Shown piece by piece: positions 1-64,000 of a stretch of 64,000 nt of DNA. Every line of letters begins with the position of its first letter. Positions within the stretch are counted from its first letter, which is position 1. Source of the DNA: Candidatus Ryanbacteria bacterium RIFCSPHIGHO2_02_FULL_45_17b (GTDB taxonomy: Bacteria; Patescibacteriota; Minisyncoccia; Ryanbacterales; 2-02-FULL-48-12); contig MHNO01000009.1 in assembly GCA_001819815.1 (NCBI GenBank), positions 147,016 to 211,015 on the forward strand. Direction: 5' to 3'. Under the pieces are notes generated by a model. That model had not been told where the DNA came from. It did no database searches and saw only the letters and a list, made by a program, of their open reading frames with translations. The position numbers and the translations under genes are program-made.

Positions 1-615
1 CATATGCGGCGCGCTTTGCGCGGCATCAAGCACGAAGAACGCGCCCACACCACGCGCTATGGAAGATATCTCGCGCACATCATTCACCGAACCCGTGGCA
101 TGCGACACATGGGTAACCGCGATTATTTTTGTACGCGGCCCTGCCATGGCGCGTATGGTGCCCGCAGAAAGCGTCCCATCTTTTTCAAGCGGAAGCACCG
201 TAAAAACAGCACCTGTTCTTTTTGCAAGTTCCTGCCATGGAATAAAATTACTATGATGTTCCATGGCTGATACCATAATTTCATCCCCCGCGGATATACG
301 CACCTCCAGCATACGCGCAAGCATGTTTAAGGAAGCAGTCGTGCCACTGGTAAAGATAACTTCATTGCTATGTGCGCCAAGAAACATGGCAACCTTACGG
401 CGAGCTCCTTCATATGCTTCCACAGCCCGTACCCCGATAGAATATATTCCGCTGTGCACATTTGCCTTGTACGTGCTATAAAATTCTAACATGCTGTCAA
501 TCACCACTTGCGGCATTTGGCTTGTTGCCGCGCTGTCTAAAAATGTAAAAGGCGCGCCGTCACGCGATTGTGCTTTAAAGATAGGGAAATCTTTTTTTAT
601 TTCTGTTTCATTCAT
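1..615 (-). CDS. sufS: Cysteine desulfurase SufS (partial, continues beyond left edge)
   Basis: Reverse-complement of 541-615 translates MNETEIKKDFPIFKAQSRDGAPFTF followed by LDSAATSQ, the classic SufS/class V aminotransferase N-terminus. ATG at 613-615; sits directly downstream of sufD. Confidence 0.75.
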   Translation of the reverse strand, partial: MNETEIKKDFPIFKAQSRDGAPFTFLDSAATSQMPQVVIDSMLEFYSTYKANVHSGIYSIGVRAVEAYEGARRKVAMFLGAHSNEVIFTSGTTASLNMLARMLEVRISAGDEIMVSAMEHHSNFIPWQELAKRTGAVFTVLPLEKDGTLSAGTIRAMAGPRTKIIAVTHVSHATGSVNDVREISSIARGVGAFFVLDAAQSAPHM

Positions 616-1178
616 GCTAAAAATCCTTCTCGTATCATAGCGCGCGCGTTTTCTTCTGAAATTCCACGGCTTTTTATGTAAAATATGTCCGCAGGTTGAA
701 CGCGGCGCACAGACGCGCTGTGTTTACATAGCGCGTTGTCCGTATATATCTCAAGAAACGGCGCGGCATCTATAAGGGTTTCTTTGCCGGTAAGCATTGC
801 GTCATGCTGTAAAAATGCCCGCGCGTTTTTCGCGCTCTTTTCTACTAGTACGCGTCCCCGCCACATGACGCGCGCCGCGTCATGCGCGATACCGCGGACG
901 TCTACATGTGATACGGTATGCGGCGCGGCATGTATTATTACGCGTTCCATATCGAGAACCGCGTTTTTAAAACCTTGATAGCGGCTTGTATCAACAACAG
1001 ACGATCCTTCTCCCTCCAAGCGCACGGTTACGCGCGTGGTTTTAGATACCGGTGTTTCAAACCTCTCTGTAATTATAAGCGACGCGTGTGCAGAAACATG
1101 TACCACAATAGCGCCATCCCATGATTGCAGTGTTTTTGTGCTGTTTTCGGGAACAAAAATTTCCTGTGTTTTTGTCAT
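612..1178 (-). CDS. sufD: Fe-S cluster assembly protein SufD (short, C-terminal beta-helix domain only)
   Basis: 188 aa with SufB/SufD-family C-terminal similarity. 4-bp overlap with sufB stop, and sufS follows. Confidence 0.6.
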   Translation of the reverse strand: MTKTQEIFVPENSTKTLQSWDGAIVVHVSAHASLIITERFETPVSKTTRVTVRLEGEGSSVVDTSRYQGFKNAVLDMERVIIHAAPHTVSHVDVRGIAHDAARVMWRGRVLVEKSAKNARAFLQHDAMLTGKETLIDAAPFLEIYTDNALCKHSASVRRVQPADIFYIKSRGISEENARAMIREGFLA

Positions 1179-2653
1179 GCCACCGCGCCTTCCATTTGAA
1201 GGTCTATTAACCGATTAAATTCAACGGCATATTCAAGCGGAAGTTTTTTAGAAACTTCTTCTACAAATCCTCCTACAATCATTTGTATCGCGCGTTCTTC
1301 TGAAAGCCCGCGACTCATCGCGTAAAATAATTCATCATCTCCGATGCGTCCCGTACGCGCTTCGTGCGACACTTCTGAATTTGTATTTTCTGTTTTTATA
1401 AAAGGATACGTGTGCGACTGTGACGCGCCGTCCAAAATAAGCGCGTCACAGGTAACATGCGAAATTGTCTCATCTGCCCGTTTTCCCACACGCACAAGCC
1501 CGCGATAAGAAGCAACACCGCCTCCCCGTGAAATACTTTTTGCGCGTATGATAGATCGTGTTCGCGGCGCAACATGAATTACTTTAGCGCCGGTATCCTG
1601 ATGTTGCCCGGGACCTGCAACCGCAATACCCAAACTTTCGGAACGCGCTCCTTCACCTACCAATATACTACAAGGATACAGCATGGTAGTACCAGAACCC
1701 ATGTTGCCATTTATCCATTCAATGGTTCCGTTTTTCTCCACAAGCGCGCGTTTTGTATTAAGATTATACGTATTCAAGCTCCAATTTTCTATGCTGGAAT
1801 ACCGAATGGTTGCCCCTTCGCCAACGAACAATTCCACGCATCCTGCATGCAAGGCGCTTGTCATGTAGCGAGGCGCAGAACATCCTTCAATATATGAAAC
1901 TTCTGATCCCTTATCCGCAATAATGAGTGTGTGTTCAAACTGTCCGCCACGTTCGGCATTCATGCGAAAATACGCTTGTAGAGGAAACAAAACTTTGATG
2001 CCTGGGGGCACATAAATAAACGTACCGCCCGACCACACCGCCGCGTGCAACATGGCAAACTTGTGATCATTTATAGGCACGCAACTTGTCATAAAATGCT
2101 TCCGTATAAGATCGGGGTAATTTTGAACCGCGGTATCCATATTTTCAAACACAACTCCCTGCCGTGCCCATTCATCTTTTATATTGTGATATACCACGTC
2201 TGAATCATATTGCGCCCCCACTCCGCCCAAAGATGTGCGTTCTGCTTCGGGTATGCCCAAACGATCAAACGTGCGCTTTATATCTTCCGGCACGTCTTCC
2301 CACGATTTTGATTCACCGGCATCAGGCCGCACAAAATAGGTAATTTTGTTTAAATCAAGCCCCGACAAATCCGGTCCCCATTGGGGAAGCGGTGTCTCCA
2401 AAAATAAGGCGAACGCCCGAAGGCGCTTTTCTAGCATCCATACAGGCTCATTCTTCTGCCGCGAGATCTCGCGTATCAAATCTTCACTCACGCCAAAACC
2501 AGCCCGGTATCGTTCATGCGCCGTGTCTGCTTTATCGTATACGGATGTATCATCAGGAATCATAATGCTTCTTGCTATATCATATAGATAAGCGTCTATA
2601 TGATAGCTAACGTAGCGTAGCAGGTCAAGAGCATTGACAGTAAAAAACGCCAT
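1175..2653 (-). CDS. sufB: Fe-S cluster assembly protein SufB
   Basis: Conserved SufB blocks (ERYRAGFGVSEDLIREISRQKNEPVWMLEKRLRAF; GGQFEHTLIIADKGSEVSYIEGCSAP). The track ORF starts with GTG at 2764, but its first ~37 codons overlap a hairpin, so the internal ATG at 2653 (or 2563) is preferred; start uncertain. Confidence 0.8.
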   Translation of the reverse strand: MAFFTVNALDLLRYVSYHIDAYLYDIARSIMIPDDTSVYDKADTAHERYRAGFGVSEDLIREISRQKNEPVWMLEKRLRAFALFLETPLPQWGPDLSGLDLNKITYFVRPDAGESKSWEDVPEDIKRTFDRLGIPEAERTSLGGVGAQYDSDVVYHNIKDEWARQGVVFENMDTAVQNYPDLIRKHFMTSCVPINDHKFAMLHAAVWSGGTFIYVPPGIKVLFPLQAYFRMNAERGGQFEHTLIIADKGSEVSYIEGCSAPRYMTSALHAGCVELFVGEGATIRYSSIENWSLNTYNLNTKRALVEKNGTIEWINGNMGSGTTMLYPCSILVGEGARSESLGIAVAGPGQHQDTGAKVIHVAPRTRSIIRAKSISRGGGVASYRGLVRVGKRADETISHVTCDALILDGASQSHTYPFIKTENTNSEVSHEARTGRIGDDELFYAMSRGLSEERAIQMIVGGFVEEVSKKLPLEYAVEFNRLIDLQMEGAVA

Positions 2654-2811
2654 GCTAGGATATACATGAAAACCACATTTTTTTCCTTGTTTTAGGTGTG
2701 GTTGCCGGGGAGCGAAGATTAACCCCTCCTCGCTCCCCTTTCTCCCTTTTGCCCAAGGTCTCACAGGAGGCCTTTTTTCTTTGGAAACGTACGGTGTTTA
2801 TATTCAGATAC

Positions 2812-2994
2812 CATGAATTACGAAACACACCCTCATCTGATGACCGCCACATGAATTGATAATGAGTTGAACAAGATGTGTAACGTCTTGCGATGACCCA
2901 ATTTGGTCATCGCAAGACGTTATATTGTGCTTGCGTATGCAAATCGATGGGAGGTCATCAGATGAGAGGAATACATGTGTTTCGTAATTTAAAG
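2812..2994 (+). mobile_element. MITE copy 1 (183 bp), imperfect TIRs and internal 15-bp perfect hairpin; flanked by 8-bp TSD tcagatac (2804-2811 and 2995-3002)
   Basis: Same element recurs at 27911-28052 and 56481-56642. Termini catgaattacgaaacac...gtgtttcgtaatttaaag; internal cgtcttgcgatgacc-caatttg-ggtcatcgcaagacg. The direct repeat flanking the copy was read directly. Confidence 0.7.
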
Positions 2995-3714
2995 TCAGAT
3001 ACTAACGAAGTACATACGCACGTCGCTCATTTCATGAAAAATACGGGCGGGAGTTTCAGCAAGCGAGCCTTCCACCAAAAGAACTTTTTCAAGCGCAGAT
3101 TTCTTTTCTTCTCCAACCGCATACACCACGGCGTGATCCACTTGTGTGCGCAAAAAAGGCATCGTAACGGTAACACGGAACGGATATGGATTTTTAGTAC
3201 CCGCGTCATATGCCGCCACCCATTTTGTTTTATCTTCAAATAATTTCTGAAACAAAACAGGGTTTTCCGGAAACGGCATGATACCTGCCGTATGGCCATC
3301 CGCCCCCACGCCCATGGTTGCAATTATAACGCCATCCACATGCGCCTCCGCCCACTCATGAAGCGCTTTTTCAAAACGATCCGCCAATAAAGCCTGTGTT
3401 TCAGCTGCACCCGCGCGCGTATCTATAAACGAAACGCCAACCGCGTACGCATTCGCGTAAAATTTGGTTCCCGTAAGCTGAAAAGAATTATTATCTGCTT
3501 CATCCTGACTAAAACGCTCATCAAGCACGCCAATAGTCACCTGTTCCCCCAGCGCGTCTTTCGGTATTGCATCCAGCAATGAAAAAGCCGACCCGCCGGA
3601 AAGAAGCAAAAGTACGGATTGTGTATGCTCTTTTGCATCCATCAAAAGAGCGCGCAGTAACTCTCCCGCGCGCGCTTGCGTTTCCTGTGTGCTTTTGCAT
3701 TGAGTTATTTTCAT
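2995..3714 (-). CDS. pgl: 6-phosphogluconolactonase / glucosamine-6-phosphate isomerase family protein
   Basis: GVGADGHTAG motif and NagB/Pgl-fold similarity. The track start at 3735 is TTG; the ATG at 3714 (MKITQCKS...) with an upstream AAGAGAAA is preferred. The stop codon lies inside the TSD of MITE copy 1. Confidence 0.55.
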   Translation of the reverse strand: MKITQCKSTQETQARAGELLRALLMDAKEHTQSVLLLLSGGSAFSLLDAIPKDALGEQVTIGVLDERFSQDEADNNSFQLTGTKFYANAYAVGVSFIDTRAGAAETQALLADRFEKALHEWAEAHVDGVIIATMGVGADGHTAGIMPFPENPVLFQKLFEDKTKWVAAYDAGTKNPYPFRVTVTMPFLRTQVDHAVVYAVGEEKKSALEKVLLVEGSLAETPARIFHEMSDVRMYFVSI

Positions 3715-3730
3715 TTTCTCTTTGACCAAG

Positions 3731-3860
3731 GGCAACCTAACTCTTTTTACGGATTATGAAGCCCTTTTGGCCTGGTGTCCCGCTTTAGCGGGATCAAAAA
3801 GGCTTCATCCTCGGAGCCCGCGCCGGCGGGCGAGAATGAGTAAAAAGAGTTAGGTTGCCC
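3731..3860 (-). terminator. Structured, locally GC-rich intergenic element: 21-bp perfect inverted repeat (3731-3751 / 3840-3860) enclosing ~88 nt with three sub-hairpins
   Basis: gggcaacctaactctttttac ... gtaaaaagagttaggttgccc. The right arm overlaps the last codons and stop of the trx-like gene. Inner stems gaagcc/ggcttc, cccgc/gcggg, gcccgc/gcgggc. No U-tract. Confidence 0.4.
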
Positions 3861-4101
3861 ACTTCTTTAATTCTTCATACGACGTACTCCCACAAATAAA
3901 CGCTTTCGTATCCGTATTGAAGAAAAAGGGCACGCCACCGCAAAGCCCCGTGTCGTATTGATTCATCTTTTCCGCATTCTCCTCATTGTGCCACATCTCA
4001 TATTTTTCCACCACCACGCCTTTCTCTTTTTCCAGCCGCTCCACCAACGGCTTCATACGTATACAATGAGGACATTCAGTTCCATAGAATTCAATTAACA
4101 T
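3850..4101 (-). CDS. Thioredoxin/glutaredoxin-like small redox protein (CPHC active site)
   Basis: 83 aa with a CxxC motif (FYGTECPHCIRMKP). Confidence 0.65.
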   Translation of the reverse strand: MLIEFYGTECPHCIRMKPLVERLEKEKGVVVEKYEMWHNEENAEKMNQYDTGLCGGVPFFFNTDTKAFICGSTSYEELKKWAT

Positions 4102-4110
4102 AAAGCAAAC

Positions 4111-4872
4111 TTATTCTAAGAATAAGAGTCCATACATTGCTCCCACACCAATAAGTATTGCTACAAACTCAAGCACGGTACTTGACCCACGTTGTTTGTG
4201 CAGTTCAGGAACCAAATCCGCGGTTGCGATATAAATAAACGTGCCTGCGGCAAACGGAATCAAAAAACCAATTGCGCGCTCCGACGAAGAACCCATAACC
4301 ATTATTACAAGCACCCCCGCAATCGCGGTGAGTGCAGAAATGAAATTATAGAAAATGGCCTTACCTTTTGAATATCCCGCGTGTAGTAACACGCCAAAAT
4401 CGCCAATCTCCTGTGGTATTTCATGCAAAACAACTGCGATAGTAGTTGCGATACCAACCTCAACGCTTATAAGATAACTCGCTCCGATAATAAGCCCATC
4501 AAGAAAATTATGCAGGCCATCGGAAAATAATATCAGTTTCCCAAGAGGTTTTATGGCGTCTTCTCGCTCAATTTCAACGACATCTCCATGATGGCCATGG
4601 TGCCATTGAAGAAGTTTTTCCAGCCAAAAAAAAGTTAACAGTCCTGCAAGCGTGAGAAGTGAAGTGACTGCGGTATCGTTCGTATGCTCAAATGCCTCCG
4701 GAAGTAAATGGAAAAAAGCATCGCCCAACAAAGCGCCAACCGCAAGCGCTACAAACACAAACAATATTTTCCGCAAACGTTTTGTCTGTAAAGACAGCGT
4801 AGACACGCCTATCAACGAAATACCGCTTACAATGAGTACGCTTGTAAACGCATAAAGATATGGGATTGCCAT
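4111..4872 (-). CDS. zupT: ZIP family zinc/iron transporter (ZupT-like)
   Basis: Multi-TM protein with an HHGHHG histidine loop and HEIPQEIGDFGVLL, a ZIP signature. Confidence 0.7.
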   Translation of the reverse strand: MAIPYLYAFTSVLIVSGISLIGVSTLSLQTKRLRKILFVFVALAVGALLGDAFFHLLPEAFEHTNDTAVTSLLTLAGLLTFFWLEKLLQWHHGHHGDVVEIEREDAIKPLGKLILFSDGLHNFLDGLIIGASYLISVEVGIATTIAVVLHEIPQEIGDFGVLLHAGYSKGKAIFYNFISALTAIAGVLVIMVMGSSSERAIGFLIPFAAGTFIYIATADLVPELHKQRGSSTVLEFVAILIGVGAMYGLLFLE

Positions 4873-4896
4873 ATGCGATAGTATACCACGTAATAA

Positions 4897-6657
4897 CTAT
4901 TGAATAAACCCGCCTGCTTGTATTTCCCACAGTTTTTTATAAACACCGCCTTGCCCAAGTAATTCTTCATGCGTACCCGTGGCGATTATATCCCCTTCTT
5001 CCATGACAATAATGCGATCCATTTTCATAATGGTGCTCAAGCGGTGCGCGATGACGATGACGGTCTTCTTTTTCATGAGTACGGATAACGCGTCTTGAAT
5101 AAGCATTTCAGATTCGGAGTCTAAACTGCTTGTTGCCTCATCAAGCACTAACATGGGGGCGTTTTTTAACAGCGCGCGCGCAATGGCAACACGCTGGCGT
5201 TCCCCGCCGGATAATTTTATACCCCGCTCGCCCACATAGGTTTCATACTCTTCCGGCAATCGAGAAATAAATTCATGGCAATGCGCCTTCTTGGCGGCCT
5301 CCACTACTTCTTCGTCCGAGGCGTCAAGCCTGCCATAGCGGATATTTTCCATAAGCGTGCGGTGAAATAAAATAGGTTCTTGGGGCACCAATGAAATTGC
5401 GTTCCGCATACTTTCCTGCGTTACGCGCGAAATGTTTTGGCCATCAATGAGTATTTCCCCGGCCATTATATCGTAAAAGCGAAAGAGTAATTTCGTGACA
5501 GTTGTTTTACCAGCACCCGATGCGCCCACCAAAGCAATTTTCTCGCCGCCTTTTATATGAAGATTAAAATCTTTAAGAATACTTCGTGTTTCATTAAAAT
5601 TAAATGAAACGTTGTTAAAATGAATTTCACCTTTTGTCACGGAAAGTTTTTTAGCACGCGCGTGATCTTGCACTTCATGCGGGAGGTTTAAAATTTCAAC
5701 CATTTCATGCGCGTCCGCAATTGCCTCATACGATTTACGCACCGTCTGCCCCAAATGCCATACCCGTTCAAACGCGCGTATAATATAGGCCTGAATAAGC
5801 GCAAAATCACCTATTGTTACAATCCCCCTCTGCCACAACAAAACAGCAACATATAAAAGACTAATCTCCACCACAATAAAAAGAGCGCCCTGTGCCGTAT
5901 TTATCCATTCATCTATGGTCCATGTTTTAAAACGTAAAAGCCGTAACTCTTCGGTAATACCATACACCATGGAATATTCTTTTGCTTCACCCGCAAACGA
6001 TTTAACGGTTGTTATGTTTGAGATAGAGTCTGACAAAATACCCGTCGTTTCAGAATCTTTGGCGGCGAGCATAATATTATATTTCTGCTTCCAAATAGTG
6101 ACCGCATATTGCGCTGAGATAAATATGATAAGCCAAACAGTAAATACGACACCCAACAACCAGTGCCGCATAAAAAGCACCGTTATAATGATGGGAAACG
6201 TAACAAGGAATGGAAGATACACATAATGAAATTGATCAGTAAGAATCTCAAAAGAACGATCCAGCCGGTTTATACGGCGCACCAAAGAACCGGCAAAATT
6301 ATTCGCGAAAAATTTATAAGAATGATGTTCCACATACGCAAATGATGTCCGCATGAGATCAGCCTTAATATGTGGCTGTACATATACGTTGGCAAATTGG
6401 TTAACACGGTGAAAGAGCCACGTAATCCCATACAAGCCCGCGATCATCGTGATCAAAAAGAAAAGCTCTTGCATAACATCATCATTTGACCCAGAAGCGT
6501 TTGCAAGTACGTCGAAAAATTTTTTGTAATAGAGCGGTACGATTGTTTCTACTATATGCACGCCTGCGTGAAAAAATACCACAAGAAAAACCGCGAGCTT
6601 ATAACGCCGCGCGTGCTGCCAAAATACGCGCAAAATCGGACGGATGGAATTGTCCAT
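4897..6657 (-). CDS. ABC transporter, fused permease/ATP-binding (MsbA/exporter type)
   Basis: Walker A GASGAGKTT, ABC signature LSGGERQRVAIARAL, Walker B LVLDEATSSLD, six N-terminal TM helices. Start chosen at the internal ATG (MDNSIRPIL). Confidence 0.8.
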   Translation of the reverse strand: MDNSIRPILRVFWQHARRYKLAVFLVVFFHAGVHIVETIVPLYYKKFFDVLANASGSNDDVMQELFFLITMIAGLYGITWLFHRVNQFANVYVQPHIKADLMRTSFAYVEHHSYKFFANNFAGSLVRRINRLDRSFEILTDQFHYVYLPFLVTFPIIITVLFMRHWLLGVVFTVWLIIFISAQYAVTIWKQKYNIMLAAKDSETTGILSDSISNITTVKSFAGEAKEYSMVYGITEELRLLRFKTWTIDEWINTAQGALFIVVEISLLYVAVLLWQRGIVTIGDFALIQAYIIRAFERVWHLGQTVRKSYEAIADAHEMVEILNLPHEVQDHARAKKLSVTKGEIHFNNVSFNFNETRSILKDFNLHIKGGEKIALVGASGAGKTTVTKLLFRFYDIMAGEILIDGQNISRVTQESMRNAISLVPQEPILFHRTLMENIRYGRLDASDEEVVEAAKKAHCHEFISRLPEEYETYVGERGIKLSGGERQRVAIARALLKNAPMLVLDEATSSLDSESEMLIQDALSVLMKKKTVIVIAHRLSTIMKMDRIIVMEEGDIIATGTHEELLGQGGVYKKLWEIQAGGFIQ

Positions 6658-6747
6658 AGAAATAAGTATAAATGACGAAGTACTCTGCCACAACGTATCT
6701 AACAAAAACGCCCCCAGCACAAGCCAGAGACGTTTTGTTTTTATGTG

Positions 6748-6948
6748 TTAGGCACGGCTTACGTTTGTCGCTTGTGGACCCTTCATTCCCTGCCCCTCTT
6801 CAAACGTTACCTTGTCACCTTCCCGAAGGTCGTTGAAAGCTACGTTTTGAAGTTCGCTAGAATGAAAGAAGAGATCCTTGGACTGGCCTTCTCGGCGAAT
6901 AAAGCCGTAGCCTTTGTCCATAAGCCGCGCAATTGTTCCTTCTTGCAT
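6748..6948 (-). CDS. Cold-shock protein (CspA family)
   Basis: 66 aa; GTIARLMDKGYGFI...KDLFFH RNP motifs. Confidence 0.85.
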   Translation of the reverse strand: MQEGTIARLMDKGYGFIRREGQSKDLFFHSSELQNVAFNDLREGDKVTFEEGQGMKGPQATNVSRA

Positions 6949-7112
6949 TTCTTAAAGAAAACTAAATCGAGTAATGTCAAACGTGTTACTGAAGGTAAAA
7001 CTCGACCTCGTTTTCTTGCAGTAGCGTATTTGATAATAAAGAGCATAGCATGTACAAAATTTTGGGTCAACATAGTAAAAAGTATAACTCATAACAAGGA
7101 TCCTAACCACGG

Positions 7113-8216
7113 TTACAACATATCAGGAATTTTTATACGAAAAATTGTTCCTCGACTGTTTTCTGCCGGGCTTTCAAATGACACACTCCATCCTAAATTG
7201 TCCGCAATCATTTTGACGATAAATAATCCCAGCCCTGTGCCCTTTCCTTTGGTTTTCATCGCATTGGAGGCGCGAAAAAACTTCGAAAAAATGCGTTCCT
7301 TATCTTCGGCGGGTATGCCGACCCCATTGTCCCTACAAGAAAAAAGAATAGCATTATCCTCCCTTCCAAGAGATACATCCACTTTCCCCATTTGTGCGTC
7401 AGAATATTCCGCCGCATTAGAAATGATGTTTGTGAACACTTGAGAAACCAGCGAGACATATGACGAGTAGAGAAACAAACCATCTCCTTTGGAAAAAGAA
7501 AAAACCACTTGCGGATGTTTCGCTCTCACGCGCTCCAAAACTGCCTCAATTTCTTTCGCCAAATCAATCTCTCCCTTCTGCATATCAGAAAGAGTGCCGA
7601 CACGCGCATACATAAGCAGATCACCCACAAGATTCACAAGCGATTCATTTTGCTCATAAAGCGCATGGATCATTTCTTTTTGATCTCCCGTAAGATTTCC
7701 TTCTTTGGAAAGCCATTCAAGCGCCCATTTATATGATGTAAGAGGATTTTTTAACTGATGCCCGAGCATGGAGCTAAACTCCTCCCGAAATTTTTCTTTT
7801 TCCTTCTTTTTAGTGATATTAGGTTCTACTCCGATAAAAAACTTAATATCTCCATTTTCCCAGAGAACCGGGGATATATGCAGTTCCTGCCAATATTCCG
7901 TGCCGTCTTTTTTTTTATTGCGTGCTTCTCCCACAAACGGCATTTTTTCTTTTTTAATGCGCAACCACATGCGTTCATAAAATTCCTGTGGCATATTGCC
8001 GCCCCACAAATCAGCAGGGTTCTTTCCAAGCGCTTCCTCACGAAAGTACCCCGTGTTCCGTTCCGCCGATTCGTTCATATAAATAATATTTCCATCGGGA
8101 TCAGTAATAATTACATGATCATCCAGTAAATCAAAAGCTGTCCCCAACGAGCGGACCACTTCCATGTAGCTTCGAAGTCGCTCTTCCGACAATTCCGTAC
8201 GCATATGAGTTTCCAT
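7113..8216 (-). CDS. PAS-domain sensor histidine kinase (orphan; no response regulator nearby)
   Basis: PAS region (ITDPDGNIIYMNESAE), H-box HQLKNPLTS, G-box GTGLGL. Confidence 0.75.
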   Translation of the reverse strand: METHMRTELSEERLRSYMEVVRSLGTAFDLLDDHVIITDPDGNIIYMNESAERNTGYFREEALGKNPADLWGGNMPQEFYERMWLRIKKEKMPFVGEARNKKKDGTEYWQELHISPVLWENGDIKFFIGVEPNITKKKEKEKFREEFSSMLGHQLKNPLTSYKWALEWLSKEGNLTGDQKEMIHALYEQNESLVNLVGDLLMYARVGTLSDMQKGEIDLAKEIEAVLERVRAKHPQVVFSFSKGDGLFLYSSYVSLVSQVFTNIISNAAEYSDAQMGKVDVSLGREDNAILFSCRDNGVGIPAEDKERIFSKFFRASNAMKTKGKGTGLGLFIVKMIADNLGWSVSFESPAENSRGTIFRIKIPDML

Positions 8217-8238
8217 ATATGTTTGATACTATGAAATA

Positions 8239-8619
8239 CTACTTCAACCAGTCCCGAAAAGATGCCGGTCGCCCCCGTAAGAGAAATAATGCCAACGGGG
8301 CTCCCCAATTTGCCCATCGCTCCATAAAATCCCAAATCGGCATGCCAACCAACGGCCGTATCAAAGCTGTCCAAAACCCCCAAAACACCATCCACAAAAG
8401 AGCCAATCGTACCGGTCGCAACAAAATAAGAATCGCAAGCGCGATATCTATAAGACCAATAATAAAAAGAAGTTGGCCGGCTAAGACCGCATCCGTTATG
8501 CCGAAGTTGCTAAACCACCCAATCCAATCTTTTTTACCTTGTAAAGCAAATGATCCGTGGCCCAAAAATTCGCCAAAAACGGCAATTCGCAAAACCCATT
8601 CAACGTGTTTTGTGTTCAT
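8239..8619 (-). CDS. DoxX-like small membrane protein
   Basis: Hydrophobic ~125 aa after the internal ATG (MNTKHVEW...); DoxX-like TM pattern. Low-specificity call. Confidence 0.35.
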   Translation of the reverse strand: MNTKHVEWVLRIAVFGEFLGHGSFALQGKKDWIGWFSNFGITDAVLAGQLLFIIGLIDIALAILILLRPVRLALLWMVFWGFWTALIRPLVGMPIWDFMERWANWGAPLALFLLRGRPASFRDWLK

Positions 8620-8750
8620 AACATAAGCTAGTTTATATACCAGTAGTATACACCGCGCCTCCCCTGCCGTTAAGCATACTTTGTGCACATAACGCAATAT
8701 CTGAATTTTACAAAAAAACCGCATGGTAGAACCACACGGCTTACGCAACT

Positions 8751-9110
8751 TTATTCCTCTGTTTTTGGAATTTTCTCAACCACTACACAAGACCAACCCC
8801 ATGTACGCCCTCCCGCAGGCCAGTAGAGTTCCCACTGACCATCAACTTTGAAAGCCCTTCTCCAGCAAGGGCCGCCAAATTGAGCATGTGCTTCTACAAG
8901 GCAGACGTCCGATTTCTCCACCAACCCGTTTTTTACAAATCCAAGTGCCGGATTTAGGCTTTTGGGAATTGGTTCTATAGAATGTAAGTAATAATAACCC
9001 GAAGAAACCAATTGATTCTCCACAAATTCCGTAAGCTTATACTGCTCACCGACAACGAAATCTTTCGGCTCTATGAATGACATAAAAAAACCTCCTGTCC
9101 GGATTTTCAA
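8751..9110 (-). CDS. Hypothetical protein
   Basis: 119-aa ORF, no recognised motif. Confidence 0.4.
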   Translation of the reverse strand: MKIRTGGFFMSFIEPKDFVVGEQYKLTEFVENQLVSSGYYYLHSIEPIPKSLNPALGFVKNGLVEKSDVCLVEAHAQFGGPCWRRAFKVDGQWELYWPAGGRTWGWSCVVVEKIPKTEE

Positions 9111-9162
9111 TCAGCATTACATATATCAAGACAAAAATCAACACGGAAATCCAGGCGTAATT

Positions 9163-9516
9163 TCATACCCGGACCTCAAGAGAAAACAATACCATATCTC
9201 CCGCCTTGATTTTTTCTTTTTTGCGGACTTCCGCTTTTAACGGCAGGAGATACGCGCCCTGCTTTTTGTCCGGAAAAATAGAAGTTCTCCAGCTTGTATC
9301 TCCCATGGTAACAACCACGGGAAGCGAGCCCCACCCACGCTTTAAAAGCCCGAAGCGTTTGGTAATTTCGCCCGATTGTTTTTTGGGAAGCGTAATAAAA
9401 TGCCAAGCCGCGTGTTGCGCCGGATACAACCACACCTTTGCTCGCATGTTGAATTTGTTTTTTATCATAGCTTTAGTATACAAAAAAGTGGTCGCCTTTG
9501 CATGAAAAGCGGCCAA
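9163..9516 (-). CDS. DUF1905-family protein
   Basis: MRAKVWLYP...WHFITLPKK resembles the DUF1905 N-terminus; start ambiguous. Confidence 0.4.
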   Translation of the reverse strand: MAAFHAKATTFLYTKAMIKNKFNMRAKVWLYPAQHAAWHFITLPKKQSGEITKRFGLLKRGWGSLPVVVTMGDTSWRTSIFPDKKQGAYLLPLKAEVRKKEKIKAGDMVLFSLEVRV

Positions 9517-9544
9517 GAGAACGTCCGTATTATTTTATTCTAAA

Positions 9545-11335
9545 TTATACACTCCTGCGCGCGCGTGCCCGTTCTGCTTCGGTGCGAAACTGTTTGCGTA
9601 GACGCACATTATGAGGTGTTATTTCCAGATATTCATCATCAGCCATTACTTCCATGCCACGCTCTATGGTAAGCAAAAATGGCGGCGCTAATACTATCGC
9701 GTCATCCGTGCCTGACGCGCGCACATTCGTGAGTTGTTTTCCTTTCGTTGGGTTTACCCGCATTTCTTCACCTTTTGAAGTATTACCAATTACCATGCCT
9801 TCGTACACATCCGTACCAGGACCAATATAAAGCGTTCCACGTTCCTGTAAACCCCATAACGCATAACCCAATGCTTTGCCGGTCGCCATGGAAATCATGG
9901 AACCAACCAATCGTTTTTTAATTTCACCTACATAAGGACGAAAACCGATAAAATGCGAAGCAAGGATGCCCTCACCTTTTGTATCAATTACAAATTGATT
10001 CCTGTAGCCAAGTATACCGCGCGTGGGACCTTCAAATGTCATACGCACGCTTTTTTCATGGGTTGCCATATTTTTTAGCACAAATCCACGCGTGCCCAGG
10101 CGTTCAATAACCGTGCCTTGAAACTCGCTTGGCGTATCCACTAAAAGTTCTTCAAATGGCTCAACAGTAACACCCTGTTCTTCCCGCACAATTGCTTTTG
10201 GTTGTGATACCTGCACTTCATAGCCGGCGCGCCGCATATTTTCAAGAAGAATCGCAATATGAAGTTCCCCCCGGCCGTACACGCGAAAATTATCGGCAGA
10301 AGCGAAATCTACTTTCAGACCTACATTCACTTCCAGTTCGCGCGTAAGATATTCAGCAATTTGGCGCGATGTAACAAATTTTCCTTCCCGTCCCGCAAAG
10401 GGGGAATTGTTCACTAAAAATGAAAGCGCGATGGTTGGTTCATCAATGGCAATTGCCGGCAGTGGATCAACATTCGCATCGGTTGTTATGGTTTCTCCAA
10501 TAGTAATATCCGAAAGACCCGCGATAAGAACCACATCTCCCGCTGAAGCCTCAACGGCCTCCACTCGTTCAAGACCATGAAACAAAAATAGCTTGGAAAT
10601 TTTTCCCGAACGGGTTTGACCGTCTGGTTTTTTAACAAATAGATTAGCGCCTGTTTTGATAACGCCTTCGTAGACACGCGCTATCGCAAGGCGGCCAACA
10701 AAATTGTCGTATCCAAGATTAAATGGTTGGGCGCGAAGCGCGCATGATGCCAATTTTTCAGAAGATGCCGATGGCACATGTTCCAAAACGGCATCCAAAA
10801 GCGGCGAGAGATCTTTTGACTCAGCATCTAATGTGCGTTTGGCAATGCCTTCACGGCCTATGGCGTATATCACGGGAAATGTGGCTTGTTCCTCGGAAGC
10901 TCCCAAATCAAAAAATAACTCAAGCACTTTTTCTTCCGTGCGATGAGGATCAGCCGCCGGTTTATCAATTTTATTTATTACCACGATGGGACGCAGTCCG
11001 AGCTCTAAAGATTTTTTGAGCACGAAACGAGTTTGAGGCATAGGCCCTTCCTGCGCGTCCACTATCAATAACACGGAATCAATAGAACGTAATACGCGCT
11101 CGACTTCAGAACCAAAGTCCGCGTGACCGGGCGTATCTACGATATTTATTTTTGTGTCTTTATAAAAGAGAGAGGCATTTTTAGAATAGATGGTAATGCC
11201 GCGTTCTTGTTCCAAAGAATTGGAATCCATGGAAACTCCTTCTTTTGCGGCTCCCATTTGGCGCAACAACGCATCGGTAAGAGTAGTTTTACCGTGATCT
11301 ACGTGCGCGATAATTGCGATGTTTCTGATTTCCAT
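9545..11335 (-). CDS. typA: Translational GTPase TypA/BipA
   Basis: IRNIAIIAHVDHGKTTLTDALL; EF-G-like domain order; 596 aa. Confidence 0.9.
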   Translation of the reverse strand: MEIRNIAIIAHVDHGKTTLTDALLRQMGAAKEGVSMDSNSLEQERGITIYSKNASLFYKDTKINIVDTPGHADFGSEVERVLRSIDSVLLIVDAQEGPMPQTRFVLKKSLELGLRPIVVINKIDKPAADPHRTEEKVLELFFDLGASEEQATFPVIYAIGREGIAKRTLDAESKDLSPLLDAVLEHVPSASSEKLASCALRAQPFNLGYDNFVGRLAIARVYEGVIKTGANLFVKKPDGQTRSGKISKLFLFHGLERVEAVEASAGDVVLIAGLSDITIGETITTDANVDPLPAIAIDEPTIALSFLVNNSPFAGREGKFVTSRQIAEYLTRELEVNVGLKVDFASADNFRVYGRGELHIAILLENMRRAGYEVQVSQPKAIVREEQGVTVEPFEELLVDTPSEFQGTVIERLGTRGFVLKNMATHEKSVRMTFEGPTRGILGYRNQFVIDTKGEGILASHFIGFRPYVGEIKKRLVGSMISMATGKALGYALWGLQERGTLYIGPGTDVYEGMVIGNTSKGEEMRVNPTKGKQLTNVRASGTDDAIVLAPPFLLTIERGMEVMADDEYLEITPHNVRLRKQFRTEAERARARRSV

Positions 11336-11396
11336 AATGATAAAGCAAAACGCCCCAACTAGAGCGGATGGGGCGCTTACGCTTTGGCATCACTGC

Positions 11397-11600
11397 CTAG
11401 GCAATCTTGCTGACCTTAACCGCGTTCGGTCCTTTCGGACTGTCGGCGACTTCAAAGGTCACCCGATCACCTTCGCGAAGCTCATCAAAGGTTACACCTT
11501 CGAGCTCGTTAGAGTGGAAAAAGAGATCTTTTTCCTGACCCTCACGTTTGATGAACCCGAAACCCTTGTCGGTGAGACGGGCAATTGTTCCTTCTTCCAT
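11397..11600 (-). CDS. Cold-shock protein (CspA family), second paralog
   Basis: 67 aa, GTIARLTDKGFGFI...KDLFFH. Confidence 0.85.
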   Translation of the reverse strand: MEEGTIARLTDKGFGFIKREGQEKDLFFHSNELEGVTFDELREGDRVTFEVADSPKGPNAVKVSKIA

Positions 11601-11728
11601 AAAAGCGAAGTAAGAAAAGTTGATAAAATATCAAGCAAAATACGTTGAAGATAGAGACTCGATCCATTTCTCTGGATCAGCGCTGCATTGATACACTCAA
11701 GTATATCATAGCCAAACCATATTGTCAA

Positions 11729-12691
11729 CTACTTTTCATCATTAATTTTATTTAGAATTTTCTTGACTTTTTCCAAACTCTCTTCGTCGTGAATAGAAAG
11801 CGCAAATACATTTTTGGTGACTTTTTTTAGAGCGGTAATTTTTTTCTTTATTTCTAAAGGAGTGGCAACATCGCTTTTTGAAAGAAATATATATTCTGTT
11901 TTTTCCGCAAGGTTTTTACTGTAGGATGAAAGCTCCTTTCTTATGACTTTATAATCTGCTACGGGGTCCGCGGACTCTGCGGATATGAGATGAAACAAAA
12001 TTTTTGTGCGTTCAATATGCCTTAAAAACTTAGCGCCCAAACCTTTCCCCTCGGATGCTCCTTCTATAATTCCCGGGATGTCGGCGAGGATAAGATCATA
12101 GTACACGCCCAAGTGCGGTTCAAGCGTAGTGAACGCGTAATTCGCCACCTTGCTTTTTGCTTCGGTAAGCTCGTTTAACAAGCTTGACTTCCCTGCATTT
12201 GGCAACCCAATAAGCCCTACATCAGCAATAAGCTTAAGCTCAAGCTTGAGCGTGAAGTGTTCCCCCGGGAGGCCCGGTTGAAACTCCCGAGGACTTGTGT
12301 TTGTAGGCGAGCGAAATTTATAATTTCCCTTACCGCCTCTGCCGCCCTTAGCCACCAAAATCCGCTCGCCGATTTTTAAAACTTCTTTTGTCTCTTGTGT
12401 TTCAACCACGCGAATTACCGTACCTACGGGAATGCGCAACACAACATCCGGCGCGTCCGGCCCATCGCTAAATTGCGCTTTCCCATTTGCGCCGTTTTTT
12501 GCTTCAATATCTTTCTTGTATCTAAATTGGCTTAAAGCACCCAGATCAGAAATGCCTTCAACATAGACACTGCCACCCTTTCCCCCATTCCCACCCGTAG
12601 GCCCCAAACTCATTTTGATAGTACTGAAAGCAACGCCGCCTCTGCCGCCCTTTCCTGATGTTACCGTAATGGTGATTTCGTCGATAAGCAT
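11729..12691 (-). CDS. obg: GTPase Obg/CgtA
   Basis: Obg glycine-rich N-domain (SGKGGRGGVAFS...GGNGGKGG), G-domain GLIGLPNAGKSSLL, DIPGII. Start at the internal ATG (MLIDEITI). Confidence 0.85.
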   Translation of the reverse strand: MLIDEITITVTSGKGGRGGVAFSTIKMSLGPTGGNGGKGGSVYVEGISDLGALSQFRYKKDIEAKNGANGKAQFSDGPDAPDVVLRIPVGTVIRVVETQETKEVLKIGERILVAKGGRGGKGNYKFRSPTNTSPREFQPGLPGEHFTLKLELKLIADVGLIGLPNAGKSSLLNELTEAKSKVANYAFTTLEPHLGVYYDLILADIPGIIEGASEGKGLGAKFLRHIERTKILFHLISAESADPVADYKVIRKELSSYSKNLAEKTEYIFLSKSDVATPLEIKKKITALKKVTKNVFALSIHDEESLEKVKKILNKINDEK

Positions 12692-12806
12692 AGTGAGACT
12701 AGTAAGGATAGAGTAAAAAATCTTTCGTAGCAATGGGTAAGCAAAAACTGTGCCATAACAAAAGGCCATGCATTTCCAAGATATGCATGGCCAGCCTTAT
12801 AACAGT

Positions 12807-13400
12807 TTATTCAGGATGCTTTGTTACAATCACACGCACCCCGGGAATCATAAAGTCATACTCCTTTCTTAATGACTCCGCCAAAGCCTCATTATTAACG
12901 TCCTCTGACGATAAAGAGGCAAGTGTTTCCCTTAAACGGTTGTTCCTCGTTGTCGGATCGTCTTTAAAAAATGGAACCGGACCCCATGTTTCCTTGGGGA
13001 AATGAACATCCGCCCTTATTATCCATACTATGGAATCAATAGTCTTCTTGATTCCTATGTTCAAAACCCGTGGATATTTGTGCGGCGTATACCGCGTATA
13101 GCCTTCTGGGGCTAGTTTCATTTCACAAAACCCGGAAGCAAATATCTTTTGATCTTTTTTAACAAGCCAGAAATTTTCCGGGTCTTCAGGAAACAATCTC
13201 CTTTTGTTTAATCCGTACATGACGACCAACAACACCAACACGGCAAGAACTGCCAATATCAGTAACATCACCCATGAGTTGTTTAGCCATGAGACAAAGA
13301 TCACGGGTAACACGATAAGCCATGTAACGGGCCTGCCTCCTACCATAAAAACTGCCGCTGGAAAGACATCTCCTATTACAAGTTCTTCTTCTCTAAACAT
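12807..13400 (-). CDS. Hypothetical membrane protein (TM hairpin plus soluble domain; possibly bacterial PH-like)
   Basis: Two predicted TM helices followed by a ~130-aa domain. Confidence 0.35.
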   Translation of the reverse strand: MFREEELVIGDVFPAAVFMVGGRPVTWLIVLPVIFVSWLNNSWVMLLILAVLAVLVLLVVMYGLNKRRLFPEDPENFWLVKKDQKIFASGFCEMKLAPEGYTRYTPHKYPRVLNIGIKKTIDSIVWIIRADVHFPKETWGPVPFFKDDPTTRNNRLRETLASLSSEDVNNEALAESLRKEYDFMIPGVRVIVTKHPE

Positions 13401-13544
13401 CCTACACCTCCTTATGCCTACAGTTTATTGTTTCGTTGTTAGTTAAAAAAGAACGCCCATTTACCTAGCGAAAACATATCATATTCATAGGTAACTGTCA
13501 ATCCTCTTTGCCCATCGCGAATAGAGAGCGTAAAGACACTCTAT

Positions 13545-13958
13545 CTACCGCCACAACACAAGAATAAGCGCCATGACTTTGAGAGCAACCAATTGGTAGC
13601 CAATGTTTACAAAATACAGTTTCATGGACTTCCCTTCCCACAACACCGAATTGATCATGGTAGTAACAATGAAACCAAGCCACACCCAAAACGCAAGCAA
13701 AAACGCGCCATGTACCGTGACGGCGCCCCACACGGCCGCAAAATGCGCAAGCACAAACGCCATCACCAGCGCCATAAGAAACGCGCTTGCATAAAGTTTC
13801 CCCATGCCACGGTTCTTCAGTTCGTTTAAACGATCATCCGAAAGCCCCATCAAACGCATCCACATTTTTCCGAACAACGGTCCATACCACAATGCTCCCA
13901 AAATCATGTTGCTTACACCCGCAGCCAACACTGCCAAGTAGTTTATTTGAATATCCAT
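13545..13958 (-). CDS. DUF1761-family membrane protein
   Basis: MDIQINYLAVLAAGVSNMILGALWYGPLFGKMWMRL matches the DUF1761 N-terminus. Confidence 0.5.
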   Translation of the reverse strand: MDIQINYLAVLAAGVSNMILGALWYGPLFGKMWMRLMGLSDDRLNELKNRGMGKLYASAFLMALVMAFVLAHFAAVWGAVTVHGAFLLAFWVWLGFIVTTMINSVLWEGKSMKLYFVNIGYQLVALKVMALILVLWR

Positions 13959-14009
13959 AGAAATCGTTAATACTGCCAATAATACTACCAATAAATAGTA
14001 TCACTCTTT

Positions 14010-14774
14010 TCATTCAAACTCCAAGTATAGCGGCGCATGATCCGAAACCTCATCCGGTAGCACTTTAAAATCCTTTACCTCTATTCCCTTGCTCACAAAT
14101 GCGTAATCAGCAAATTTTTCAGGTTTTGTGTAGTGGCTTGTTCGTGTGGAAGTAATACCATATTCTTTTATTAAATTACGAAGTCCGAACTCTTCAAGTT
14201 TCTCGATACTCTTTGTGTCGGGCAAGAGATTAAAGTCCCCGCAAATAATGTACGGATTTTGAATAGTTTGCATAAAACGAATAATGTTATCTGATTGTAG
14301 TAACCGATCTTCGCTATCACCTTTACCCTTTCCATTCCACATCCCATGGAAATTCATTACTGTTCTGTTTCCTCTAGGTGTTTCAAAAGTTATATACTCT
14401 ACATTCCGTGCATGAAAACCAACATCACCCTGTGGTACGTGCCCCCGTTCTTTGTACACAAAAATATCTCCTTCCTCAACCACAGATAGACTTTTCTTAA
14501 CAAGCATCATAAGACCATAATTATCAAGATGGTGAGGACGAAAGTACGATGTATGCCTATCAAGAACGGCGGAAATATCTTGCATACCGTAAACCATTAT
14601 GTTGGAGTGATTAAGTTCAAGCCCACCCACCGCCTGCCCTTCAAGATGTTCGTAAGGTGCAGACCAAATTTCCTGCAAACAAAAAATATCAACATCTTTA
14701 TTATTCTCAAAAAATACGAGAAGTTTTTCCTTCCCGGCTCGTCCACCCCACGTGTTTAATGAAATGAGTTTCAT
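14010..14774 (-). CDS. Endonuclease/exonuclease/phosphatase (EEP) family protein
   Basis: LNTWGG...DVDIFCLQEIW start and a C-terminal SDHAP motif. Confidence 0.6.
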   Translation of the reverse strand: MKLISLNTWGGRAGKEKLLVFFENNKDVDIFCLQEIWSAPYEHLEGQAVGGLELNHSNIMVYGMQDISAVLDRHTSYFRPHHLDNYGLMMLVKKSLSVVEEGDIFVYKERGHVPQGDVGFHARNVEYITFETPRGNRTVMNFHGMWNGKGKGDSEDRLLQSDNIIRFMQTIQNPYIICGDFNLLPDTKSIEKLEEFGLRNLIKEYGITSTRTSHYTKPEKFADYAFVSKGIEVKDFKVLPDEVSDHAPLYLEFE

Positions 14775-15493
14775 AATTTTTCTTTTATCGCTTCATACCA
14801 AACCGCATACCCATCATCAGAAAGATGTAAACCGTCTTTGGCATAGTAACGTTCAGGATCCTTTGCGAATAGGTCGTCGGCATGTTCTTTAAAAAGATTT
14901 ATAAAAACAACACCTTCTTTCTCCGCAAGTGCGCGGAATACCGCATGATAGTTCCGCGTGCGATATGTATAGATGGATTCTATGGGCCATGGCCAAATGG
15001 GAGCAAGCCCAATATTTCCGGAAACAAGCCAGATAACGTGGTCTCCTTTTTCTTTGACTGCCTTCAAAAGAAGGCTTGCGTCAGATTCTGCTATTTTTAT
15101 GGAATGGAAACGAATGATGTCGTTCGCACCGCCCATGATAACAACAAGATCAAACCGCCCATCTACACCACTCACTTGTTCTGTAACTCCTGCAAGCTTA
15201 GCACCGCTCAGAGCGGTATTCACAATTTCCGCGTCTAGAAAATCTGCATGAAGTCTGCCTGCAATAGAATGTTCGCTCTGAACTGATCCAATCCCCACCG
15301 CAAGACTATCCCCTGCAACAAGAATTCTTTTGTATCGGTTTGCTCCTAATTTCTCTGCAGGAAAAGAAAAAGGAGTTGTGACCTCTATAAGACGTCCGCT
15401 TATTTGTACACGCCGAAAAAATTGCACACCGGAAAAACCAAGATACACAAGAATAATAAATAGGAAAATAAATTTTATCATAGCATTATCCAC
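14771..15493 (-). CDS. SGNH/GDSL-family lipase/esterase
   Basis: N-terminal signal anchor then VAGDSLAVG (GDSL block); 4-bp overlap with the EEP gene. Confidence 0.6.
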
Positions 15494-16103
15494 CTCGTTG
15501 CCATTCTAGAATTGCTTCAAACGGGTAGAGCAACATAATAATGTTAAGTGTTAAATTATCGTGAATCCAATACCCCACAAATACTTCCATGACTATAAGC
15601 AACGCAACAGTAACCCGCACCGGCAAGCGCCACGCAAGAAAAAACCCAAGAACCATAGCAAGCACGTCACTGGTTGAATTCACCACACTATCGCCAAAAT
15701 AGTCGTACGAGATAGTAATGGCGCGGTATCGATTAATAATGAAATCCGTGTTTTCAAAAAGCTCCCATGCCGTTTCGGCAAAAATGGCGAGCAGTAACAT
15801 AAACCCCACCGACCATCCTCCTGCACTCCAAGTAGAGCTTCGGAGGACAGGTCCGCGTTTTTTGCCAACGATCCACGCAACCCAATAAAATATAAAACCA
15901 TGGATGATATGCGAAAAGGTGTACCAATCGGAAATGTGCTGTGAGTTTTCAGACGTAAGCACGGTAGGTCCATGCCAGAATTTTATAAACCCGCACTCAC
16001 ATATTAATGGTTGACCCATCATATATAAAATGCCGGCAAATAATACTATAAGAAACGTACTTGCCAACAAAGAAGCGCGAAGTGATATAGACGGAAAATT
16101 CAT
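15486..16103 (-). CDS. Polytopic membrane protein, putative CREST/alkaline-ceramidase-like hydrolase (UPF0314/DUF2585-like)
   Basis: Seven-TM-like profile with conserved His/Asp/Ser positions ([16 protein letters not shown]). Overlaps the SGNH gene by 8 bp, so an operon. Confidence 0.35.
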
Positions 16104-16189
16104 ATGTTTTCATGCTAACATACAAAGCGCGCTACCAAAAAGAATAGCGCGTCTCTTGAGATTTTATATTTCTCGTACATACTACACGT

Positions 16190-17035
16190 ATGACTGTTAA
16201 AGAAGAACCTATGGAACTCATTGAGGATGTTTCCACAAGCACTATGTCATACATCAACCGCCGGTGGGGTGCGTGGTTTTATGCACCCGGAGTTATACTG
16301 ACAATTCTTATTATATACGGCACATACTATTTTGAAGATACAGAACTTGTTACTCTCCCGCTTGTGTGGTTTTTAGGTGGATATTTCTATGCTCGCACAA
16401 AAATACTCAAAGAATTTATGAGGCAATTTGCCGTGAAAAACGGCTTTGAGTATTTTGAGAAAGATATTGCTGATATGCAAGGAGCTCTTTTTGAAAAGGG
16501 ACACAGCAAAGTAGCAAGTAATATGATTTATGGACGATACAACAACCGTCGAATGCGATTTTTTAACTATCAGTTCTCCACCGGTCAAGGAAAACACCGG
16601 CGAACGTATGACCATACCGTATGTGAACTGACATTGCCAGGCATTGCGCCAAACATTCTTGTAGAATCAAAAAACTTTTTTGACTTCAATAGCTTCAAAA
16701 AACCCTCTCAAAAAGAAATGCCGCTTGAAAGCGCATTCCAGAATTATTTTAAAACATACGCGCCCGAAGATTTTGATATAGAAACATTTGAGCTATTTAC
16801 CCCCGAAGTAATGACGGCATTAATTGATAGGGCACAGGGATACGACTTTGAATTTATAGAAAACAAATTATATATCTTTCGTCAAAAAATTATAACAAAA
16901 CGCGTTGAACTCCATTCTCTATTTTACCTGGCGCAATATCTGATAATCACTCTTTGGCCGCGGGTTATACGCTTACAAGATGATATTGCGGCTATTCATG
17001 CCGTACGGAAAAAAAGCGACCAACCTCTTAGTTAA
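16190..17035 (+). CDS. Hypothetical membrane-anchored protein
   Basis: 281-aa ORF with an N-terminal TM pair and no recognised catalytic motif. Confidence 0.4.
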   Translation: MTVKEEPMELIEDVSTSTMSYINRRWGAWFYAPGVILTILIIYGTYYFEDTELVTLPLVWFLGGYFYARTKILKEFMRQFAVKNGFEYFEKDIADMQGALFEKGHSKVASNMIYGRYNNRRMRFFNYQFSTGQGKHRRTYDHTVCELTLPGIAPNILVESKNFFDFNSFKKPSQKEMPLESAFQNYFKTYAPEDFDIETFELFTPEVMTALIDRAQGYDFEFIENKLYIFRQKIITKRVELHSLFYLAQYLIITLWPRVIRLQDDIAAIHAVRKKSDQPLS

Positions 17036-17375
17036 TTTTTGAACCGGGAGGTACGTCTTTTTCTGCTGAAAGAAGTACGGGCATACCCTCTGCGTCGCGC
17101 GCGGCAAGCAACATGCCCTGTGATTCCAAACCCATGAGCACACGGGGTTCAAGATTTGCCACAACAATAATTTCCTTTCCTGTCAGAGTTTCCGGCGCGT
17201 ATGCCTTCCCGATACCTGCAATAATTTGGCGCGTAGTAGCATCTCCTGTGTCTATTTCCAACCGCAGCAGTTTTTCTGAACCACTCACACGCTCGGCGTT
17301 CACTACGCGTGCCACACGAAAATCAAGCTTCGAAAAATGATCATACGAAATGATTTCTTTTGTGTTTTCATCCAT
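17028..17375 (-). CDS. tRNA-binding domain protein (CsaA/EMAP-like)
   Basis: YDHFSKLDFRVARVVNAERV...GKEIIVVANLEPRVLMG, the Myf/CsaA OB-fold. Confidence 0.7.
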   Translation of the reverse strand: MDENTKEIISYDHFSKLDFRVARVVNAERVSGSEKLLRLEIDTGDATTRQIIAGIGKAYAPETLTGKEIIVVANLEPRVLMGLESQGMLLAARDAEGMPVLLSAEKDVPPGSKIN

Positions 17376-17384
17376 GTTTGGTAT

Positions 17385-17588
17385 TTACAACAAACCGTTA
17401 AATGAACCGAGATACACATCCAAAAACTGCGGAATAATAAAGACAAGCCCCGCAAGTGGCAGTACAAACAAAATAACAGTAACCCAAATAATCACGAGAA
17501 AATATTTGCGCGTCTTTTCCACTGATTTCCAAATGGCATCAAGCTTCGCGCCCTGTTCTTTTATTGTTTGAAACAATTCGTTTTCCAT
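17385..17588 (-). CDS. Small membrane protein
   Basis: 67 aa, one TM helix. Confidence 0.3.
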   Translation of the reverse strand: MENELFQTIKEQGAKLDAIWKSVEKTRKYFLVIIWVTVILFVLPLAGLVFIIPQFLDVYLGSFNGLL

Positions 17589-17691
17589 AGATAGAGGTTT
17601 ATTATAACATATCGTCTTAGGAAAAAAAGCCTAAAAACCTCCGTATAGAAATTGAAAAACTTTGTAAATTATCCTACGCGTCTGCTACTAT

Positions 17692-19089
17692 GTGAATATG
17701 AAACGCATTCTCGCAACCATGTTGTCTTTATTCCTTTTAGTATCCTTTTTTCTGCCATCCCGCGCTCTTGCGGCGCGTTCGCTCTCAATCGGACTCTCGG
17801 GCAGTGATGTGGCGGCGTTGCAGAACGTCCTCATTGAAAAAGGATATCTTGCCACGGGAAAAGCCACCGGGTATTTCGGCCCCCTCACAGAAGCCGGTAT
17901 CAAAAAATTCCAGTGCGACCAAAACATCGTCTGCGCGGGAACACGTGCTTCCGGCTACGGCGTATATGGACCTCGCACGCAAGCGGCTCTGGCAGGTGCT
18001 AGCTCAATCAATCAATTTGAGTTTTCCGGGTGGATACCCTACTGGCGCACAGCCACCGGCACCGCGGATGTTCTCCCCCACCTCTCGCAACTCACAAGCG
18101 TAATGCCTTTCGGGTACACCATGAAAAACGACGGCACGCTTGCCGATACCGCGAAACTTAGGGAAGAACCCTGGACGTCGTTTATTGCGGCGGCAAAAAA
18201 AGCAAATGTCCGCGTTGTTCCCACTGTGATGTGGGGTAATGGCGAGACCATACACCGCGTACTTAGCAACACCGCCACGCGCATCGCGCTGGAAGATGAA
18301 ATAGCGAACGTAGTAAAGCAAAGTGGGTTTGACGGCATTGATATAGACTTTGAAGCAAAAAAACATGAAACCATAGATTATTTCTCCACGTTTCTGAAAG
18401 GGCTTGATATGCGCCTCGGCAACAAATTGCTCTACTGCACAATTGAGGCTCGTATGCCGCTGGACCATCGCTACAGCCCTGGTGCTGTCATACCACCCGA
18501 TGCCATGGATTACGCCAACGACTACAAAGAAATAAACAAATACTGTGACCGCGTAGAAATCATGGCATATGACCAAGGCACCATAGACGTGCATCTGAAT
18601 GGCATCCGGTCAAAACCATACGCGCCGGTTGCCGATCCGGCATGGGTGGAGACATTGGTTACCCTCGCGGCAAAAAGCATTTCAAAAAATAAAATCATAG
18701 TGGGCATCCCCACCTATGGCTATGAATATCAAATTTCACTTCTTCCGGACGCAAGTTTTGAGTATAAGGTGCTTTGGCCGTTTAACCCCCGATACGCCAT
18801 TGATATCGCCAAAAAAATCGGCATCACCCCCACTCGAACCGGCGCGGGCGAGTTAGGTTTTCTGACAACTTCAGCCACATCAGTTCCCGCGGGCGCCGAA
18901 GCCACAGAAGCAGAACCAACAACCATTCCGCCCGTAAGCACGCTCATTTCTTTAAATTACCTAACCTGGAGTGACGCAAAAGCTATTGCGGACAAAGTCG
19001 CCCTCGCGCGGAAATTAGGCGTACGCGGCGTGGCAGTCTTTAAGTTTGACGGCGGACAAGATCCCGGGATGTGGGGCGTATTGAAATAA
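17692..19089 (+). CDS. Secreted glycoside hydrolase family 18-like protein with N-terminal peptidoglycan-binding domain
   Basis: Signal peptide; PG_binding_1-like repeat (LSGSDVAALQNVLIEKGYLATGKATGYFGPLTEAGIKKFQ); GH18 catalytic motif FDGIDIDFE. Confidence 0.7.
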   Translation: MNMKRILATMLSLFLLVSFFLPSRALAARSLSIGLSGSDVAALQNVLIEKGYLATGKATGYFGPLTEAGIKKFQCDQNIVCAGTRASGYGVYGPRTQAALAGASSINQFEFSGWIPYWRTATGTADVLPHLSQLTSVMPFGYTMKNDGTLADTAKLREEPWTSFIAAAKKANVRVVPTVMWGNGETIHRVLSNTATRIALEDEIANVVKQSGFDGIDIDFEAKKHETIDYFSTFLKGLDMRLGNKLLYCTIEARMPLDHRYSPGAVIPPDAMDYANDYKEINKYCDRVEIMAYDQGTIDVHLNGIRSKPYAPVADPAWVETLVTLAAKSISKNKIIVGIPTYGYEYQISLLPDASFEYKVLWPFNPRYAIDIAKKIGITPTRTGAGELGFLTTSATSVPAGAEATEAEPTTIPPVSTLISLNYLTWSDAKAIADKVALARKLGVRGVAVFKFDGGQDPGMWGVLK

Positions 19090-19105
19090 AGTACCACTAT
19101 ACAAT

Positions 19106-19567
19106 CTATGTAATCAAATCCAAATCTCCACCAAGAAAAATAGGCTTCATGCCTAATATTTCCTGCTTGTAAGAAAGTTCGGAAGAAACCGGGTTGAGTA
19201 TATAAATGGGTTTTTTCAAAAAGAATGCCACACCGATTTCAATAAGAGTATTACCGCCAATATACCCCGCCACACCTCGTTTTTCATGATTGGCAACAAC
19301 TATGGCATCGCCCCACTCAATTTTCTCATAGTGATCTCTGATTGCACTTTCTTTCATGTCCCAAAGCGTATGGCCTACCGGAAACGCGTCCACTCCACCC
19401 TTATCTTCAATATATTTGGCAAAATATATTTTCCGGTCCCCGCCCATTTCTGGAATTTCGTTGCGCAAAAGTGGAATGCGAACCTCATGGCCTTTGGCCT
19501 CTAGTGCACTTTTGAGCTCTTCCATTTCTTTATAGAAAGCAATACTTCCACAAACAGTTATTTTCAT
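19106..19567 (-). CDS. Nucleoside 2-deoxyribosyltransferase-like (DNPH1/Rcl-like) protein
   Basis: N-terminal MKITVCGSIAFY resembles the MKIYFCGSIRGG signature of that fold; weak. Confidence 0.35.
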   Translation of the reverse strand: MKITVCGSIAFYKEMEELKSALEAKGHEVRIPLLRNEIPEMGGDRKIYFAKYIEDKGGVDAFPVGHTLWDMKESAIRDHYEKIEWGDAIVVANHEKRGVAGYIGGNTLIEIGVAFFLKKPIYILNPVSSELSYKQEILGMKPIFLGGDLDLIT

Positions 19568-19569
19568 AT

Positions 19570-20037
19570 TTATAGTATAGCTAATTCTTTAAACCATTCA
19601 TACATCACCGGTTCTAAGCCCGGATTTTCATTCCACTCGTCTTCCGAAATTTCTTTTTTTACATACCTCTCCGTTTTTTCTGCCAGCTTTTTTATTTCAT
19701 CTTTTGTATGCCAGCCTGCCTGTTTCGTTTCCTTCTGGCTACGTTTCAGAGTACCATGCGCCTCAACTTGAAACAGTTTCCAATAATGGTAGATGCCACC
19801 CGCGCGTCGGCAAGGATTTTCTTTTCTACCCTCCGCAATCAATCGCAATCCCATCGCATCCAACCCGACTTCTTCCTTAAGCTCTCTTTTTGCCGAATCT
19901 TCATAGGTTGCATCCCCATCAACATGCCCCGCGGGAACCGCAAAACCCTTTGGAAACTTAGCCCTTTCTATGAGCAAGAGCTTGTCTCCTCTCCACACCA
20001 TAATCCCGACGCTTGTATGATCACAAACTTTCTCCAT
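19570..20037 (-). CDS. NUDIX hydrolase
   Basis: Nudix box AKRELKEEVGL. The track start at 20061 is TTG, so the ATG at 20037 is preferred. Confidence 0.7.
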   Translation of the reverse strand: MEKVCDHTSVGIMVWRGDKLLLIERAKFPKGFAVPAGHVDGDATYEDSAKRELKEEVGLDAMGLRLIAEGRKENPCRRAGGIYHYWKLFQVEAHGTLKRSQKETKQAGWHTKDEIKKLAEKTERYVKKEISEDEWNENPGLEPVMYEWFKELAIL

Positions 20038-20041
20038 ATTT

Positions 20042-20386
20042 TTAACCAAGCTTACTGCCAATATCTATGGAATCTTTTTTTGGTTGTATCAAAACCCAGC
20101 CTTCACCGGCATTATTTTTAAAACCGAGCGTTAAAACTTCCGATGTAACCGGACCAATTTGTTTAGGTGGAAAATTCACCACACAGCACACAAGCGAGTC
20201 TAACAGCTCATCTTTCGTATGAGCGCCCACCGCCTGCACGCTTGATTGCTTGATACCTATTTCCGGTCCAAAATCAATCTTCAATTTGTAAGCAGGTTTT
20301 CGAGCTTCCGGAAAATCAAGGATTTCTATGATCTTCCCGACTCGAATATCCACCTTTTCAAAGTCATCGTATGTAATTTGGTTCAT
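20042..20386 (-). CDS. tRNA-binding domain protein (CsaA-like), second paralog
   Basis: YDDFEKVDIRVGKIIEI...VCCVVNFPPKQIG. Confidence 0.65.
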   Translation of the reverse strand: MNQITYDDFEKVDIRVGKIIEILDFPEARKPAYKLKIDFGPEIGIKQSSVQAVGAHTKDELLDSLVCCVVNFPPKQIGPVTSEVLTLGFKNNAGEGWVLIQPKKDSIDIGSKLG

Positions 20387-20389
20387 AAA

Positions 20390-21280
20390 TTACATTAATA
20401 ATATATAAACACCCGAAAACATAATTGTCGCCCCAATACACTTCTTAATCAGCATAGGTGCAGAAATATCCTCTTTGATAATATTTGGAATTAAAAAAGT
20501 GAGCAATGCGCCGATAATAATTGCATAAAAAGATTGCACCTGCATAATAACTGTAACTAAACCAGCGGAAGGAGCAATCACAAGGGCTTTTTTAATGACC
20601 ATCTGGCCAAAAAAATCTAAAACATTATTCCAAGAAAACCAGATATATTTTCTAATGGATGCTGTTTTTATTCCCTCGATAACTTGTCTCCGTACTGTTG
20701 GAATAATGAAAAGCGTAAGTCCAGCTAATGCAGAGCCCAACTCATCAAGCATTAAGTAATTCCAAAAAAACATTTTTGTCAGTCCGTAATCTATAAACAA
20801 GGTCATTACCGACCACATAAGAATTGCAATCAATATCATTCCAAGACCTTTGATAAAAACCCCTTTGGTTTTTTCAAACGAAATTATAGTTGCACCAGCA
20901 AGAACGATTACAAACCCAAAAAGCTCGTTTGGAGATAATGTTTGCCCCAAAAAGACGAAAGCCAAAATAGTGATTATGACAGGTATAAGTTTGAAAAGAA
21001 TTACAAGGGAGGAAGTATCACCTTGCTTAAGTGCTTTTCCATAGAAACCATAGGAATAAATAAGTATCATACCAGTTGCAATCGGTATCAAAGAGTACAC
21101 GCTTAATTCTGGCATTCCTACAAATAGAAAAATTGCGGCAAAGAAAATACAACTCGTGATGGTTGAAAAGAAAACAAAATCAAAAATTCCCTTCGTATAT
21201 TTATCAAGGATATATTTATCCACAAAATTAGATAAGGCCCAAAATAGTGGCGCAAGTAAGGAAAGAAAAATCCAATTCAT
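20390..21280 (-). CDS. EamA/DMT-family transporter
   Basis: Ten TM helices in two EamA-like halves. Confidence 0.6.
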   Translation of the reverse strand: MNWIFLSLLAPLFWALSNFVDKYILDKYTKGIFDFVFFSTITSCIFFAAIFLFVGMPELSVYSLIPIATGMILIYSYGFYGKALKQGDTSSLVILFKLIPVIITILAFVFLGQTLSPNELFGFVIVLAGATIISFEKTKGVFIKGLGMILIAILMWSVMTLFIDYGLTKMFFWNYLMLDELGSALAGLTLFIIPTVRRQVIEGIKTASIRKYIWFSWNNVLDFFGQMVIKKALVIAPSAGLVTVIMQVQSFYAIIIGALLTFLIPNIIKEDISAPMLIKKCIGATIMFSGVYILLM

Positions 21281-21525
21281 ATCATTTTATCAATCAAAGC
21301 TAACTTCTTTTCACGAGTAAGACTTTTTATGTTGCTTTCGCGTTTCAGCGCCTCATTCCGTGTGGCAAATTCCTCCACATGAACAATTTTTTGGACGCCT
21401 TTTGCCCGCGTGTACTTTGCGCCTTCCCCTTCCTTATGTTCCAAAAACCGCCGTTTATAATCGTTGGTAGAACCTGTATAAAGACTCCCATCTTTGCATT
21501 GGAGAATGTATACGTAGTAGGTCAT
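21277..21525 (-). CDS. GIY-YIG nuclease-domain protein (stand-alone)
   Basis: YYVYILQCKDGSLYTGSTNDYKRRFLEH. Confidence 0.7.
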   Translation of the reverse strand: MTYYVYILQCKDGSLYTGSTNDYKRRFLEHKEGEGAKYTRAKGVQKIVHVEEFATRNEALKRESNIKSLTREKKLALIDKMI

Positions 21526-21732
21526 AGAAATAATCCCTCGTATTTCCATAAGACAACCTTATGGAAATTTCCTGCTGTGGATAACTTTGACTTTTAGGTT
21601 ATAAACTGTTATACTTGCTTTTTTCACAAGAAAAGGCACTTCCTTGGGTTCCGTCCCTTGGCAGTGCTTTTTCATTTACTGTAGCTTTTTTTGTAAATTA
21701 TCCATAAATACGATCCTTACTCCCAACCGCAG

Positions 21733-21803
21733 CTGCCAGACTAGGATTCGAACCTAGATACCCGCCTCCAAAGGGCGGTGTCCTACCATTAGACGATCTG
21801 GCA
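21733..21803 (-). tRNA. tRNA-Gln (anticodon UUG)
   Basis: Cloverleaf read by hand on the minus strand: acceptor TGCCAGA/TCTGGCA, D-arm GTCT/GGAC, anticodon stem CCGCC/GGCGG with loop CUUUGGA, T-arm CTAGG-TTCGAAT-CCTAG, discriminator G, no encoded CCA. Confidence 0.7.
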
Positions 21804-21817
21804 ATAGATTTTATAGA

Positions 21818-22168
21818 TTACTCCTCTGTAAGTAATGATATAAGTTGCTCTATAACTTCTTCCAAAATATTCTGTGGAACCTTTTCTATATATACAGCTT
21901 TCCGTGTTTGCCAATCTGCAATACGTACTTGATCTACAAGAATAACTCCTCCTATCTTTTTCCCTTGCGCCCCTAACAAAACTTCAAATGGATACCCTTT
22001 TACATGCGACGTTACAGGACATATAAGCGCGAGCTTCATCCGGCCATTGTACGATTTTGGAGACAATACTAAAGACGGCCGGCGTCCCGCTTGCTCATGC
22101 CCTCGGTGTGGATCAAGAGTAACCCATATTATATCTCCTCTTGCAGGTATATAGGATTGCTTTACCAT
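21818..22168 (-). CDS. mazF: Type II toxin, PemK/MazF family
   Basis: GDIIWVTLDPHRGHEQAGRRPSLVLSP and CPVTSH blocks. Confidence 0.75.
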   Translation of the reverse strand: MVKQSYIPARGDIIWVTLDPHRGHEQAGRRPSLVLSPKSYNGRMKLALICPVTSHVKGYPFEVLLGAQGKKIGGVILVDQVRIADWQTRKAVYIEKVPQNILEEVIEQLISLLTEE

Positions 22169-22413
22169 ATTTCCCGCCCAACAGGACCCACCCAACCTTT
22201 CCACGCATCTCCATGTTTGTTTTCGTCCGTAATTTTAGCAACTCGTTCTTTTAAAGTAATCTTTTTCTTAGCTTTGATGGGTCGAATGGATATCTGTTCA
22301 TCTTGAACGAATACTTGAACATCACTCCCTTCGTGCAAGCTCAACTCTTCCGAAACATGTTTCGGAATGTGCACCCCTAAACTATTGCCCCACATTTTTA
22401 TTTTTGTAGTCAT
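22162..22413 (-). CDS. mazE: Type II antitoxin, MazE/AbrB-fold
   Basis: MTTKIKMWGNSLGVHIPK swapped-hairpin motif; 7-bp overlap with mazF. Confidence 0.7.
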   Translation of the reverse strand: MTTKIKMWGNSLGVHIPKHVSEELSLHEGSDVQVFVQDEQISIRPIKAKKKITLKERVAKITDENKHGDAWKGWVGPVGREIW

Positions 22414-22443
22414 ATATACATTGTATATACACTAATAATTTTG

Positions 22444-23571
22444 TCAAACCTCTTTCACCTCTTCTTTTTTCGGCTCTCCAAGCGTATCCCGCAAAATGTC
22501 TACCACCGCAAGCTCCAATGGCAATTGCGGAAACACGGTACGGTAACTCATCCAGTAGGCATCAATCAATGACTTCATCATCTGTTCCAGTTGTGAAACC
22601 GATGCTTTTGCGCAGTGTTCCTTTATGAACTGCTGTTCGGCATCAGTCATATCGGAAGCAACTTGAGTAGCCATTCTTGCATCAAGCCGGCCAAGCAACA
22701 AGTGCCGTACATTCCGTATAATCATTTTAAGATAAAATTGCGGATCAATGCCTTGATCTACAGCTTCGTTTGCCACGCGCGCCGCCTTAGCCGGGTCCTT
22801 TTCCAAAAGAGCGGCAACAAATGAAAGCACCGCTTCTTCCGGCGGCGCGCCTAACGCAAGCCGCACATCTCCTGTGGTTAGCTTATCACGTCCGCTCAGC
22901 ACCTGCCCCAGCATACTCTCGGCATCCCGCAGGCCGCCGTCGGCAAACAGCGCGAGCAATTGCAAAGCATCCTTGTCTGCCGTAATACCTTCCCTTTTTA
23001 CCATCTTCCCAAGACGTTGCACAATAACCGGCATGGATATTTTACGAAACTCATAATGCTGGGTGCGTGATATGATTGTTTCAGGAACCTTTTCTTTGTC
23101 GGTAGTTGCTAAAATAAAAATCGCGTGGGCAGGCGGTTCCTCCAATGTTTTTAAAAGCGCGTTAAACGCGTCTTTGGTAAGCATGTGGCACTCGTCAATG
23201 ACGTAGATTTTATACTTTGCTTGGGAAGGCGCAAGGCGAATTGCCTCACGAAGCTCGCGGATTTCATCAATGCCACGGTTAGAAGCCGCGTCAATTTCAA
23301 TGAGATCAAGCCCCGTGCCTGCGGAAAACTCTTTGCAAATACCGCAGGTATTGCAAGGCTCGCCGTCTTTCGGTTTCTCACAGCTTGCCGCTTTTGCCAA
23401 CAGGCGCGCCACGGTGGTTTTCCCCGTGCCGCGCGGGCCCGAAAATAAATACGCATGCGCGATGCGATTTAGGCGAATAGCATTCTGAAGCAACAAGGTA
23501 ACATGCTCCTGCCCCACCACATCCGCAAATGTCTGCGGCCGATATTTTCGGTATAAAACGTGCTCGGACAT
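22444..23571 (-). CDS. dnaX: DNA polymerase III subunit gamma/tau (short form)
   Basis: YRKYRPQTFADVVGQEHV, Walker A GPRGTGKTT, clamp-loader Zn module CNTCGIC, SRT motif. Confidence 0.9.
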   Translation of the reverse strand: MSEHVLYRKYRPQTFADVVGQEHVTLLLQNAIRLNRIAHAYLFSGPRGTGKTTVARLLAKAASCEKPKDGEPCNTCGICKEFSAGTGLDLIEIDAASNRGIDEIRELREAIRLAPSQAKYKIYVIDECHMLTKDAFNALLKTLEEPPAHAIFILATTDKEKVPETIISRTQHYEFRKISMPVIVQRLGKMVKREGITADKDALQLLALFADGGLRDAESMLGQVLSGRDKLTTGDVRLALGAPPEEAVLSFVAALLEKDPAKAARVANEAVDQGIDPQFYLKMIIRNVRHLLLGRLDARMATQVASDMTDAEQQFIKEHCAKASVSQLEQMMKSLIDAYWMSYRTVFPQLPLELAVVDILRDTLGEPKKEEVKEV

Positions 23572-23674
23572 GTGGATATTGTACCAAAAATAAACGAAAA
23601 TTCAATCTGTGATACTTGACAACATGTATAATCAGAGTATATTTGAGCCAAAACTGTTTTGAAAGGAGATATGT

Positions 23675-24118
23675 ATGGAAAACAGACTATATCCGAAGGA
23701 GGGAGAGGTGTTTGAGATGACAGGGGATTTTAATGTTAACACCCCTGAAAAGCTCATAAAAGTACTTGGCAGAACAGAAAACTGTGAATATGAGGGGACC
23801 CCATTGACAGGTATCCAAACAGCTAAATTCAAACTCCAGCGAGCAGGAGGCTTTGATGCTGGGAGCGTGCGCTGTTATATCCAAAAGAATTTTGGAGAGC
23901 CGGCTAGGGGACAGTGGATTCTTGTCTTTAAAGAGAATTTCCCTTTCCATGATAACCATTGGAGCATTGGATGTGCGGATGAATCCTGGAGATCGAAATC
24001 TCCTGCAAACTCGAATGGTGTCCTCGTAATTGGCACTAAGAAAGGAGCTATACATCTCGAGTACGAAGGAGATAATTTTTCATCACGTGAGTATATGTGG
24101 CTCGTACTGGTAGAATAG
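23675..24118 (+). CDS. Hypothetical protein (isolated + strand gene, strong SD GGAGA)
   Basis: 147-aa ORF preceded by aaaGGAGAtatgtATG; no recognisable domain. Confidence 0.45.
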   Translation: MENRLYPKEGEVFEMTGDFNVNTPEKLIKVLGRTENCEYEGTPLTGIQTAKFKLQRAGGFDAGSVRCYIQKNFGEPARGQWILVFKENFPFHDNHWSIGCADESWRSKSPANSNGVLVIGTKKGAIHLEYEGDNFSSREYMWLVLVE

Positions 24119-24182
24119 TACTATAGATGGCACACACAACCAGAGACAGTCCAGGCAGGCTGTCTCTTTTTTTATCCCTATA

Positions 24183-24370
24183 GTGTTTAAAAAACAATAA
24201 AATACATTTTTGCACAGATGCTTCGAAATTTAAAATTGTAAGAGTTTTGAAAAAAAATCGTAAACTCCTTCCTCTGGTCGTCAAACATACGATTTTTTGA
24301 CAAACCTCTAACAATTTTTAAAAATTTCTCCACAAAAGTGCAAAAATGTATTTTATTGTTTTTTAAACAC
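24183..24370. repeat. 33-bp perfect inverted repeat (24183-24215 / 24338-24370) enclosing a 122-nt AT-rich spacer with nested hairpins
   Basis: gtgtttaaaaaacaataaaatacatttttgcac ... gtgcaaaaatgtattttattgttttttaaacac. Sits between two convergent genes; the right arm overlaps the GtrA stop region. Confidence 0.6.
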
Positions 24371-24964
24371 AAACAATTTATAGCCGAAAAAGTTCCAAAA
24401 GAGCGACACGGCAGTAGCGATAATTTTTGCCGCGCCAAGTACCCTGCTTGGCGCAATAATATCAAGCCGTAACAGAAAGGTACCCGCCCAAAAAGCGACA
24501 CCGCTGTTAATACCAATGCTTAACAAGGTGATCAGTAAAAATCCCATGAACTCTTTGGTACTGGGAGGCGCTTTCTCGCTAAACGTCCACGTGCGTTGCC
24601 AAAAATAACTATTCACAATAGCAACAGCGCCTGATGCTACGAAAAGATACAATATACGCGGATCGTCAAGGCTAATGCCCGTGTAATACTGCAAGGTGTA
24701 GACAATGCCGGTATCAACAGAAAAATTCATAAGACCGACAATGCCAAAACGCCCCAATTGCTTGAGCGCGGTCACATGGGAAAATAATTTTGAAGCGATG
24801 ACATACGCGACATATTCGCCCGCCGGTAATATGATAAAAAGCGACCATATCGGCAGATTGAAACTTCCGTATGCAAGCGGCGTACGGGAAAAAACAAGAA
24901 TTGGCGTTATAAAAACCGCCGTAATGAATCCGATAATCGCTGCAATAGTATAATCGTTACGCAT
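24353..24964 (-). CDS. GtrA-family membrane protein
   Basis: RFGIVGLMNFSVDTGIVYTL and C-terminal FWNFFGYKLFVFKK, GtrA-like. Confidence 0.55.
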   Translation of the reverse strand: MRNDYTIAAIIGFITAVFITPILVFSRTPLAYGSFNLPIWSLFIILPAGEYVAYVIASKLFSHVTALKQLGRFGIVGLMNFSVDTGIVYTLQYYTGISLDDPRILYLFVASGAVAIVNSYFWQRTWTFSEKAPPSTKEFMGFLLITLLSIGINSGVAFWAGTFLLRLDIIAPSRVLGAAKIIATAVSLFWNFFGYKLFVFKKQ

Positions 24965-24984
24965 TGTTTTATTAGTATACCAAA

Positions 24985-27429
24985 CTATCCTTCATGTTCA
25001 TACCGTTTCATAATCTCCGCCTCTACTTCTTCTTTCGGCCGGCCATATTTAATGCGCGAATATTCTTTTACCGCTTCGGCGACGACCTTATCACCGTCGG
25101 GTGATAAAAATATGTGCATGCTAAAAGGCCGAGACGTCTGACCCTTAATCAACAGGCGCATGTAGGCATTGCCATTATCGAGATTAATCAAATCTTGGGC
25201 GGTAAAGACAGGAGCGAATTGTTGTTCCATAAATTCCGCATCCTCCACTCCAATACGAAGCGAGGCCATCGATCCTACGTTGCCGAATACCGCTTTTTTA
25301 ATATCATCAGAGAGCTGGCCGATAAATTGATGCGATATCACCAGATTGAGACGATACTTGCGCGCTTCTGAAAGAATAGTGGCAATAGAGGGCGTAGTCA
25401 CATTTTGAAACTCATCAATATAGAAGAAAAAATCATTGCGTGTTTCGCGCTCCACGTTTACGCGAGAGAGGGCGGCAAGCAAGAGTTTACCGACAATGAT
25501 GAGCCCGAGCAAACTTGAATTAAGCTCGCCCAAGCGGCCCTTGGAAAGATTGATCAATAAAATCTTTTTCTCGTCCATTACTTTTCGAAAATTGAAGCTC
25601 GAGTGCTGTTGGGCAATCATCGGGCGCATAATGTCGTTGGCTAAAAACACATCGAACTTTGATGTAATGTATGGAACGATATTGGCAAGTGATGCTTCCC
25701 CGCCGGCTTTCTCCGCCACATCGCGCCAAAATGTTTTGACCACCACGTTGGTGCATTTTGAAAGTTTATAGTCACGATATGTTTTATCAGCCATAACGCG
25801 TCCTACCTCCAAAAGAGTTGCAATCTCGGTAGGGTCATCTATAGCCAGCATGGTTGCATTGCGAAAATACTGCTCAAACATCGGCCCCATCGATTCAGGA
25901 ACGCCGCCGTAGAGCTTCTGAAATATGCTAAAGAGTTCATTAACCACAAATGTTTTTTGCTCAGGAAACTGCGGATCATATTCAAGCATGTTAAGCGCCA
26001 AGGGTCGGTCAATGTCTCCCGGATTAAAATAAATCACATCCTCCATGCGCTCTCGCGGTATAAGAGTGAGCAACTTTTCGATAGACTCGCCGTGCGGATC
26101 AATAAAACAAACCCCATCGCCATTTTTAATATCTTGGCGCGCCATTTCTTCCAAGAAATTTGACTTACCGGTACCGGTCTGACCTATCACATAGAGATGA
26201 CGTCTCCGATCATCACGTTCAAAATGCAAAGGCGAGTGCTCCCCGCGAAATACATTTTCCCCGAGCACAATACCTTCTGTAGGTAAGTTTGCCGGGGAAG
26301 GAGCTTCCCGCGCTTTTACATATTTTACTTTAGATGCTGATAATGCGCCTATGGGAAAATGGTACAAGCTCGTAAGCTCTTCCGTGCTTAAATACACAGC
26401 TTGCTTTTCTTGAAACATCCTAAATGAAAATTGGTATGCCAGTTCTTCCAGTGAGCTCCCACGTTTCCGCTCTACGATAAAACTGTTTGCCTGTGGGTCG
26501 GAAAACTGCAAAAACGCATCTTCCAAACTTTGCAAAATATCAAGCGCTTCTTCTTGTGTTGCCGCGGAGGCAAGCAGACGGATGTTTACGTCAAACCCCG
26601 CGCGGGCGGCTTTTTCTTCCACCTGCTTTACCAATTCTTCATCCACCGGATCAGGTGACTTTTGAAATTCGTCTTCTTTTTGTTTTTTCTTCGGACCAGA
26701 AATAAACTCTCCCATGACATTTGTAGCCGCTCCTTGCCATGAATCAGTTTTGCTAATTTCTTTCAAGCTTTTGCCTTTCTTCAAAAATCGAGCCGTCTGC
26801 TTGCCTTTTTCTTGCCACTCACTGCTCGCCGGCCTTACCACTAACTGAATAGCGGCTCCATCTCCTTCTTTTTTCATTTTTGAAAACGCCGTTGTCAATA
26901 CCTCAAGCGGATCTGCCTCCAACCGGCGATAACTTTTAATAGGAAAAAATGGCGCGCGTTTGAGGCGCAAGGTAGAGCCCACCGTAACCCCGTCTTCGTT
27001 AAAAATATTGTAATCTTTTATTTGTTCCACCCGCGCATGTGGAAACAACGCGCTGACTTTTTTTTCAAACACACGGCTCCACTTGCGAGGCACAGCCACA
27101 TAAAACGTGGTTTCTTCACCCACGGATGGAAGAGCAATTTCAAGCGCAAAAGAAGGCCGATCGGTAAGAAATCCAAGCGTGCGCACTTCATCGCGCGACA
27201 CCATGCCGGCGTAAAACTGTTCCATGATGGAAATAATATCTTTTGGATCCCGCCGTTCTTGTTCGTTTGCCGTCGATTCCTGCGGTAACAGAACTACGTA
27301 AAGCACCAACTGCAACGAACCCGACACGCGGTTATGTTCCCGCGCCCGCTGAAAAAAATACCACACTGCCGTACCCGCGCCGGCCCCGAAAGCAATAAAG
27401 ATGAGAAGATAAAAAAGACTTGATGTCAT
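24985..27429 (-). CDS. Membrane-anchored FtsK/HerA-superfamily P-loop ATPase, VirB4/VirD4 (type IV secretion / coupling protein)-like
   Basis: N-terminal TM; Walker A VIGQTGTGKSNF; CFIDPHGES; Walker B FFFYIDEFQN; 814 aa. Confidence 0.5.
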   Translation of the reverse strand: MTSSLFYLLIFIAFGAGAGTAVWYFFQRAREHNRVSGSLQLVLYVVLLPQESTANEQERRDPKDIISIMEQFYAGMVSRDEVRTLGFLTDRPSFALEIALPSVGEETTFYVAVPRKWSRVFEKKVSALFPHARVEQIKDYNIFNEDGVTVGSTLRLKRAPFFPIKSYRRLEADPLEVLTTAFSKMKKEGDGAAIQLVVRPASSEWQEKGKQTARFLKKGKSLKEISKTDSWQGAATNVMGEFISGPKKKQKEDEFQKSPDPVDEELVKQVEEKAARAGFDVNIRLLASAATQEEALDILQSLEDAFLQFSDPQANSFIVERKRGSSLEELAYQFSFRMFQEKQAVYLSTEELTSLYHFPIGALSASKVKYVKAREAPSPANLPTEGIVLGENVFRGEHSPLHFERDDRRRHLYVIGQTGTGKSNFLEEMARQDIKNGDGVCFIDPHGESIEKLLTLIPRERMEDVIYFNPGDIDRPLALNMLEYDPQFPEQKTFVVNELFSIFQKLYGGVPESMGPMFEQYFRNATMLAIDDPTEIATLLEVGRVMADKTYRDYKLSKCTNVVVKTFWRDVAEKAGGEASLANIVPYITSKFDVFLANDIMRPMIAQQHSSFNFRKVMDEKKILLINLSKGRLGELNSSLLGLIIVGKLLLAALSRVNVERETRNDFFFYIDEFQNVTTPSIATILSEARKYRLNLVISHQFIGQLSDDIKKAVFGNVGSMASLRIGVEDAEFMEQQFAPVFTAQDLINLDNGNAYMRLLIKGQTSRPFSMHIFLSPDGDKVVAEAVKEYSRIKYGRPKEEVEAEIMKRYEHEG

Positions 27430-27434
27430 GTGAG

Positions 27435-27863
27435 CTACGTAACCTTCCGAGCTTGAATTACCTTATCATAATATTCATCGACAAGCATATCATGAAAATC
27501 ATCCAAGAGATGAAGATCGCCCAGATGCCGCGCCACATATACCGCGGCAAGAATACCCTTCGTGAGCGCAATTTCCACAAGCGCCTCCACTTGTTCGTGA
27601 TGTTCTTTTTCACGAAGATCATCTGCGTTCTGTCGAGCATGCGCAATGTGGCTAGAAGGTAGCGGGGGTGGTGTGTTCGCGGAATCTGCTGACTCTGCGG
27701 CTACTTGCTTTTCAGCGTCCTCCTTTGCGGATTCCACATGTTCCCGCAACACATCGCGAAAAACATCCTTTTCCTCTTTCCCTTCTTCTTTACGTGCGGC
27801 AAGTTTTTCCTCTAAAACGCGAAGCTCTTCCTCAAGTGATTGTATAGATTCTTGTTCAGGCAT
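27435..27863 (-). CDS. Coiled-coil hypothetical protein
   Basis: 142 aa, E/K-rich heptads; immediately upstream of the ATPase (5-bp gap). Confidence 0.4.
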   Translation of the reverse strand: MPEQESIQSLEEELRVLEEKLAARKEEGKEEKDVFRDVLREHVESAKEDAEKQVAAESADSANTPPPLPSSHIAHARQNADDLREKEHHEQVEALVEIALTKGILAAVYVARHLGDLHLLDDFHDMLVDEYYDKVIQARKVT

Positions 27864-27910
27864 GGTTTTAGTATAGCAAGATAGAAAATAAAAAGCGATT
27901 ACTGTATATA

Positions 27911-28052
27911 CCGTGAATTATGGAACACACCCTCATCCGATGACCGCCACGCGAATTGATAATGAGTTGAACAAGACGTTATATTGTACTTGCATATGCA
28001 AATCGATGGGAGGTCATCAGATGAGAGGAATACATGTGTTTCGTAATTTAAA
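27911..28052 (+). mobile_element. MITE copy 2 (142 bp; internal hairpin module deleted; degraded TSD gtatatac/tatatag)
   Basis: High identity to copies 1 and 3 across both termini and the gatgggaggtcatcagatgagaggaatacatgtgtttcgtaatttaaag end. Confidence 0.65.
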
Positions 28053-28101
28053 GTATATAGGTATATGTACGCATACTATATACGCATGATACAATGGTCA
28101 T

Positions 28102-29859
28102 ATGGCGTCATCAAAGAAGCATTTTTTAGTTTTTGTTGGCATCCTCCTTCTTGCCATATTCTTTCGTTTCTGGCACATAACAGATATTCCCCCGGGATTA
28201 TATCCCGATGAAGCGATGAACGGCTCAAACGCGCTCCAGGCGCTTGAAAGCGGAAATTTCCGCGCTTACTATATAGACAATAACGGACGCGAAGGGTTGT
28301 TTATTAATCTGCAAGCTCTTGCCATTTGGTTTTTGGGAAATGAAGCGTGGGTATTACGGTTTGTAAGTGCGATATTTGGGATAGTAGCAGTTTGGGGGAT
28401 TTTTTTGCTGACACGAGAATTATTTTGGGACGGCGACTCGCAAACTCAAAGCTCAAAACTCAAAGCTCAAAACTACAACTCAAAATTAAAAACCGAAATA
28501 ATTGCCCTCCTCTCTTCTTTTTTCCTTGCCACCAGTTACTGGCACGTTACACTTTCTCGTCTTGGGTTTCGCGCAATTACCACGCCCACGTTTTCCATTT
28601 TGGCGTTTTATTTTCTGTTCCGCGGCATGCGGAGAAACTCCATGGTTGATTTCGCGCTTTCGGGCATCATGCTAGGCCTTGGCCTCAACGGTTACATCGC
28701 GTTCCGGTTTCTTCCGTTCGCGTTTGCGGTGCCTGTTCTTATCGGCCTTTGGCGATGGTGGAATACAAAACCACGCGGCACAGAATGGAAGGCTTCCGGC
28801 ATAGGATTTTCGGAGGGCGGCGTTGGGGTGGTGGGCGAAGAAAATTCTATGCCGGAAGCCCCAAATACGTGTTTCCCATGCGCGGTTGTGTTAATAGGAA
28901 TTTTTGTCATTGCCACCTGCACCCCGCTTATCATGTATTTTACGGAACACCCGAATGATTTTGCCACGCGCACCGGACAGGTTTCTGTATTTGCCGATGA
29001 GCACCCGCTCCGCGCGTTTGCGGTATCAAACATAAAAACAATCGGCATGGTGAGTGTGTTTGGTGACTGTAATTCACGGCATAATTTTCCTTGTTTCCCC
29101 GTACTACACCCGTTTTTGGCGCTTGGATTTTTTTATGGATTATTTTTGATGATAAAAAAACCAACCAGTCTTACCTTTGCCACATTACTTGCCTGGTTAT
29201 TTTTTCTTTCACTTCCCGCTACTCTTACGCGTGAGGGCATGCCGCACGCCCTGCGTTCCATCGGCATGATTCCGCCCGTAATGATTATTGCCGCGTTTGG
29301 CGCGTATGTGTTTTGGGAAAAGTTATTTTCTGACAAAAAAATCCCCCTTACTCCCCCTTTTTCAAAGGGGGAACTCCTCCCTTTGAAAAAGGGAGGCTGG
29401 GAGGGATTTCAAAATAAAAAAACAACAATTTTTTTTCTTTTGCTTGTTTCCATTCCACTCACAACAGGATATTTATATTTTAATGTATGGGCAAAAGCGC
29501 CTTCCACCGCATCCGCTTTCTCACAAGATTTGTCGGAACTTGCAATGTATGTGCGTTCACTCCCGAAAGAAACTAAAAAATATCTTATTGTGGAACTTGA
29601 TCACGAAGGCCTTCCTGTCTCGGCGCAATCGGTAGTGTATCTTACAAACACCGCAACCACTCAATCACAACATGAACATAATGTAACATACCTTCCGCGC
29701 GTGGGTACTCTGCGCCATATCACGCTTGATGATAAGCCTGCCATCATTGGTTTTGTGGCATTTCATGACAATGCGCTTGAACAAGAACTTGAGCGCGCGT
29801 TCCCTTCACTGATAAAAGAAACCTACGGAGGATTTACGGTGTACTCTTACAAACCATAA
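28102..29859 (+). CDS. Membrane glycosyltransferase, GT-C fold (ArnT/PMT, GT39/GT83-like)
   Basis: N-terminal block RFWHITDIPPGLYPDEAMNGSNA and many TM helices. Contains an in-frame 14-bp tandem repeat and an in-frame palindromic insert. Confidence 0.65.
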   Translation: MASSKKHFLVFVGILLLAIFFRFWHITDIPPGLYPDEAMNGSNALQALESGNFRAYYIDNNGREGLFINLQALAIWFLGNEAWVLRFVSAIFGIVAVWGIFLLTRELFWDGDSQTQSSKLKAQNYNSKLKTEIIALLSSFFLATSYWHVTLSRLGFRAITTPTFSILAFYFLFRGMRRNSMVDFALSGIMLGLGLNGYIAFRFLPFAFAVPVLIGLWRWWNTKPRGTEWKASGIGFSEGGVGVVGEENSMPEAPNTCFPCAVVLIGIFVIATCTPLIMYFTEHPNDFATRTGQVSVFADEHPLRAFAVSNIKTIGMVSVFGDCNSRHNFPCFPVLHPFLALGFFYGLFLMIKKPTSLTFATLLAWLFFLSLPATLTREGMPHALRSIGMIPPVMIIAAFGAYVFWEKLFSDKKIPLTPPFSKGELLPLKKGGWEGFQNKKTTIFFLLLVSIPLTTGYLYFNVWAKAPSTASAFSQDLSELAMYVRSLPKETKKYLIVELDHEGLPVSAQSVVYLTNTATTQSQHEHNVTYLPRVGTLRHITLDDKPAIIGFVAFHDNALEQELERAFPSLIKETYGGFTVYSYKP

Positions 29860-29869
29860 TGTCAGACTC

Positions 29870-29960
29870 CCACTTTATTTGTAAGAAAATTGTTCTACGA
29901 TGGCCTCTATTTGCTTATACCTGTCGGCCATAAAGAACAATTTTCTTACAAATAAAGTGG
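29870..29960. repeat. 27-bp perfect inverted repeat (29870-29896 / 29934-29960) with a 37-nt loop, between the tandem glycosyltransferase genes
   Basis: ccactttatttgtaagaaaattgttct ... agaacaattttcttacaaataaagtgg; loop carries a nested atggcc/ggccat stem. Confidence 0.6.
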
Positions 29961-29988
29961 AGAACGCATAAAGCGAGATAACAAATAT

Positions 29989-31779
29989 ATGAACTACTAT
30001 CACATACTCGCCATCGTTTTTTTCCTTCTTATGGGAGCCCTTATGATAGCTTCCATTTCTGATGAAAGCCTTACATTTGATGAACTTGCGCACATTGCAG
30101 CGGGCTTTGGGTATCTCAAAGAGCAAGACTATCGCCTAAATGCAGAACATCCGCCACTGATAAAATATCTTGCAGCTTTGGGCGCGGATATTGCGGTACA
30201 CCCCTATTTTCCGACAAACACCGCGCCTTGGCAAAATGAAACAAAAAACCAATGGGCGCAGTGGGACCACGGCACTATTTTTCTGTATCAATCGGGAAAC
30301 GACGCGGACGCTGTTATATTTTGGTCGCGCGTGCCTATGATACTTCTCACTCTCCTCTTGGGTATTCTTCTCTATTCATGGAGCTACCGACAATTTGGAG
30401 GACGCGTCGCACTATTGGCCGTTGCACTTTACACATTTTCGCCAACCATTCTTGCGCATGGACGCTACGTTACCACCGACATCGGCGCATCGCTTGGATT
30501 TTTTATCGGCATAACCACGTTCGTCTCGTTTCTTCAAAAAAGAACATGGTCAAGCTTTTTTATTGCCGGTATCGCATTTGGTATAGCACAGCTTTTAAAA
30601 TTTTCGCTTATTCTTCTTATTCCCATGTATGGCATTCTTCTGCTTTTGTGGGCATGGTCGCATCCGGATTTTATCACCATTCGTGAACGCATTACAATGT
30701 TTTTTGTTTATGCGACTCGTACCATAGGCGTGGGAATTGTTGGCATAGCGGTCGTGTGGATTGCTTATGCCCAAGTAACCGCGGGCTACCCGATTGATCG
30801 CAACCTACGTGACGCTTCTACCCTGCTTAAAACGTATCGATTTAGATCACACGTCCAAGCAACAGAATTTTTAATACAGCACCGCATTACGCGCCCTCTC
30901 GGGCAATATCTCACGGGCGTACTTCTTGCGAATCAGCGCGCGGCTGGCGGCAACACCACCTATTTTCTTGGCACGGTATCTTCTAGCGGCTCTTTCGCTT
31001 ATTTTCCGCTTTTATATGCCGTAAAAGAACAGATCATTCTTCATGTTCTAAGCGCAGCCGCACTTGCAGGGTTTTTATTGCGCGTGTGGAAACGGAGAAC
31101 CATGTCTCTGCGAAAGCGTATTCAAGCATGGATTGCCTCACATCTTAATCTTGTAGGAGCATGCACGGTGGTTGGAGTATACTGGACTATTTCACTTATC
31201 TCTCCGCTCAATATCGGCCTGCGGCATGTTTTGCCGACATTTCCTTTTATATATGTACTTGTTGCGTATGGCGCGGAGAGATTTTTCACAACAAACACAG
31301 ACGGCTCCGCCAGATGGCAAACCACGCGCATCCCGCAAGCGCTGTGTATGGCAATTGTTCTTCTCTTAGCCGGCATTGCCATTCGCGCATATCCGTATTA
31401 TCTCTCTTACTACAACGCACTCGGTGGCGGCACGGAAAATGGATACCGTATCGCGGTAGACTCCAACTACGACTGGGGGCAAGATTTCAAACGCCTTCGC
31501 GCATATATGGACGAGCATGGCATTGAAAAAATTGCGCTGGATTATTTTGGAGGCGCCTCCCGTGATTATTACCTCCCCAGCCGCGTAGACGGCTGGTGGT
31601 CAGCACGTGGCATGCCACAGGGATATTTCGCCATCTCTTCCACCCTGCGGGAAGGCGCGCTTGCCTCATGGGATCCGCGTCTCACACCACCCAAACCAGA
31701 AGAAACATACCCTTGGCTCCGCGGCAAAGAACCCATCGGCCGCGCAGGCATGTCTATATTTATTTACAAGTTCCCGTAA
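29989..31779 (+). CDS. Membrane glycosyltransferase, GT-C fold (PMT_2/DUF2723-like)
   Basis: SLTFDELAHIAAGFGYL...EHPPLIKYL; 12+ TM helices; large C-terminal periplasmic domain. Confidence 0.6.
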   Translation: MNYYHILAIVFFLLMGALMIASISDESLTFDELAHIAAGFGYLKEQDYRLNAEHPPLIKYLAALGADIAVHPYFPTNTAPWQNETKNQWAQWDHGTIFLYQSGNDADAVIFWSRVPMILLTLLLGILLYSWSYRQFGGRVALLAVALYTFSPTILAHGRYVTTDIGASLGFFIGITTFVSFLQKRTWSSFFIAGIAFGIAQLLKFSLILLIPMYGILLLLWAWSHPDFITIRERITMFFVYATRTIGVGIVGIAVVWIAYAQVTAGYPIDRNLRDASTLLKTYRFRSHVQATEFLIQHRITRPLGQYLTGVLLANQRAAGGNTTYFLGTVSSSGSFAYFPLLYAVKEQIILHVLSAAALAGFLLRVWKRRTMSLRKRIQAWIASHLNLVGACTVVGVYWTISLISPLNIGLRHVLPTFPFIYVLVAYGAERFFTTNTDGSARWQTTRIPQALCMAIVLLLAGIAIRAYPYYLSYYNALGGGTENGYRIAVDSNYDWGQDFKRLRAYMDEHGIEKIALDYFGGASRDYYLPSRVDGWWSARGMPQGYFAISSTLREGALASWDPRLTPPKPEETYPWLRGKEPIGRAGMSIFIYKFP

Positions 31780-31794
31780 ATCTATATTCTTCAA

Positions 31795-32640
31795 CTACTC
31801 ACAGGTGCCTGCTTCCACGGTCCAGGCGCCGGCTTTTGAAATAAAGGCGCGGTAAGCAACATGAGCGGCATCATACATCTGAAAACAGCTCCCTTTCGTT
31901 GTGGCTGTGGTGCCAACATGAATAGTGGTGGTACCGGAGCTTGAAAGAGAAAGAAGAGAAGCCGGACTCGTCGTCCCGATACCGACGTTGCCGGTGCTTG
32001 TAATCCTCATATATTCCGTCAAATCACCAGAAGCCCCGACACGAGCCGAGAGTTGGAGATAGCCCGCCCTGTTGCCGGACGTACCATTTTCTTTTCTTCC
32101 TGCAATTGCGGCAAAACTCCTGCTTGGAGCACCACCTGTTGTATCAACTCCACCAAGGACAATCTGACCACCCAAATCAATTGCCATATCGTCTGATGTA
32201 AATGCTCCTATCTGACCCAAACCACCTGACAGTATAGTATTGGCAGAAATTACATCCAATTTCATCCTCGGTCCCGCTGTCCCGATGCCGACGTTGCCGG
32301 AATTTAAAACAGTAAACAAGGTGCTTGTGGAAGTAAGTGTAGAACTTGCTACGGTAAATAATGGAAATTTTTGGTCGGAGAGAGCAGCGCGGTTGGCAAC
32401 AGAAAGAAGTGCGCTTGGTGTTGTTGTTCCCCCAAAGAGCGCATTTGAATATCCCACAATATTCCCCGTTGCCTGCACCGTAGATGTTGCAAAAAGATGC
32501 CCTGTTACGCTTACGTTTGTGCCGATTGTTGTCGCGATGGTAGAAAATGCTGTGAACAGAAGCGCTCCGGCAATAAAGAAAATACTACCGACAATAATTT
32601 CTTTGCGTATCGTAAACGCAGGTATGTGAATGTCATGCAT
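31795..32640 (-). CDS. Secreted/anchored repeat protein (Thr/Ser/Gly-rich, GNVGIGT repeats, C-terminal Cys pair)
   Basis: N-terminal hydrophobic anchor, low-complexity T/S/G repeats, GNVGIGT x3. Start at the internal ATG (MHDIHIP). Confidence 0.4.
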   Translation of the reverse strand: MHDIHIPAFTIRKEIIVGSIFFIAGALLFTAFSTIATTIGTNVSVTGHLFATSTVQATGNIVGYSNALFGGTTTPSALLSVANRAALSDQKFPLFTVASSTLTSTSTLFTVLNSGNVGIGTAGPRMKLDVISANTILSGGLGQIGAFTSDDMAIDLGGQIVLGGVDTTGGAPSRSFAAIAGRKENGTSGNRAGYLQLSARVGASGDLTEYMRITSTGNVGIGTTSPASLLSLSSSGTTTIHVGTTATTKGSCFQMYDAAHVAYRAFISKAGAWTVEAGTCE

Positions 32641-32707
32641 ACCAACAAGTGTACCCCCCCCCAATGGGAGAAGTGTATATGAGGACTGTGGATAAGTTGT
32701 GTGGTGT

Positions 32708-33466
32708 TCAGCGCTTCTTGTAGAATACTTTTCCCTCAAAGCGAATATCTATATATTCAAGTTTTGCGCGGTCTGTTAGATGCTGATCCAATACCAGTCT
32801 CAAATTCTCGAGCGCTTGCTCTTTATTTGTGCGTTCATCAAACAAGACATACCATCCGTCATCTGTAAGAAGTTCAGTTTGATCCTGAAACACGCGCCCC
32901 AACCTAACCTCTCGTACAATAATCGTATAGCGGTCCGCCAACATATCAACTACCTGGCGCAAAAATACCGCTTCTGATTCTTTTATTGCCCGTTCTCCCA
33001 ACATAAAAAACGCCGATATAACTCGCTGATCCGTAATACGAAATAGCACATTCCCACTAAGCTGGGGGGCTTCGGTAACTAATACACCATCTTCAGCAAT
33101 ATAAAAACAATCACGTACGCTTATTTTGCAATATAAACCCCACGGAGAACGTTCCAAAACACTCAATGCAAGCTCTCGTGAAAAAGAACGGGAAACGCTT
33201 GCGGTAGAAAGCTGGGGAAATGTTTTCAAGATATGTGCTTCAAACAAATGCGGGCGAAACAACAATATATTGCTCCGTGGAAAAAACCATGCTACGCGCT
33301 CGGAAAGAAAACTGTTTGCGATATTCATAATCTCTTCAGATGAAACTGATGCATTGCCGGAAAGAGAAATAGGTCCGAACCGAAGCCGCGGCGACAATAA
33401 TAAAAAGAGGATACTCCCCGTTACTAAGACAAAAAAAATACCAAAACGCAAAAAAAACTTCTGCAT
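32708..33466 (-). CDS. ftsQ: Cell division protein FtsQ/DivIB-like (POTRA)
   Basis: Single N-terminal TM then POTRA-like region. Position with murD/alr fits a dcw cluster remnant. Confidence 0.5.
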   Translation of the reverse strand: MQKFFLRFGIFFVLVTGSILFLLLSPRLRFGPISLSGNASVSSEEIMNIANSFLSERVAWFFPRSNILLFRPHLFEAHILKTFPQLSTASVSRSFSRELALSVLERSPWGLYCKISVRDCFYIAEDGVLVTEAPQLSGNVLFRITDQRVISAFFMLGERAIKESEAVFLRQVVDMLADRYTIIVREVRLGRVFQDQTELLTDDGWYVLFDERTNKEQALENLRLVLDQHLTDRAKLEYIDIRFEGKVFYKKR

Positions 33467-33510
33467 CTTCGCGCGTTTTTGTTTGGTTCGGTGTTGTGTT
33501 AAAACCGATC

Positions 33511-34665
33511 TCATATAATTATGCGCGGTATTAATGGATTAATGCACGTGGTGATTTCATAATTGATCGTACTAATGCGACTTGCCAATTCTTCAGCGCT
33601 GATACATTCCCTGCCTTGCCGTCCTAAAAGCACCACTTCATCTCCGGGCTTCACGCCACGGAGCTTTGTGATATCAAGCATACAGATATTCATACAAATA
33701 TTGCCCACTATGGGTACACGCCTTCCGCCGACCAACACCGCGCCATTATTTGAAAATCCGCGGTCAAACCCGTCCCAATACCCGATGGGAATAACGGCGA
33801 TCTTCATCTCCTTCTGTGCTTTATAGGTGCGGTCATACCCAATAGTTTTTCCGGCCGGAATGGTTTTTACTTGAGCCACACGCGTCTTCCAGGTAAGAGC
33901 AGGTTTGAGTGCTACTTGCTTTTTTACTTTATCAGCTACTTCGGGAGATGGGTACATACCATAGAGCGCAATGCCCAAGCGTGCCATAGTAAAATGCGCC
34001 TCTGGATACAATAACAAAGCTGCGCTCGCGGCGGTGTGCAGATATTGCGGACGTACACCTTCCTCCTCAAAAATCTTGATCGCATTCTGGAAGGCCAAAA
34101 GCTGTTCTTTGTAGTAACGTGACTTTGGGTTTTCTGTATCGGCAAAATGTGTATAGGCTCCTTGGACTATTACCTGCGGCGCAGATTTTTTAAGCGCCCG
34201 AGCAAACGCACTCACATCTTCGGGCATCACACCCTGCCGATGAGTGCCTGTTTCGAGCTTAACGTGCACAAAAACTTTTTTACGCATTTTTTTCGCAAGG
34301 CGCGTAAGCTCTTTGAGCATTGGAATATCATACAAGCACACGCGAAAATTATTCCTGACTACATCCACCAGCATAGCAGATGGCACATAGCCGAGGATGA
34401 GAATTGGATTTTTTATGCCAGATTTTTTGAGTATGAGAGCTTCGTCAATTGAATCCACCCCAAACCAGACAATCGGAGGTTTCGCCTCCGAATAATATTC
34501 GGAGGCGAAACCTCCGATTGTCTTGATAACTTTGACAATACCATGACCATAGGCGTTGGATTTTACTATTGCCATTACAGCGACACCTTTGCCAAGATGT
34601 TTCGTGAGCGCCAAAAAATTATGCCGCAACGAGACGGCATCTACCTCAACCCAGGTTTTATACAT
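33511..34665 (-). CDS. alr: Alanine racemase
   Basis: PLP-lysine motif AIVKSNAYGHG. Confidence 0.8.
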   Translation of the reverse strand: MYKTWVEVDAVSLRHNFLALTKHLGKGVAVMAIVKSNAYGHGIVKVIKTIGGFASEYYSEAKPPIVWFGVDSIDEALILKKSGIKNPILILGYVPSAMLVDVVRNNFRVCLYDIPMLKELTRLAKKMRKKVFVHVKLETGTHRQGVMPEDVSAFARALKKSAPQVIVQGAYTHFADTENPKSRYYKEQLLAFQNAIKIFEEEGVRPQYLHTAASAALLLYPEAHFTMARLGIALYGMYPSPEVADKVKKQVALKPALTWKTRVAQVKTIPAGKTIGYDRTYKAQKEMKIAVIPIGYWDGFDRGFSNNGAVLVGGRRVPIVGNICMNICMLDITKLRGVKPGDEVVLLGRQGRECISAEELASRISTINYEITTCINPLIPRIII

Positions 34666-34732
34666 ATGAGAATTACGAACCATGAATTAAGAATCAAGGA
34701 TAAAAGACCCCTTTATTCTTACTTCTTGATTC

Positions 34733-36001
34733 TTACTTCCGACGTTCGATCCTCTCCTTCCCCATCCACTTCCGTAATACCTCCGGCACCATCACTGATC
34801 TATCTTCCTGCTGGTAGTTCTCTAGAAGCGAAATTAAAATGCGAGGGGTAGCAATCATGGTATTATTAAGCGAGTGGGCAAATTTCAATTTCCCTTCTGC
34901 GTCACGATAGCGAATATTTAATCTCCGTGTTTGAAAATCATGGAAATAAGACGACGAGTGCGTCTCGCCATATTTTTGCTGGCTTGGGATCCATGTTTCG
35001 ATATCATATTTTTTCACCTGCCCCAATCCAAGATCAGCTCCACAATTCACCACCACACGATAGGGCAAGTCCAACTGCTGTAGCATCTCTTCTGCGTTTT
35101 TCGTAAGTTCTTCATGCCACTTAACGGATTCTTCGTGATCAGCCTGACATAAAACCACCTGCTCCACTTTCATAAATTCATGCACACGATACAATCCTTT
35201 GGTATCTTTTCCATAACTGCCTGCCTCACTCCGAAAACACGAAGAAAACCCGGCAACAGTCATCGGAAGATCTTTGGCTTCAAAGATTTCGTCCTCAAAC
35301 ATGCCCATCATGGATACTTCCGCCGTCCCTGAAAGATACAAATCATTTCCCACTTTATATACTTCATCTTTTCCTTGTGGCAACCACCCCGTTCCCACCA
35401 ACGTGGCACCTCTTACAAGCGCCGGCGCCATGTGCACGGTAAAACCTTTTTTCTCTAACGCCTCAAACGCAAACTGCCACAGCGCCAATGAAAGCATTGC
35501 CGCATCTCCCTTTAAAAAATAACCCCTGAATCCTGAAACTTTCGCGCCTCGTTCAAAATCCGCGAGATCAAGTTCCTGCAATAATGTAATGTGATCCTTC
35601 GGCTCAAACGTAAAGTGTGGTTTCTCTCCATACGTTCGAACCTCTTGATTGTCGGCATCTGAATTACCATCAGGAACCGATAAATCGGGGATATTGGGCA
35701 CCAAAAGCAACAACTGCGTATATTCTTCTTCAATTATTCTCAATTCTTCTTCTTTATGGGAAATTCGTTCTTTCAATTCTCGCATAGCCACAATAGCTTC
35801 TTCCCGCTCTTCTCCGGCCATATGAGAAATTTTCTCACTTGCTGTATTCTGCTGGGCACGAAATGTATCTGTTTCCTTAATAAGCCCACGACGTTTTTCA
35901 TCAAGCCCCAGAAGGTTGTCAACATCAATATCCGCCCGCTTTTTCCGGACGGCTTCCTTTATTAAATCAGGGTTATCACGAATAAAACCAATATCAAGCA
36001 T
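34733..36001 (-). CDS. serS: Seryl-tRNA synthetase
   Basis: N-terminal coiled-coil arm; class II motifs (FRSEAGS..., GETHSSS); 422 aa. Confidence 0.9.
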   Translation of the reverse strand: MLDIGFIRDNPDLIKEAVRKKRADIDVDNLLGLDEKRRGLIKETDTFRAQQNTASEKISHMAGEEREEAIVAMRELKERISHKEEELRIIEEEYTQLLLLVPNIPDLSVPDGNSDADNQEVRTYGEKPHFTFEPKDHITLLQELDLADFERGAKVSGFRGYFLKGDAAMLSLALWQFAFEALEKKGFTVHMAPALVRGATLVGTGWLPQGKDEVYKVGNDLYLSGTAEVSMMGMFEDEIFEAKDLPMTVAGFSSCFRSEAGSYGKDTKGLYRVHEFMKVEQVVLCQADHEESVKWHEELTKNAEEMLQQLDLPYRVVVNCGADLGLGQVKKYDIETWIPSQQKYGETHSSSYFHDFQTRRLNIRYRDAEGKLKFAHSLNNTMIATPRILISLLENYQQEDRSVMVPEVLRKWMGKERIERRK

Positions 36002-36044
36002 ATATAAAACTCAAAACGCGGCTATCCACCTAAGGTTTAGAGTA

Positions 36045-37286
36045 CTATATTTTTAAGCTTTTGACTATCTCATTAAACTTCTTTCCTCTCTCTTTATAGT
36101 TTTTGAACATATCAAAACTCGCAGCACCGGGGGAAAATACAATGTTCCATAGTTCTCCCTTTTTTCGCCTTTTCATCACGTACCTGAAAGCCGTGCGCAC
36201 TGCCTTTTCCAACTCATGAACCTCTGTAATCTCTTCTCCCTTGAATGCTTTTTTAAGTAACGAAGTATTTTCGCCCACAAGCACCACATGTTGCAACGCG
36301 GGCCAACGTGCCACACGTTTAAGCGCGTCATAGGGAAACCCTTTATCACGCCCGCCCGCAATCAATATAGTTGGCGTTTCAAACGCTTGAATAGCGGCGG
36401 CAGTTGAGATGGGATTGGTTGATGCTGAATCGTTATAAAACAAAATACCATCAAGGTCGCGCACTTTTTGTAGACGAAGCGGATTACCGACAAATCTCTG
36501 AACCACTCGTTTTATAATAGCTGGATCACAATCAAGATATAACGCAACAGACGCCGCCATCACTGCATTACGAAAATTATGCATCCCCCGCATTTGAAGA
36601 TCCTTCACGGAAAATAAAGTAAACGCCTCTGGCCGAATGTCTATGTGTTTGCCGTGACTTTGTTTTGCAAGGTCTGTGGCGTACGTATTATCCGAAAAAT
36701 AAAAAACAACGTCTTGTTCTTTTTGGTGAGCCACAATTCCCCCTTTTGCTTCGAGATATTCTTCAAACGACTCATGCGCATCCAAATGATCAGGAAATAT
36801 ATCAAGCACAACCGCAATTCGTGGAGAAAACAAAAGATGATGCAGTTGGAAGCTGGAAAGCTCCAGAATCGCGATAGATGTATTATATAGTTTCGGCAAC
36901 ACATCAAGCATGGGAATCCCGATGTTGCCCGCAATATAGGCATCTTTTTTACACTGCTTCAATATGCGATACAGAAGCGTACTCGTAGTCCCCTTGCCTT
37001 TTGTTCCGGTAACACCAATAAGAAGCCCTTTCGCGTGATCAAAAAAAAGCGCAGTCGCACTGGTAAACATGGTGCCATTTGCATAAGCTTTTGCCACTTC
37101 CGGAAGTGAAAACGGAACGCCGGGTGATTTTATAATCAAATCATATGCGTCAAGATGCCCAAGATAGGTTTTGCCTTGTTTCTTATCAAGGATATCAATC
37201 TCCGCGTTTTTATATCGGGGCGTTCTTTTTAAAAACCGAAGTACTGATTTTCCTTCTTTTCCAAACCCAAGAATTGCTATACGCAT
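36045..37286 (-). CDS. murD: UDP-N-acetylmuramoylalanine--D-glutamate ligase
   Basis: Rossmann-like N-domain ILGFGKEGKS; Mur ligase P-loop GVTGTKGKGTTSTLL. Confidence 0.7.
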   Translation of the reverse strand: MRIAILGFGKEGKSVLRFLKRTPRYKNAEIDILDKKQGKTYLGHLDAYDLIIKSPGVPFSLPEVAKAYANGTMFTSATALFFDHAKGLLIGVTGTKGKGTTSTLLYRILKQCKKDAYIAGNIGIPMLDVLPKLYNTSIAILELSSFQLHHLLFSPRIAVVLDIFPDHLDAHESFEEYLEAKGGIVAHQKEQDVVFYFSDNTYATDLAKQSHGKHIDIRPEAFTLFSVKDLQMRGMHNFRNAVMAASVALYLDCDPAIIKRVVQRFVGNPLRLQKVRDLDGILFYNDSASTNPISTAAAIQAFETPTILIAGGRDKGFPYDALKRVARWPALQHVVLVGENTSLLKKAFKGEEITEVHELEKAVRTAFRYVMKRRKKGELWNIVFSPGAASFDMFKNYKERGKKFNEIVKSLKI

Positions 37287-37366
37287 ATGCCGACTGTACC
37301 TCATTTATAAAAAAGAAAAAAGCCCATATCATCATATTCACATATGAAATATAGGCTTTGTAAGCA

Positions 37367-38170
37367 TTATTCAGTGAGGCGGCAAATTTCTTGCACCGCC
37401 ATCGCTTCTTCTTCTGTGCAATCCCATTCTACCTTTCCCAGCCATTCGAGTAACATAGTAGCAACTTTCTGCTCTATTGCGAACGTATCTGGAAAATCTC
37501 CGAACAATCTATGCCGCCCGCCATCTATCGTACTCATTTGCAATCCTGAACGAGCTGCATGGTTGAAGTAAGCAGCAGAAATGTCACCCAATGTTTTAGT
37601 TACAATAGCATCACCACGGTATCGAATGATATGACATCGTGAGATATTTTCTAAGATGCCAAAAACTTCCGAGTCCCGCCATGATCCTTCAGAAAATTGG
37701 GGCTCCCAATTTTGAAAGGTGATATCTTGCTCCATCACCTTGCGCGCGTAAGCTGCAGGCGCAGACAATATGCAAGCGTCGACATCCTGTCTCTCCGCAA
37801 CGGCATGAATCGCGATGGGACAACCCATACCATGCCCCATGACCACCAACTCCTCAGGGTTATAGGTTTTCCTCGTGTGCTCAACGACCGCTTTGGTATC
37901 TCTCACACGTGTAAAAAGTCCTGTTTCTTCTTTTATTTTCTTCTCCAACCATCCAACTCCCATGCCATAATAGTCAAACGTTACGGCCCCCCATCCTGCA
38001 TCTACAAACAGTTCAAGAAATGGAATTGTTTTGTAACGTGAAAACGTGAGCGACCCGCCATAGCAAAACACTATGATTTTGCCGTTATACCCATGAACAG
38101 GCATAAGAAGGGTCCTTGTTACAGGAAAAACACCCATTTCAACCGTCTCAACAACATACCTTCCAGACAT
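37367..38170 (-). CDS. Alpha/beta hydrolase
   Basis: Nucleophile elbow GHGMGC (GxSxG-type). Start chosen at the internal ATG. Confidence 0.5.
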   Translation of the reverse strand: MSGRYVVETVEMGVFPVTRTLLMPVHGYNGKIIVFCYGGSLTFSRYKTIPFLELFVDAGWGAVTFDYYGMGVGWLEKKIKEETGLFTRVRDTKAVVEHTRKTYNPEELVVMGHGMGCPIAIHAVAERQDVDACILSAPAAYARKVMEQDITFQNWEPQFSEGSWRDSEVFGILENISRCHIIRYRGDAIVTKTLGDISAAYFNHAARSGLQMSTIDGGRHRLFGDFPDTFAIEQKVATMLLEWLGKVEWDCTEEEAMAVQEICRLTE

Positions 38171-38183
38171 AGAAGAACCTCCT

Positions 38184-38915
38184 TCAATCGGTTTTTTGCA
38201 ATCGTAGACTTCGCATATATGCTCGACGCCGCCGACGCTCGCGTCTGCTACCACGAGCTACTGCGTGAAGCATTTTTAGCACAGACGACACCCGTGGATC
38301 TCCATGCCATGTTTCACGTATCATATCGCGTAAACTATGCATAATATCCGGTTCCCCTTTACTAGTATCTTCTGCTACTTGTGCCGCGAGGATACCTATA
38401 TACGACAGTTTTCTTTCTATCGCATGTTTTTTATTCGGCGGGGTAAAAAAAAGATTCAAGCCATCTTTCCAGCGCCGGTAACTGATAACCAAAAATGGTG
38501 CGACTATGCCTGAGAGAAAAATATCCGCCATGGTATCACCATTCCCCACCTGCGCAATACTGTTGAAAAATCCGCTCGTATCATAGAGGAGCTCAATTCC
38601 TTCCCATGCAAAAACAGACAAGAAGATGATGAGGAGCCATGAAAGTGCCTCTTCTTTCAGGCGAGAGAACTGAAACTCTATTGGATGATATCGTTCACAA
38701 TATGACAGAAGAATCCACATGTGAAAACTAGGCCATATCAAATGAGCACATTCGTCGATAAACCATTCCCACGTGCCAATGGTAGCGGTACCCCACATGA
38801 AATACCCGCCGCAAGTAAAAGCTATGTTAAAGATCAACACATACCGCACGTGAGTATTTTTGAAAAAATGCCTTAATCGTGCCATACGCGACAAAGGCTT
38901 CGTATACTCTTGCAT
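38184..38915 (-). CDS. Hypothetical membrane protein
   Basis: 243 aa, 4-5 TM helices, Arg-rich C-terminus. Confidence 0.4.
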   Translation of the reverse strand: MQEYTKPLSRMARLRHFFKNTHVRYVLIFNIAFTCGGYFMWGTATIGTWEWFIDECAHLIWPSFHMWILLSYCERYHPIEFQFSRLKEEALSWLLIIFLSVFAWEGIELLYDTSGFFNSIAQVGNGDTMADIFLSGIVAPFLVISYRRWKDGLNLFFTPPNKKHAIERKLSYIGILAAQVAEDTSKGEPDIMHSLRDMIRETWHGDPRVSSVLKMLHAVARGSRRERRRRRAYMRSLRLQKTD

Positions 38916-39001
38916 CGCGCACCTCCAAGCTCTATTTGCTCAAACAGTATAATAAAGTTGCTATTCTTGCAAGCAATTCTGCCACAGCGTATAACAGAGG
39001 C

Positions 39002-40303
39002 ATGTCGGTTCTCTTTTCATCCATACGACAGTCCATTCCCCAAACACCCGGGGTATATTTTTTCCGCAATAAAGAACACACTATTCTCTACATTGGAAAA
39101 GCAGTAAATTTGCGTTCTCGACTGTCTTCATATTTTCTTAAAAGCACCCTGTTGGAAGCGGCAAAACGACGCATGCTCCGTGAAGCAGAACACATAACGT
39201 GGCAAGAGACAGAAACAGAAATTGAAGCGCTTCTCTTGGAAGCATCTCTTATTAAAAAACACATCCCGCCCTACAACATCGTAATGCGTGATGACAAGCA
39301 ATATCTCTTTGTAGGGTTTAGCAAAGAACGATTTCCGCGCATCTTTTTTACGCATCAGCCCCTTTCTCTTGGAACACGAAACATGAAACATGAAACACAG
39401 TTTATAGGACCGTTCACCGAGAGCAGAATCATAAAAAATCTACTACGTTCGCTTCGAAAAACATTTCCCTATTGCACATGCAAGACAAACCATAACCGCG
39501 TATGCCAGCGCGGCGAGCTGGGGCTCTGCGCTAGAATATGCTGTCAAAAAAATTATAATGCTACACGAAATGAATATGGCGCCTACGCAAAAAATATACG
39601 CTTCCTCAAAAATGTACTGCAGGGAAAACAAAAACAACTCCTTCATCGTTTTCACACGGATATGAACCACGCAAGCAAACACCAAGAATTTGAAACTGCC
39701 GCGCGCCTGCGCAATTATGTCTATGCCCTCAAACGCATTTTTGAACATCATTCCCCGCTAAAAAAAGAATACGCGATGGAAAATCAAAAAGGGCTCCATG
39801 AGCTTCGTCTCCTCTTAAAGCTTCCTTCCTACCCCAAACGAATAGAGGGATATGATATATCAAATATACAAGGAACACATGCCGTGGGATCCATGGTCGT
39901 GTTCACCGACGGTATTGCTGATAAAAACATGTATCGAAAATTCCGCATACGCACCGTCAAAGGCGCGAACGATACTGCCATGTTGCGGGAAGTTCTTACG
40001 CGCCGGCTCACCCACTCCGACTGGCCCCTGCCGGATATCATGCTTATCGACGGCGGGCGCGGGCAATTAAACGCCGCTCGCAAAGCCGTGCAAGGCAATC
40101 TTATTATTGTGTCTCTGGCAAAACGAGAAGAAGAACTTTACGCACCGAATCGAAAAACACCCTTCAAACTGCAAGAAATGCCACGTTCGCTTTTATATCT
40201 GTTGCAACAAATACGGAACGAAGCCCACCGCTTCGCGATTTCCTATTACCGAAAACAGCATAAAAAATATATCATTGCTGAGCCAAACTCTGCAAGAACG
40301 TGA
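39002..40303 (+). CDS. uvrC: Excinuclease ABC subunit C homolog lacking the C-terminal HhH domain
   Basis: GIY-YIG (GVYFFRNKEHTILYIGKAVNLRSRLSSYF), UVR motif (EFETAARLRNYVYAL), RNase H-like endonuclease block (GYDISNIQGTHAVGSMVVFTDG...IDGGRGQ); ends where HhH would start. Confidence 0.7.
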   Translation: MSVLFSSIRQSIPQTPGVYFFRNKEHTILYIGKAVNLRSRLSSYFLKSTLLEAAKRRMLREAEHITWQETETEIEALLLEASLIKKHIPPYNIVMRDDKQYLFVGFSKERFPRIFFTHQPLSLGTRNMKHETQFIGPFTESRIIKNLLRSLRKTFPYCTCKTNHNRVCQRGELGLCARICCQKNYNATRNEYGAYAKNIRFLKNVLQGKQKQLLHRFHTDMNHASKHQEFETAARLRNYVYALKRIFEHHSPLKKEYAMENQKGLHELRLLLKLPSYPKRIEGYDISNIQGTHAVGSMVVFTDGIADKNMYRKFRIRTVKGANDTAMLREVLTRRLTHSDWPLPDIMLIDGGRGQLNAARKAVQGNLIIVSLAKREEELYAPNRKTPFKLQEMPRSLLYLLQQIRNEAHRFAISYYRKQHKKYIIAEPNSART

Positions 40304-41630
40304 TTTGTTCCTGGTACGTATCTACCTTTGCAAGTACTTGGTTCGCGTAGGAACGGCCGAGATAGGAATCCCAATTTCCTCCGGCAAAATACTTCGCGGC
40401 GGCTTTAAGCTCCGCGTTCCTCCCGCCCGAGGCACCGTTGTCACGAAGCAACAAGCCTGAAGCGGTAAAGGCATCACGCGGCACCCAAGGATTGGCCGGC
40501 GCATTGCCAGTTAGGCGAGAAATTGCCTCTTTATACAAAATCCACGTGGAAGGAATAAACTGCGCGGGACCCATGGCACCCCCCCACCCCACCTGCTCTC
40601 CTTTTGAATCGCGCATAGGACACGATAATGGCATAGCGTTTGGATCAAGCCCTAATTCTTTTGTTATTTGAAGATACGGCTCATGATCACGGCTAGGTTT
40701 CATTACGCTCTGCCATTTGTACTTCGGCGGGTCAGTGGCAAGATTACACTGTCCGATATTTCGCCCCAACTCTGATTCCTGCGCGATGATGCCTAAAATA
40801 AACGCGGCACGAACTCCGGTTTGACTGGAGGCAAATTCCGCGTGGCGCAATGCTTCTTCAAATGGAATTGCTGGAGACCCTTGTAGCGTGAAAAGCTCGC
40901 TTCGAATAGCCGCCGCGCGCGTTCTTTTTGCATCGGCATGCTGACGATAATTTGCCTCCTCTCCGCGTGTAACTTTTAAAATACGTTGCTTTTCATTTTC
41001 TTTTGCTTCTTGCTGGCGTTTCTCGATTTCTTGCAACGTACGAAGTTCTGTTTGTTCCTGTTTCTCTCCCTGTAAATTTTCCCGCACATCCGCAGTACGC
41101 GTAATATCAGCGCGCAGATTGCCAAATGAAGTTTGTATAGCAAACTGCAATGAGTCTATCGTATCGACCTCTACAAAAAAATCAGACAAATCATCATACC
41201 CTAGCAACAACTCAATAAGCGACACATTGTCATATTCATGTAATTTGCGTAACGCCTCGGCCAGAGACGCGCGTTCGCGACCAATAACACCCGACATTTC
41301 TTGAATAGAAAGAGATTTTTGATCAATAGAAGCGGCAAGCGCCACAATAGCAAGATTTCTTCGGCGAATTTCAAGTTTCGCGCGAGTAACTTCGGCATCA
41401 ATAATATCAATGTCACGCTTTATAGAAGCGCCCTCGCTCTGTTTTTTGGCAATAAGAATATCAAAACCCGCAATCTGATTCTCAAGATCCTTCAATTCTG
41501 ACTGCAACTGCGCTCTCCGCGTCTGCACAACATTACTTGCTTCCTCCGCATACGCAAAACCCGCCGCCGCTAACAAAAACAGCGCCCCCGCAAATAAAAC
41601 ATATATATGCTTATATAAAAGCCTGTTCAA
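40272..41630 (-). CDS. Coiled-coil protein with C-terminal lytic transglycosylase (MltB/family 3-like) domain
   Basis: Signal/TM, long coiled coil, then GAMGPAQFIPSTW, an MltB-type motif. Confidence 0.6.
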   Translation of the reverse strand: MNRLLYKHIYVLFAGALFLLAAAGFAYAEEASNVVQTRRAQLQSELKDLENQIAGFDILIAKKQSEGASIKRDIDIIDAEVTRAKLEIRRRNLAIVALAASIDQKSLSIQEMSGVIGRERASLAEALRKLHEYDNVSLIELLLGYDDLSDFFVEVDTIDSLQFAIQTSFGNLRADITRTADVRENLQGEKQEQTELRTLQEIEKRQQEAKENEKQRILKVTRGEEANYRQHADAKRTRAAAIRSELFTLQGSPAIPFEEALRHAEFASSQTGVRAAFILGIIAQESELGRNIGQCNLATDPPKYKWQSVMKPSRDHEPYLQITKELGLDPNAMPLSCPMRDSKGEQVGWGGAMGPAQFIPSTWILYKEAISRLTGNAPANPWVPRDAFTASGLLLRDNGASGGRNAELKAAAKYFAGGNWDSYLGRSYANQVLAKVDTYQEQITFLQSLAQQ

Positions 41631-41676
41631 AATCTAACCGCTTAAAAGGTAAAAATACGCGATAAATATAGAGAGC

Positions 41677-42369
41677 CTATTTCTTTTCTTTATTTTCAGC
41701 AGTTGTGGAAATTTCTTCACTTGACTCCTCTTCGGTTTCTTTTTCTTTCTTTCCCGCAAGTTCGATGTTTTCCAAAGAAACTTCCGCTGGTTGTTCCATC
41801 GCGGCAAGTTCTTCCTCACTGCGTGGCGCTTCTACCAATACTATCACTTGGTCAGGTTCTATGCGCAACTCTACTCCTTCCGGCAATGGAATATCTTTTA
41901 CAAAAATTTGATCCTCAAACGCATGCAAAACCGATATGTCAACGGCAATTTCATGAGGAAGGTCTTTCGGCAATGCCCGAATAGGCAATTCATGAATAAC
42001 TTTCACCAAAACACCGCCCAAAGATTTAACCGCTTCCGCTTCACCGGTGAACACAAGAGGAATATCGGCTTCCAATTCGCGATCCATGCGCACCGCATAA
42101 AAATCCACATGAATCGGAAAATCTCGCAATACATCTCGTGAAACATCCTGAATAAGAACAGTTTTTTGCGAGCCATCTTCCAAACTCAACGAAACTAAAG
42201 AAGTTTCGCCTACTGCTTTCCATACTTTCTCAAACACGCGAGAATCAACTTCCACTGATTTGGGTTCTACTCCGTAGCCATACAAAACAGCTGGAATAGA
42301 GCCTCTATTCCGAATATGTTTGGCTTTTTTACCAAGCTCCAGACGTGTTTTTGCTACTAACTCCAACAT
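41677..42369 (-). CDS. rplY: 50S ribosomal protein L25 / general stress protein Ctc
   Basis: AKTRLELGKKAKHIRNRGSIPAVLYG N-terminus; acidic C-terminal tail. Confidence 0.8.
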   Translation of the reverse strand: MLELVAKTRLELGKKAKHIRNRGSIPAVLYGYGVEPKSVEVDSRVFEKVWKAVGETSLVSLSLEDGSQKTVLIQDVSRDVLRDFPIHVDFYAVRMDRELEADIPLVFTGEAEAVKSLGGVLVKVIHELPIRALPKDLPHEIAVDISVLHAFEDQIFVKDIPLPEGVELRIEPDQVIVLVEAPRSEEELAAMEQPAEVSLENIELAGKKEKETEEESSEEISTTAENKEKK

Positions 42370-42416
42370 GTACTAAGGCTAGCACAGAAGACTCACTCTG
42401 GGAAGATGGCCCATGG

Positions 42417-42503
42417 AACCATCAAAAATGTGCTTAGAAAAAGTCTGGCCGAGCGATAGCGAAGGAGAGCCGAGGACTTTTTCTAAGCACATTTTTGATG
42501 GTT
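42417..42503. repeat. 29-bp perfect inverted repeat (42417-42445 / 42475-42503), 29-nt loop
   Basis: aaccatcaaaaatgtgcttagaaaaagtc ... gactttttctaagcacatttttgatggtt; between the aldolase-like gene stop and rplY start. Confidence 0.6.
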
Positions 42504-42544
42504 TACCACGCTCAAGGTTTAAGGAAAAAATAAGTAACCATGGT

Positions 42545-43447
42545 CTACCTGCCGCCCGCCGATTCAAATAAATCCGCATACCGTTTAAAATTGTCCGCGA
42601 TAGTATGGGCAGTCTCCTCGCGAGTCGCATGTTTCTCGTGGTAATGAAGAAGCGGCTCCTTGAAGACCGTCCGCCCCACAGCAAAACCAATGACCCCATC
42701 TACGCGCGCCGAAGCACCCAGCCATACGCGCACTTTCTCATCGCTTTCCCCACGCCCTAAAACTACAATACCAACATCATTTCTGCCACCGCTTCGCGCC
42801 GCCTCGGCAATAGACCCCATGTCTTCTGACGACTCTAATCCTTCCAATTTCCATACGTCTGGTTCCACGCCATCCGCTTGCAACTCCCTCACAGCAGACC
42901 TCATGAGCCCCGCACGCATTGTCTTTTCATATACATCTTCGCTCCCGCCGCATGATGCAAGCTGTTCAGAAGTAGCTGGCACAAGCAATTCAAAAAGAAA
43001 CTTGTATCCTTCTTTGTGACAATACGCACTCAACATGACAAGTTTTTCTATTTGTTTTTTATTTCCTTGGGTATCTCCCCCCGTATTATATCTTACAAGA
43101 ACCTTTACATAGTCTGGCGAAAACTTTTCGATATGCTCCGCAAAATCATCCCCATACTCAAAATCGAACTCATCCTGTCCGGATTTTTCTATGGTAAGAA
43201 TACGCGTTACGCCGCGTTCTCTTGCTTCGTTTTGGATGCGCGATCCAAATTGTTCATCAACTAAAATGGCAGCCGCATGGGATGGTACACCTTGCTCCAA
43301 TGCCATAAGAAACCCTTCATATATAATATGCTTATAATCGGAAAGAACGGCAGTGGCCGTCTCATCCACATGTGCCGGATCAAATCCGAACATTTTAATA
43401 AAAGATCCGCGATGATCAAAAGGCAAAATATATAACTTTTTTCTCAT
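42545..43447 (-). CDS. DUF2090-like putative class I aldolase (IolC-associated aldolase family)
   Basis: LYILPFDHRGSF start. TIM-barrel aldolase-like, not verified. Confidence 0.4.
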   Translation of the reverse strand: MRKKLYILPFDHRGSFIKMFGFDPAHVDETATAVLSDYKHIIYEGFLMALEQGVPSHAAAILVDEQFGSRIQNEARERGVTRILTIEKSGQDEFDFEYGDDFAEHIEKFSPDYVKVLVRYNTGGDTQGNKKQIEKLVMLSAYCHKEGYKFLFELLVPATSEQLASCGGSEDVYEKTMRAGLMRSAVRELQADGVEPDVWKLEGLESSEDMGSIAEAARSGGRNDVGIVVLGRGESDEKVRVWLGASARVDGVIGFAVGRTVFKEPLLHYHEKHATREETAHTIADNFKRYADLFESAGGR

Positions 43448-43463
43448 ATGTTTGAGTTACGTT

Positions 43464-43559
43464 CTACCCCATTGCGTATACTAAACATGTTCTTTACGGC
43501 CAACAGGTGTATACATAGAAGGACGTCGTAGAACATGTTTAGTATACGCAATGGGGTAG
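43464..43559. repeat. 30-bp perfect inverted repeat (43464-43493 / 43530-43559), 36-nt loop
   Basis: ctaccccattgcgtatactaaacatgttct ... agaacatgtttagtatacgcaatggggtag; between glpX stop and the aldolase-like gene start. Confidence 0.6.
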
Positions 43560-43585
43560 TAATAATTTTGTAATCCACAATTATA

Positions 43586-44560
43586 TTACGTCTCTAGAAT
43601 ATGCTTTGTTTTTATAAACCGAAGCGTGCGAGGCAATAAAGACATCACTACCGAGTGTGTAATTATACTCTCCCCTTCAAACACCACCCCATCTGCGAGA
43701 GGCCCATCAATAACGCCTGTAGCGGTAAATGTAACATACTCGCTTTTGGCAAGATCTCGTGCAGAAAAAACTTTTTTTGCTTCCCGCGCGCCTAATTTTT
43801 TCAGTTCTTTCTCCTGACGTTCATCACTCGGCTTCCAGCGGCACATAATCTCACCATCCAGACAACGCAACGCCGCGGCCGCTAACACCGCTTCCGTACT
43901 TCCCCCGATGCCCAAGAGCATATCTATAGGAGACTCAGGCAAACAAGTGGCTATCGCCATCGCGACATCCCCATCGCTAAACAATCGCACGCGCGCTCCT
44001 GCGTGTCGAATTTGTTGAATCAAGTCCTCATGGCGCGGCCGGTCAAGCACAGCAACCGTAACTTCTCCCACGTCTTTCCCCAAAACATGCGCGACTTTTT
44101 TAATTGCGGTTTTTACCGGCATATCAAGATCAACCGCCCCGCGCGCTTCCGGCCCGACGGCAATTTTTTCCATATATCCGTCAAACGCTTTGTAAATAGA
44201 ACCGCGCGGACCTGTGGCAATAACCGCAAGCGCGTTCGGGCGTCCGTATGCCACACTATCCGTACATTCTAATGGATCCACCGCAATATCAACCAATACG
44301 CCTCGACCCGTTCCCAGCTTTTCCCCCACAAAAAGCTCCGGTGCCTCATCCTTGGCCCCTTCCCCGATAACAACCTCACCGGAAAAATCAATCTTATTGA
44401 ACACCTTCCGCATAGCATCCACCGCCGCCCTATCAGCCGCTTTTCCATCTCCCCTGCCAACCCAGCGGGAAGCCGCAATGGCCGCTTGTTCTGTCGCATT
44501 CAAAAACTCAAGCGCGAGACCCATATATGGTATGGTTTTCATAATAGACCTGTTTATCAT
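43586..44560 (-). CDS. glpX: Fructose-1,6-bisphosphatase class II
   Basis: LALEFLNATEQAAIAASRWVGRGDGKAADRAAVDAMR matches the GlpX N-terminus. Confidence 0.85.
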   Translation of the reverse strand: MINRSIMKTIPYMGLALEFLNATEQAAIAASRWVGRGDGKAADRAAVDAMRKVFNKIDFSGEVVIGEGAKDEAPELFVGEKLGTGRGVLVDIAVDPLECTDSVAYGRPNALAVIATGPRGSIYKAFDGYMEKIAVGPEARGAVDLDMPVKTAIKKVAHVLGKDVGEVTVAVLDRPRHEDLIQQIRHAGARVRLFSDGDVAMAIATCLPESPIDMLLGIGGSTEAVLAAAALRCLDGEIMCRWKPSDERQEKELKKLGAREAKKVFSARDLAKSEYVTFTATGVIDGPLADGVVFEGESIITHSVVMSLLPRTLRFIKTKHILET

Positions 44561-44611
44561 GTTCGTAACGAAATCTAAACATGTAACTCTTCATTATTTT
44601 TGAGATGGGAT

Positions 44612-45616
44612 CTAGATTTTCTTCGGTCTATAATCTGCCGGCGCGTTTTGGAGATATTCTTCAAGTTTCTCACGCGTTAGAAGCCCTTCCCGCGCGCCAA
44701 TATATTGTACTACAGACATGGAGTTTATCGGAGCCCACCGAAGCGCGTCTTCCATACTCATTCCCAAAGCAAGCGCCACCACAAACGTGGAAGAAAATGC
44801 GTCTCCCGCGCCCGTGCGTTCAAAAGGCGGCTTTTCGTCGGGGTATGGAGGCATAAAATAAACAGACGCTCCATCAGAAGCATATGCCCCTTTCGGACCA
44901 TCGGTAAGCACGGTAATTTTTGGTCCTTGCTCGTGCATGGCGGCCATAAGCGCCTTTATATCGTGCTCTTCGGGTTTTTGAAGAACGCGCTGGTACTCTT
45001 CTTTGTTACAGATAAATACCTCCGCCCGTTCATATATTTTTTTCAACCCCTCAATGCCCATCTTCATTTGAAAGGTGCCGGGTTGAAACGCAAGTTTAAT
45101 TTCGGGATGGCTTTCCAAATAACGAAGAGCGGTTTCATGAAATTCAGACGAATTGCCACCCAAAGAAGAAAGATACACCCATTTGGGGGAATCAAAATTG
45201 GGAAGCGCGTATGGATATTGCTCATGCTTAATTAAAATCGTACGATCGTCTTCGTACCACAACACATAGTGATAATTTGTTTTTTGACCGCGGTGGATAG
45301 AAATAAATTCGGTGCCTACTTTTTCTGCCGCAAGCACATCCAGACATTCCTTGCCAAAATAATCACTTCCCACATTGCTTACAAGCGCACTTTCCAAACC
45401 CAACCGGGTAGCTGAAACCGCCGCATTAGCGCTATTTCCCACCGCAGGAACAATATACACTTCTTCATAAGGAACTTTGTCGGCAAACCGAAAACATATT
45501 TCGCATTTTTCTTTATCTACCGAACAATGCACCGATGCATCTTTGATGCGTATAAATGCATCCGTTACCGTATCACCAATAGCAACAAAATCATACTGTT
45601 TTTGAGACATAGACAT
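44612..45616 (-). CDS. PfkB-family carbohydrate/nucleoside kinase
   Basis: GAGDAFSSTFVVALALG ATP-binding motif and N-terminal GG-like motif. Confidence 0.7.
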   Translation of the reverse strand: MSMSQKQYDFVAIGDTVTDAFIRIKDASVHCSVDKEKCEICFRFADKVPYEEVYIVPAVGNSANAAVSATRLGLESALVSNVGSDYFGKECLDVLAAEKVGTEFISIHRGQKTNYHYVLWYEDDRTILIKHEQYPYALPNFDSPKWVYLSSLGGNSSEFHETALRYLESHPEIKLAFQPGTFQMKMGIEGLKKIYERAEVFICNKEEYQRVLQKPEEHDIKALMAAMHEQGPKITVLTDGPKGAYASDGASVYFMPPYPDEKPPFERTGAGDAFSSTFVVALALGMSMEDALRWAPINSMSVVQYIGAREGLLTREKLEEYLQNAPADYRPKKI

Positions 45617-45617
45617 A

Positions 45618-46319
45618 TCACTCTAATGTTATTTCGGTTAATCCGTCAACGGCGATAGTCACAAACGCACTCCTGTTTTTTGCGACCACCGTGCCGCGAA
45701 GCTCAAAATAATATGTTTCCCCTGCAGAAATTTGTACCTGGGGCGGGCCTTGATCAAAAAGAATAGATACCGCACTTGACGCTGAATCAAGAAAGCCAAT
45801 TTGCTTTCCTACGCGATTTTCTTTAGTAGTAGTATTGCGAAGAAATGCCGGAACAGAAAAAAGATCATCAGAATACGCGTATACCTCAAGATCTTTTATG
45901 GAAACATCAGAAAGAGAAATAGCGTATGTTGTGGAAGGAATGATTGTATCTACCGCGCCTCCTGTAATAGAAAAACGGTACAAGATTGCAAGCGGTTGTG
46001 AAAGATACACGGAAGGAAGCGAAACAAATTTCCATACAGCTTCGGTTGATGTAGAAACAGCTTTTTCTTCTGTCTTGGCAGGTACGGACGACTCAACAAC
46101 AGTGCTTTTTTCTGGAGGTCGCGCCTCTTCGGCAATAATCTCCAAAAGGCGAACCTGTATGCGCGCAACGGCGGCAATAATCTCATTAAGCTGTTGTTGG
46201 ATACTTTCAAGGAGCGACGCGTGCGTGGAAGCGGCCGAGGGTGAAGTCGGTACCGAGAGCGCAAAAAGTAACATAACGACGACAATAAAATAGAAAGATC
46301 TTGAATAAAAATGTTTCAT
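45618..46319 (-). CDS. Hypothetical secreted protein
   Basis: Signal peptide; no motif. Confidence 0.4.
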   Translation of the reverse strand: MKHFYSRSFYFIVVVMLLFALSVPTSPSAASTHASLLESIQQQLNEIIAAVARIQVRLLEIIAEEARPPEKSTVVESSVPAKTEEKAVSTSTEAVWKFVSLPSVYLSQPLAILYRFSITGGAVDTIIPSTTYAISLSDVSIKDLEVYAYSDDLFSVPAFLRNTTTKENRVGKQIGFLDSASSAVSILFDQGPPQVQISAGETYYFELRGTVVAKNRSAFVTIAVDGLTEITLE

Positions 46320-46343
46320 GCGTAGTTTTTTATTAGCTGCAGA

Positions 46344-47342
46344 CTACTTCCTTTGTACCACTCTTTTAACCGCCGCAACAATAGAAGATACCCCCATGCC
46401 AAATTTTTCTAAAAGTTCGGCAGGTTCGCCCGATTCACCAAACCGATTCTGCACGCCGACAAACTCCATGGGAACCGGATGTGTTCGCGCCAACACTTCC
46501 GCCACCGCAGACCCCATACCGCCCATTACCTGATGTTCTTCCACCGTTACAACCGCGCCTGTACCTTTGGCGGCCGCTATAATCGTCTCCTCGTCCATAG
46601 GTTTTATTGTGTGATTATTCACCACAAGAACGCCGATGCTTTCTTTCTCAAGTTCTTGGGCGGCAAGGATCGCATTGTGCACTAAAGACCCGCACGCGAT
46701 TATAGCTACAAGTGGGGGTGGGTTTGTCGGTTCCCACACGCGATATGCTTTCCCTATTTGAAACGGCGTTTCTGGCGTCGTAAACACGGGTGTTTTTTCA
46801 CGCGCAAGACGGATATACACAGGCCTTGACAACCCCGAGGCCGCAACCGTTGCTTTTCGGGCTTCATGTGCGTCGCATGGCGCAATAACGGTCATGTTGG
46901 CAATGGGGCGCATAATGGCAATATCTTCAATTGCCTGGTGAGTCGCGCCGTCGGGACCAACTGAAACCCCCGCGTGAGACCCCGCAATTATCACATGTCG
47001 TTCATTGTAGCATATTGTGGTGCGAATTTGTTCCCAATTACGCCCGGGGCTGAACATGGCGTATGAAGATATAAAGGGAATTTTTCCACACGCCGCCATA
47101 CCAGAAGCAACCGCGGCCAAATTCTGTTCGGCAACCCCGATTTCCACAAACCGTTCGGGATATCTTTTAGCAAACGCTTCCATTTTAGTTGATTCGGTCA
47201 GATCGGCGCACAATCCCACCACATTTTGATTTGCATCCGCGGCTTCCACCAAACCCAAACCAAACCCCTCACGAATAGGTTTTTGATCCAAAGATTTCAA
47301 ATCAAGGATATCGGAAACAAGTTTTATGTGCTCTGGAATCAT
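46344..47342 (-). CDS. Transketolase, C-terminal (pyrimidine-binding + C-domain) subunit
   Basis: GFGLGLVEAADANQNVVGLCADL...VGVAEQNLAAVASGMAACGKIPF. Confidence 0.85.
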   Translation of the reverse strand: MIPEHIKLVSDILDLKSLDQKPIREGFGLGLVEAADANQNVVGLCADLTESTKMEAFAKRYPERFVEIGVAEQNLAAVASGMAACGKIPFISSYAMFSPGRNWEQIRTTICYNERHVIIAGSHAGVSVGPDGATHQAIEDIAIMRPIANMTVIAPCDAHEARKATVAASGLSRPVYIRLAREKTPVFTTPETPFQIGKAYRVWEPTNPPPLVAIIACGSLVHNAILAAQELEKESIGVLVVNNHTIKPMDEETIIAAAKGTGAVVTVEEHQVMGGMGSAVAEVLARTHPVPMEFVGVQNRFGESGEPAELLEKFGMGVSSIVAAVKRVVQRK

Positions 47343-47348
47343 AGAAAA

Positions 47349-47942
47349 CTAATCAATAAATTTGAACGTGGAGAGAAATTGTTTAAAATCTTTTTTGTTT
47401 TTGGTTGATGTCTTGTACAACGTAGTTAGCATGGCTGTCATTCCATCAGCATAATTCATTTGGGCTGTTACTGTGGTTGAATCTCCCCAATCAATCATCC
47501 AAGCCCCAGCCAACTCACATCTCATGTCTTGAGGGTAAGCTTCACAATAAGTTATACCAGCAAGCGTTAAATCTATAGTAGATATCACAATAATATCATC
47601 CCCACCCTCAATAAGATGAATAGGCCACTTCGACAAACTTATCGACCACGAAGATGGATACTTAAACTCAAACCCATACTCTTCATTGAGGTATGTTTTC
47701 CAGTCTGATGTGTCATCTTGTGTAATGCTTGGCTTTGCACATTCCTCAAACTCGCAATTTTGCCCCGTGCGCCCTACATACGAGCCATCAGGGCAGAGTT
47801 TTGCTTCCAGCGTGCACGAGATTCGAAAAGAGTGCTGTGCCTTGCGGGGAACGCCAAAATAACTTGCTACTGCAATAATGCTCACTGCCATAAGTAACAA
47901 AGCAACCGCGACAACATGGCTTAGTTTTTCTCGTGCAAACAT
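47349..47942 (-). CDS. Secreted hypothetical protein, paralog A of a three-member family (C-terminal STFKFID)
   Basis: N-terminus MFAREKLSHVVAVALLLMAV is identical to paralog B; shared W(K)TY(L/H)NEEYGFEF(K/R)YP block; ends FKFID. Confidence 0.55.
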   Translation of the reverse strand: MFAREKLSHVVAVALLLMAVSIIAVASYFGVPRKAQHSFRISCTLEAKLCPDGSYVGRTGQNCEFEECAKPSITQDDTSDWKTYLNEEYGFEFKYPSSWSISLSKWPIHLIEGGDDIIVISTIDLTLAGITYCEAYPQDMRCELAGAWMIDWGDSTTVTAQMNYADGMTAMLTTLYKTSTKNKKDFKQFLSTFKFID

Positions 47943-47965
47943 ATTTTTATGTAAAGTTAACTCGA

Positions 47966-48250
47966 TTATTGATTTTTATAAACTCGATCATGATGAGCAA
48001 AATCTATGAATCTAAGTTCACCATTATAAAACTCATAAACCAAAACAAAAGAACCGACATGTAATCGCCGTCGATTTTTAAGCGTGTAACGAAGAGGTTT
48101 TCCCAAAATTGGTTCGCGAATTATTTTCTCCATCTGGTTTGAAAGTTGTTCAAACAGATTATGATCTTTCTTTTTACATTTTCTCACCACTCGCTCAAAA
48201 TTAGGTGAGTAAACAATATGACTAACGTTGGGTGAACGAGAATCCTCCAT
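47966..48250 (-). CDS. Type II toxin, RelE/ParE family
   Basis: RRRLHVGSFVLVYEFYNGELRFIDFAHHDRVY matches the RelE/ParE C-terminal consensus. Start set at the internal ATG. Confidence 0.65.
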   Translation of the reverse strand: MEDSRSPNVSHIVYSPNFERVVRKCKKKDHNLFEQLSNQMEKIIREPILGKPLRYTLKNRRRLHVGSFVLVYEFYNGELRFIDFAHHDRVYKNQ

Positions 48251-48474
48251 CACAGATTCGTTAGCCACTTTTTCATCTCGGCAATAGATGTAAATGACCG
48301 CCCTTCTTTTTTGTCCAAATTATGGCTTACGCGCTCCCATTTTTTGAGTATATCTGAACGTATAAAACGCTCATCATCCATAAGAACGACTTTTTTCAAT
48401 AAATCCAGTTCCTTTTCTACTTTCTCCTGCCGGTGAAATAAACTATTCAACTGTTTTGATGTAACTATAGGCAT
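48250..48474 (-). CDS. Putative antitoxin partner of RelE/ParE
   Basis: 74-aa ORF immediately upstream and abutting the toxin; no independent motif. Confidence 0.45.
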   Translation of the reverse strand: MPIVTSKQLNSLFHRQEKVEKELDLLKKVVLMDDERFIRSDILKKWERVSHNLDKKEGRSFTSIAEMKKWLTNL

Positions 48475-48542
48475 ATATACATACTACTGTAAATATTGAT
48501 AAGACACCAGTATATCATTCATGACCATGCAAAATGAGAAAA

Positions 48543-49394
48543 TTAATCAATAAATTTAAAAGTGGAGAAAATGCTTTCGAGTAATGATTTATTTTCTTTG
48601 TTTCCAACAGTTTGAGTATGCAAGAATATTTGAAAATTGTCCTTGCATATTTCTTTTTCCTCAAACGTAGCCACGCCTGGCCCGTATGAATCTTGAATCC
48701 AGTTTGCGTTTATAGTCTTGGGATCGCAGCCTTTTTGTATTACTATAGTCATGCCTCCTGAAGGTTCTATGCCACCATGCCCCCATTGATCTTGAAAAAA
48801 ACTTTGGACTCCACTGTTGCCTATCTGCCATGTAGGAGGATATCTAAACTCAAACCCATACTCCTCATTATGGTAAGTTTTCCATGAGAGAGCGCTACTT
48901 TCTTTTGGATCATCCTCAATATATCTTGGCACTTGTAAAATACTATACGACTTTAATATTGCGCCGTCGCTCGCCAAACCCTCCGCACGATACCAATATG
49001 TTCTATCACCTATCACAGAATCAACAACCTGTTGAGGCATAGAATCAGTAACCGGCAATGAAAGCACTTTGAGCCATGGGCCATTTTTTAATTCCGATCG
49101 ATAAAACACTAGACTCTTGGCACGAGAAGGAAGATCAGCCCAGTATAAAATAATACTATCTCCCATGTTGAAAGCCAACAAATCTCTCTCAGCGTTTAAT
49201 ACCGTTTGATTGATCGCTTGCGGACTCGGACATTCCGTCAATGTACAATCGGGAACGAGGCGACCAACAGCGCTAGCAAAAGAATTTTCTTTTCGATCAA
49301 CAAGACCAAAATACTCCACAAACGTGATAACCTGCACGGCGACAAGTAACAAAGCAACCGCGACAACATGGCTTAGTTTTTCTCGTGCAAACAT
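48543..49394 (-). CDS. Secreted hypothetical protein, paralog B (C-terminal STFKFID)
   Basis: First ~50 nt identical to paralog A; WKTYHNEEYGFEFRYPPTW block; ends FKFID. Confidence 0.55.
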   Translation of the reverse strand: MFAREKLSHVVAVALLLVAVQVITFVEYFGLVDRKENSFASAVGRLVPDCTLTECPSPQAINQTVLNAERDLLAFNMGDSIILYWADLPSRAKSLVFYRSELKNGPWLKVLSLPVTDSMPQQVVDSVIGDRTYWYRAEGLASDGAILKSYSILQVPRYIEDDPKESSALSWKTYHNEEYGFEFRYPPTWQIGNSGVQSFFQDQWGHGGIEPSGGMTIVIQKGCDPKTINANWIQDSYGPGVATFEEKEICKDNFQIFLHTQTVGNKENKSLLESIFSTFKFID

Positions 49395-49403
49395 ATATCA
49401 CGA

Positions 49404-50063
49404 TTAGTTAATAAACGTAAATGTAGAGACGAGAGCATCAAATAATTCACGACTGCCGAGTACGTTCATACTGGCATGCCGATTACCATGAGAAATCAAG
49501 GCGCGATAATTGCTGACGATACCTAAATAAGTCCCCACTGAATCATATACCGCTACTGCCGTATCTCCCACAATAATATTATTATTGTTTACCGAATAAG
49601 ATACCGCCGGATCGCCTTTGCGGCCAAGCCGCCCTACCGCAAAATAGAGTCCATTGTCCTCCACAAAAAATACCTTTCGGATTGCTTCTTCCCGCGATAT
49701 TTCCCTAAGGACTTCTATACTTGCAACATTATTCACATATCCTTTCTTTTGAAACAGAGGATCAAGAAAATCCACTTGCATATCTTGCTCTTTTATCTGC
49801 CAGGCGACAGGATAGGAAACAGAAAATTTAAGAGCGGGACTGGCATATGTTTGCATCATAGTATCAGTATACCCTTCAAGTTCTTTTTCCAATGTCCGCA
49901 GTTGTTGAAAATAAGGCGCGTTGTCAAGCGCATCAAGGTTATCCACAGCATCGTTTGCTTTGTCGATTAAAAAGAGCGACATGTACCCCGCGATTGCTGT
50001 CATTACAAAAAATGAAAGAGCGGAACGCTGGCCTCTGGTAAAATTTGACGAAATACTATTCAT
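49404..50063 (-). CDS. Secreted hypothetical protein, divergent paralog C (C-terminal STFTFIN)
   Basis: Signal anchor; (S)YPVAWQI and STFTFIN echo paralogs A and B. Confidence 0.45.
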   Translation of the reverse strand: MNSISSNFTRGQRSALSFFVMTAIAGYMSLFLIDKANDAVDNLDALDNAPYFQQLRTLEKELEGYTDTMMQTYASPALKFSVSYPVAWQIKEQDMQVDFLDPLFQKKGYVNNVASIEVLREISREEAIRKVFFVEDNGLYFAVGRLGRKGDPAVSYSVNNNNIIVGDTAVAVYDSVGTYLGIVSNYRALISHGNRHASMNVLGSRELFDALVSTFTFIN

Positions 50064-50991
50064 GCTCGCTTGTTATGACACCGCCAAGCGTCCGCAGTTC
50101 CGCTAAAAACCGCTTGCCCTGTTCTTGCTTTGGAATTTTATCCTCGGGACCTTTTCCGGGCGGGTTTCCGTGCCACCGGTAATCAAATTCAATTTCGGGA
50201 ATTCCTTTGCCCGGAATAGTGTGCGCGATAATGCAAACGGGTCGTTCGTAAATGGCGCGCGCTTCTTCGCACGCATTTATAATTTCATGAAAATTATGCC
50301 CGTTTATTTCAAGCACGTGCCAATTAAACGCCTCGTATTTTTCACGAAGCGGTTCCAGGGGCATAATGTCTTCCGTAATGCCGTCTATTTGAATATTATT
50401 GCGGTCAATAATATTGGTAAGATTTGCGATCCGCAGTTTTCCTGCAAGCATAATTGCTTCCCATGTATTTCCCGCGTCATGTTCGCCGTCTGAAGTAAAA
50501 CAATAAACCTGATTCGGTTTTGCATCAATTCGCAATGCTATCGCCATACCAACTGCTTGCGACAAACCGGATCCCAACGGCCCTGATGTAGTCTCTATGC
50601 CCGGAAGTGAAGTCCGATGCGGATGGCCCTGCAGGCGCGTTCCCAGTTTACGCAATGTCCGTAATTCTTGGAGAGAAAAATATGCCGCATGCGCAAGAGT
50701 CGCGTAAAGCACCGGGCAAATATGCCCATTCGAAAGTACCAAACGATCGCGATCTTCCCAATCGGGGTTGTCTGCATCATGCTTCAATATATGAAAATAC
50801 ATAGCGGTGAAAATATCCGCCATGCCTAAAGGACCCGCCGTATGTCCCGATCCTGCCTCAATGAGCATCTCAATTACGGACACGCGAATATCGTTTGCCT
50901 TTCGTTCGAGAAATTGTAATTTTTCTTGAGTCAACATGTATTCCTGATATAAAGCCCAGCTCCTATTCAACTTCCGGCTGATAATATTCAT
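50056..50991 (-). CDS. Transketolase, N-terminal (TPP-binding) subunit
   Basis: GSGHTAGPLGMADIF...GHPH; TPP motif SDGEHDAGNTWEA. Confidence 0.85.
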   Translation of the reverse strand: MNIISRKLNRSWALYQEYMLTQEKLQFLERKANDIRVSVIEMLIEAGSGHTAGPLGMADIFTAMYFHILKHDADNPDWEDRDRLVLSNGHICPVLYATLAHAAYFSLQELRTLRKLGTRLQGHPHRTSLPGIETTSGPLGSGLSQAVGMAIALRIDAKPNQVYCFTSDGEHDAGNTWEAIMLAGKLRIANLTNIIDRNNIQIDGITEDIMPLEPLREKYEAFNWHVLEINGHNFHEIINACEEARAIYERPVCIIAHTIPGKGIPEIEFDYRWHGNPPGKGPEDKIPKQEQGKRFLAELRTLGGVITSEHE

Positions 50992-53338
50992 TCATGCGTA
51001 CCGGAATGGGAATGACTGCCGCCAAGTTGTCTCCATCAAATTCAATTTTTAACATAAGACCTTCCCGGGTCTCAGCAGAAAAACCCTGGTCAAAAACAAA
51101 ATTTCCCAAACTATACGCAATAACACCCCCGCGGTATTCTTCAATGCCCTCTACCACATGCGGATGATGCCCTATTACCACGCGCGCGCCCGAATCAATT
51201 GCTAAACGTGCAAGATCCTTTTGGCGCGCATTCGGCGCTTGTTCGTATTCTTCTCCAAAATGAAACGACACTATTAGTATATCAACCTTCTTTGCAGCTT
51301 GTAATACGGACTTTTCCACATATGTCTTGCCCGCATTCCCTGCGGGTACTGCCGCAATGCCCGAAAGAGCCTCTTTCGATTGCATCCACAAAGGACCTAC
51401 ATCACTAAATGCAAGAAATCCAATACGCTTCCCGCGAACATCAAACACAGTCGGCTCCAAAGATTCTTTCTCGTTCCATCCCCCGCCCGCGTACGCGACC
51501 CCCGCATGTTGCAGACGGCGCATGGTGTCTTCGAACGCATCACGACTCCAGTCGCCCATGTGGTTATTTGCAAGCGAGACAATATCAAATCCGGCTAACG
51601 CAAGCGTACTCGCTACCTGCGGGTCCATGCGAAAAGAATACGCACTCCCCACATTGGTCCCCTTGTCGGACACCGGACCTTCTAAATTCGCAAATGTTAT
51701 ATCCGCGTTCGCAAGAACATCGCGCGTATAAAGAAATGGAAACATCCAGTCATCGTTGCCGTATTTATGAATTACCTGCTCCACCCCGCGGTTCATCATG
51801 ATATCGCCCGTAAAAAGCATGGAAAGAGAGCGAGACGAATCCTGAAGATCTTCCGCGGTATATTCCACCTGTTGACTCTCGAGCGAAGATTCCAAACCGT
51901 ATGAAAAATTCTGTTTCACCCAGAGGCGCAATCTCTCCACATCAGATTGAAGATTATCCGAACCCAGCACCACAATAGCTATATGACGTTCGGCAAATTC
52001 GCCAAACGGCACCGAAAAAACAGATACGATTGTTTTCTTTGCTTCCGGTATAAAACCTGTCTTGCCGCCTTCAAATGAATTTTTGGAAGCAAAGGGATGA
52101 ATGTTGCGCCACGTTTTATGACTCCGCATTGCCGTCATTTCAAGAAGCGACCGTTTATTATCCCACAAATGCCGAACAAGTTTGAACGTGTCCAGGGCCG
52201 TAGATTTATTTTCTGGATCAAGCCCCGACGGCTCCGCATAGAACGTGCGCACCAATCCAAGGCTTTCCGATTTTTCGTTCATCAGCCGCACAAATTGTTC
52301 GGTGCCCAGCTGACGCGCAATAACATACGCCGCATCATTTGAAGAAGAAAGCAACAACGGCCACAAAAGCTCTCCCGCTTCCATGCGATCTCCCACGCCC
52401 AGCCCGCCCGCTTCTCCATACGCCGCAACATCTGCGTTCGTTACCTCAACCTTCTCAAATTGATTCACTGCTTCCACGGAAATAAGAGCCGTCATTAACT
52501 TGGAAAGAGAAGCGATAGAATGTATCTCCTCAGAATTTTTTTCAAAAAAAAGAAAACTGTTTTCCAGATCTCCCACAAGCGCGGCGTACCCTGAAATAGC
52601 CGGCGGAGGTGAAAACGTATCAATTCCCCGATATCCCAATCGCTCTTCTTCGCGCGTATCAGCTGAGGCAAGAATCAATGCAGGACCGGCGCCATTTGTT
52701 ACAAATAAGGGCGTACCCTTATCAACCAACGAAAAAAGTTTCCTGGCATCTTCCTCGGAAAGCCGAATACACCCGCCGGAGAAACCTTGCGGCACAGGGC
52801 TTCCGTCGGCATAACGAGGCCATCCATGAATAAAAAAGTTTCCAAAAAACTGCATGCTATACGGCATCCAAACATTCCCCATAGTAGAATAATGATTTTC
52901 TTCCTTTGTCTTTATACGATAAGAACCCGTTGGTGTTTCCCATAAAGAGCCGGGCTTTCCCTTGGACACTATAGGAAATTCTGTTTCTAATTTTCCGTCG
53001 CGATAGAGACGTATCATCATTTCGCGCAAATCTGCAAAAAGCGCAACTCCGCTCTCCGGCACAGAGAATGACGGCTGGGAAAGAATCCGTGTCTCATACA
53101 CCTGCGGCCGATTTTTCATAAGAGACGTGTCCGCCACGCGCACAGTTTCTTCACCGCTTCCACCAACACCCTTCAGCGTTTCTGTACCCGTGATAAAAAT
53201 ATAATTGGATGCCCATAACAATGACGTATCAGAAGCAATGTGTTTTATAAAAAAAATAGGAATAGCCATACACACGCCTCCTAACAGGAATACAAAAATA
53301 CCCCACAATACATGTGAACGTTCCTTATGCGGTTGCAT
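50963..53338 (-). CDS. Tri-domain cell-wall enzyme: L,D-transpeptidase (YkuD) + D-Ala-D-Ala carboxypeptidase (PBP5/S11-like) + CapA-type metallophosphoesterase
   Basis: YkuD HGW...GGCIRL; S11 motifs SLSK (SxxK), SSSND (SxN), GGKTG (KTG); CapA motifs TGDIMMNRG and ANNH. One uninterrupted 791-aa ORF with an N-terminal TM. Confidence 0.65.
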   Translation of the reverse strand: MQPHKERSHVLWGIFVFLLGGVCMAIPIFFIKHIASDTSLLWASNYIFITGTETLKGVGGSGEETVRVADTSLMKNRPQVYETRILSQPSFSVPESGVALFADLREMMIRLYRDGKLETEFPIVSKGKPGSLWETPTGSYRIKTKEENHYSTMGNVWMPYSMQFFGNFFIHGWPRYADGSPVPQGFSGGCIRLSEEDARKLFSLVDKGTPLFVTNGAGPALILASADTREEERLGYRGIDTFSPPPAISGYAALVGDLENSFLFFEKNSEEIHSIASLSKLMTALISVEAVNQFEKVEVTNADVAAYGEAGGLGVGDRMEAGELLWPLLLSSSNDAAYVIARQLGTEQFVRLMNEKSESLGLVRTFYAEPSGLDPENKSTALDTFKLVRHLWDNKRSLLEMTAMRSHKTWRNIHPFASKNSFEGGKTGFIPEAKKTIVSVFSVPFGEFAERHIAIVVLGSDNLQSDVERLRLWVKQNFSYGLESSLESQQVEYTAEDLQDSSRSLSMLFTGDIMMNRGVEQVIHKYGNDDWMFPFLYTRDVLANADITFANLEGPVSDKGTNVGSAYSFRMDPQVASTLALAGFDIVSLANNHMGDWSRDAFEDTMRRLQHAGVAYAGGGWNEKESLEPTVFDVRGKRIGFLAFSDVGPLWMQSKEALSGIAAVPAGNAGKTYVEKSVLQAAKKVDILIVSFHFGEEYEQAPNARQKDLARLAIDSGARVVIGHHPHVVEGIEEYRGGVIAYSLGNFVFDQGFSAETREGLMLKIEFDGDNLAAVIPIPVRMNEYYQPEVE

Positions 53339-53981
53339 GACGTCGCAAATCTTCTATCGCGCTTTTAATATCAATGTGTTCTCTATCGGAGGGAGAAAAA
53401 ATGGCAGAACCGGCAACAAGCAATGAAGCGCCTGATTGCACAATAGATGCGACTGTTGTCGTATTTACCCCTCCATCTACCTCAATGGCACAGGAAGGAC
53501 ACGCGTTATGAAGCGCGGTAATTTTTTGAAGCGTGTCTGGTTGAAACGACTGGCCAGAACGTCCGGGCGTTACCGCAAGTGTCTGCACGAGATCTATTTT
53601 GGAAAGATACGGCAACACGACATCCGCCGATGAATTAGGTAAAACCGCCATGCCCACCCGAACATCCGAAGACCGACATGCGCGAATAACCACATCAGGG
53701 TCGCGTGATGCTTCACGATGAAAAATAACCCGCCGCACAATAGGCCGCAACCATTCCCCAATCCGTTCATCAATATCGGCAATCATCAGATGCACTTCCA
53801 CCAATAGAGGTGTTTGCAAAGCAAGCAGATCTTCTGGATTGTGCCACAACTGTATGTCCGTAAACGAACCATCAGCAACGTCTATGTGCACCCACGAAAC
53901 ATACGGCTCCACCGCTTCAATTTTTTTCTTTACTTCCGTAAATGTCTCCGCATTTATAGAAGGAATAATTTCGATTTCGCT
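53325..53981 (-). CDS. rpe: Ribulose-phosphate 3-epimerase
   Basis: IIPSINAETF...VHIDVADGSF; TIM-barrel Rpe blocks. Start at the internal ATG. Confidence 0.8.
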   Translation of the reverse strand, partial: SEIEIIPSINAETFTEVKKKIEAVEPYVSWVHIDVADGSFTDIQLWHNPEDLLALQTPLLVEVHLMIADIDERIGEWLRPIVRRVIFHREASRDPDVVIRACRSSDVRVGMAVLPNSSADVVLPYLSKIDLVQTLAVTPGRSGQSFQPDTLQKITALHNACPSCAIEVDGGVNTTTVASIVQSGASLLVAGSAIFSPSDREHIDIKSAIEDLRRHATA

Positions 53982-54130
53982 CATATAGAAAGTATAAAGG
54001 AAAAAGATAAAAGAAAAAGGTGCCGCACGCGACACCTTTAGATACTCTTATGTATCTTATTTACGCCATTCCCTGTACATGAAGATCATGAACAAGATAC
54101 CACCTAAGACAACTACCATTTCCAACCAAT

Positions 54131-54331
54131 TCATGTCTGTTTCTCCTGTTTATTAAGCAACGGCCTCTCGTCACCCGCTACTGCGCAAAGGCCAAGCGCG
54201 AGTAGTGTGGAAACGAATGACACAGCAACTCCGATTGCACATCCTGTTGACCCTCCAATACGCCACCCAATTCCGCCAAATATTGTGCTTGTTAAAACCA
54301 ATAGCACAATATAGAACATGCGCACATACAT
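54131..54331 (-). CDS. Small membrane protein
   Basis: ~66 aa, two TM helices. Start trimmed to avoid an 80-bp overlap with the upstream ORF. Confidence 0.3.
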   Translation of the reverse strand: MYVRMFYIVLLVLTSTIFGGIGWRIGGSTGCAIGVAVSFVSTLLALGLCAVAGDERPLLNKQEKQT

Positions 54332-54332
54332 G

Positions 54333-54800
54333 TCATACCTCCGTGTCTTTTCCACAAAAATTTTGCTGCCGTGAAGGTCCAATGATTGTAGTACTTTCAA
54401 GAGGATGTTCATTACTCAACTTCTGCCAGCCGAACTCAACTGCAAGAACTACCTTTTTGTTTTTAAGTTTAACTCCAAAATCTGTGCTTTTACCTCCAAC
54501 TTTAAACAGCCACCCTGTCGCAGTTTTTTTACATTTATAATAGCCCTCGACCCCACCCTGCCCCACTTGCCCTTTTAACATAAAACTCCCTTGTTCTAGG
54601 ATCAGGTTTATATTTGGGGTGGTGGTCGCCAAAACACAGAGTTCTTGTAGCATCAATCTGAATATGGTCGAGTCGTCTACCAAACTCTCTTTTTCAAGAA
54701 AATGTGCCTTAAATATTCTTGATGAGAAGCAATAGACGGTCTCCCAAAGTGCTTTGCGTAACTCTCCAACTACATATTCCTTCTGATACCAATGTGTCAT
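54333..54800 (-). CDS. Hypothetical protein
   Basis: ORF between rpiB and the small membrane protein; no motif. Confidence 0.35.
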   Translation of the reverse strand: MTHWYQKEYVVGELRKALWETVYCFSSRIFKAHFLEKESLVDDSTIFRLMLQELCVLATTTPNINLILEQGSFMLKGQVGQGGVEGYYKCKKTATGWLFKVGGKSTDFGVKLKNKKVVLAVEFGWQKLSNEHPLESTTIIGPSRQQNFCGKDTEV

Positions 54801-54825
54801 AAAGACCTCCTTTACTTCGAAGGTA

Positions 54826-55272
54826 TCATGAATTATCAATCTTGTCAATCCGTCGCTGATGGCGTGGTTCATGAGAAAACGGCGTCTCAAGCCACAATTT
54901 AATTGCGCGCTTTGCTTCTTCCGTATCCACAAACCGCGCGCCGATAGCAAGTATATTTGCGTCATTATGCTCGCGGGAAAGCGTTATAATACGGTCGTTC
55001 TTTCCATACCACACCACAGCCCGCACGCCGGAAACACGATTTGCCGCTATTGCTTCCCCTTCACCAGAACCGCCAAACACGACACCCACCGCACCTTCTT
55101 CTCTCGCAACATGTTCTGCGACCGGCCGAATAAAATCAGGGTAATCATCATTAGGCGCTTCTCTATTTGGACCTAAATCAGCAATACTATACCCTTCCCC
55201 AACCAAAAAATGGCGCATCTCTTCCTTCAACTTAAACCCCGCATGGTCAGATGCAATATATATTGTTCTCAT
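54826..55272 (-). CDS. rpiB: Ribose-5-phosphate isomerase B
   Basis: IYIASDHAGFKLKEE...GVVFGGSGEGEAIAANR, RpiB/LacAB family. Confidence 0.8.
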   Translation of the reverse strand: MRTIYIASDHAGFKLKEEMRHFLVGEGYSIADLGPNREAPNDDYPDFIRPVAEHVAREEGAVGVVFGGSGEGEAIAANRVSGVRAVVWYGKNDRIITLSREHNDANILAIGARFVDTEEAKRAIKLWLETPFSHEPRHQRRIDKIDNS

Positions 55273-55348
55273 ATTGATCTCTATAACGTAACTACCCAAA
55301 TTGTATACCATTATGTTATAATGGTATAGGGATATATATTATAAATTA

Positions 55349-55993
55349 ATGACAAAAACTTTTATGAAAGAGACCAATGATGCTATTGATTTGGTATTTC
55401 TTACAAAAGCGTGTTTTAGTTTTCTTGTATTGGCCACAATAATACAATGGGGTATTGCAAACAAAACAGACATAGTTTCTGCCGCCACGCAAGCAGGTTT
55501 AGCTTATTCCCCTGAAGAATTTACCCAATTGCGTGATATGTCTTGTGCCGCATATGACCAGCTCATAGAAGACCGCGACAATAAAACTTGCATAGAACAC
55601 GGGGCATGTTTACGAAGTCCTGAAAAACTCCGCAAAATGTGTGACTATCGGGTTCCCAATATGATGAAATATTGTAGTATGGGAAAACTCAACCAAGCCC
55701 GCACGGAAATATCAAACGCTCTGCACGCCATGGACGATCACATTGAACTTCGTGTTCATTATTGCCTAACAAAACAAATTGATTGTGAAATGGTTGCCCA
55801 ACGTTTAGGAGAACCTTGGCTTACTCGTGAAGATGTTGGTTTCTCCGCCAGTAAACATAGCCGATCTATCGTACGCGACCATGTATTTGAAATAGGTAAA
55901 AAACTTCCTTTGCAAAATCCTGTTGAAATATACCCCTTAACTATCTATGCGGCACTCTATCAACGATTGCAACAACAGAATGTGTGTGAATAA
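55349..55993 (+). CDS. Cys-rich hypothetical protein (N-terminal TM)
   Basis: 214 aa with ~10 Cys; no motif. Confidence 0.4.
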   Translation: MTKTFMKETNDAIDLVFLTKACFSFLVLATIIQWGIANKTDIVSAATQAGLAYSPEEFTQLRDMSCAAYDQLIEDRDNKTCIEHGACLRSPEKLRKMCDYRVPNMMKYCSMGKLNQARTEISNALHAMDDHIELRVHYCLTKQIDCEMVAQRLGEPWLTREDVGFSASKHSRSIVRDHVFEIGKKLPLQNPVEIYPLTIYAALYQRLQQQNVCE

Positions 55994-56050
55994 ATTTGTT
56001 TTTCAAAAAAAATACCGCGTGGTAAGAACCATGCGGTATGTCAAGTGGTA

Positions 56051-56326
56051 TCAGAGACATTTATTGGCAACGTGGACCCCATTGATCCAAGTTGCAACCT
56101 GCATTGCCCACTGCCGACTTCGTAGGTCATCATCCATGATGGCAGTATGCATAGCACCTTTTACTTCCGCCATGATGGCAATGAGCAGATTGTATTGCTC
56201 AAAGTCTATTTCGGCGTGAGGTACGACTCCAACGAAAACCTGGTTTAGGAACGACCACACCTTAGATTTCGGAGTTAAGTCTACAGTTTCCATCATCGTC
56301 GCGATTTTATCTCTTACTTTTATCAT
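56051..56326 (-). CDS. Small hypothetical protein
   Basis: 91-aa ORF. Confidence 0.3.
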   Translation of the reverse strand: MIKVRDKIATMMETVDLTPKSKVWSFLNQVFVGVVPHAEIDFEQYNLLIAIMAEVKGAMHTAIMDDDLRSRQWAMQVATWINGVHVANKCL

Positions 56327-56480
56327 AAATTCTCCTTATTCTTATTTGGTTTTCAACGCAAAAGATACTAATCCCATGTGTAGCATTTTTCCTGTTATTT
56401 GTCAAATTTTTACACTGCACTCGTGGGCTACGTAATGATTTCTGAACTTTTGACCGAGTAGACACATATAGCTACTTTAC

Positions 56481-56642
56481 CATGAATTACGAAACACACC
56501 CTCATCCGATGAACGTCACGCGAATTAATAACGTCTTGCGATGACCCAATTTGGTCATCGCAAGACGTTATATTGTGCTTGCGTATGCAAATCGATGGGA
56601 GGTCATCAGATGAGAGGAATACATGTGTTTCGTAATTTAAAG
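56481..56642 (+). mobile_element. MITE copy 3 (162 bp) flanked by a perfect 8-bp TSD tactttac (56473-56480 and 56643-56650)
   Basis: Same termini and internal 15-bp hairpin as copy 1; lacks a 19-bp segment present in copy 1. Confidence 0.7.
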
Positions 56643-56706
56643 TACTTTACATTCTATCCTCTTATTTTATACTTACATCAGGTCTAAAATATAATTAACC
56701 AAACAT

Positions 56707-57333
56707 ATGCAAAATAATTTACAAAAAGGGTTCGCGATGCCGACAGCCATCGCAATCGTCGCGATAGTTTTGGTGTTAGGCGGAGTCGTATTCTATGCGA
56801 ACCGTTCACAAACCACAAATGATAAAATGGCGCAGGAAAAAGCCATGAGGGAACAGGAGGCGATGGAACAGAAAGAGAAAGACATAATGATGAATAAGGA
56901 GGAAGCCAACATGATGGACAATGACAAGAACGGAATGATGCCCGCTGAAGGCGGAACATATTCCGGTGCGGTGCTTGCCGGAACATCAGCCCCCCTTCTT
57001 GACTTTACAAAGGCAGACTATGACTCGGCCATAAAAACGAATAAACTGGTCGTTCTCTATTTTTATGCGAACTGGTGCCCGATCTGCAAGAAAGAATTTC
57101 CCATCATGCAAGAAGCATTCAATGAGCTGGAAACAGATGCCGTAGTCGGCTTCAGAGTTAATTACAATGACGACCAGACCGACGATACCGAAAAGAACCT
57201 GGCGCGAGAATTCGGCGTTGCCTACCAGCATACGAAAGTATTTGTGAAAAACGGTACAAGAATTCTTAAATCACCGGAAAGTTGGGACGACAAACGTTAC
57301 GATATAGAGATCAATAAGGCCCTAACTCAATAA
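56707..57333 (+). CDS. Membrane-anchored thioredoxin-like protein (TlpA-like, WCPIC)
   Basis: Signal anchor, Met/Glu-rich linker, thioredoxin fold with LYFYANWCPICKKEFP. Confidence 0.65.
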   Translation: MQNNLQKGFAMPTAIAIVAIVLVLGGVVFYANRSQTTNDKMAQEKAMREQEAMEQKEKDIMMNKEEANMMDNDKNGMMPAEGGTYSGAVLAGTSAPLLDFTKADYDSAIKTNKLVVLYFYANWCPICKKEFPIMQEAFNELETDAVVGFRVNYNDDQTDDTEKNLAREFGVAYQHTKVFVKNGTRILKSPESWDDKRYDIEINKALTQ

Positions 57334-57336
57334 TAC

Positions 57337-58044
57337 ATGACAGAAAGTCTTCTCATCGGGGCGTTTCTTGGTGGACTTATTTCTTTTCTTGCCCCTTGCG
57401 TCCTCCCCATCATTCCGGGTTTTCTTGCCTATCTTGCCGGCTCAAGCACTAGCGAGACAGGATCGAAGCGTAAAGAAATATTTTTGAACAGTATGTTCTT
57501 TGTGCTTGGCTTTGGAGTCGTCTTTGCTCTTCTCGGGGTGTTACTCAATACTCTCCTTGAAGGTATCGCCTATGACGTGCAGACATGGCTCTCGCGCATC
57601 GGAGGAGTGATGATTATCTTCTTCGGTCTCTATCTTGTGGGGCTCATCAAAATTCCTTTTTTGGAAAAAGAATATAAATTTGGCGTAAAGATAAAATTCA
57701 AATCCCGCTACGCCACGTCGTTTCTTTTTGGTTTGGCCTTTGCCGCCGGATGGACTCCTTGCGTCGGCCCTGCTTTGGGAGTCATTCTTGGTCTTGCCGC
57801 CACACAGCCTGGATCGGCCTTTATCCTGCTTCTCACCTATGCGCTGGGGCTTGGCATACCGTTTCTCATTGTTGGCGCTTTTACCGCAGAGGCTTCAGAA
57901 TTTATCAACCGCCACGCGGTAGGCCTCACCTATCTCAATATTGTTTTTGGAGTCATTCTGCTTATTCTTGGCGTCCTCATATTTACCCAAAAACTTGCGC
58001 TCATTGCCAATTTTGATTTTCTCAATAGACTGCTTCTTACCTAA
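57337..58044 (+). CDS. ccdA: Cytochrome c-type biogenesis/thiol-disulfide transporter CcdA (DsbD core)
   Basis: LAPCVLPIIPGFLAYLAG and a second conserved TPCVGP Cys. Confidence 0.75.
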   Translation: MTESLLIGAFLGGLISFLAPCVLPIIPGFLAYLAGSSTSETGSKRKEIFLNSMFFVLGFGVVFALLGVLLNTLLEGIAYDVQTWLSRIGGVMIIFFGLYLVGLIKIPFLEKEYKFGVKIKFKSRYATSFLFGLAFAAGWTPCVGPALGVILGLAATQPGSAFILLLTYALGLGIPFLIVGAFTAEASEFINRHAVGLTYLNIVFGVILLILGVLIFTQKLALIANFDFLNRLLLT

Positions 58045-59190
58045 ATGAACAGCGCAAAGCAATACATTCTTATCGTGGTCGTGATCATTCTTGGTGGCGC
58101 GATCTACTTCATTAATTCGACGAGCGTGCAAAGAGGCGGATCAGATGAGACGGTAACGGTTGCGCCACGAGTCCCCTCTGCATCGAACAGTACAACAGCT
58201 TCTCCACCTACGGAAGCCGCAAAAGATACCACGTCTCGTACGTTTCTTTCTGCGGAAGCAAAATCAAAACGTTATGAACTCGCCAAAGAAATTACAACCC
58301 CCGACGGCTTTATAAATACCCCTTCAACAAGCTCAGGGCAGGCAACTCCCATTACCATTGGCGAGCTTGTCGGCAAAAAAGTAGTGCTGATCGATTTCTG
58401 GACATACAGCTGTATCAATTGCCAGCGCACCACTCCATATTTAAATACATGGTACGAAAAATATAAAGACAAAGGGCTCGTTATTATTGGTGTGCACACA
58501 CCGGAATTTGAGTTTGAAAAAGATTATACCAATGTCAAAACGGCGGTAGAAAAATTTGGCATTAAATTCCCGGTTGTGCTCGACAATGATTACTCAACAT
58601 GGACCGCATACAAGAATCAATACTGGCCGAGAAAATATCTTATAGATATAGATGGTTATGTTGTATACAACCACATCGGTGAAGGAGGGTACGAGGAGAC
58701 GGAAAAGAAAATCCAGGAGGCTCTTTCGGAGCGCATGGCTGTTTTGGGAGAGGATGGCACAATTACCCAGTCGCTTACGAAAGATACTTCTGCTCAGAAC
58801 GAAGCAAAAAGTCCCGAAACCTATTTTGGATCGGCGCGCAATAACCAGCAAGCGAGCCTGCTATTTCCCCGTGATAGCTGGAACATACAACCCGAATTTG
58901 CCGAAAATAATTCTACGGGTGCAAGCATAGTTTATACATATACAGCCAAAGATGTTTTTTTTGTTGCAAAGGCAGACACCGAAACTATCGTTGAAGTTCT
59001 TCGCGACGGCAATCCTCTTGGTTCAGAAGCCGGAAGCGACATAGTGAAAACTCCCGACGGAAAGACTGTCCTTAAAATAAAAGAAGCGCGGCTCTATAAA
59101 ATTATAGAGGGCGAGAAATCAGAAACTCATAAGCTTGAGCTCAAAATCCAAAAGCCGGGCCTCAAAGCATTCACCTTCACGTTCGGGTAA
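58045..59190 (+). CDS. Thiol-disulfide oxidoreductase, TlpA/ResA-like redoxin with C-terminal extra domain
   Basis: VVLIDFWTYSCINCQRTTPYLN...GVHTPEFEFEK; signal anchor; ~150-aa beta-rich C-terminal extension. Confidence 0.65.
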   Translation: MNSAKQYILIVVVIILGGAIYFINSTSVQRGGSDETVTVAPRVPSASNSTTASPPTEAAKDTTSRTFLSAEAKSKRYELAKEITTPDGFINTPSTSSGQATPITIGELVGKKVVLIDFWTYSCINCQRTTPYLNTWYEKYKDKGLVIIGVHTPEFEFEKDYTNVKTAVEKFGIKFPVVLDNDYSTWTAYKNQYWPRKYLIDIDGYVVYNHIGEGGYEETEKKIQEALSERMAVLGEDGTITQSLTKDTSAQNEAKSPETYFGSARNNQQASLLFPRDSWNIQPEFAENNSTGASIVYTYTAKDVFFVAKADTETIVEVLRDGNPLGSEAGSDIVKTPDGKTVLKIKEARLYKIIEGEKSETHKLELKIQKPGLKAFTFTFG

Positions 59191-59443
59191 TAGCTGAATT
59201 CAAAAAACAGACAATCAAAACGAAACGCTTCGAAGTCGGATCAGATTGAGCATGCGTTTTTTGGTGATGGGACCGAAGAAGCCCTCGGCTGGACTGATGT
59301 TTTGCTCTTGTTGAAATCTCCGTACAGCAGTTTTCGGTGGCGACAGAAATAAAAGCCAGTCCGGTGGTATCAGCGAGAGGCGTCATGGTTTCTTCAATGG
59401 GAGCGGCTGCGGTAAGCCTGTCGAATCCATATCCAATGTCTGA

Positions 59444-59483
59444 GCAAAAACAAAAGACGTTTGAGAAAAAAGCAGTGAAATTA
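59444..59483. repeat. 40-bp perfect direct repeat, copy A (identical to 60164-60203)
   Basis: gcaaaaacaaaagacgtttgagaaaaaagcagtgaaatta appears twice, 720 bp apart, bracketing the methyltransferase gene. Confidence 0.8.
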
Positions 59484-59512
59484 TAACGAGGAAGCTGGTG
59501 ATTTGGTTCATA

Positions 59513-60121
59513 TTATTTTTTTGCTATTATCTGAATCCAATTTGTCTTACCAGAAGTCGTTATATTTTTGTAAACAATATGCAGTCCTACATTGATTACG
59601 TAATTTTCCATTTCTTCTAAAGTATAATAACTAAAAAACCTTTCGTATTCGTAGCCATAGTCATTTTCTTTTAGTAGTTCTTCATCAAAATTGCCTGGTT
59701 TTTGTTCTTTTACTGCTACGCAGAAATAACCATCTGGTTTAAGAGGAGCTATGATGTTTTTAAGCACATCTGGTACCTCTTTTTTGGGGATATGTAGTAA
59801 GACTGCATGAGCAAGCACTCCATCAAATATTTTTTCGAGATCAAGTGGTTGTTTAATATCCTTTACAAAAAAATGACCTGCTGACGCCTGTTCCTTAGCA
59901 AGAGCGATCATTTCTTCAGAGAAATCAATTCCAATAACCCTAAAACCCTTTTTGATTAAATACTTAGATTTTATAGCAGCTCCACATCCAATATCTAAAA
60001 TTAATGAGTTCGACTTAAGGAAGGAGAGGTACTTATCAATACCACCTATCCACCATATATCTTCTTCATGGTCTTGCATCCAATCTTTAGCTATCCTGTT
60101 GTAGGTTAATCTAAGATTCAT
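59513..60121 (-). CDS. Class I SAM-dependent methyltransferase
   Basis: Motif I ILDIGCGAAIKSKYL; motif post-I VIGIDFSEEMI. Confidence 0.7.
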   Translation of the reverse strand: MNLRLTYNRIAKDWMQDHEEDIWWIGGIDKYLSFLKSNSLILDIGCGAAIKSKYLIKKGFRVIGIDFSEEMIALAKEQASAGHFFVKDIKQPLDLEKIFDGVLAHAVLLHIPKKEVPDVLKNIIAPLKPDGYFCVAVKEQKPGNFDEELLKENDYGYEYERFFSYYTLEEMENYVINVGLHIVYKNITTSGKTNWIQIIAKK

Positions 60122-60126
60122 AAGTT

Positions 60127-60165
60127 TTATTTCTTCACCGCTTCCATCTTGAGGAGTTTTTTGGC
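60127..60165 (-). pseudogene. Relic 3' end of a second mscL copy (encodes ...AKKLLKMEAVKK*)
   Basis: About 36 bp homologous (roughly 85% identity) to the mscL 3' end at 60779-60816; abuts direct-repeat copy B. Confidence 0.5.
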
Positions 60166-60203
60166 AAAAACAAAAGACGTTTGAGAAAAAAGCAGTGAAA
60201 TTA
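60164..60203. repeat. 40-bp perfect direct repeat, copy B
   Basis: Identical to 59444-59483. Confidence 0.8.
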
Positions 60204-60290
60204 GAACCAAGACGCTCGAGATTTTTCTTGTCATAAATTTAGTTACAGTAAATTGCTTCGGAATAAGTATTTGTTTGATTAGTCTCACCT

Positions 60291-60767
60291 TTATTGGATA
60301 TATCCGCCATGCACAAAACAACGATAAACAATTTTACCATTAAATAATATCTCTTCCTTGCCAACAAATCTTACGAGATCACCGTCAATGCTAAACCGGT
60401 ATTCCCAGTCGCTGGCAACAAACTTGCGCGGGCCTCGGACAGGAACTGATCTCTCGTATTCTTGTATTAGAGCTTTCCTTAAAAAGCCGTAAACTTCTTT
60501 TTCATCAATGCCCTCATCGAGAATAAAACCATAGTAATTTGCTCCCCATGATGGCTTTTCGTCTTGATAGACAATTTCTTCGCCGATGAAATCTCTGACG
60601 CCGAAATATGTATCATGGTAGATTAGCCCGTCTTTTTCAAAGTGGTAGTCTTCGGATTTCAGACGGCTTGATTCTACTTTGGGCGCATCTTTGTTTGCAT
60701 ATGTGCTCTTATTAGCCACATTGAGAAAGTGAGCGAGAACATTTTTTGGTAAATCTTTATAACTCAT
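60291..60767 (-). CDS. Hypothetical protein
   Basis: 158-aa ORF immediately downstream of mscL. Confidence 0.4.
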   Translation of the reverse strand: MSYKDLPKNVLAHFLNVANKSTYANKDAPKVESSRLKSEDYHFEKDGLIYHDTYFGVRDFIGEEIVYQDEKPSWGANYYGFILDEGIDEKEVYGFLRKALIQEYERSVPVRGPRKFVASDWEYRFSIDGDLVRFVGKEEILFNGKIVYRCFVHGGYIQ

Positions 60768-60778
60768 AAAATTATTTT

Positions 60779-61096
60779 TTATTTCTTCGCCGTTTCCATC
60801 TTAAGAAGCTTTTTGGCGATGATAAAAATTATGAGGGCGAGTATTAGAAAATTAAAAAGCTCGGCGATGAACGAACCAATGGCGATGGTAACCGGGCCGA
60901 TATGCCACAATGCTTCTCTCCATGACTCCGCTCCCATGAGCGGGGTGGCGATGGGCAAGAGCACATCTTTGACCAGCGAATTTACCAGTGATGTTGAAGC
61001 CGTGCCCATCACAAAACCGACGGCCAAAGCGACAATATTAAATTCTTGTAAAAATTTGGCGAATTCTCTAAACATAGCGTTCTTTGTGTAAGCCAA
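60779..61096 (-). CDS. mscL: Large-conductance mechanosensitive channel
   Basis: FREFAKFLQEFNIVALAVGFVMGTA...LLPIA...FLILALIIFIIAKKL, MscL family. Confidence 0.8.
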   Translation of the reverse strand: MAYTKNAMFREFAKFLQEFNIVALAVGFVMGTASTSLVNSLVKDVLLPIATPLMGAESWREALWHIGPVTIAIGSFIAELFNFLILALIIFIIAKKLLKMETAKK

Positions 61097-61230
61097 AAAT
61101 CAAAAATACAATCACACTTCCAACTGGTATGTCGCTTTTTAAAATATAGATAGGCACTCAGCCAAAACCATCTCATCTTTCAAGAATTTTCCTGCCCCTG
61201 TTGTAAGATAATGCCGATTTTCATAGGAGC

Positions 61231-61920
61231 CTAACTCAAATCCTTTTTCTTATCCTCAAATTCCTTCTTGTCTATTTCACCTTTAGCATATCGCTCGTCC
61301 AAAATAGCGCGCGCGGATTTTGCATGGTCGCGTGTTTCATAAGATTGACCCGTGAGCCACTTGACAAGCGCGACAATGCCGGCGATTATCAAGACCCACC
61401 AGAGGATCATAAAAATAAAGCCGAACCCGCCGAAAGGCGTAAATCCAAAGTTCATCATAGAATTGTTTGATTGATTAGTATTAAAGGGAGACGACCACCC
61501 TCCCCACATCATATTCATCATCGGCATCCAGCCGCCGCTGATTGCCGGAAATGCCGCGGACGCATCGCAACCGGAAAGCCGCTTGCCCATAACGATATGG
61601 ATTTGTTCCTCGCCATCTTCGCCGTGCGCTTGAATCATCATGGCGTTCATGGCGGCGTGAGAATCTCCGGACATCTGACCCATGAAGTATTCTCCAAGCA
61701 CTCCATACTGCTCATCGTTTAAACTCTCGCAAACCAGCTCTTTGGCCTGCAGTTTACTCCAAAGTTCTTTGCCTTCTTGTTCTTCGCGGGCGGTGTGTTC
61801 AACGACTTCGTTCCAATCGACTGTCGTGTTAGAAAACCCGCCCATCATTTGAGCATTCACCGAGCCGGCAACCACAAAGACTAATCCAAAAACAAAGATT
61901 AAAACTAAAAGTTTTTTCAT
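61231..61920 (-). CDS. Met/His-rich secreted-domain membrane protein with C-terminal SHOCT domain
   Basis: Signal peptide; M-rich motifs (MMGG, MNAMMIQAH, WMPMMNMMWGGW); TM; SHOCT (ARAILDERYAKGEIDKKEFEDKKKDL). Confidence 0.55.
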   Translation of the reverse strand: MKKLLVLIFVFGLVFVVAGSVNAQMMGGFSNTTVDWNEVVEHTAREEQEGKELWSKLQAKELVCESLNDEQYGVLGEYFMGQMSGDSHAAMNAMMIQAHGEDGEEQIHIVMGKRLSGCDASAAFPAISGGWMPMMNMMWGGWSSPFNTNQSNNSMMNFGFTPFGGFGFIFMILWWVLIIAGIVALVKWLTGQSYETRDHAKSARAILDERYAKGEIDKKEFEDKKKDLS

Positions 61921-62121
61921 GCCCTCATTGTAGCAAATTTTTATCAACTTGAACAGCGTAATGTACTTTGATGAGCTGTAGCAAAAAAATCCACTATGGG
62001 AGTTTTACGGGAACAGCAGGCTGGATAACCCTGATTCCCCACATGGTTGCCCGTATGGCGAGCCCTAAAACCAAATTTGAGAGCGTGGGACGATTTGCTT
62101 AAGTTTAGAAAAATTAAGCAA

Positions 62122-62910
62122 TTATGACAACAGTACGCCACCATCCACCACAATCTGAGAGCCGGTCATATAGCTTGCAAGATCGGAAGCAAGGAATAGA
62201 GCTACTTTGCCGATATCATCCGGCTCACCCATTCGCTTCATTGGAATTTTTTCCAAGAACTTTTTGAGTATTGCTTCCATTTCCGGAGTGGGCGGTGTGC
62301 CTGATCCCGTACCAGGTGTTGCAATGCCCCCGGGAGCAATAGCGTTTACTTGAATGTTGTGTGGCGCAAGTTCCAAGGCGGTGTTCTTTGTGAATCCCCA
62401 AAGACCATGCTTAGAAGCATCGTAAACGGCTAACCCGACCGAAGAAGGATGCAGTGCGTCAATCGAAGTGATATTTATAATCTTTCCGCCCTTGCCTTGC
62501 ATGATTATGATTTCTCCAACTGACTTGGTGAAAAGAAAAACACTTTTGAGATTAACTGCCAAGATTTTCTCAAAATCAGCAGGCGTCATCTGCATCACCG
62601 GTATGATCGGATAAATGCCGGCGTTATTAACCAGAATATCAATACCGCCGTACGTCTTTACTGCAAAGTTAGTTGCATCCTTAACCTGTTTCTCGTCGGC
62701 AACATCAGTTTTTTTAAATTCCGCCTTAAAGCCCCTATGTATTAATTCCTCGGCTGATTTTTTGCCGACATCCTCATTCATATCAGCGATGACAACATTA
62801 GCTCCGGCCTCGGCTAGACGATTAGCAATGCCAAAACCAATACCCATTGCGCCACCGGTGACGATGGTGGTTTTACCTCTAAGATTGATGAGTTCCGTGA
62901 TAGTTTGCAT
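62122..62910 (-). CDS. SDR-family oxidoreductase (FabG/glucose dehydrogenase-like)
   Basis: TGGAMGIGFGIA cofactor motif; YDASK active site. Start at the internal ATG. Confidence 0.75.
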   Translation of the reverse strand: MQTITELINLRGKTTIVTGGAMGIGFGIANRLAEAGANVVIADMNEDVGKKSAEELIHRGFKAEFKKTDVADEKQVKDATNFAVKTYGGIDILVNNAGIYPIIPVMQMTPADFEKILAVNLKSVFLFTKSVGEIIIMQGKGGKIINITSIDALHPSSVGLAVYDASKHGLWGFTKNTALELAPHNIQVNAIAPGGIATPGTGSGTPPTPEMEAILKKFLEKIPMKRMGEPDDIGKVALFLASDLASYMTGSQIVVDGGVLLS

Positions 62911-62920
62911 ATGTCTAAAA

Positions 62921-63316
62921 TTACTCCGTTGTCGTGCCGTCGAATTCGTCGGTAGTGTCGGCTTCACCTTCGGCTCTTGTTTTATGGGCAACTCCGTCTT
63001 TGTGGTGCGGCGGCATGTAGAGAGTATAAAGCTTCATCGATTCGCTTCCGGTATTGACTATGTTGTGTTTAATTCCTGCCGGTACGACAATGACGCTTCC
63101 GCCTGCTAATTCGTGCGGAGCATCATTCAAAACAGCTTTGCCCCTTCCTTTTTCCACACGCAGGAATTGACCCACACCATGCACCTCCTCGCCGATTTCC
63201 TCTCCGGGCAAAAGCGACATCAACACCAGCTGGCTGTTTTTGTCGGTATATACAACTTTGCGAAAGTTTTCGTTCTCAAGAGAAAGTTTTTCAATGTTGG
63301 TGACATAGCCGTTCAT
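62921..63316 (-). CDS. Cupin-domain protein
   Basis: Cupin motifs (GEEIGEEVHGVGQF ... SVIVVPAGIKHNIVNTGSE). Confidence 0.6.
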   Translation of the reverse strand: MNGYVTNIEKLSLENENFRKVVYTDKNSQLVLMSLLPGEEIGEEVHGVGQFLRVEKGRGKAVLNDAPHELAGGSVIVVPAGIKHNIVNTGSESMKLYTLYMPPHHKDGVAHKTRAEGEADTTDEFDGTTTE

Positions 63317-63632
63317 AGTTATATTTTAGCAATAATTAATTTAATACCCAAATTGCGTAGTTGAGGTAAGCGGCAAAGCTCACCCAAATAATATAGGGCA
63401 CAAGTAACCACGCGGCCGAGGAATATGCCGAGGGCGATAATGAGTTTGAATGCGTTGTTGATTTTCATCCTTATTTCCTTTTAGAATCAGCCCAAAACGA
63501 CAACATACCCAAGGCTAAAAAGAGTGCCACCTCTATCCAATTCTGTTTTTGAAACGCATTAAAAAGTGCTGTCCCAAAAAAGATTATAAATATCGCAAGA
63601 CTGGTAAATTTATATTTTTCCATATTCATATC

Positions 63633-63941
63633 TTAACGCTTTGTTTTGTATTTGTCCGGAGGTCCCCACATCCATCGGGGTTTCTCGCCTTTTTTATAAC
63701 AAATCCAAATAAGCACTGCCGTGGAGATAATAATCAAAGGCAAATACCATTTGAGGAATTGCTCGTCGCTCTCCACACGAGACCCACCGAGCAATCCTGC
63801 TACGATAATCACGGCAATATAGACCAGCAACACTAGCCAGCCTTCTTTTTTCGCCGGAGCCCAGCCCCAGCCGTAGAGCCGAGCTTTAAACCAATACCCC
63901 TGCGGATTATCTTTTAGATACGCGATATATTCTTTGATCAT
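63633..63941 (-). CDS. Small hypothetical membrane protein
   Basis: 102 aa, two TM helices, W-rich. Confidence 0.35.
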   Translation of the reverse strand: MIKEYIAYLKDNPQGYWFKARLYGWGWAPAKKEGWLVLLVYIAVIIVAGLLGGSRVESDEQFLKWYLPLIIISTAVLIWICYKKGEKPRWMWGPPDKYKTKR

Positions 63942-64000
63942 ATGTTTTTATTTTTGTGCTCTAATAATTTCCCCGCCGAAGCCTCGGCAACGGGGTCTTT

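Follow-up and report, generated by a model that had tools for sequence, protein, structure and literature searches.

Three Intergenic Repeats in a Patescibacterial Genome as Probable Copies of an Orphan MITE Family

Introduction

Genomes of CPR bacteria measure about 1 Mb and are usually called streamlined; the 64-kb stretch of DNA analysed here (the window) contains what appear to be three mobile-element remnants, each a short repeat lying between genes. What are these repeats, what could have moved them, and how far does their sequence reach beyond this genome? The sequence-only reading of the window had called them an undescribed MITE family with 8-bp target-site duplications. The identification as MITEs is borne out, since the elements are non-coding and multi-copy and have both terminal inverted repeats and target-site duplications, while the length of the duplication is revised below. 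With a probability of about 0.85, the three repeats are MITE copies, the remnants of a non-coding cut-and-paste DNA transposon 143–214 bp in length. This reading draws on inverted ends, on AT-rich target-site duplications of fixed length, on copies scattered between genes in both orientations, and on derivatives that arose by internal deletion or by decay.

MITEs as such are well known. The superfamily to which the present ones are assigned is apparently undescribed, in agreement with the claim of novelty made for the window family: the literature search returned no paper describing it, no relevant occurrence of its end sequence, and nothing on MITEs in CPR bacteria. Three features make it noteworthy, namely hosts with tiny genomes and few described mobile elements, a 16-nt end that recurs across CPR lineages, and the failure of a very large search to turn up a partner IS.

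The host

Sequence comparison places the host as a Parcubacteria-type CPR bacterium of the Rifle aquifer, closest to Candidatus Ryanbacteria. The best named homologue of its pgl protein, at 67% identity, belongs to Candidatus Ryanbacteria bacterium RIFCSPHIGHO2_02_FULL (GCA_001819785.1), the next named homologues belong to Parcubacteria and Uhrbacteria, and the gene order around pgl-sufBDSU is shared with GCA_001819785.1; the host thus has no close sequenced relative. Peribacteria were rejected as the host, since the GC content of the window is 44% and that of the five complete genomes of Rifle Peribacteria is 58.5% (PMC4736985). Contigs matching the window by exact protein look-up included ENA contig k141_2978322 (146.7 kb), contigs of JGI samples 3300025323 and 3300002502, and ANAN16 scaffolds (Rifle aquifer groundwater).

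Architecture of the three copies

The three repeats are found where they had been described, all on the plus strand, at 2811–2994, 27911–28053 and 56480–56642; they are intergenic and can be aligned end to end. Their true starts (2811, 27911 and 56480) depend on a single base. Because the ends are symmetric across the larger number of copies now available, the C previously placed in the left flank, as the eighth base of the supposed duplication, belongs to the element as its first base. The window contains the 21-nt right terminus exactly three times, with 0 expected by chance, and an HMM built from 23 copies of the family matches these three copies and no others there. Copy 1 (2811–2994, 184 bp, E = 1.9e-46) is the full-length form with a central hairpin. 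Copy 2 (27911–28053, 143 bp, E = 3.7e-44) is a deletion form without the hairpin, and its subfamily is also found at locus L012 of the family. Copy 3 (56480–56642, 163 bp, E = 1.5e-39) is without a 21-nt segment to the left of the hairpin, a form found again at L034 and L038. With no coding capacity and a size of 143–214 bp, the elements are of the small, non-coding MITE kind; the only ORF touching copy 1 (2893–3243, plus strand), which runs antisense into pgl, is taken as spurious.

The element ends are symmetric and have the form 5'-C(C/T)NTGAATTACGAAACAC...GTGTTTCGTAATTNANNG-3'. They had been reported as imperfect inverted repeats of about 30 bp; inverted they are, but each resolves into an 18-nt perfect terminal repeat and a 14-nt subterminal CTCATCNGATGACC block, which are conserved in the 23 copies and stand 3 nt apart on the left and 10 nt apart on the right. 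The left end of copy 1 (2811–2845, plus strand) consists of the 18-nt sequence CCATGAATTACGAAACAC, the 3-nt spacer and CTCATCTGATGACC, the last of which includes the palindrome TCATC-N-GATGA. In the predicted fold this end pairs with the right end (2953–2994, plus strand), made up of GGTCATCAGATGAG, the 10-nt spacer and GTGTTTCGTAATTTAAAG. The palindrome is present at both ends, and its GATGACC half reappears in the central hairpin.

That hairpin (2881–2922, plus strand) is perfect, as had been observed, but its dimensions change: the arms are 18 nt long (2881–2898 and 2905–2922) and the loop, caattt, has 6 nt, one g having been counted twice before. In the alignment the hairpin is missing from copy 2, and its loop is longer in some family members. 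The hairpin deletion in copy 2 is flanked by two CAAGA pentamers, and the 21-nt deletion in copy 3 by two TAA triplets. Indels bounded by such short direct repeats indicate slippage deletions and not exchangeable modules. The "modular indels" of the sequence-only reading are thus real, including the loss of the hairpin from copy 2, but copy 3 lacks 21 nt and not 19.

Target-site duplications

Copy 1 is flanked by the 7-bp direct repeat tcagata, whose left member (2804–2810) is identical to the right one (2995–3001). The right member holds the stop codon of pgl, TGA, which is the reverse complement of 2995–2997 and lies inside the repeat just as had been proposed. Copy 3 is flanked by tacttta at 56473–56479 and 56643–56649. 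Copy 2, in a TA-repeat context, has a direct repeat one base short, the 6-bp tatata at 27905–27910 and 28054–28059; it had earlier been described as a decayed duplication. The ORFs on either side of copies 2 and 3 are divergently oriented in both cases, so the placement of these copies between divergent genes stands.

Across the family, perfect 7-bp duplications flank 12 of the 23 distinct full copies, against 0 of 506 mismatched pairings in which left and right flanks were taken from different copies. The duplication is imperfect or missing in the other 11 copies: one further copy matches at 6 of 7 positions, copy 2, L030 and L035 have a duplication that is 6 bp long or off by one, and in the remainder it is degraded or missing, L011, L018, L023 and L037 being without a duplication. 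The duplicated heptamers follow the pattern TANNWTA, with T in 10 of the 12, A in 8, any base at the third and fourth positions, W in 11, T in 10 and A in 11. The target is loosely palindromic and AT-rich.

The 8-bp repeats on which the earlier duplication length was based, tcagatac (2804–2811 and 2995–3002) and tactttac (56473–56480 and 56643–56650), are literally present. An 8-bp register, however, fits only 7 of the 12 perfect copies and needs a mismatch at position 8 in the other 5, the remaining 84 positions being intact. In 7 of the 12 a C directly follows the right duplication, which accounts for the 8-mers; this C may reflect a target preference. Read inward, both termini are C(C/T)NT(G/A)AATTACGAAACAC. 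With a duplication of 7 bp across the 23 copies, and of 5–8 bp in the superfamily described below, neither the 8-bp length nor the list of IS families that had been derived from it is supported.

The site of copy 1 can also be compared with relatives that do not carry the element. In the window the pgl-sufB spacer is about 431 bp long, measured to the homology-supported sufB start (ATG at 2563, MIPDD...; 462 aa, as in relatives), and the element with one duplication makes up 191 bp of it. In GCA_001819785.1 and in one Logan contig the spacer is 206 bp long and element-free, and it aligns to the window spacer left and right of the element, for which it has no counterpart. This empty-site comparison, which the sequence-only reading had suggested, spans genera, a distance at which the target heptamer, conserved in neither relative, can no longer be recognised; it is supportive, therefore, and not a clean empty site. 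No precise empty site was recovered from a close relative (>90% DNA identity), and in the L031/L032 pair, which is 85% identical, the spacer was too diverged to read. In contigs of the host population the element is present at all three sites, with no exception.

The family in Rifle metagenome data

A scan of JGI metagenome contigs with both ends as the pattern returned 31 loci, from which overlaps were then removed. The distinct full copies number 23, the window's three included. Further sites are a copy whose right end is truncated (L016/L036), an end lying at the edge of a contig (L021), three other truncations (L028, L041 and L019:3206-3230) and a fossil that has no terminal repeats (L031:6637-6790). 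The search for more copies that had been proposed from the window thus reaches about 29 insertion sites in the Rifle metagenome data. Elements fall into length classes of 143, 151, 153, 161–163, 177, 184–186, 193 and 214 bp. A strict pattern, the terminal repeat together with CTCATCNGATGA, had no match in GTDB species genomes or IMG/VR, and its absence from the species genomes indicates that the window family is confined to a few Rifle organisms of 43–47% GC. Three copies in 64 kb, together with dozens of sites in one aquifer community, are evidence of recent transposition in genomes of this kind.

Each of the 24 copies examined is intergenic, and many are only 0–8 bp away from a stop codon. 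Orientation shows no bias: in tandem gene contexts 7 copies are in sense and 8 in antisense. Promoter scans in and around the three window copies gave matches at chance level only, no effect on neighbouring genes was detected, and the insertions may be close to neutral.

The position and folding of the copies bear on a different explanation, in which the repeat encodes a structured non-coding RNA or acts as a cis-regulatory one (terminator, attenuator or sRNA family), was kept for its hairpin and spread by duplication. Copy 1 is predicted to fold into a single long hairpin on either strand, with very high stability (−92.1 kcal/mol, z = −12.6, on the plus strand and −85.5 kcal/mol, z = −14.0, on the minus strand). 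The intergenic position of every copy tested, so often within 0–8 bp of a stop codon, would suit such an RNA. The central hairpin and a T-rich tail score as terminator-like on the plus strand, and the N positions of the two TCATC-N-GATGA blocks, read on the minus strand, always form A-U, G-C or G-U. The unbiased orientation to flanking genes, however, is not expected of a polar RNA element, and the strand that scores as terminator-like runs antisense to both neighbours of copy 1. Furthermore, the RNAalifold covariation term over the 23 copies is only −0.38 kcal/mol, with changes on both sides in 3 of 41 pairs.

The covariance-model check put forward earlier gave no Rfam match at the gathering threshold; the best match, StyR-3, scored 23.8 bits against a gathering score of 59, and the others were generic hairpins, likewise sub-threshold. 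The hairpin module is moreover dispensable, as seen in copy 2 and L012, and a family of RNA genes would not be expected to have 7-bp duplications at its flanks, truncated members or insertion sites unrelated to one another. An RNA origin of the repeats is improbable on this evidence. Two of the 41 pairs (columns 19/177 and 20/168) do have arms that change together, following subfamily lines, and the centre of TCATC-N-GATGA co-varies between the arms (T/A, C/G, C/A), also along subfamily lines; these paired changes might reflect weak structural selection.

A larger set of elements with the same ends

The terminal sequence reaches well beyond this family. Scanning 185,579 species genomes with the terminal 18-mer CTKTGAATTACGAAACAC alone returned 56 loci, against about 35 expected in random sequence of uniform base composition. 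At least 25 of the 56 carry the labels Saccharibacteria, Magasanikbacteria, Parcubacteria, Patescibacteria, Liptonbacteria, Yanofskybacteria or Doudnabacteria, CPR groups that by our estimate account for only a few per cent of the scanned bases. A partner repeat is present 78–388 bp away in 26 loci, and 10 of these 26 have perfect direct repeats of 6–8 bp (four of 7 bp, four of 8 bp and two of 6 bp), against 3 of 650 in the null. Across the superfamily the duplications range from 5 to 8 bp and are mostly 7 or 8 bp long. The right ends, which the scan did not select, have the consensus CTTTGAATTACGAAAC, with 21–26 of the 26 agreeing at each position; this is followed by an A/T-rich spacer and often by GTCATYC. 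The terminal 16 nt are conserved across the superfamily, in Saccharibacteria, Magasanikbacteria, Parcubacteria, Doudnabacteria and others, and from one genome to the next the interiors bear no relation to each other.

The labels Gammaproteobacteria, Bdellovibrionales and Bellilinea also occur among the carriers. One MAG so labelled has genes for carbamoyl-phosphate synthase, GatB and MetK and is therefore probably not a CPR organism. About 16 of the 18-mer matches look like chance; four matches lie in a homologous Bacteroidales/Prevotella stretch and two in Methanothrix. A degenerate form of the 18-mer found seven single matches in IMG/VR, none with a partner repeat, and these were taken as chance.

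As judged by its terminal sequence, the window family is part of a wider set of MITEs that have CTTTGAATTACGAAAC as their common end and are found mainly in Patescibacteria genomes. That this set forms one CPR-centred superfamily of orphan MITEs, with a mover whose gene is not flanked by these ends or with horizontal exchange among lineages, is a tentative and rather doubtful proposal. It would call for a single-copy, host-resident or domesticated enzyme, RAYT-like in role, that makes cuts staggered by 7–8 bp; as an alternative to a transposase gene lying apart from the ends, horizontal exchange among episymbiotic lineages could have spread them. For practical purposes, the shared 16-nt end provides a simple search key for the superfamily across Patescibacteria.

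Search for a transposase

The window was said to contain no transposase, and this holds. No transposase or integrase is among the Pfam matches of all 58 window ORFs of at least 120 aa (the matches were in part on record for called genes and in part computed, and seven of the newly scanned ORFs have no Pfam match), and PHROGs agrees, with no transposase among the matches listed for the window ORFs. The contig beyond the window, about 6 kb on the left and about 7 kb on the right, contains no transposase and no further copy. Around other copies of the family, 124 ORFs were compared with PHROGs; two tyrosine-integrase-like proteins are all that the listed matches show, which is a weak negative. 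The sequence-only reading had looked to a longer, transposase-encoding element with the same ends. None emerged: matching ends 0.7–3 kb apart and enclosing a transposase ORF were found in no collection scanned, and the window, the related loci, 596 Gb of species genomes, the JGI contigs and IMG/VR all failed to yield an autonomous partner. An autonomous partner is commonly missing for accepted MITE families, of which the Correia elements are an example.

One lead came from L093, where an ORF with an IS30-type N-terminus (HTH_38) starts 148 nt inside a matching terminal repeat; its sole database relatives carry Pfam HTH_38. The lead was traced via P0121-P0124 and L127-L132 and was rejected on two grounds. 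The inverted repeat of the IS30-like element is TTTTGAAATGCAAC (L130), which differs from CTTTGAATTACGAAAC, and an intact MITE of the L093 type at L127:3405-3525 shows that the IS30-like element had inserted into the right end of a MITE. These Patescibacteria IS30-family elements (L093, L127, L128-L130) therefore occur in the same genomes and samples as the MITEs but have a different inverted repeat. IS30 elements typically duplicate 2–3 bp. An IS4-like DDE_Tnp_1 element in L127 was likewise set aside, its ends, CCATCTTTCACC, being unrelated.

Two side observations concern other superfamily loci. A large serine recombinase recurs in three of them; an enzyme of this kind is not expected to yield 7–8 bp duplications. 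In L107, a 100-aa HTH_17 ORF begins 30 nt inside an end, and the contig stops 527 nt in.

A mover encoded away from its repeats is also what a REP/BIME-type origin would supply, in which a palindromic repeat is spread by a RAYT (IS200-like Y1) transposase encoded once per genome. Such a system does exist in Patescibacteria: L103 contains a RAYT-like gene with a YHIYNR motif and with its own REP palindromes on either side, and a transposase unflanked by the repeats would suit a single-copy housekeeping enzyme. The RAYT of L103 was nonetheless rejected as a candidate, since the REP sequence flanking it is unrelated to the element, and no Y1 transposase (Y1_Tnp) was found in the window. REP elements are palindromes of about 20–40 nt without terminal inverted repeats or target duplications, whereas 18-nt terminal repeats and 7–8 bp duplications are present here, which makes a REP/RAYT origin highly improbable.

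Mechanism and comparison with known elements

If the repeats are MITEs, as preferred here, their mover is most likely a DDE transposase. Mobilisation would have taken place in trans; no autonomous element with these ends was found. The transposase would bind the 16–18 nt terminal repeat, would probably recognise the subterminal TCATC-N-GATGA palindrome as well, and would join the ends to target DNA with a 7-nt stagger, or an 8-nt stagger in some sister families. An enzyme recognising the 16-nt end, if identified, could yield a genetic tool for a host group that has very few.

Trans-mobilisation by an end-recognising DDE transposase is the presumed mechanism shared with the pairs RUP/IS630-Spn1, MIC231/IS231 and Nezha/ISNpu3-like, in which the small element has the same architecture of terminal repeats and a target-site duplication with no ORF. 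For each of these, an autonomous IS whose ends match is present in the same genome or in related ones, whereas the window family is without one in the collections scanned. Orphan status is instead a likeness to the Correia elements (CREE/NEMIS) of Neisseria. Those are non-coding elements of about 100–160 bp with terminal inverted repeats of about 26 nt; they are numerous, intergenic and hairpin-folding, have length variants that arise by internal deletion, and have no cognate transposase identified. They duplicate TA, carry an IHF site and outward promoters, and are known from Neisseria only. The window family is like them in size, inverted ends, intergenic abundance, hairpins and length variants, and differs in duplicating 7 bp and not TA and in having no sequence similarity, the distinction being drawn here by these two features alone.

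Duplications of 7–8 bp are made by the IS4/ISPepr1 group, the IS1595/IS1016 group, IS982, IS1 and IS256, and a 5'-CT terminus occurs in IS4-family ends such as those of IS10 and IS50. The likeness of the window family to IS4, IS1595, IS982, IS1 and IS256 lies in the duplication length alone, to which IS4 adds the 5'-CT terminus. No transposase of these five families was found linked to the ends.

Contig breaks and mosaic junctions

Among nine contigs of the same species that reach the pgl site, seven end inside the element, as is usual where short reads are assembled across a dispersed repeat. By breaking short-read assemblies, the copies provide a concrete cause of contig breaks in CPR metagenomes and possibly of chimeric joins. 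That the element is itself an assembly artefact, chimeric or collapsed sequence propagated by metagenome assemblers, could be argued from the frequent contig ends inside it and from L060, L063, L065 and L068, which join the left and right flanks of different sites, but it is barely conceivable, given that the same copies, flanks and duplications recur in independent assemblies made by different assemblers from different samples (ENA MEGAHIT, ANAN16 scaffolds and JGI), that the copies differ mutually by substitutions and indels, and that related elements occur in many unrelated genome projects. Taken together, the structured RNA, REP/RAYT and artefact explanations account for only a small part of the probability.

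The mosaic junctions are observations in their own right. In L065 and L068 the left flank of copy 2 is joined to the right flank of copy 3 via the element, in L063 the left flank of L012 is joined to the right flank of copy 3, and in L060 the left flank of copy 2 is joined to the right flank of L018; L016 and L036 have one flank only in common. The mosaic contigs come from different assemblers, and the stretch that is identical between the copies involved is 54–82 bp long, shorter than the final k of 141 used in some assemblies. They could be real recombinants or assembler chimeras. The copies may serve as substrates for recombination: an exchange between copies 2 and 3, which are direct repeats, would delete 28.6 kb, and recombination of this kind would also account for the copies without duplications.

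MITE Sites and Superfamily Ends

In several contigs (L060, L063, L065, L068 and L016/L036), the sequence to the left of the MITE belongs to one insertion site and the sequence to its right to another. These mosaic contigs come from several samples and assemblers, and the corresponding junctions in the window lie at 27911-28053 (copy 2) and 56480-56642 (copy 3). One join leads from the left flank of copy 2 to the right flank of copy 3, which, if genuine, represents a 28.6 kb deletion. The mosaic junctions may be products of real recombination, or they may be chimeras of assembly.

The terminal 16-18 nt common to the MITE superfamily also occur close to contig edges. In Magasanikbacteria (L107:6026-6552), the start of a 100-aa HTH_17/MerR-like ORF is 30 nt in from a superfamily end, and the contig breaks off 527 nt in; the stretch may be one margin of a longer element bounded by superfamily ends. 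Near-identical copies of an end are present on three contigs (L108, L117 and L119) of the Saccharibacteria MAG SRP124282_co8_23, each breaking off 37-93 nt inside it. This element is multi-copy, with its interior missing from the assembly.

Transposase-Bearing Elements in Patescibacteria

At a superfamily locus of Patescibacteria H52-bin132_1 (L103, oriented coordinates -110 to 960), a RAYT-like Y1 transposase gene has the REP palindrome AAGCTACATGCGATGTAGCTT in copies on either side, and two superfamily MITEs lie nearby. In its arrangement of gene and palindromes, this CPR locus is similar to a REPtron.

Patescibacteria also carry IS30-like elements whose inverted repeat is TTTTGAAATGCAAC; they lie at L093:4019-4261, a locus with superfamily ends, at L127:1-2060 and at L128-L130. 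One is inserted inside a MITE, and one is interrupted by an IS4-like DDE_Tnp_1 element. Another, from Rifle samples, has the appearance of a pseudogene, its coding sequence being split into three ORFs (76, 144 and 110 aa).

The pgl-sufB Spacer

Two hairpins, AAAAAAGGCCTCnTGTGAGACC and GGGGAGCGAGG...CCTCGCTCCCC (sense on the - strand), occupy the pgl-sufB spacer at 2640-2800. Sequence comparison finds both kept in the Ryanbacteria relative GCA_001819785.1 and in a Logan contig with the same gene order. An intrinsic terminator is scored on the + strand at 2755-2774, and the genes on either side, pgl and sufB, are both on the - strand. The hairpins and terminator-like stretch could serve as a leader for suf or represent an antisense feature. 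The longest sufB ORF starts at GTG 2764 and encodes 529 aa, while sufB of relatives has 462-463 aa and its alignment begins at ATG 2563 (MIPDD...). Judged from this alignment, the longer ORF is probably over-extended at its start.

Other Repeats and Genes

The window holds five unusually long inverted repeats, unrelated to one another in sequence and lying mostly between ORFs. Four are perfect, with arms of 27-30 nt (29870-29960, 34467-34523, 42417-42503 and 43464-43559), the one at 34467-34523 extending into the 5' end of the ORF called here for alanine racemase; the fifth, at 24183-24370, has 49-nt arms with 86% complementarity. The stems of ordinary terminators are far shorter. A 151-nt direct repeat, 71% identical between 6798-6948 and 11450-11600, adjoins the two cold-shock-domain genes and is probably a common csp leader. 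Two tandem PsbP_2-like paralogues at 47352-49394 have repeated DNA segments in common (repeat families D4, D6 and D10).

A MazF/PemK toxin gene (21821-22204, - strand) adjoins the sole tRNA gene of the window (21733-21803, - strand). A diversity-generating retroelement (bAvd and reverse transcriptase), absent from the window, lies between the thioredoxin-like gene and pgl in the Candidatus Ryanbacteria relative (L042:4612-5995). Beyond the window's right edge, at a distance of 3-7 kb (L133:273-3628), genes for an EcoRI-like methylase, RhuM and GmrSD form a cluster that looks like a small defence island.

Follow-up and report, generated by a model that had tools for sequence, protein, structure and literature searches.

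The GtrA–dnaX locus

The DNA analysed here (hereafter the window) is a 64-kb stretch of a Candidatus Ryanbacteria genome, in which a GtrA-family gene (24353..24964, − strand; Pfam PF04138, GtrA_DPMS_TM, E 3.3e-17) and an orphan ORF of 147 aa (ORF147, 23675..24118, + strand) converge on a long hairpin of 188 nt (24183-24370). The closest of the 60 GtrA homologues retrieved belong to Candidatus Ryanbacteria (Patescibacteria/CPR) from Rifle aquifer metagenomes, and the C-terminus of the protein, FVF[KR]K[KQ], is conserved across all 60. ORF147 forms part of a variable cassette situated between GtrA and dnaX; it has no Pfam family, its sole database relative is its own 99% cluster, and no homologue suggestive of a function was found. 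A Pfam scan of nine neighbouring proteins places GtrA, the orphan ORF, dnaX, and a TrwB-like ATPase in the vicinity of the hairpin. The last of these, an 814-aa DUF8128/TrwB/VirD4-like ATPase (24985-27429), lies directly upstream of GtrA, a position that is conserved in all Ryanbacteria relatives examined and which indicates that it belongs to the core genome and not to a conjugative element. An origin of transfer (oriT), considered given the presence of this ATPase, was discarded, the ATPase neighbourhood being conserved core synteny in relatives that lack the hairpin.

Between ORF147 and the hairpin, 11 nt from the latter, there is a canonical intrinsic terminator of ORF147 (24142..24172, + strand), composed of AGAGACAG-loop-CTGTCTCT and a run of seven T, which is conserved at this position in relatives. 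Its T-run is good only in the ORF147 direction, leaving GtrA without an obvious terminator of its own. A consensus terminator scan calls this element (24142-24167 plus the T-run) and not the 188-nt hairpin. The sequence-only reading of this DNA had left three options open for the hairpin without choosing among them, and the first, a bidirectional terminator, receives no support in its canonical form, the stem being AT-rich and the U-tract lying inside the 3′ arm.

Structure of the hairpin

The two arms, one distal (24183-24215, no strand assigned) and one proximal to GtrA (24338-24370, − strand), are exact reverse complements over 33 nt, as found by reading of the sequence, by a repeat finder, and by a mismatch-tolerant pattern search; the arm pattern has two matches in the window against 0.00 expected (100 shuffles). 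They enclose an AT-rich core of 122 nt (24216..24337, no strand assigned), and the GC content of the whole hairpin is 0.26-0.27, compared to ~0.44 in the window. The GtrA ORF terminates inside the right arm, which contains its last five codons and the stop. Read on the − strand, 24370-24353 is GTG TTT AAA AAA CAA TAA, that is, the native V-F-K-K-Q-stop of GtrA, and 24352-24338 are the first 15 nt downstream of the stop, so that this arm is made of 18 nt of gene end and 15 nt of post-stop sequence. The exact arms, the AT-rich spacer, and the location between convergent genes with an overlap on the end of GtrA had all been noticed in the sequence-only reading, and stand as described there.

Inside the perfect 33-bp outer stem the pairing ends abruptly at a non-complementary internal loop of 9 × 9 nt (24216-24224 and 24329-24337): with both arms read in the same orientation, the agreement falls from 33/33 in the arms to 2/9 in these adjacent blocks. 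Pairing resumes in an inner stem of ~40 bp (24225-24262 with 24288-24328), with four mismatches and a 3-nt bulge, which is closed by an apical loop of 25 nt (24263-24287). The inner stem has diverged by ~10%, and all of its mismatches are transversions, which leaves no cushion of G-U pairing. The nested repeats claimed earlier for the spacer are indeed present, but they are imperfect, as the repeat finder gives 85% complementarity for 24229-24262 and 24288-24321 and the two 17-mers originally pointed out differ at two positions.

The 188 nt fold into one long hairpin on both strands, and the fold is identical within the GtrA mRNA context. The minimum free energies are −68.3 kcal/mol (+ strand) and −76.7 kcal/mol (− strand) for RNA and −53.8 for DNA, with z-scores of approximately −13.4 to −13.9 for the RNA folds of both strands and the DNA fold, and no shuffled sequence folds equally well. 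On both strands each arm shows an A-rich tract, the base of the stem, and a U-rich tract (UAUUUUAUUGUUUUUU); this last lies inside the 3′ arm and not after the stem, where CACUAUAGGGAU is found instead. The flanking sequences are ...CCCTATA on one side and AAACAATT... (AAAC) on the other. A consensus scan also detected promoter-like hexamers in the spacer on both strands, e.g., TTGACA-17-AAAAAT at 24297-24325, although such matches are to be expected in sequence of 26% GC.

Recovery in public contigs

Among public contigs, ten encode the same GtrA protein, with 99.9-100% identity to the window. Nine, from several samples and several assemblers, extend across the hairpin; over the 282 nt surrounding it they show 100% identity without exception, and they carry the spacer in the same orientation (9/9). 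An assembly artefact is ruled out by this identity, and the hairpin is real. All the public contigs that carry it are clonal, and no intermediate state was found among them. One Logan contig (L010, built from short k-mers) stops inside the hairpin, as expected from a true 33-nt inverted repeat. Elsewhere in this otherwise clonal population, contig L004 has one copy of a 14-nt tandem unit (CAAAGCTCAAAACT; 28461-28474) where the window has two, and its PMT-family gene of 585 aa is thereby split into two ORFs (405 and 177 aa); this is a slippage polymorphism.

Empty sites in related genomes

In Ryanbacteria the interval between GtrA and dnaX (23572-24352 here) behaves as a hot spot for cassettes, with at least four states: empty, with an intact ORF147, with a frameshifted ORF147, or with unrelated genes (L020 and L021). 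We compared it with the corresponding intervals of relatives (among them L011, L014, L017, L020, L021, L022, and L023), and the 188-nt hairpin was absent from every locus described below. In ten loci whose GtrA is 77-90% identical (L014-L019, L022, L023, L025, and L026) dnaX begins 11-68 nt after GtrA, and in L014, L017, L022, and L023 there is no ORF147 and GtrA abuts dnaX. In a second group, with 90% identical GtrA (L011-L013, L027, L028, and L085-L088), the GtrA stop is followed by 3 nt and a terminator hairpin (AAAAAGAGACAG...CTGTCTCTGG), and a frameshifted homologue of ORF147 is found downstream of that terminator in loci of the L011 type, including L011 and L085. Finally, in L021 (GtrA 87% identical) the gene ends in GTGTTTAAAAAACAATAG and is followed by 14 nt, a similar terminator, and an unrelated gene, while in L020 (76%) it ends in GTGTTTAAAAAACAGTAA and other cassette genes follow. 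Terminators orthologous to 24142-24172 lie directly 3′ of the GtrA stop in L011, L012, L027, L028, and L021.

The most informative comparison is with L021, whose empty site reads ...GTGTTTAAAAAACAATAG-AACATG-TATGGTAT-AAAAAAAGACAG where the window has ...GTGTTTAAAAAACAATAA-[170 nt]-TATAGGGAT-AAAAAAAGAGACAG. Aligned in this way, the window holds ~170 extra nt between the GtrA stop and TATAGGGAT-AAAAAAAGAGACAG (equivalent to TATGGTAT-AAAAAAAGACAG of L021), so that, as judged from these alignments, the closest relatives lack ~170 nt that stand here between the gene and its pre-existing terminator. The hairpin is therefore extra DNA specific to this lineage, with clean empty sites in relatives whose GtrA is 87-90% identical. 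A loss of the hairpin in the L011 and L021 lineages, instead of a gain here, is less parsimonious, although long hairpins are deletion-prone.

The same alignments bear on the provenance of the arms. Relatives that lack the hairpin end GtrA with the same VFKKQ-stop codons (...CAATAG in L021 and ...CAGTAA in L020), and the 18 coding nt of the right arm are accordingly native; it is the distal arm that holds the inverted duplicate, its outer 18 nt (24183-24200) corresponding to the coding end of GtrA. No distal arm exists in L021 or L011, in which the terminator is within 4-14 nt of the stop. The far end of the extra DNA is then an exact inverted copy of 18 native nt from the end of GtrA plus 15 post-stop nt. 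A possible homology between the 3′UTR of L020 and the GtrA-proximal half of the hairpin was also considered and rejected, the same similarity being reached by 53-62 of 500 dinucleotide shuffles.

Copy number and database searches

Searches with nhmmer and blastn-short revealed no second copy of the hairpin, either in the window or among ~0.5 Mb of related loci, and it is therefore single-copy within these ~0.6 Mb; from the source genome itself, the sequence searched comprised the 64 kb plus flanks. Multiple divergent copies, which the sequence-only reading had regarded as the observation that would speak against it, are thus not seen in the window or in the related loci. Beyond these, a terminus-anchored pattern (ACATTTTTGCAC-N{107,137}-GTGCAAAAATGT) was scanned in 185,579 species genomes (596 Gb) and gave one match, in a Njordarchaeota MAG (L024, JAHKLH010000115.1), the source genome itself not being matched. 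The matching structure (1443-1609 of L024) has inverted repeats of 24 nt if perfect or ~30 nt if imperfect, which end in the same TACATTTTTGCAC, and an unrelated interior; 123 nt separate the matched 12-mers, compared to 122 nt in our hairpin, and 119 nt separate the perfect arms. Among the many inverted-repeat structures present in 596 Gb this match is probably due to chance, though the matching spacing is odd.

Viral contigs scanned with the termini, the loop, and the inner stem of the hairpin gave nothing related, the seven matches to the inner-stem pattern being ordinary A-tract/T-tract terminators, and the phage and plasmid BLAST collections returned nothing meaningful. Neither the window and the ~0.5 Mb of related loci nor the collections of viruses, phages, and plasmids thus yielded a source sequence for the core (122-152 nt, depending on how its limits are drawn). 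A literature search retrieved no paper on palindromes in Patescibacteria.

The extremely stable fold on both strands and the promoter-like sites in the interior could suggest that the hairpin encodes a discrete small RNA, which was another of the options in the sequence-only reading. We consider this highly improbable. No Rfam family reaches the gathering score (the only match in the window being a tRNA), and the sub-threshold matches are all plant miRNA-precursor models, the best of them MIR2646 with 27 bits against a threshold of 245 bits, which reflect a generic long hairpin. Furthermore, there is no homologue in the relatives with 87-90% identical GtrA, and the fact that both strands fold equally well marks a palindrome in the DNA and not an RNA under selection.

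Other palindromes in the window

The hairpin is not an isolated case. If the arms are required to measure 18 nt or more and the spacer no more than 250 nt, the window contains eight perfect inverted repeats against ~2e-4 expected, while few of that kind were found in 436 kb of other Patescibacteria loci. Two of the hairpins in the window (29870-29960 and 43464-43559) have a common core of ~48 nt, TGTTCT-N36-AGAACA, surrounded by perfect outer arms that are unrelated to one another; this core gave nothing in the viral contigs. Orthologues of the 29870 hairpin are present in L086 (713-805) and L087, with arms in which 7 of 27 positions do not match the window and which are nevertheless complementary within each lineage, and with the loop inverted relative to its flanks. 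L097 is more distant, and there only 23 nt (3838-3860) lie between the two PMT genes; of the hairpin, they are homologous to a single arm, the one next to the stop codon. One arm of this hairpin is thus native flank, and the insertion consists of the core and an inverted copy of that flank; it is an independent second case with the same logic as the 188-nt hairpin at GtrA.

In one relative (L085, 1644-1759; also L088, 110-225) the left arm of the PMT-intergenic hairpin is gone, and its former loop is occupied by a further inverted-repeat element, which has perfect arms of 25 nt and a 66-nt spacer. A 20-nt stretch in the inner arm of the 188-nt hairpin matches this element of L085 at 18 of 20 positions, a score reached by none of 300 shuffles; the match is only local, and there is no global alignment between both elements.

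The loop inversion seen among relatives at 29870 brings up another explanation for the GtrA hairpin, namely that it is an invertible switch, the 122-nt spacer being flipped between the 33-bp repeats by a recombinase so as to change the orientation of the promoters. Perfect repeats around a short segment with promoter-like hexamers on both strands are what such a switch would look like. Nevertheless, the nine contigs, from different samples, are all in one orientation, no recombinase was found by Pfam among the nine neighbouring proteins, the spacer is so nearly palindromic that a flip would change little, and promoter-like matches are to be expected at this base composition. Of all the explanations considered, this is the one to which we give the least credit.

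A different type of palindrome is found within a coding sequence. The alanine racemase gene (alr, 33511-34683, − strand) contains a perfect, in-frame palindrome of 57 nt (34467-34523) encoding KTIGGFASEYYSEAKPPIV, each arm of which is itself a small hairpin. Orthologous palindromes occupy the same codons in L089 and L097 (Alr 60% identical; 54 nt) and in L098 (55% identical; 47 nt), the latter having been foretold from the protein sequence and then found in the DNA. The sequences differ among the three lineages, and every difference in one arm is mirrored in the opposite arm. The scaffold L007 has an N-gap exactly at the alr palindrome. Its location inside a coding gene points to a process acting at the level of DNA.

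Two further long perfect hairpins, 42417-42503 and 3730-3860, each occupy a short gap between genes that run in the same direction. One has arms of 29 nt and a 29-nt loop, the other arms of 21-26 nt and a GC-rich structured spacer of 79-89 nt. Neither has a U-tract after it or an Rfam family at the gathering score.

Lastly, the window contains a MITE-like family, here called M1, with three copies in 64 kb (2809-2995, 27909-28054, and 56478-56643) of 146-187 nt. They are long hairpins (−76 to −92 kcal/mol for the two copies folded) with common, element-specific termini (TACCATGAATTACGAAACACA...TGTGTTTCGTAATTTAAAGT), and two of the three copies are bordered by direct duplications of 4 bp (CAGA and ACTT); the third copy has its perfect central palindrome deleted. 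M1 has no Rfam family and was not found in the loci of relatives. It is a genuine family of MITE-like mobile hairpins, and together with the core common to two other hairpins it indicates that small hairpin elements do spread in this lineage.

It could be argued that the 188-nt hairpin is one more of these, i.e., a mobile palindrome of the MITE or RPE type, non-autonomous, that inserted after the GtrA stop and whose further copies would be found in other parts of the genome, the extension of the arms being secondary. It is extra DNA with respect to relatives, it has the AT-richness, size, and terminal inverted repeats of a MITE, and the 18/20 match to the nested element of L085 also goes in this direction. 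However, the hairpin fails each of the criteria by which M1 is recognized. There is no direct target-site duplication (TSD; the flanks are TATA and AAAC), no second copy with common termini in the window or the ~0.5 Mb of relatives, and nothing related in the terminus scans of the genome and viral collections. The terminal repeats do not belong to the element either, given that 18 of the 33 nt in one of them are native GtrA codons, present at empty sites. A model with a palindromic TSD (TA or TTTAAA) was discarded for a similar reason, as it needs an element-borne AAACAATAA, which is native in L021 and L020. Of the suggestion made from the sequence alone, a hairpin-type mobile element with no visible TSD, the additional DNA and the missing TSD are thus real, but single-copy status and native arm nucleotides disagree with it, and we regard a mobile element as unlikely. 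Taken together, the interpretation offered by the sequence-only reading is partly supported.

Origin of the hairpin

We favour, with somewhat better than even confidence, an origin of the hairpin as a young, single-copy quasi-palindrome generated by DNA replication or repair, and not by transposition or by selection on an RNA. The perfect outer stem, the abrupt 9 × 9-nt break, and the inner stem diverged by ~10% point to two or more events that differ in age. In the first, an AT-rich, hairpin-forming core would have been inserted after the GtrA stop, this core being either the 122-nt spacer alone or, if the 15 non-coding nt on each side are counted with it, a stretch of 152 nt. In a later one, a template switch to the nascent or the complementary strand would have copied the upstream flank as its reverse complement, so that the stem grew outward to take in the end of GtrA. 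Template switches at different times would be expected to produce what is found here, i.e., pairing that ends abruptly, a coding source for the arm, and an older inner stem already decayed. The 9 × 9-nt unpaired blocks rule out a simple, single snap-back from the inner hairpin, and would require an inter-strand switch or two separate events.

Should the hairpin be of this origin, it might still have acquired a role. The 3′ end of the GtrA mRNA, stop included, would sit in the base of a hairpin of approximately −77 kcal/mol, upstream of the shared terminator, and such a structure could serve to protect that end or to hinder transcription from running on into the convergent ORF147. A more demanding version is that the hairpin is a selected insulator, a long-stem bidirectional terminator, or a stabiliser of the mRNA 3′ end, recruited after the ORF147 cassette made GtrA convergent. 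The hairpin is found exactly between the convergent genes and folds identically in the GtrA mRNA, its arms have the bidirectional layout (A-rich, stem base, U-rich UAUUUUAUUGUUUUUU) on both strands, the neighbouring terminator serves ORF147 and leaves GtrA without an obvious one, and other long hairpins of the window also come shortly after stop codons (10-41 nt). On the other hand, L011 and L085 carry the same convergent cassette with no hairpin, and a palindrome of the same kind is found inside a coding gene (alr), both of which weaken the case for a function. The consensus scan does not call the hairpin, its AT-rich 33-bp stem surrounds an interior of 122 nt with no U-tract after it, and the inner mismatches, all transversions, have no G-U cushioning. 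This recruited terminator or stabiliser seems to us improbable, and a selected function of any sort is hardly more credible than that. That the hairpin is a neutral by-product of a process at the DNA level is, in our estimate, slightly more probable than not.

A broader possibility, quite unlikely at present, is that the palindromes of this lineage reflect a single process in which hairpin cores land and then gain perfect arms by inverted copying of one flank, which would effectively be an inverted target duplication and may constitute a class so far undescribed. Under such a process the palindromes would stay perfect despite drift, even in the essential alr gene, and the 188-nt hairpin would be a fresh product. 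If true, this would mean either a new kind of mobile element or a peculiarity of replication and repair in CPR that makes long hairpins at a high rate.

Considered on its own, the hairpin that we attribute to template switching amounts to a minor accident of evolution in a single uncultivated bacterium. It nevertheless illustrates cleanly in nature, with empty sites for comparison, how a perfect stem of 33 bp can arise in one step from the end of a gene, and it bears on the origin of long hairpins, terminators, and MITE-like structures. It also has company in the eight perfect inverted repeats within 64 kb, the second hairpin built on native flank, and the alr palindrome maintained in three lineages. 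Were the pattern to hold generally, the birth and maintenance of palindromes could be followed in CPR genomes as in a natural experiment, and these genomes might also reveal missing hairpin-processing functions. There is also a practical side, as such repeats break short-read assemblies, illustrated by the end of L010 in the hairpin and the gap of L007 at the alr palindrome.

Comparison with known systems

Correction of quasi-palindromes is a well-known mutational process, described by the Ripley model and followed in E. coli with the thyA and lacZ QP reporters. Template switching, which is also known to generate RNA hairpins, produces perfect reverse-complement stems, extension of stems, inversion of loops, and multi-base compensatory changes (PMC8794818, Monttinen & Loytynoja 2022). 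In E. coli, quasi-palindrome mutations arise by a templated mechanism and "universally perfect the palindromic sequence" (PMC6357072), and they are restrained by RecBCD and Exonuclease I, as stated in that article and in a reference cited there. The 188-nt hairpin resembles template-switch mutations in having a perfect inverted copy of a nearby sequence, with abrupt ends, an intact source (the VFKKQ-stop end kept in L021 and L020), and a copy that is new. The related hairpins of the window display the extension of stems, the inversion of loops, and the "compensatory" multi-base changes, and the process is blind to the distinction between coding and non-coding DNA. The differences are of size and of completeness: a copied tract of 33 nt and a structure of 188 nt are large for the template-switch events described in bacteria, and only the arm can be derived from a nearby source, the core of ~122-152 nt being left unexplained.

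The second class of comparison is that of MITEs and small palindromic repeats (Correia/NEMIS, ERIC, RUP, REP/BIME, and the Rickettsia palindromic elements), with which the hairpin has in common that it is short, AT-rich, and non-coding, has terminal inverted repeats, forms a long hairpin, and is inserted at the end of a gene. It departs from them in lacking a direct TSD (flanks ...CCCTATA / AAACAATT...) and other copies in the sequence searched, and in that one of its repeats is partly native gene. With bidirectional Rho-independent terminators it shares the position between convergent genes and, on both strands, the A-rich 5′ arm and U-rich 3′ arm. These terminators, however, have GC-rich stems of 5-14 bp and loops of 3-8 nt followed by a U-tract, whereas here a 33-bp AT-rich stem (GC of the hairpin 0.26) has a 122-nt interior and no U-tract after it, and a conserved canonical terminator already exists 11 nt away.

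Other systems built on inverted repeats are further removed. Invertons occur in both orientations with a recombinase nearby, in contrast to the single orientation in 9/9 contigs seen here. The ends of the hairpin (GTGTTTA... / ...TAAACAC) do not fit the RYYYAAC ... GTTRRRY arrangement of attC sites, as they have no GTTRRRY core, and Pfam detects no integrase among the neighbouring genes. No reverse-transcriptase gene is adjacent, as would be expected for the msr-msd of a retron.

Small inversions associated with hairpins and homogenisation of their arms are known in non-coding chloroplast DNA, as is arm-to-arm gene conversion in large palindromes. The 29870 hairpin behaves similarly, with arms that remain perfect despite drift and a loop that flips between lineages, while neither effect is seen at the 188-nt hairpin, for which there are no orthologues, and the organism and scale differ. 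We know of no described category for the recurrent pattern of a core plus an inverted copy of one flank, nor of any description of perfect palindromes persisting across lineages in a CPR bacterium. Template switching, as a class of mechanism, is already known; the recurrent pattern of core and inverted flank is, to our knowledge, new.

Follow-up and report, generated by a model that had tools for sequence, protein, structure and literature searches.

Three perfect hairpins of 27-30 bp that lie at gene boundaries in the window (the whole 64,000-nt stretch of DNA analysed here) are best read as belonging to one lineage-restricted palindromic dispersed repeat, in which the arms would be kept perfect and the loops flipped by template switching, with a possible secondary role as RNA hairpins. 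We assign this reading a probability of about 0.6. Two of the hairpins are clear members of the family and the third is probably a distant relative.

The three elements, designated I6, I4 and I3, have fully complementary arms of the lengths first reported for them, and their geometry is given in Table 1. As had also been described, each is situated between same-strand genes with its arms near a stop or start codon (10-41 nt from the former, 16-47 nt from the latter): I6 between two GT39/PMT_2 glycosyltransferase genes, I4 between a DUF2090/DeoC-like gene and the gene for ribosomal protein L25, and I3 between glpX and the DUF2090 gene. Because about 91% of the window is coding, this intergenic placement is not expected by default. 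A census of perfect inverted repeats with arms of at least 14 bp and loops of at most 120 nt returned 10 in the window, compared to a mean of 0.07 in 30 Markov shuffles, where the longest arm reached 14 bp. The predicted RNA folds of I6, I4 and I3 are very stable on either strand (-47 to -58 kcal/mol, z about -9 to -11), and G.T pairs are absent from all 86 bp of their stems. No T-run was found 3' of I6, I4 or I3 and a terminator scan was blank at all three, in line with the initial annotation, which had noted the lack of a U-run; canonical hairpin-plus-T terminators occur elsewhere in the window (24142-24167 and 54039-54016). No sigma-70-like promoter was reported inside the elements.

Table 1. 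Arms, loops and inner stems of the three hairpins (window coordinates; bit scores are those of the type A covariance model)
Copy	Part	Length	Position	Strand	Remarks
I6 (type A)	left arm	27 nt	29870..29896	.	100% complementary; 10 nt past the stop of the GT39/PMT_2 gene 28102-29859
I6 (type A)	loop	37 nt	29897..29933	-	core TTATGGCCGACAGGTATAAGCAAATAGAGGCCATCGT on the minus strand; 96.8 bits, minus strand
I6 (type A)	inner stem in loop	6 bp	29900-29905 / 29926-29931		ATGGCC / GGCCAT
I6 (type A)	right arm		29934..29960	.	end 28 nt upstream of the second GT39 gene start (29989)
I4 (type B, divergent)	left arm	29 nt	42417..42445	.	47 nt upstream of the ribosomal protein L25 start (42369, minus strand)
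I4 (type B, divergent)	loop	29 nt	42446..42474	+	TGGCCGAGCGATAGCGAAGGAGAGCCGAG; 38.5 bits, plus strand only; orthologues in L081 and L095
I4 (type B, divergent)	right arm		42475..42503	.	end 41 nt past the DUF2090 stop codon (42545)
I3 (type A)	left arm	30 nt	43464..43493	.	16 nt before the minus-strand DUF2090 gene begins (43447)
I3 (type A)	loop	36 nt	43494..43529	+	TTACGGCCAACAGGTGTATACATAGAAGGACGTCGT; 111 bits, plus strand
I3 (type A)	inner stem in loop				ACGGCC/GGACGT, pairing 5/6
I3 (type A)	right arm		43530..43559	.	end 26 nt downstream of the glpX stop (43586)

An assembly artefact was ruled out by the presence of identical copies in several assemblies. I3 and I4 were base-identical in seven loci each of the set L001-L008, obtained from several samples and with several assemblers, the sole exception being one loop SNP in L006, and I6 was identical in three further assemblies. 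Across these assemblies (7 covering I3, 7 covering I4 and 3 covering I6), no flip or insertion polymorphism was detected within the species. Contig L104 (Ga0209541_10167960) has its position 1 inside the left arm of the 29870-29960 hairpin, which indicates that the palindromes act as assembly break points.

The initial annotation had considered the hairpin sequences unrelated and unique, and had raised the possibility of many distinct single-copy elements. Our alignments contradict this, and the members of the family are instead diverged copies of one dispersed repeat. When I6 is reverse-complemented (TTGTTCT-TTATGGCCGACAGGTATAAGCAAATAGAGGCCATCGT-AGAACAA), it aligns with I3 (ATGTTCT-TTACGGCCAACAGGTGTATACATAGAAGGACGTCGT-AGAACAT) in both loop and arms, the two having a common centre of about 48 nt, TGTTCT-TTAYGGCCRACAGGT...GTAGAACA, together with homologous arms. 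The element measures about 87-96 bp and is organized around an inner 6-bp arm, TGTTCT/AGAACA, that flanks a loop of about 36 nt with a 6-bp stem of its own; beyond this conserved centre lies an outer arm of 21-24 bp that evolves faster, and conservation along the element is highest at the centre and lowest at the termini. Of 16 loci retrieved from metagenomes with GTTCTTTANGGCCNACAGGT, six were true members (L014, L018, L019, L020, L021 and L022). The similarity among these six continues far outside the search pattern, taking in the arms (consensus CCCCATTGCATAYAAGAAAAATGTTCT) as well as the loop's 3' half, which indicates that the arms are homologous as well and are only the fastest-evolving part.

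A type A covariance model built on eight copies scored its own members at 63-111 bits and also matched I4 (42418-42502; E about 1e-6), and a manual alignment of I4 with the type A core revealed TGGCCGA...ATAG..AAGGA and AGAAAAAGT in common. Since the same model gave no match on the I4 orthologue in L081, we regard I4, termed type B, as only probably a distant relative of type A, as judged from these alignments. The family as initially drawn also included the elements at 3730-3860 and 24183-24370; the grouping of I6, I3 and I4 was retained, and the other two, unmatched by the model, are treated as different elements. The first of these (3730-3860) is a composite palindromic element between two minus-strand genes, with outer arms of 21-26 bp and nested GC-rich inner hairpins, and matched neither the type A model nor Rfam. 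Most of the 24183-24370 inverted repeat falls within a 779-nt segment (23566-24344) that corresponds to 66 nt in the syntenic relative L019; the segment also holds a 147-aa ORF without a Pfam match and a terminator (24142-24167 plus T7), and looks like the insertion or deletion of a small gene cassette.

In total, 11 distinct copies were found (8 of type A and 3 of type B), plus a truncated remnant in L019. The type A model detected no additional copies in 209 kb of lineage DNA, and there is no third copy of the arms within the window. Copies at unlinked loci are homologous in loops and arms at 75-86%; within one genome, copies retain about 60% identity in the arms and about 75% in the loop, each copy being internally perfect. 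The genes beside the relatives' copies are unrelated housekeeping genes (GalT, VTT, DegT, GT2, PMT_2, VirD4-like and ScpA), and the window contains no orthologues of the genes that flank the metagenome copies. A derived insert, the 20-nt mini-hairpin CCTGCCTGCCGGTAGGCAAG, and one and the same G.T mismatch unite L014, L020 and L021, although each lies at a different locus, which indicates that copies spread as units. Relative to the flanking genes, the loop was antisense in five of nine copies and sense in four. In 5 of 7 copies RYRTT lies directly 5' of the palindrome on the core strand, a weak asymmetric signal that could be a target or cleavage tag.

The family resides in Parcubacteria (Patescibacteria/CPR) of a Ryanbacteria-like clade found in aquifer groundwater. 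The DUF2090 protein encoded beside I3 and I4 is 77% identical to that of Candidatus Ryanbacteria RIFCSPLOWO2_02_FULL_45 and 80% identical to that of Parcubacteria Gr01-1014_70; the contigs with the elements come from aquifer and groundwater metagenomes, and those of the six metagenome copies probably represent related bacteria. A search of 185,579 species-representative genomes with the core TTCTTTAYGGCCRACAGG yielded 56 matches, all attributable to chance and none in a hairpin context at that stringency, and in viral contigs the type A core had two chance matches, the type B core none and 20-mers from each of three arms none. With only chance matches in the representative genomes and viral contigs, the family appears restricted to a narrow clade. 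A phage origin was rejected because no real viral-contig match was obtained, and the arms were likewise rejected as guide- or spacer-like copies of foreign DNA, their 20-mers being absent from viral contigs. A gathering scan of the window against Rfam 15 returned tRNA only, and permissive Rfam scans of two regions gave only generic miRNA-precursor matches, at 31-36 bits against cut-offs of 73-110.

Orthologous sites were compared in sister species whose DUF2090 protein is about 83-86% identical. At site a (glpX-DUF2090), a type A copy is present in both the window (I3) and L081, flanked by a homologous spacer, which marks them as one insertion. At 4 of 29 positions the arms of one copy depart from those of the other, although each is perfect in itself, and their loops are identical at 28 of 36 positions after reverse complementation compared to 17 of 38 otherwise. 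The site is empty in L095 and L097, where glpX abuts the DUF2090 gene at a distance of 7-10 nt. Site b (DUF2090-L25) carries type B in the window (I4), L081 and L095, all in the same orientation; the loop is identical at 27 of 29 positions between the window and L081 and is more diverged in L095 (about 23 of 29 by eye). Approximately six arm positions differ at this site, mostly in compensated fashion (all but one between the window and L081), with one uncorrected mismatch in L081 and three in L095. In L086, L097, L099 and L100 site b is empty, the spacer being 42-58 nt long with the conserved L25 leader kept; the species that lack elements in these spacers are 80-84% identical at the protein level. 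At the I6 site, the left arm and one half of the loop persist in the syntenic locus L019, and their orientation is opposite to that in the window. Inverted loops were thereby seen in 2 of 3 orthologous intergenic comparisons, plus one in-frame coding palindrome (GT39). The initial annotation had proposed that orthologous spacers be compared for compensatory substitutions versus presence/absence, and both were found; its view that perfect stems of this length are hard to maintain unless selected or recent is borne out in so far as they need active maintenance, the arm differences (4-6 positions) being mirrored at site a and, with one exception, at site b.

Other, nested palindromes occupy site b in the Ryanbacteria strains L082-L085. 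In L082 (10494-10900), L083 (5052-5336) and L085 (3053-3275), the DUF2090-L25 spacer measures 407, 285 and 223 nt, respectively, despite an identical DUF2090 protein. The palindromes in these three spacers are rich in CCGAGCT/AGCTCGG, and the spacers hold a 20-nt mini-hairpin, CCTGCCTACCGGCAGGCAGG, that is also found as the loop insert of the type A copies L014, L020 and L021.

Covariation and conservation were quantified next to controls. In the eight-copy alignment, both-sided changes affected 16 of 36 stem pairs, compared to 6.5 ± 1.7 in shuffles (0 of 500 reached 16) and 1-6 in slid controls, and the inner loop stem displayed one C-G to T-A covariation. Between the window and the L081 species, identity is 52% at 4-fold degenerate sites and 33-39% in two ordinary spacers, which are unalignable, and the elements are 78-93% identical (site a, 82%, binomial P about 7e-7 against the 4-fold sites; site b, 86%, P about 2e-8). 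Identity so far above that of 4-fold sites indicates that the elements, loops included, are not evolving neutrally. On sequence grounds, such conservation may fit host use, element-level selection or homogenisation among copies; with regard to homogenisation, the L081 loop at site a matches that of its paralogue L022 at 31 of 36 positions and that of its orthologue I3 at 28 of 36.

Palindromes of other families were also encountered, some of them in frame within genes. The GT39 ORF at 28102-29859 contains an in-frame palindrome (window 28791-28860; L019 4936-5009) whose arms differ between the two genomes and are compensated; its 28-nt loop is reverse-complemented between the window and L019 with the frame kept open, which alters the peptide from SEGGVGVVGEE to SSPTTPTPPSE. 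The same ORF holds an imperfect palindrome (29322-29426, core CCCTTTTTCAAAGGG) that is absent from the L019 orthologue and has an 88% match in reverse orientation at an unrelated L021 locus (3370-3428), possibly another intragenic palindromic repeat family. A 14-bp deletion in the L103 strain assembly, at window 28442-28455, splits the first GT39 gene into two ORFs and represents a strain-level frameshift polymorphism in a low-complexity KLK-rich stretch. In the alr ORF (33511-34683, minus strand), a perfect 57-bp palindrome with a 1-nt centre lies in frame at 34467-34523, and also at L021 2738-2794, in a position that corresponds to a variable loop of alanine racemase; in the Ryanbacteria relative L082 this alr site is taken by a 52-bp palindrome, also perfect but differing in sequence (17920-17971), and in the relative L086 alr is without the 9-12 codon segment. 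A second dispersed repeat of about 150-190 nt has three intergenic copies in the window (2808-2995, 27908-28055 and 56478-56644; 91-100% identity), with imperfect terminal inverted repeats of about 45 bp, apparent 5-bp target-site duplications by eye (CAGAT, ATAT(A) and ACTTT), a central 44-bp palindrome in two copies (2881-2922 and 56528-56571) that is absent from the third, and no Rfam match; it looks like a classical MITE. Exact direct repeats of 53 nt (47892-47944 = 49344-49396, at the 5' ends of two neighbouring minus-strand genes, which may be common N-terminal signal sequences of paralogues) and of 40 nt (59444-59483 in a spacer = 60164-60203 inside a small ORF) were observed as well.

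How the hairpin family spreads and keeps its stems can be outlined from these comparisons. Homologous dispersed copies, empty sites and a common derived insert together indicate a non-autonomous mobile repeat, which we infer to be MITE- or REPIN-like, and the three-copy MITE in the window means that this genome does host palindromic mobile DNA. The combination of perfect Watson-Crick arms, multi-base compensation, frequent loop inversion and occasional uncorrected transition mismatches is of the sort that template switching from arm to arm of a quasipalindrome gives, and template switching has been documented to make perfect stems, multi-base compensatory changes and loop inversions (PMC8794818). 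The arms would be kept identical by intra-element copy-correction at replication, in which the nascent strand may fold back or cross the fork and copy the opposite arm (template switching or quasipalindrome correction), and a switch that spans the loop would invert it. The three mismatches in L095, the single one in L081b and the common G.T suggest that this arm correction is not fast. Since each copy lies in an operon spacer, it must be transcribed as a perfect RNA duplex of 27-30 bp, which would be an ideal RNase III substrate or exonuclease block, and any host role, speculative as it is, would probably act here.

Several observations speak against mobility, namely the lack of target-site duplications (none visible at any type A or B copy upon inspection of the flanks), the low copy number and the absence of within-species polymorphism. 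No extension of the palindromes into the flanks was apparent on inspection, and no transposase, integrase or HUH/Y1 domain was found in the Pfam annotation and scans of most window genes or in the fetched neighbourhoods. As far as sequence comparison can tell, the strong conservation points to a host-level function or concerted evolution, not to passive junk. A stricter version of this thought, which we consider doubtful, is that the elements form a functional CPR-lineage module under purifying selection, acting either as an orientation-independent operon-punctuation dsRNA hairpin or as an ssDNA-hairpin substrate of an undescribed centre-reading enzyme; in the operon-punctuation form, the elements would supply perfect dsRNA for RNase III with stems constantly renewed by template switching.

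A less likely alternative is that the hairpins are selected cis-acting RNA structures recruited by the host, serving as RNase III sites, 3'-exonuclease barriers or U-independent terminators that uncouple operon neighbours. It would account for the exclusively intergenic location between co-directional genes, the very stable folds (z about -10), the frequent compensatory changes with the C-G to T-A covariation in the inner loop stem, and the conservation far above 4-fold sites. However, inversion of the loop between orthologues means that a conserved loop would be read as its complement, the orientation relative to genes is mixed, a complete lack of G.U in 86 bp is unusual for RNA-selected stems, a U-tract is missing where canonical terminators are present in the same window, and the same spacers exist without the element in relatives, one of them as a tight 7-10 nt operon junction. 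The initial annotation had suggested U-independent terminators or processing sites, a proposal that is unsupported and against which the missing U-run, the mixed and flipping loop orientation, the element-free relatives and the canonical terminators elsewhere in the window weigh. A site recognized at the DNA level, with a centre of about 30-36 bp bound on a cruciform or ssDNA hairpin by an HUH/Y1-type enzyme or a nucleoid or recombination protein independently of transcription direction, would be compatible with flipping, since the centre is the conserved part also after inversion; both types have TCGGCC/GGCCGA, motifs of the CTCGG type reappear among the nested palindromes that occupy the DUF2090-L25 spacer in Ryanbacteria, and the RYRTT signal stands directly 5' on the core strand in the proportion given above. 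We nevertheless consider it quite unlikely, given that no candidate protein emerged among the annotated and scanned genes, that copy number is low and that no known site was matched.

Independent origin of each hairpin de novo by template-switch mutation, which can create perfect stems in one step (PMC8794818), would be in keeping with the further, unrelated palindromes, likewise perfect, that lie within coding sequence of alr and GT39. The homology of loops and arms at unlinked loci (75-86%), the model scores of 63-111 bits and the derived insert common to three copies at different loci contradict this for type A, and as a general account it is very improbable, although for the hairpin at 42417-42503 it could still hold, provided that type B turns up at no other loci. 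The least credible proposal, with scarcely any weight in our view, is that the elements are invertible switches (invertons) or integron attC-type sites. Inverted repeats do surround a segment seen in both orientations across species, and the position after gene ends resembles that in cassette arrays. However, a segment of 29-37 bp probably falls below the length that a recombinase can invert between flanking repeats. Among the annotated and scanned genes, none near the elements encodes an invertase or integrase, and only one orientation was seen in the 7, 7 and 3 assemblies that cover I3, I4 and I6, respectively. The R''/R' ends of attC sites (RYYYAAC/GTTRRRY) are also lacking, the actual ends being CCAC.../CTACCCC.../AACCATC..., and the stems are perfect without extrahelical bases and neighbour core housekeeping genes (glpX, L25 and GT39).

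The preferred reading, a palindromic dispersed repeat maintained by template switching, finds partial parallels among known systems. REPINs are inverted REP doublets that form hairpins of about 100 nt and are mobilised by RAYT transposases (Bertels & Rainey 2011, PMC3116915). Like them, the present elements are extragenic hairpins of about 90-110 nt with a spacer or loop, dispersed between genes and vertically persistent, and compensatory changes across the hairpin are common in both (PMC3116915). The ends of REPINs, however, are near-invariant 16-mers around a variable spacer, whereas the present elements are conserved at the centre and variable at their ends. No REP unit tagged with GTAG or CGTC is evident at those ends, and GTAG itself is confined to the loop/arm junction and two outer ends. 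Furthermore, neither the window nor its flanks revealed a RAYT (Y1 transposase, PF01797), copies seem few (2-3 per 64 kb), and the host is a CPR bacterium, unlike the proteobacterial or cyanobacterial hosts of REPINs.

Bacterial MITEs and similar repeats, such as the Neisseria Correia elements, ERIC, RUP and the Rickettsia palindromic elements (PMC3184786, PMC2229807), offer a second comparison. They too are small non-coding palindromic repeats with long terminal inverted repeats (here perfect over 27-30 bp) that lie between genes, are co-transcribed and fold into long hairpins, and the present family is likewise dispersed (11 copies) at unlinked loci with orthologous sites empty in L086, L095, L097, L099 and L100. 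Correia hairpins are RNase III substrates. The in-frame palindromes inside GT39 and alr resemble the Rickettsia palindromic elements. In contrast to MITEs, our elements show no target-site duplication and no matching insertion sequence in the genes annotated or scanned (about 70 kb of genome), their termini are the least conserved part, and their copies are diverged yet each internally perfect; there is no sequence similarity to the Correia, ERIC, RUP or Rickettsia palindromic families. Formal membership among MITEs or REPINs is thus blocked by the missing target-site duplication, the absence of a transposase or RAYT in the genes annotated or scanned, and the reversed conservation pattern.

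With the template-switch mutations described by Monttinen & Loytynoja (2022, PMC8794818), the family has in common that one mechanism would explain perfect stems, compensation and loop inversion. That work concerned short stems in rRNA and other RNA genes, whereas the stems here are 27-30 bp with loops of 29-37 nt in non-coding dispersed repeats, and the mechanism is deduced and not tree-reconstructed. Intrinsic (Rho-independent) terminators likewise place a stable hairpin shortly after a stop codon, but the present hairpins lack a U-tract, exceed them 3-4 times in stem length and about 10 times in loop length, and lie within operon junctions.

Proteobacteria, firmicutes and cyanobacteria are familiar hosts of small palindromic repeats, and our literature search found none described in CPR/Patescibacteria, whose genomes are tiny and tightly packed. 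The family provides a clean natural case of 27-30 bp stems that keep perfect pairing through sequence drift and loop flipping, which is the pattern that template-switch correction is predicted to leave. In annotation, the elements mimic miRNA-like or terminator-like features, and where related palindromes lie in frame inside genes, a flip of the loop changes the encoded peptide. The elements amount to another example of the familiar "junk-or-regulator" repeats of bacteria, not to a novel type of terminator, and, conserved far beyond neutral sites, they may serve the host, for example by uncoupling the genes of an operon.

Follow-up and report, generated by a model that had tools for sequence, protein, structure and literature searches.

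Organization of the locus

Transketolase in Candidatus Ryanbacteria bacterium RIFCSPHIGHO2_02_FULL_45_17b, an ultra-small member of the Parcubacteria from groundwater, is encoded in two halves with five genes between them, which raises the questions of how long those genes have been there and what a toxin-antitoxin (TA) pair is doing among them. In the window, by which we mean the whole stretch of 64,000 nucleotides that was analysed, the order on the minus strand was found to be tktN, parC, parB, a gene for a 74-aa antitoxin-like protein, a RelE/ParE toxin gene, parA and tktC. All seven genes were co-directional, no intergenic spacer exceeded 68 nt, and the coordinates and gene content given in the preliminary description matched to the base, with all open reading frames on the minus strand.

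The tktN gene (50056..50991) encodes the N-terminal, thiamine-diphosphate-binding half of the enzyme (Pfam Transketolase_N, 2.4e-60) and was 89% identical to its counterpart in the related locus L001. Gene callers favoured a start at approximately 50937, giving 293 aa, the length also called on the source contigs. The tktC gene (46344..47342) encodes the pyrimidine-binding and C-terminal domains (Transket_pyr, 4.3e-39; Transketolase_C, 6e-27) and starts 6 nt past the parA stop. Independent ENA and JGI assemblies yielded 15 contigs with the same gene order, parB being identical on all of them, which rules out an assembly artefact as its source. The surrounding cluster is one of non-oxidative pentose-phosphate and gluconeogenesis genes (rpiB, rpe, an L,D-transpeptidase fusion, tktN, tktC, pfkB and glpX), and a peptidoglycan-remodelling fusion gene adjoins the locus. 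No recombinase or other mobility gene was found within approximately 8 kb on either side of the islet. A scan of the locus for consensus promoters and terminators gave nothing above chance. Because the seven genes are co-directional, with short spacers and no convincing terminator, tktC is probably co-transcribed with tktN through the islet, possibly aided by a TA promoter.

Synteny and composition

The preliminary description took the tkt halves to be normally adjacent and the intervening DNA to be an insertion. Among 75 Parcubacteria tkt loci surveyed, only 25 had adjacent halves (taken as a gap no larger than 60 bp), and the tktN>tktC junction was no more variable than rpe>tktN or tktC>pfkB. 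The site is therefore not special in itself, and non-essential DNA of any kind may simply be where TA modules accumulate. In outgroups such as L043 and L048 the halves lay only 4-12 bp apart; genes must thus have come between them at some point, but the block is not one recent insertion.

A family of PsbP/Mog1-fold proteins, to which the islet paralogs belong, was found in the tkt slot of the closest relatives (L001, L002, L089, L091 and L100/L101) and of a sister clade (L098, L013 and L005), in 1 to 7 copies and with TA modules of the ParE, RHH-PIN, AbiE, MNT-HepT and DUF6036 types. The L001 slot held a parC ortholog, two paralogs, RHH-PIN and DUF6922-AbiEii; that of L002 held six to seven paralogs with AbiEii, RHH-PIN, MNT-HepT and DUF6036; that of L089, DUF6036 and a paralog; that of L091, parC, paralogs and an RHH-like gene with PIN; and that of L098/L099, a paralog, an antitoxin with ParE and a further paralog. 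The ParE module between the two family members of L098 was 72% identical to that of the window, and the Tkt proteins there were 69% identical. Orthologs of parC lay directly after tktN in L001 and L091, and parC remnants of 48-51 residues occupied this position in L002, L004, L089 and L100. The RHH-PIN modules of L001 and L002 shared 68% nucleotide identity, below the 74-78% of the tkt genes.

In a neighbour-joining tree built on TktN and TktC, the family-bearing slots formed one clade and its sister, except for L009, which was distant in the tree yet carried a family member in its slot (an independent gain or an unreliable tree). L018 and L023, with a small gap and no family gene, were nested inside the family-bearing clade. 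In other lineages the slot contained pilins, CBS proteins, 23S_rRNA_IVP, Bro-N, GIY-YIG or MazG-like genes. The comparisons with the relatives and the sister clade argue that the islet is an old, clade-wide feature with fast-changing content, and not a recent insertion. The preliminary description would have read the same five genes of uniform composition in related genomes as an ancestral arrangement; the arrangement proved ancestral, although only the family and parC were shared and not all five genes. Clade-level variation in spacer content between split transketolase genes is not known to have been described before.

Composition was compared with that of 55 window genes. The toxin gene was the only clear outlier (GC 0.34 and GC3 0.24; z -2.6 and -2.9, respectively), the antitoxin gene was merely low (GC 0.37, z -1.8), and the three paralogs were ordinary (GC 0.41-0.42, z -0.6 to -0.8). 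The tktN-tktC gap had a lower mean GC than the tkt genes on either side, as had been noted by eye, but in the relatives, too, most islet genes fell below the tkt genes in GC, with the same kind of offset. The AT-richness is thus borne out only in part, and the block does not stand out as foreign by its composition.

Membrane-anchored paralogs

The parA product (47349..47942) gave a borderline match to Pfam PsbP_2 (3.9e-6; 27.4 bits, cut-off 27), and that of parB (48543..49394), which carries an extra insert of approximately 90 aa in the alignment with parA, fell just below the cut-off (7.6e-6; 26.5 bits). The two are clear paralogs. The parC gene (49404..50063), which overlaps the tktN stop by 8 nt, is clade-specific; its product had no Pfam match, and a search across 5.8 billion proteins found just 6 homologs, compared to 860 for parA. 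By tblastn the relation of parC to the family was weak (E 0.05-0.18); by profile-profile alignment with hhalign it was recovered at 94% probability (E 1.4e-7, 136 columns). One N-terminal hydrophobic helix was present in each of the three proteins (Kyte-Doolittle maxima 2.0-2.6), so the earlier reading of three paralogous signal-anchored proteins was borne out, with parC as a distant member.

In parA the anchor is followed by a linker with a four-Cys motif (CT.EAK.CPDGS.V.R.G.NCEF..C) and the PsbP/Mog1-fold domain. The AF2 model of parA (pLDDT 82) matched BT_1490, PsbP/CyanoP, Tsi3, Apa and Mog1 in Foldseek, with TM-scores of only 0.34-0.52 and sequence identities of 11-15%; the parC model (pLDDT 38.6) was unusable. 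The islet paralogs are accordingly predicted to be extracytoplasmic, membrane-anchored PsbP/Mog1-fold proteins, presumably with a function at the surface. Most members of the wider family were single genes amid housekeeping genes with no adjoining TA module.

Of 62 positions compared between the 5' ends of parA (47883..47944) and parB (49335..49396), 59 matched, with complete identity over the first 51 coding nucleotides. The 3' ends (47343-47377 and 48537-48571) were 89% identical over 35 nt and an internal block of 63 nt matched at 81%, while the variable cores had diverged past DNA alignability; the preliminary description had already remarked on both the identical first 50 nt or so and the similar 3' ends. 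No synonymous difference was found in codons 1-17 (0/17), compared to 28/60 among the remaining identical codons, so the 5' identity is beyond chance (0.53^17, approximately 2e-5) and the suggested homogenisation of these ends holds. Gene conversion accounts for the identical 51-nt ends. In line with concerted evolution, paralog 5' ends were 95% identical within the window, 78-95% within L002 and 62-78% between genomes. Homogenisation is not uniform, since in L001 the two paralog 5' ends agreed at only 70% over an initial 60 nt, and at 81% when 285 nt were compared. As direct repeats spaced 1452 nt apart, the parA and parB 5' ends bracket the parB body and the TA pair, placing the TA module inside a repeat pair.

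Toxin-antitoxin modules

The toxin exceeded the Pfam ParE_toxin cut-off (1.9e-7; 32 bits, cut-off 23). Its gene spans 47966..48250 from an ATG (94 aa) or extends to 48268 from a GTG (100 aa); the ATG is the more likely start, and a one-base TGATG overlap joins it to the upstream 74-aa open reading frame (48250..48474). The proposed RelE/ParE toxin with a small upstream partner is therefore well founded. The toxin had 128 homologs named as RelE/ParE toxins in their sources, mostly from Parcubacteria, with 73% identity in the best non-self match. The 74-aa protein had no match in Pfam, PADLOC or PDB, and its homologs (62%, 49% and 35% identical) lay directly upstream of a homologous toxin in L096/L097, L101 and L113, as did a 75-aa equivalent in L098. 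In L097 and L113 ParE also adjoined a paralog outside the tkt slot. The spacer upstream of the pair (48475..48542, 68 nt, the longest in the block) contains a weak hairpin (-13 kcal/mol) and is presumed to hold the TA promoter/operator.

Every TA module in the slots was immediately followed (-8 to +34 nt) by a paralog or by tktC and is therefore bracketed by direct repeats. The spacing to the next paralog was -8 to +23 nt in approximately 10 cases covering five TA types, and TA modules also preceded tktC in L001 and L101. Approximately 10 TA/NTase modules were found in approximately 23 kb of slot DNA from six genomes, whereas the remaining 61 kb of the window held a single one, MazEF.

Origin and maintenance of the islet

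The locus is probably best explained as an ancient accessory islet in the split-transketolase junction, undergoing turnover through duplication and recombination, with TA modules as selfish stabilisers. The PsbP/Mog1-fold family would have entered the slot at the base of the clade and later gained and lost copies through tandem duplication and recombination, with gene conversion holding the 5' signal-anchor ends alike within a genome while the cores diverged. TA modules of several unrelated families would have lodged repeatedly in the array. Recombination between the 51-nt 5' ends would delete parB and the ParE pair and regenerate parA, and the stable toxin would penalise such deletants, so that the TA pair may selfishly stabilise the part of the array in which it sits. 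Promoter-containing TA cassettes that penalise cassette excision in chromosomal integrons provide a precedent (PMC13108822).

That the junctions merely tolerate small accessory genes, with paralogs and TA modules as unrelated passengers and the TA without a stabilising or regulatory role, is unlikely. The equal variability of the neighbouring junctions, the mixed slot contents of other lineages and the activity of separately made transketolase halves (PMC7661550) are consistent with it, but the strong concentration of TA/NTase modules in the paralog arrays, their constant position relative to paralog starts and the recurrence of ParE beside a paralog outside the slot argue against it.

It is more doubtful that a TA module and the paralog downstream of it form a functional cassette, with the next PsbP-like gene under an autoregulated TA promoter and particular surface-protein variants switched on by stress-triggered loss of antitoxin. 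The tight TA-to-paralog spacing across five TA types points that way, as do the sizeable spacers found only upstream of TA modules, the ParE-paralog adjacency in three genomic contexts and the promoters carried by TA cassettes in integrons (PMC13108822). However, in 42 loci of the wider family the gene immediately upstream was usually a housekeeping gene (TyrRS, ClpP, FtsK), TA-type toxin domains occurred in only approximately 3 of the 42 (AbiEii, NTase_sub_bind, ParE), the promoter scan was at chance level, and TA modules also precede tktC.

Recent horizontal acquisition of one AT-rich block of approximately 2.7 kb, kept by an addiction module, is very improbable and largely refuted by synteny: adjacent halves in outgroups, low-GC TA genes and the low gap mean would fit it, but the family and parC keep their place across relatives and sister clade, paralog GC is ordinary and the tkt offset recurs, no mobility gene lies within approximately 8 kb, and the toxin has no homolog closer than 73% identity. 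Least probable is that the paralogs are diversified Tsi3-like immunity proteins against secreted peptidoglycan hydrolases in an interbacterial-defence locus, since the Tsi3 match (E 1.7e-3, TM 0.52 on target), hypervariable cores between conserved ends, extracytoplasmic anchoring and the neighbouring fusion gene are set against PsbP, CyanoP and BT_1490 matches as good or better, a fold generic for envelope proteins (Apa, LpqN, DcrB), the low identity to all fold matches and no effector genes found nearby.

Comparison with known systems

Split transketolase genes may be adjacent or not (James et al. 2020, PMC7661550), and halves produced separately reassemble into an active alpha2beta2 enzyme (PMC7661550). 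The domains are divided as in the split genes of archaea and thermophilic bacteria, one polypeptide carrying PP and the other Pyr and C; in contrast, the host here is a mesophilic CPR bacterium, and split-only transketolase has been regarded as confined to archaea and C. hydrogenoformans (PMC7661550).

The islet resembles the TA cassettes of sedentary chromosomal integrons such as the Vibrio superintegron (Richard et al. 2024, PMC13108822) in that unrelated TA modules are interspersed among small variable genes, recombining repeats bracket each TA so that excision would remove the antitoxin gene, and the TA may supply promoters. Unlike integrons, it has no integrase within approximately 8 kb and no attC-like sites (no strong inverted repeats were found, and spacers measure 6-68 nt). 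It is also a tiny array, of 2.7-8 kb, embedded in an essential operon. Recombination would here be of the homologous type, as the repeats consist of coding sequence from the 5' and 3' ends of a single paralog family.

The TA pair is like RelE/ParE type II systems (PF05016) in its above-threshold toxin, its translationally coupled (TGATG) upstream partner and its co-conservation in at least four other loci, but the antitoxin matches no described antitoxin family and neither protein matches a PADLOC model. Acquired interbacterial defence clusters of Bacteroidales are arrays of orphan immunity genes, with tandem diversified small envelope proteins and conserved junction sequences; the islet differs from them in having no recombinase and no sign of immunity function. 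The paralogs resemble extracytoplasmic PsbP/Mog1-fold proteins (Tsi3, Apa, LpqN, DcrB) in their borderline PsbP_2 (PF18933) matches, in an AF2 model that matches PsbP, CyanoP, BT_1490, Tsi3 and Mog1, and in being anchored outside the membrane. In contrast to these, the architecture of the islet family is Parcubacteria-specific, with a transmembrane anchor, the four-Cys linker motif and then a domain in which a conserved first hairpin (WKTYRNEEYGFE.KYP) and last strand (ILSTFKFI) enclose a hypervariable middle.

Organization of the split transketolase locus

Seven ORFs were found on the minus strand, each as recorded in the preliminary description: tktN (50056..50991), parC (49404..50063), parB (48543..49394), a 74-aa antitoxin-like ORF (48250..48474) directly upstream of a RelE/ParE toxin gene (47966..48268), parA (47349..47942) and tktC (46344..47342), so that the three par genes and the toxin-antitoxin (TA) pair occupy the slot between the two transketolase genes. 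Both tkt ORFs were intact and their products aligned over the full length to 75 homolog pairs. TktN matched Transketolase_N (PF00456, 2.4e-60) and TktC matched Transket_pyr (PF02779, 4.3e-39) and Transketolase_C (PF02780, 6e-27), which is the domain split of split-gene transketolases, with the TPP (PP) domain on the N-half and the Pyr and TK C-terminal domains on the C-half. The tktN and parC genes overlapped by 8 nt, and the spacers were 9 nt (parC-parB), 68 nt (parB-antitoxin), 23 nt (toxin-parA) and 6 nt (parA-tktC). The same locus was present, identical, on 15 contigs from independent ENA and JGI assemblies and is therefore not a chimera.

Because of the tight spacing and the lack of terminators, tktC is likely to be co-transcribed with tktN through the islet. 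Scans of 43000-55500 returned 20 promoter-like sites (24 expected) and 19 terminator-like sites (14 expected), and both were uninformative on this point. An active alpha2beta2 enzyme from split transketolase halves has been demonstrated only for C. hydrogenoformans, and separately synthesised halves are compatible with activity (PMC7661550). No paper joining Parcubacteria, transketolase and split was found in the literature, and a paper on horizontal gene transfer in Patescibacteria did not mention transketolase.

Two further genes on the same strand flank the locus. Between rpe and tktN of the pentose-phosphate cluster, 50963..53338 encodes a 791-aa triple fusion of an L,D-transpeptidase (YkuD), a D-Ala-D-Ala carboxypeptidase (Peptidase_S11) and the capsule-synthesis domain PGA_cap; the fusion was kept in the clade of the window, and more distant relatives carried the PGA_cap part only. 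Directly after tktC, 45618..46319 encodes a signal-anchored 233-aa protein that had no Pfam match and whose position was kept in the three relatives L001, L002 and L089 (38-57% identity).

The tkt junction in related genomes

The neighbourhoods of TktN homologs were compared in 80 loci from GTDB species representatives, with neighbours placed by tblastn, and the gap between the halves was determined in the 75 loci that contained both. The gap was 60 bp or less in 25 loci, 61-300 bp in 13, 301-1000 bp in 24 and more than 1 kb in 13. The two halves had been taken to be normally adjacent, and this does not hold in Parcubacteria, where only about a third of the loci have that arrangement; the gene pair for an essential enzyme is thus not kept together in this group. 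Adjacency is likewise not the rule for archaeal split transketolase genes (PMC7661550). In other lineages the slot contained pilin-like, CBS, 23S_rRNA_IVP, Bro-N, GIY-YIG and MazG-like genes and genes for small Cys-rich membrane proteins. The rpe-tktN and tktC-pfkB junctions were as variable as the tktN-tktC junction, which rules out the latter as a special insertion hot spot.

A recurrent membrane protein of approximately 97 aa, with an N-terminal MHGNC.C.HHW and a C-terminal C.CGDC.RCK motif and without a Pfam family, filled the slot in a Yanofskybacteria-like clade (L052:5591-5884, L022:9087-9386, L031:4285-4581, L028:6320-6622, L016:9728-10021 and L030:8481-8837).

In the closest relatives, the slot was filled with members of the par family and with TA modules of different kinds. 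In L001 (TktN 89% identical) it held a parC ortholog, a paralog, an RHH-PIN pair, a second paralog, a tktC pseudo-fragment and a DUF6922-AbiEii pair, and in L091 (88%) parC, a paralog, a 91-aa ORF with PIN and another paralog. In L089 (87%) a parC remnant, a DUF6036 gene and a paralog were found. The slot of L002 (81%) held, in order, a parC remnant, two paralogs, a 95-aa ORF with AbiEii, a paralog, RHH-PIN, a paralog, MNT-HepT, a paralog, a DUF6036 nucleotidyltransferase and a last paralog. Family members also occupied the slot in L100/L101 and in sister-clade loci, among them L098/L099, in which a 75-aa antitoxin with ParE lies between two family members. In a neighbor-joining tree of concatenated TktN and TktC, the window, L001, L089 and L002 formed one group. 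Its sister group comprised L098, L013 and L005, with family members in the slot, and L023 and L018, with small gaps and no family gene; the next outgroup included adjacent halves (L043 and L048), and a distant locus, L009, also had a family member in the slot.

The L098 toxin was 72% identical to that of the window and the Tkt proteins 69%. The RHH-PIN modules of L001 and L002 shared 68% DNA identity, below the 74-78% of their tkt genes, which rules out a recent transfer of this module between the two. By these identities and the shared occupancy of the slot, the islet is old, and so are at least some of its TA modules; copy number and TA content are what change. The islet had been proposed to be an insertion between the tkt halves, and this is supported in part. 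The junction has indeed been invaded, but the synteny comparison makes the invasion an ancient one, with the family in the same slot clade-wide. No mobility genes were found within approximately 8 kb on either side in the precomputed Pfam annotation of all genes.

In L098 (4295-5056) the family member downstream of ParE was a single 253-aa ORF, and in L099 (4295-5170), another assembly of the same population, it was split into ORFs of 133 and 149 aa with approximately 114 extra bases. This difference indicates structural variation inside the array at the population level.

Base composition

The 55 genes of the window used as reference had a GC content of 0.441 ± 0.039. The paralogs were ordinary by this measure (0.41-0.42, z -0.6 to -0.8), the antitoxin-like ORF was merely low (0.37, z -1.8) and the toxin gene was the sole clear outlier (GC 0.34, GC3 0.24). 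The tkt genes were on the high side (0.47-0.50). The islet is thus more AT-rich than the tkt genes, as had been noted by eye, but this does not single it out as foreign. Since an offset of a similar kind was found in L001, L002, L098 and L101, it is no evidence of recent foreign origin, and the composition argument for a recent insertion is weak. An AT-rich block between conserved genes should not be annotated as a recent horizontal transfer without synteny checks.

The PsbP-like paralogs and their similar ends

The par genes had been described as encoding three paralogous signal-anchored proteins, and one N-terminal hydrophobic helix was found in each. The PsbP_2 profile (PF18933) matched the first hairpin alone, at 27.4 bits for parA (just above the cut-off of 27) and 26.5 bits for parB (just below), and Pfam gave no PsbP_2 match for parC. 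ParA had 860 homologs, nearly all from Parcubacteria, with a common architecture of a transmembrane anchor, a four-Cys motif (CT.EAK.CPDGS.V.R.G.NCEF..C), a conserved first hairpin (WKTYRNEEYGFE.KYP), a hypervariable middle and a conserved last strand (ILSTFKFI). The AF2 model of parA (pLDDT 82) gave Foldseek matches to BT_1490, cyanobacterial and plant PsbP, the T6SS immunity protein Tsi3, Apa and Mog1, with TM-scores of 0.34-0.52; against CyanoP, PsbP and BT_1490 the probability was 1.0, with E values of 2e-4 to 1e-3 and TM-scores of 0.34-0.48. By this model, which covers parA only, the predicted structure is a PsbP/Mog1 fold, an alpha/beta sandwich as in PsbP. ParC is clade-restricted, with only 6 homologs, and its model from the 6-sequence alignment (pLDDT 38.6) was too poor for a fold search. 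Its whole domain aligned to the family in a profile-profile comparison (hhalign, 94% probability, E 1.4e-7), so that all three are paralogs, with parC a distant member. By analogy with other proteins of the PsbP/Mog1 fold, an extracytoplasmic binding or scaffold role would be typical, and the high variability of the cores suggests that selection at the cell surface has been diversifying.

The identical 5' ends and similar 3' ends reported for parA and parB were both recovered. The direct repeat formed by their 5' ends (47883-47944 and 49335-49396) matched at 59 of 62 positions, with the first 51 coding nt identical; an internal 63-nt block (WKTY.NEEYGFEF.YP) matched at 81% and the last 35 nt at 89%. 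In the codon alignment there were 0 synonymous differences in 17 identical codons over codons 1-17, compared to 28/60 in the remainder, and the chance of such a count at the rate of the rest of the gene is approximately 2e-5. The 5' tract thus shares more recent ancestry than the remainder, a sign of gene conversion or of a recent partial duplication. Relatives showed a like pattern. In L002, the 5' 290-313 nt of five paralogs were 77-90% identical and their cores were unalignable as DNA. The first 60 nt of the paralogs were 95% identical within the window and 78-95% within L002, compared to 62-78% between genomes; L001 was an exception to this within-genome likeness (70%).

Toxin-antitoxin modules in the arrays

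The toxin scored 32 bits against PF05016 (cut-off 23), and 128 homologs carry this domain under source names such as RelE/ParE toxin. Its start is likely the ATG at 48250, which overlaps the stop of the 74-aa ORF as TGATG. Neither Pfam nor PADLOC placed the latter in ParD, RelB, Phd or a comparable known antitoxin family, a PDB sequence search gave nothing better than E 0.5 for it, and the same search gave nothing useful for the toxin. Antitoxin-like partners were conserved upstream of homologous toxins in L096/L097, L098, L101 and L113, and the earlier reading of a RelE/ParE toxin with a small upstream partner is borne out in protein family and gene order. Outside the tkt slot, homologous ParE pairs also immediately preceded a family member in L097, with a DsbA-like gene and GAPDH as neighbours on the two sides, and in L113, downstream of pfkB.

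In these slots, the distance from the end of each TA or nucleotidyltransferase module to the start of the paralog or tktC that follows it was -8 to +34 nt. Each module therefore lies between direct repeats, formed by the 5' ends of paralogs or by 5' sequences of tktC. Sizeable spacers (45-153 nt) occurred upstream of TA modules only. As a rough density, 10 modules were present in approximately 23 kb of slot DNA from six genomes, compared to one, MazEF at 21818..22413, in the remaining 61 kb of the window. Five kinds of TA module are interleaved with a rapidly remodelled envelope-protein array that has long been resident in the tkt junction of one clade.

Among 42 upstream and 41 downstream neighbours of wider-family members, most were housekeeping genes, such as those for TyrRS, ClpP and FtsK upstream and RecA and AspRS/LysRS downstream. 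This rules out an obligate three-gene module of TA pair and paralog; the TA linkage is a property of the arrays and not of the family. On a Staskawiczbacteria-like contig (L094:7023-9119), a single family member had an FtsK/ORF6N pair on one side and recA on the other; this recA contains an intein with a LAGLIDADG endonuclease domain.

Two other features were observed on the minus strand of the window. In a second small accessory patch, at 21277..22413, MazE (22162..22413) and MazF/PemK (21818..22204) lie beside a tRNA gene (21733..21803), a stand-alone GIY-YIG ORF (21277..21549) and an EamA transporter gene of low GC content (0.34; 20390..21280). At 59513..60121, a low-GC (0.33) class-I SAM methyltransferase gene with a PADLOC match to mad2 (1.4e-17) adjoins genes for a DUF5680 protein and MscL.

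A proposed mechanism of array remodelling

Expansion and contraction of the array may result from recombination, unequal or homologous, at the conserved ends of its genes. If the two identical 51-nt tracts of the window crossed over, parB and the TA pair (1452 bp) would be lost and an intact parA would remain. With the antitoxin gene gone, a toxin that is longer-lived would penalise the deletant cells, and the TA module would thereby protect both itself and its neighbour. The proposal that an addiction module stabilises the insert is sound in its logic of repeats and TA pair, but what the module would be holding is an old islet.

A more elaborate reading, which we consider speculative and rather improbable, is that the array is an integrase-free cassette system. 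Its homology handles would be the conserved 5' (signal-anchor) and 3' (STFKFI) ends of the paralogs together with the tktC 5' end, units made up of a variable core and a TA module would leave as circles through repeat recombination, and the circles would re-enter the same or a related genome by a Campbell-type single crossover. In L001 (13830-13978), a frame-shifted tktC 5' fragment ending in ...CADLW* follows the last paralog and precedes the AbiE module, after which comes intact tktC, and in L101 (723-848) and L100 (1221-1346) a similar fragment, ending in ...NPNV/GGILYKL, precedes the antitoxin-ParE pair and intact tktC. The fragments span codons of about 7-45 or 7-52, the breakpoints differ between L001 and L100/L101, and the 3' part of the L001 fragment has a sequence type that belongs to a different clade (GYG...AGEEN..VVALCADL, shared with L098 and L165). 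This layout of fragment, insert and intact gene is the expected footprint of Campbell-type integration of a circle with a short homology arm, and suggests that TA-bearing units may move via gene 5' ends through homologous recombination. If so, the TA modules would be both cargo and selective glue in an analogue of the integron that works by homologous recombination. To our knowledge, these bacteria lack integrons.

A GC-rich hairpin, CTGGATTCCCGCCTTCGCGGGAATGAC (translating as WIPAFAGMT / LRGND), was observed directly after paralog stop codons in relatives (L001:13795-13835, L101:665-705, and L002:5175-5215 and 9555-9590). In L002 it was degenerate, and the window lacked it; it could function in termination or in recombination.

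Comparison with known systems

An integron is ruled out: no IntI tyrosine recombinase adjoined the array within approximately 8 kb on each side in the precomputed Pfam annotation, and an inverted-repeat search of 45500-51500 gave no significant inverted repeats and thus no attC-like sites, the spacers being 6-68 nt. Experiments on chromosomal integrons have shown that TA cassettes with promoters play a role (PMC13108822) which matches the one proposed here for the TA module of the window. The window locus differs in having neither an integrase within approximately 8 kb nor attC-like inverted repeats. The locus joins known themes, namely split-gene transketolase, RelE/ParE TA modules, PsbP-fold envelope proteins and TA-stabilised gene arrays. 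CPR bacteria have tiny genomes and a host-attached life, and the array bears on surface-protein diversification in these organisms. It is also a compact natural setting in which to study how repeat-bounded DNA is colonised and stabilised by TA modules where integrases are absent.
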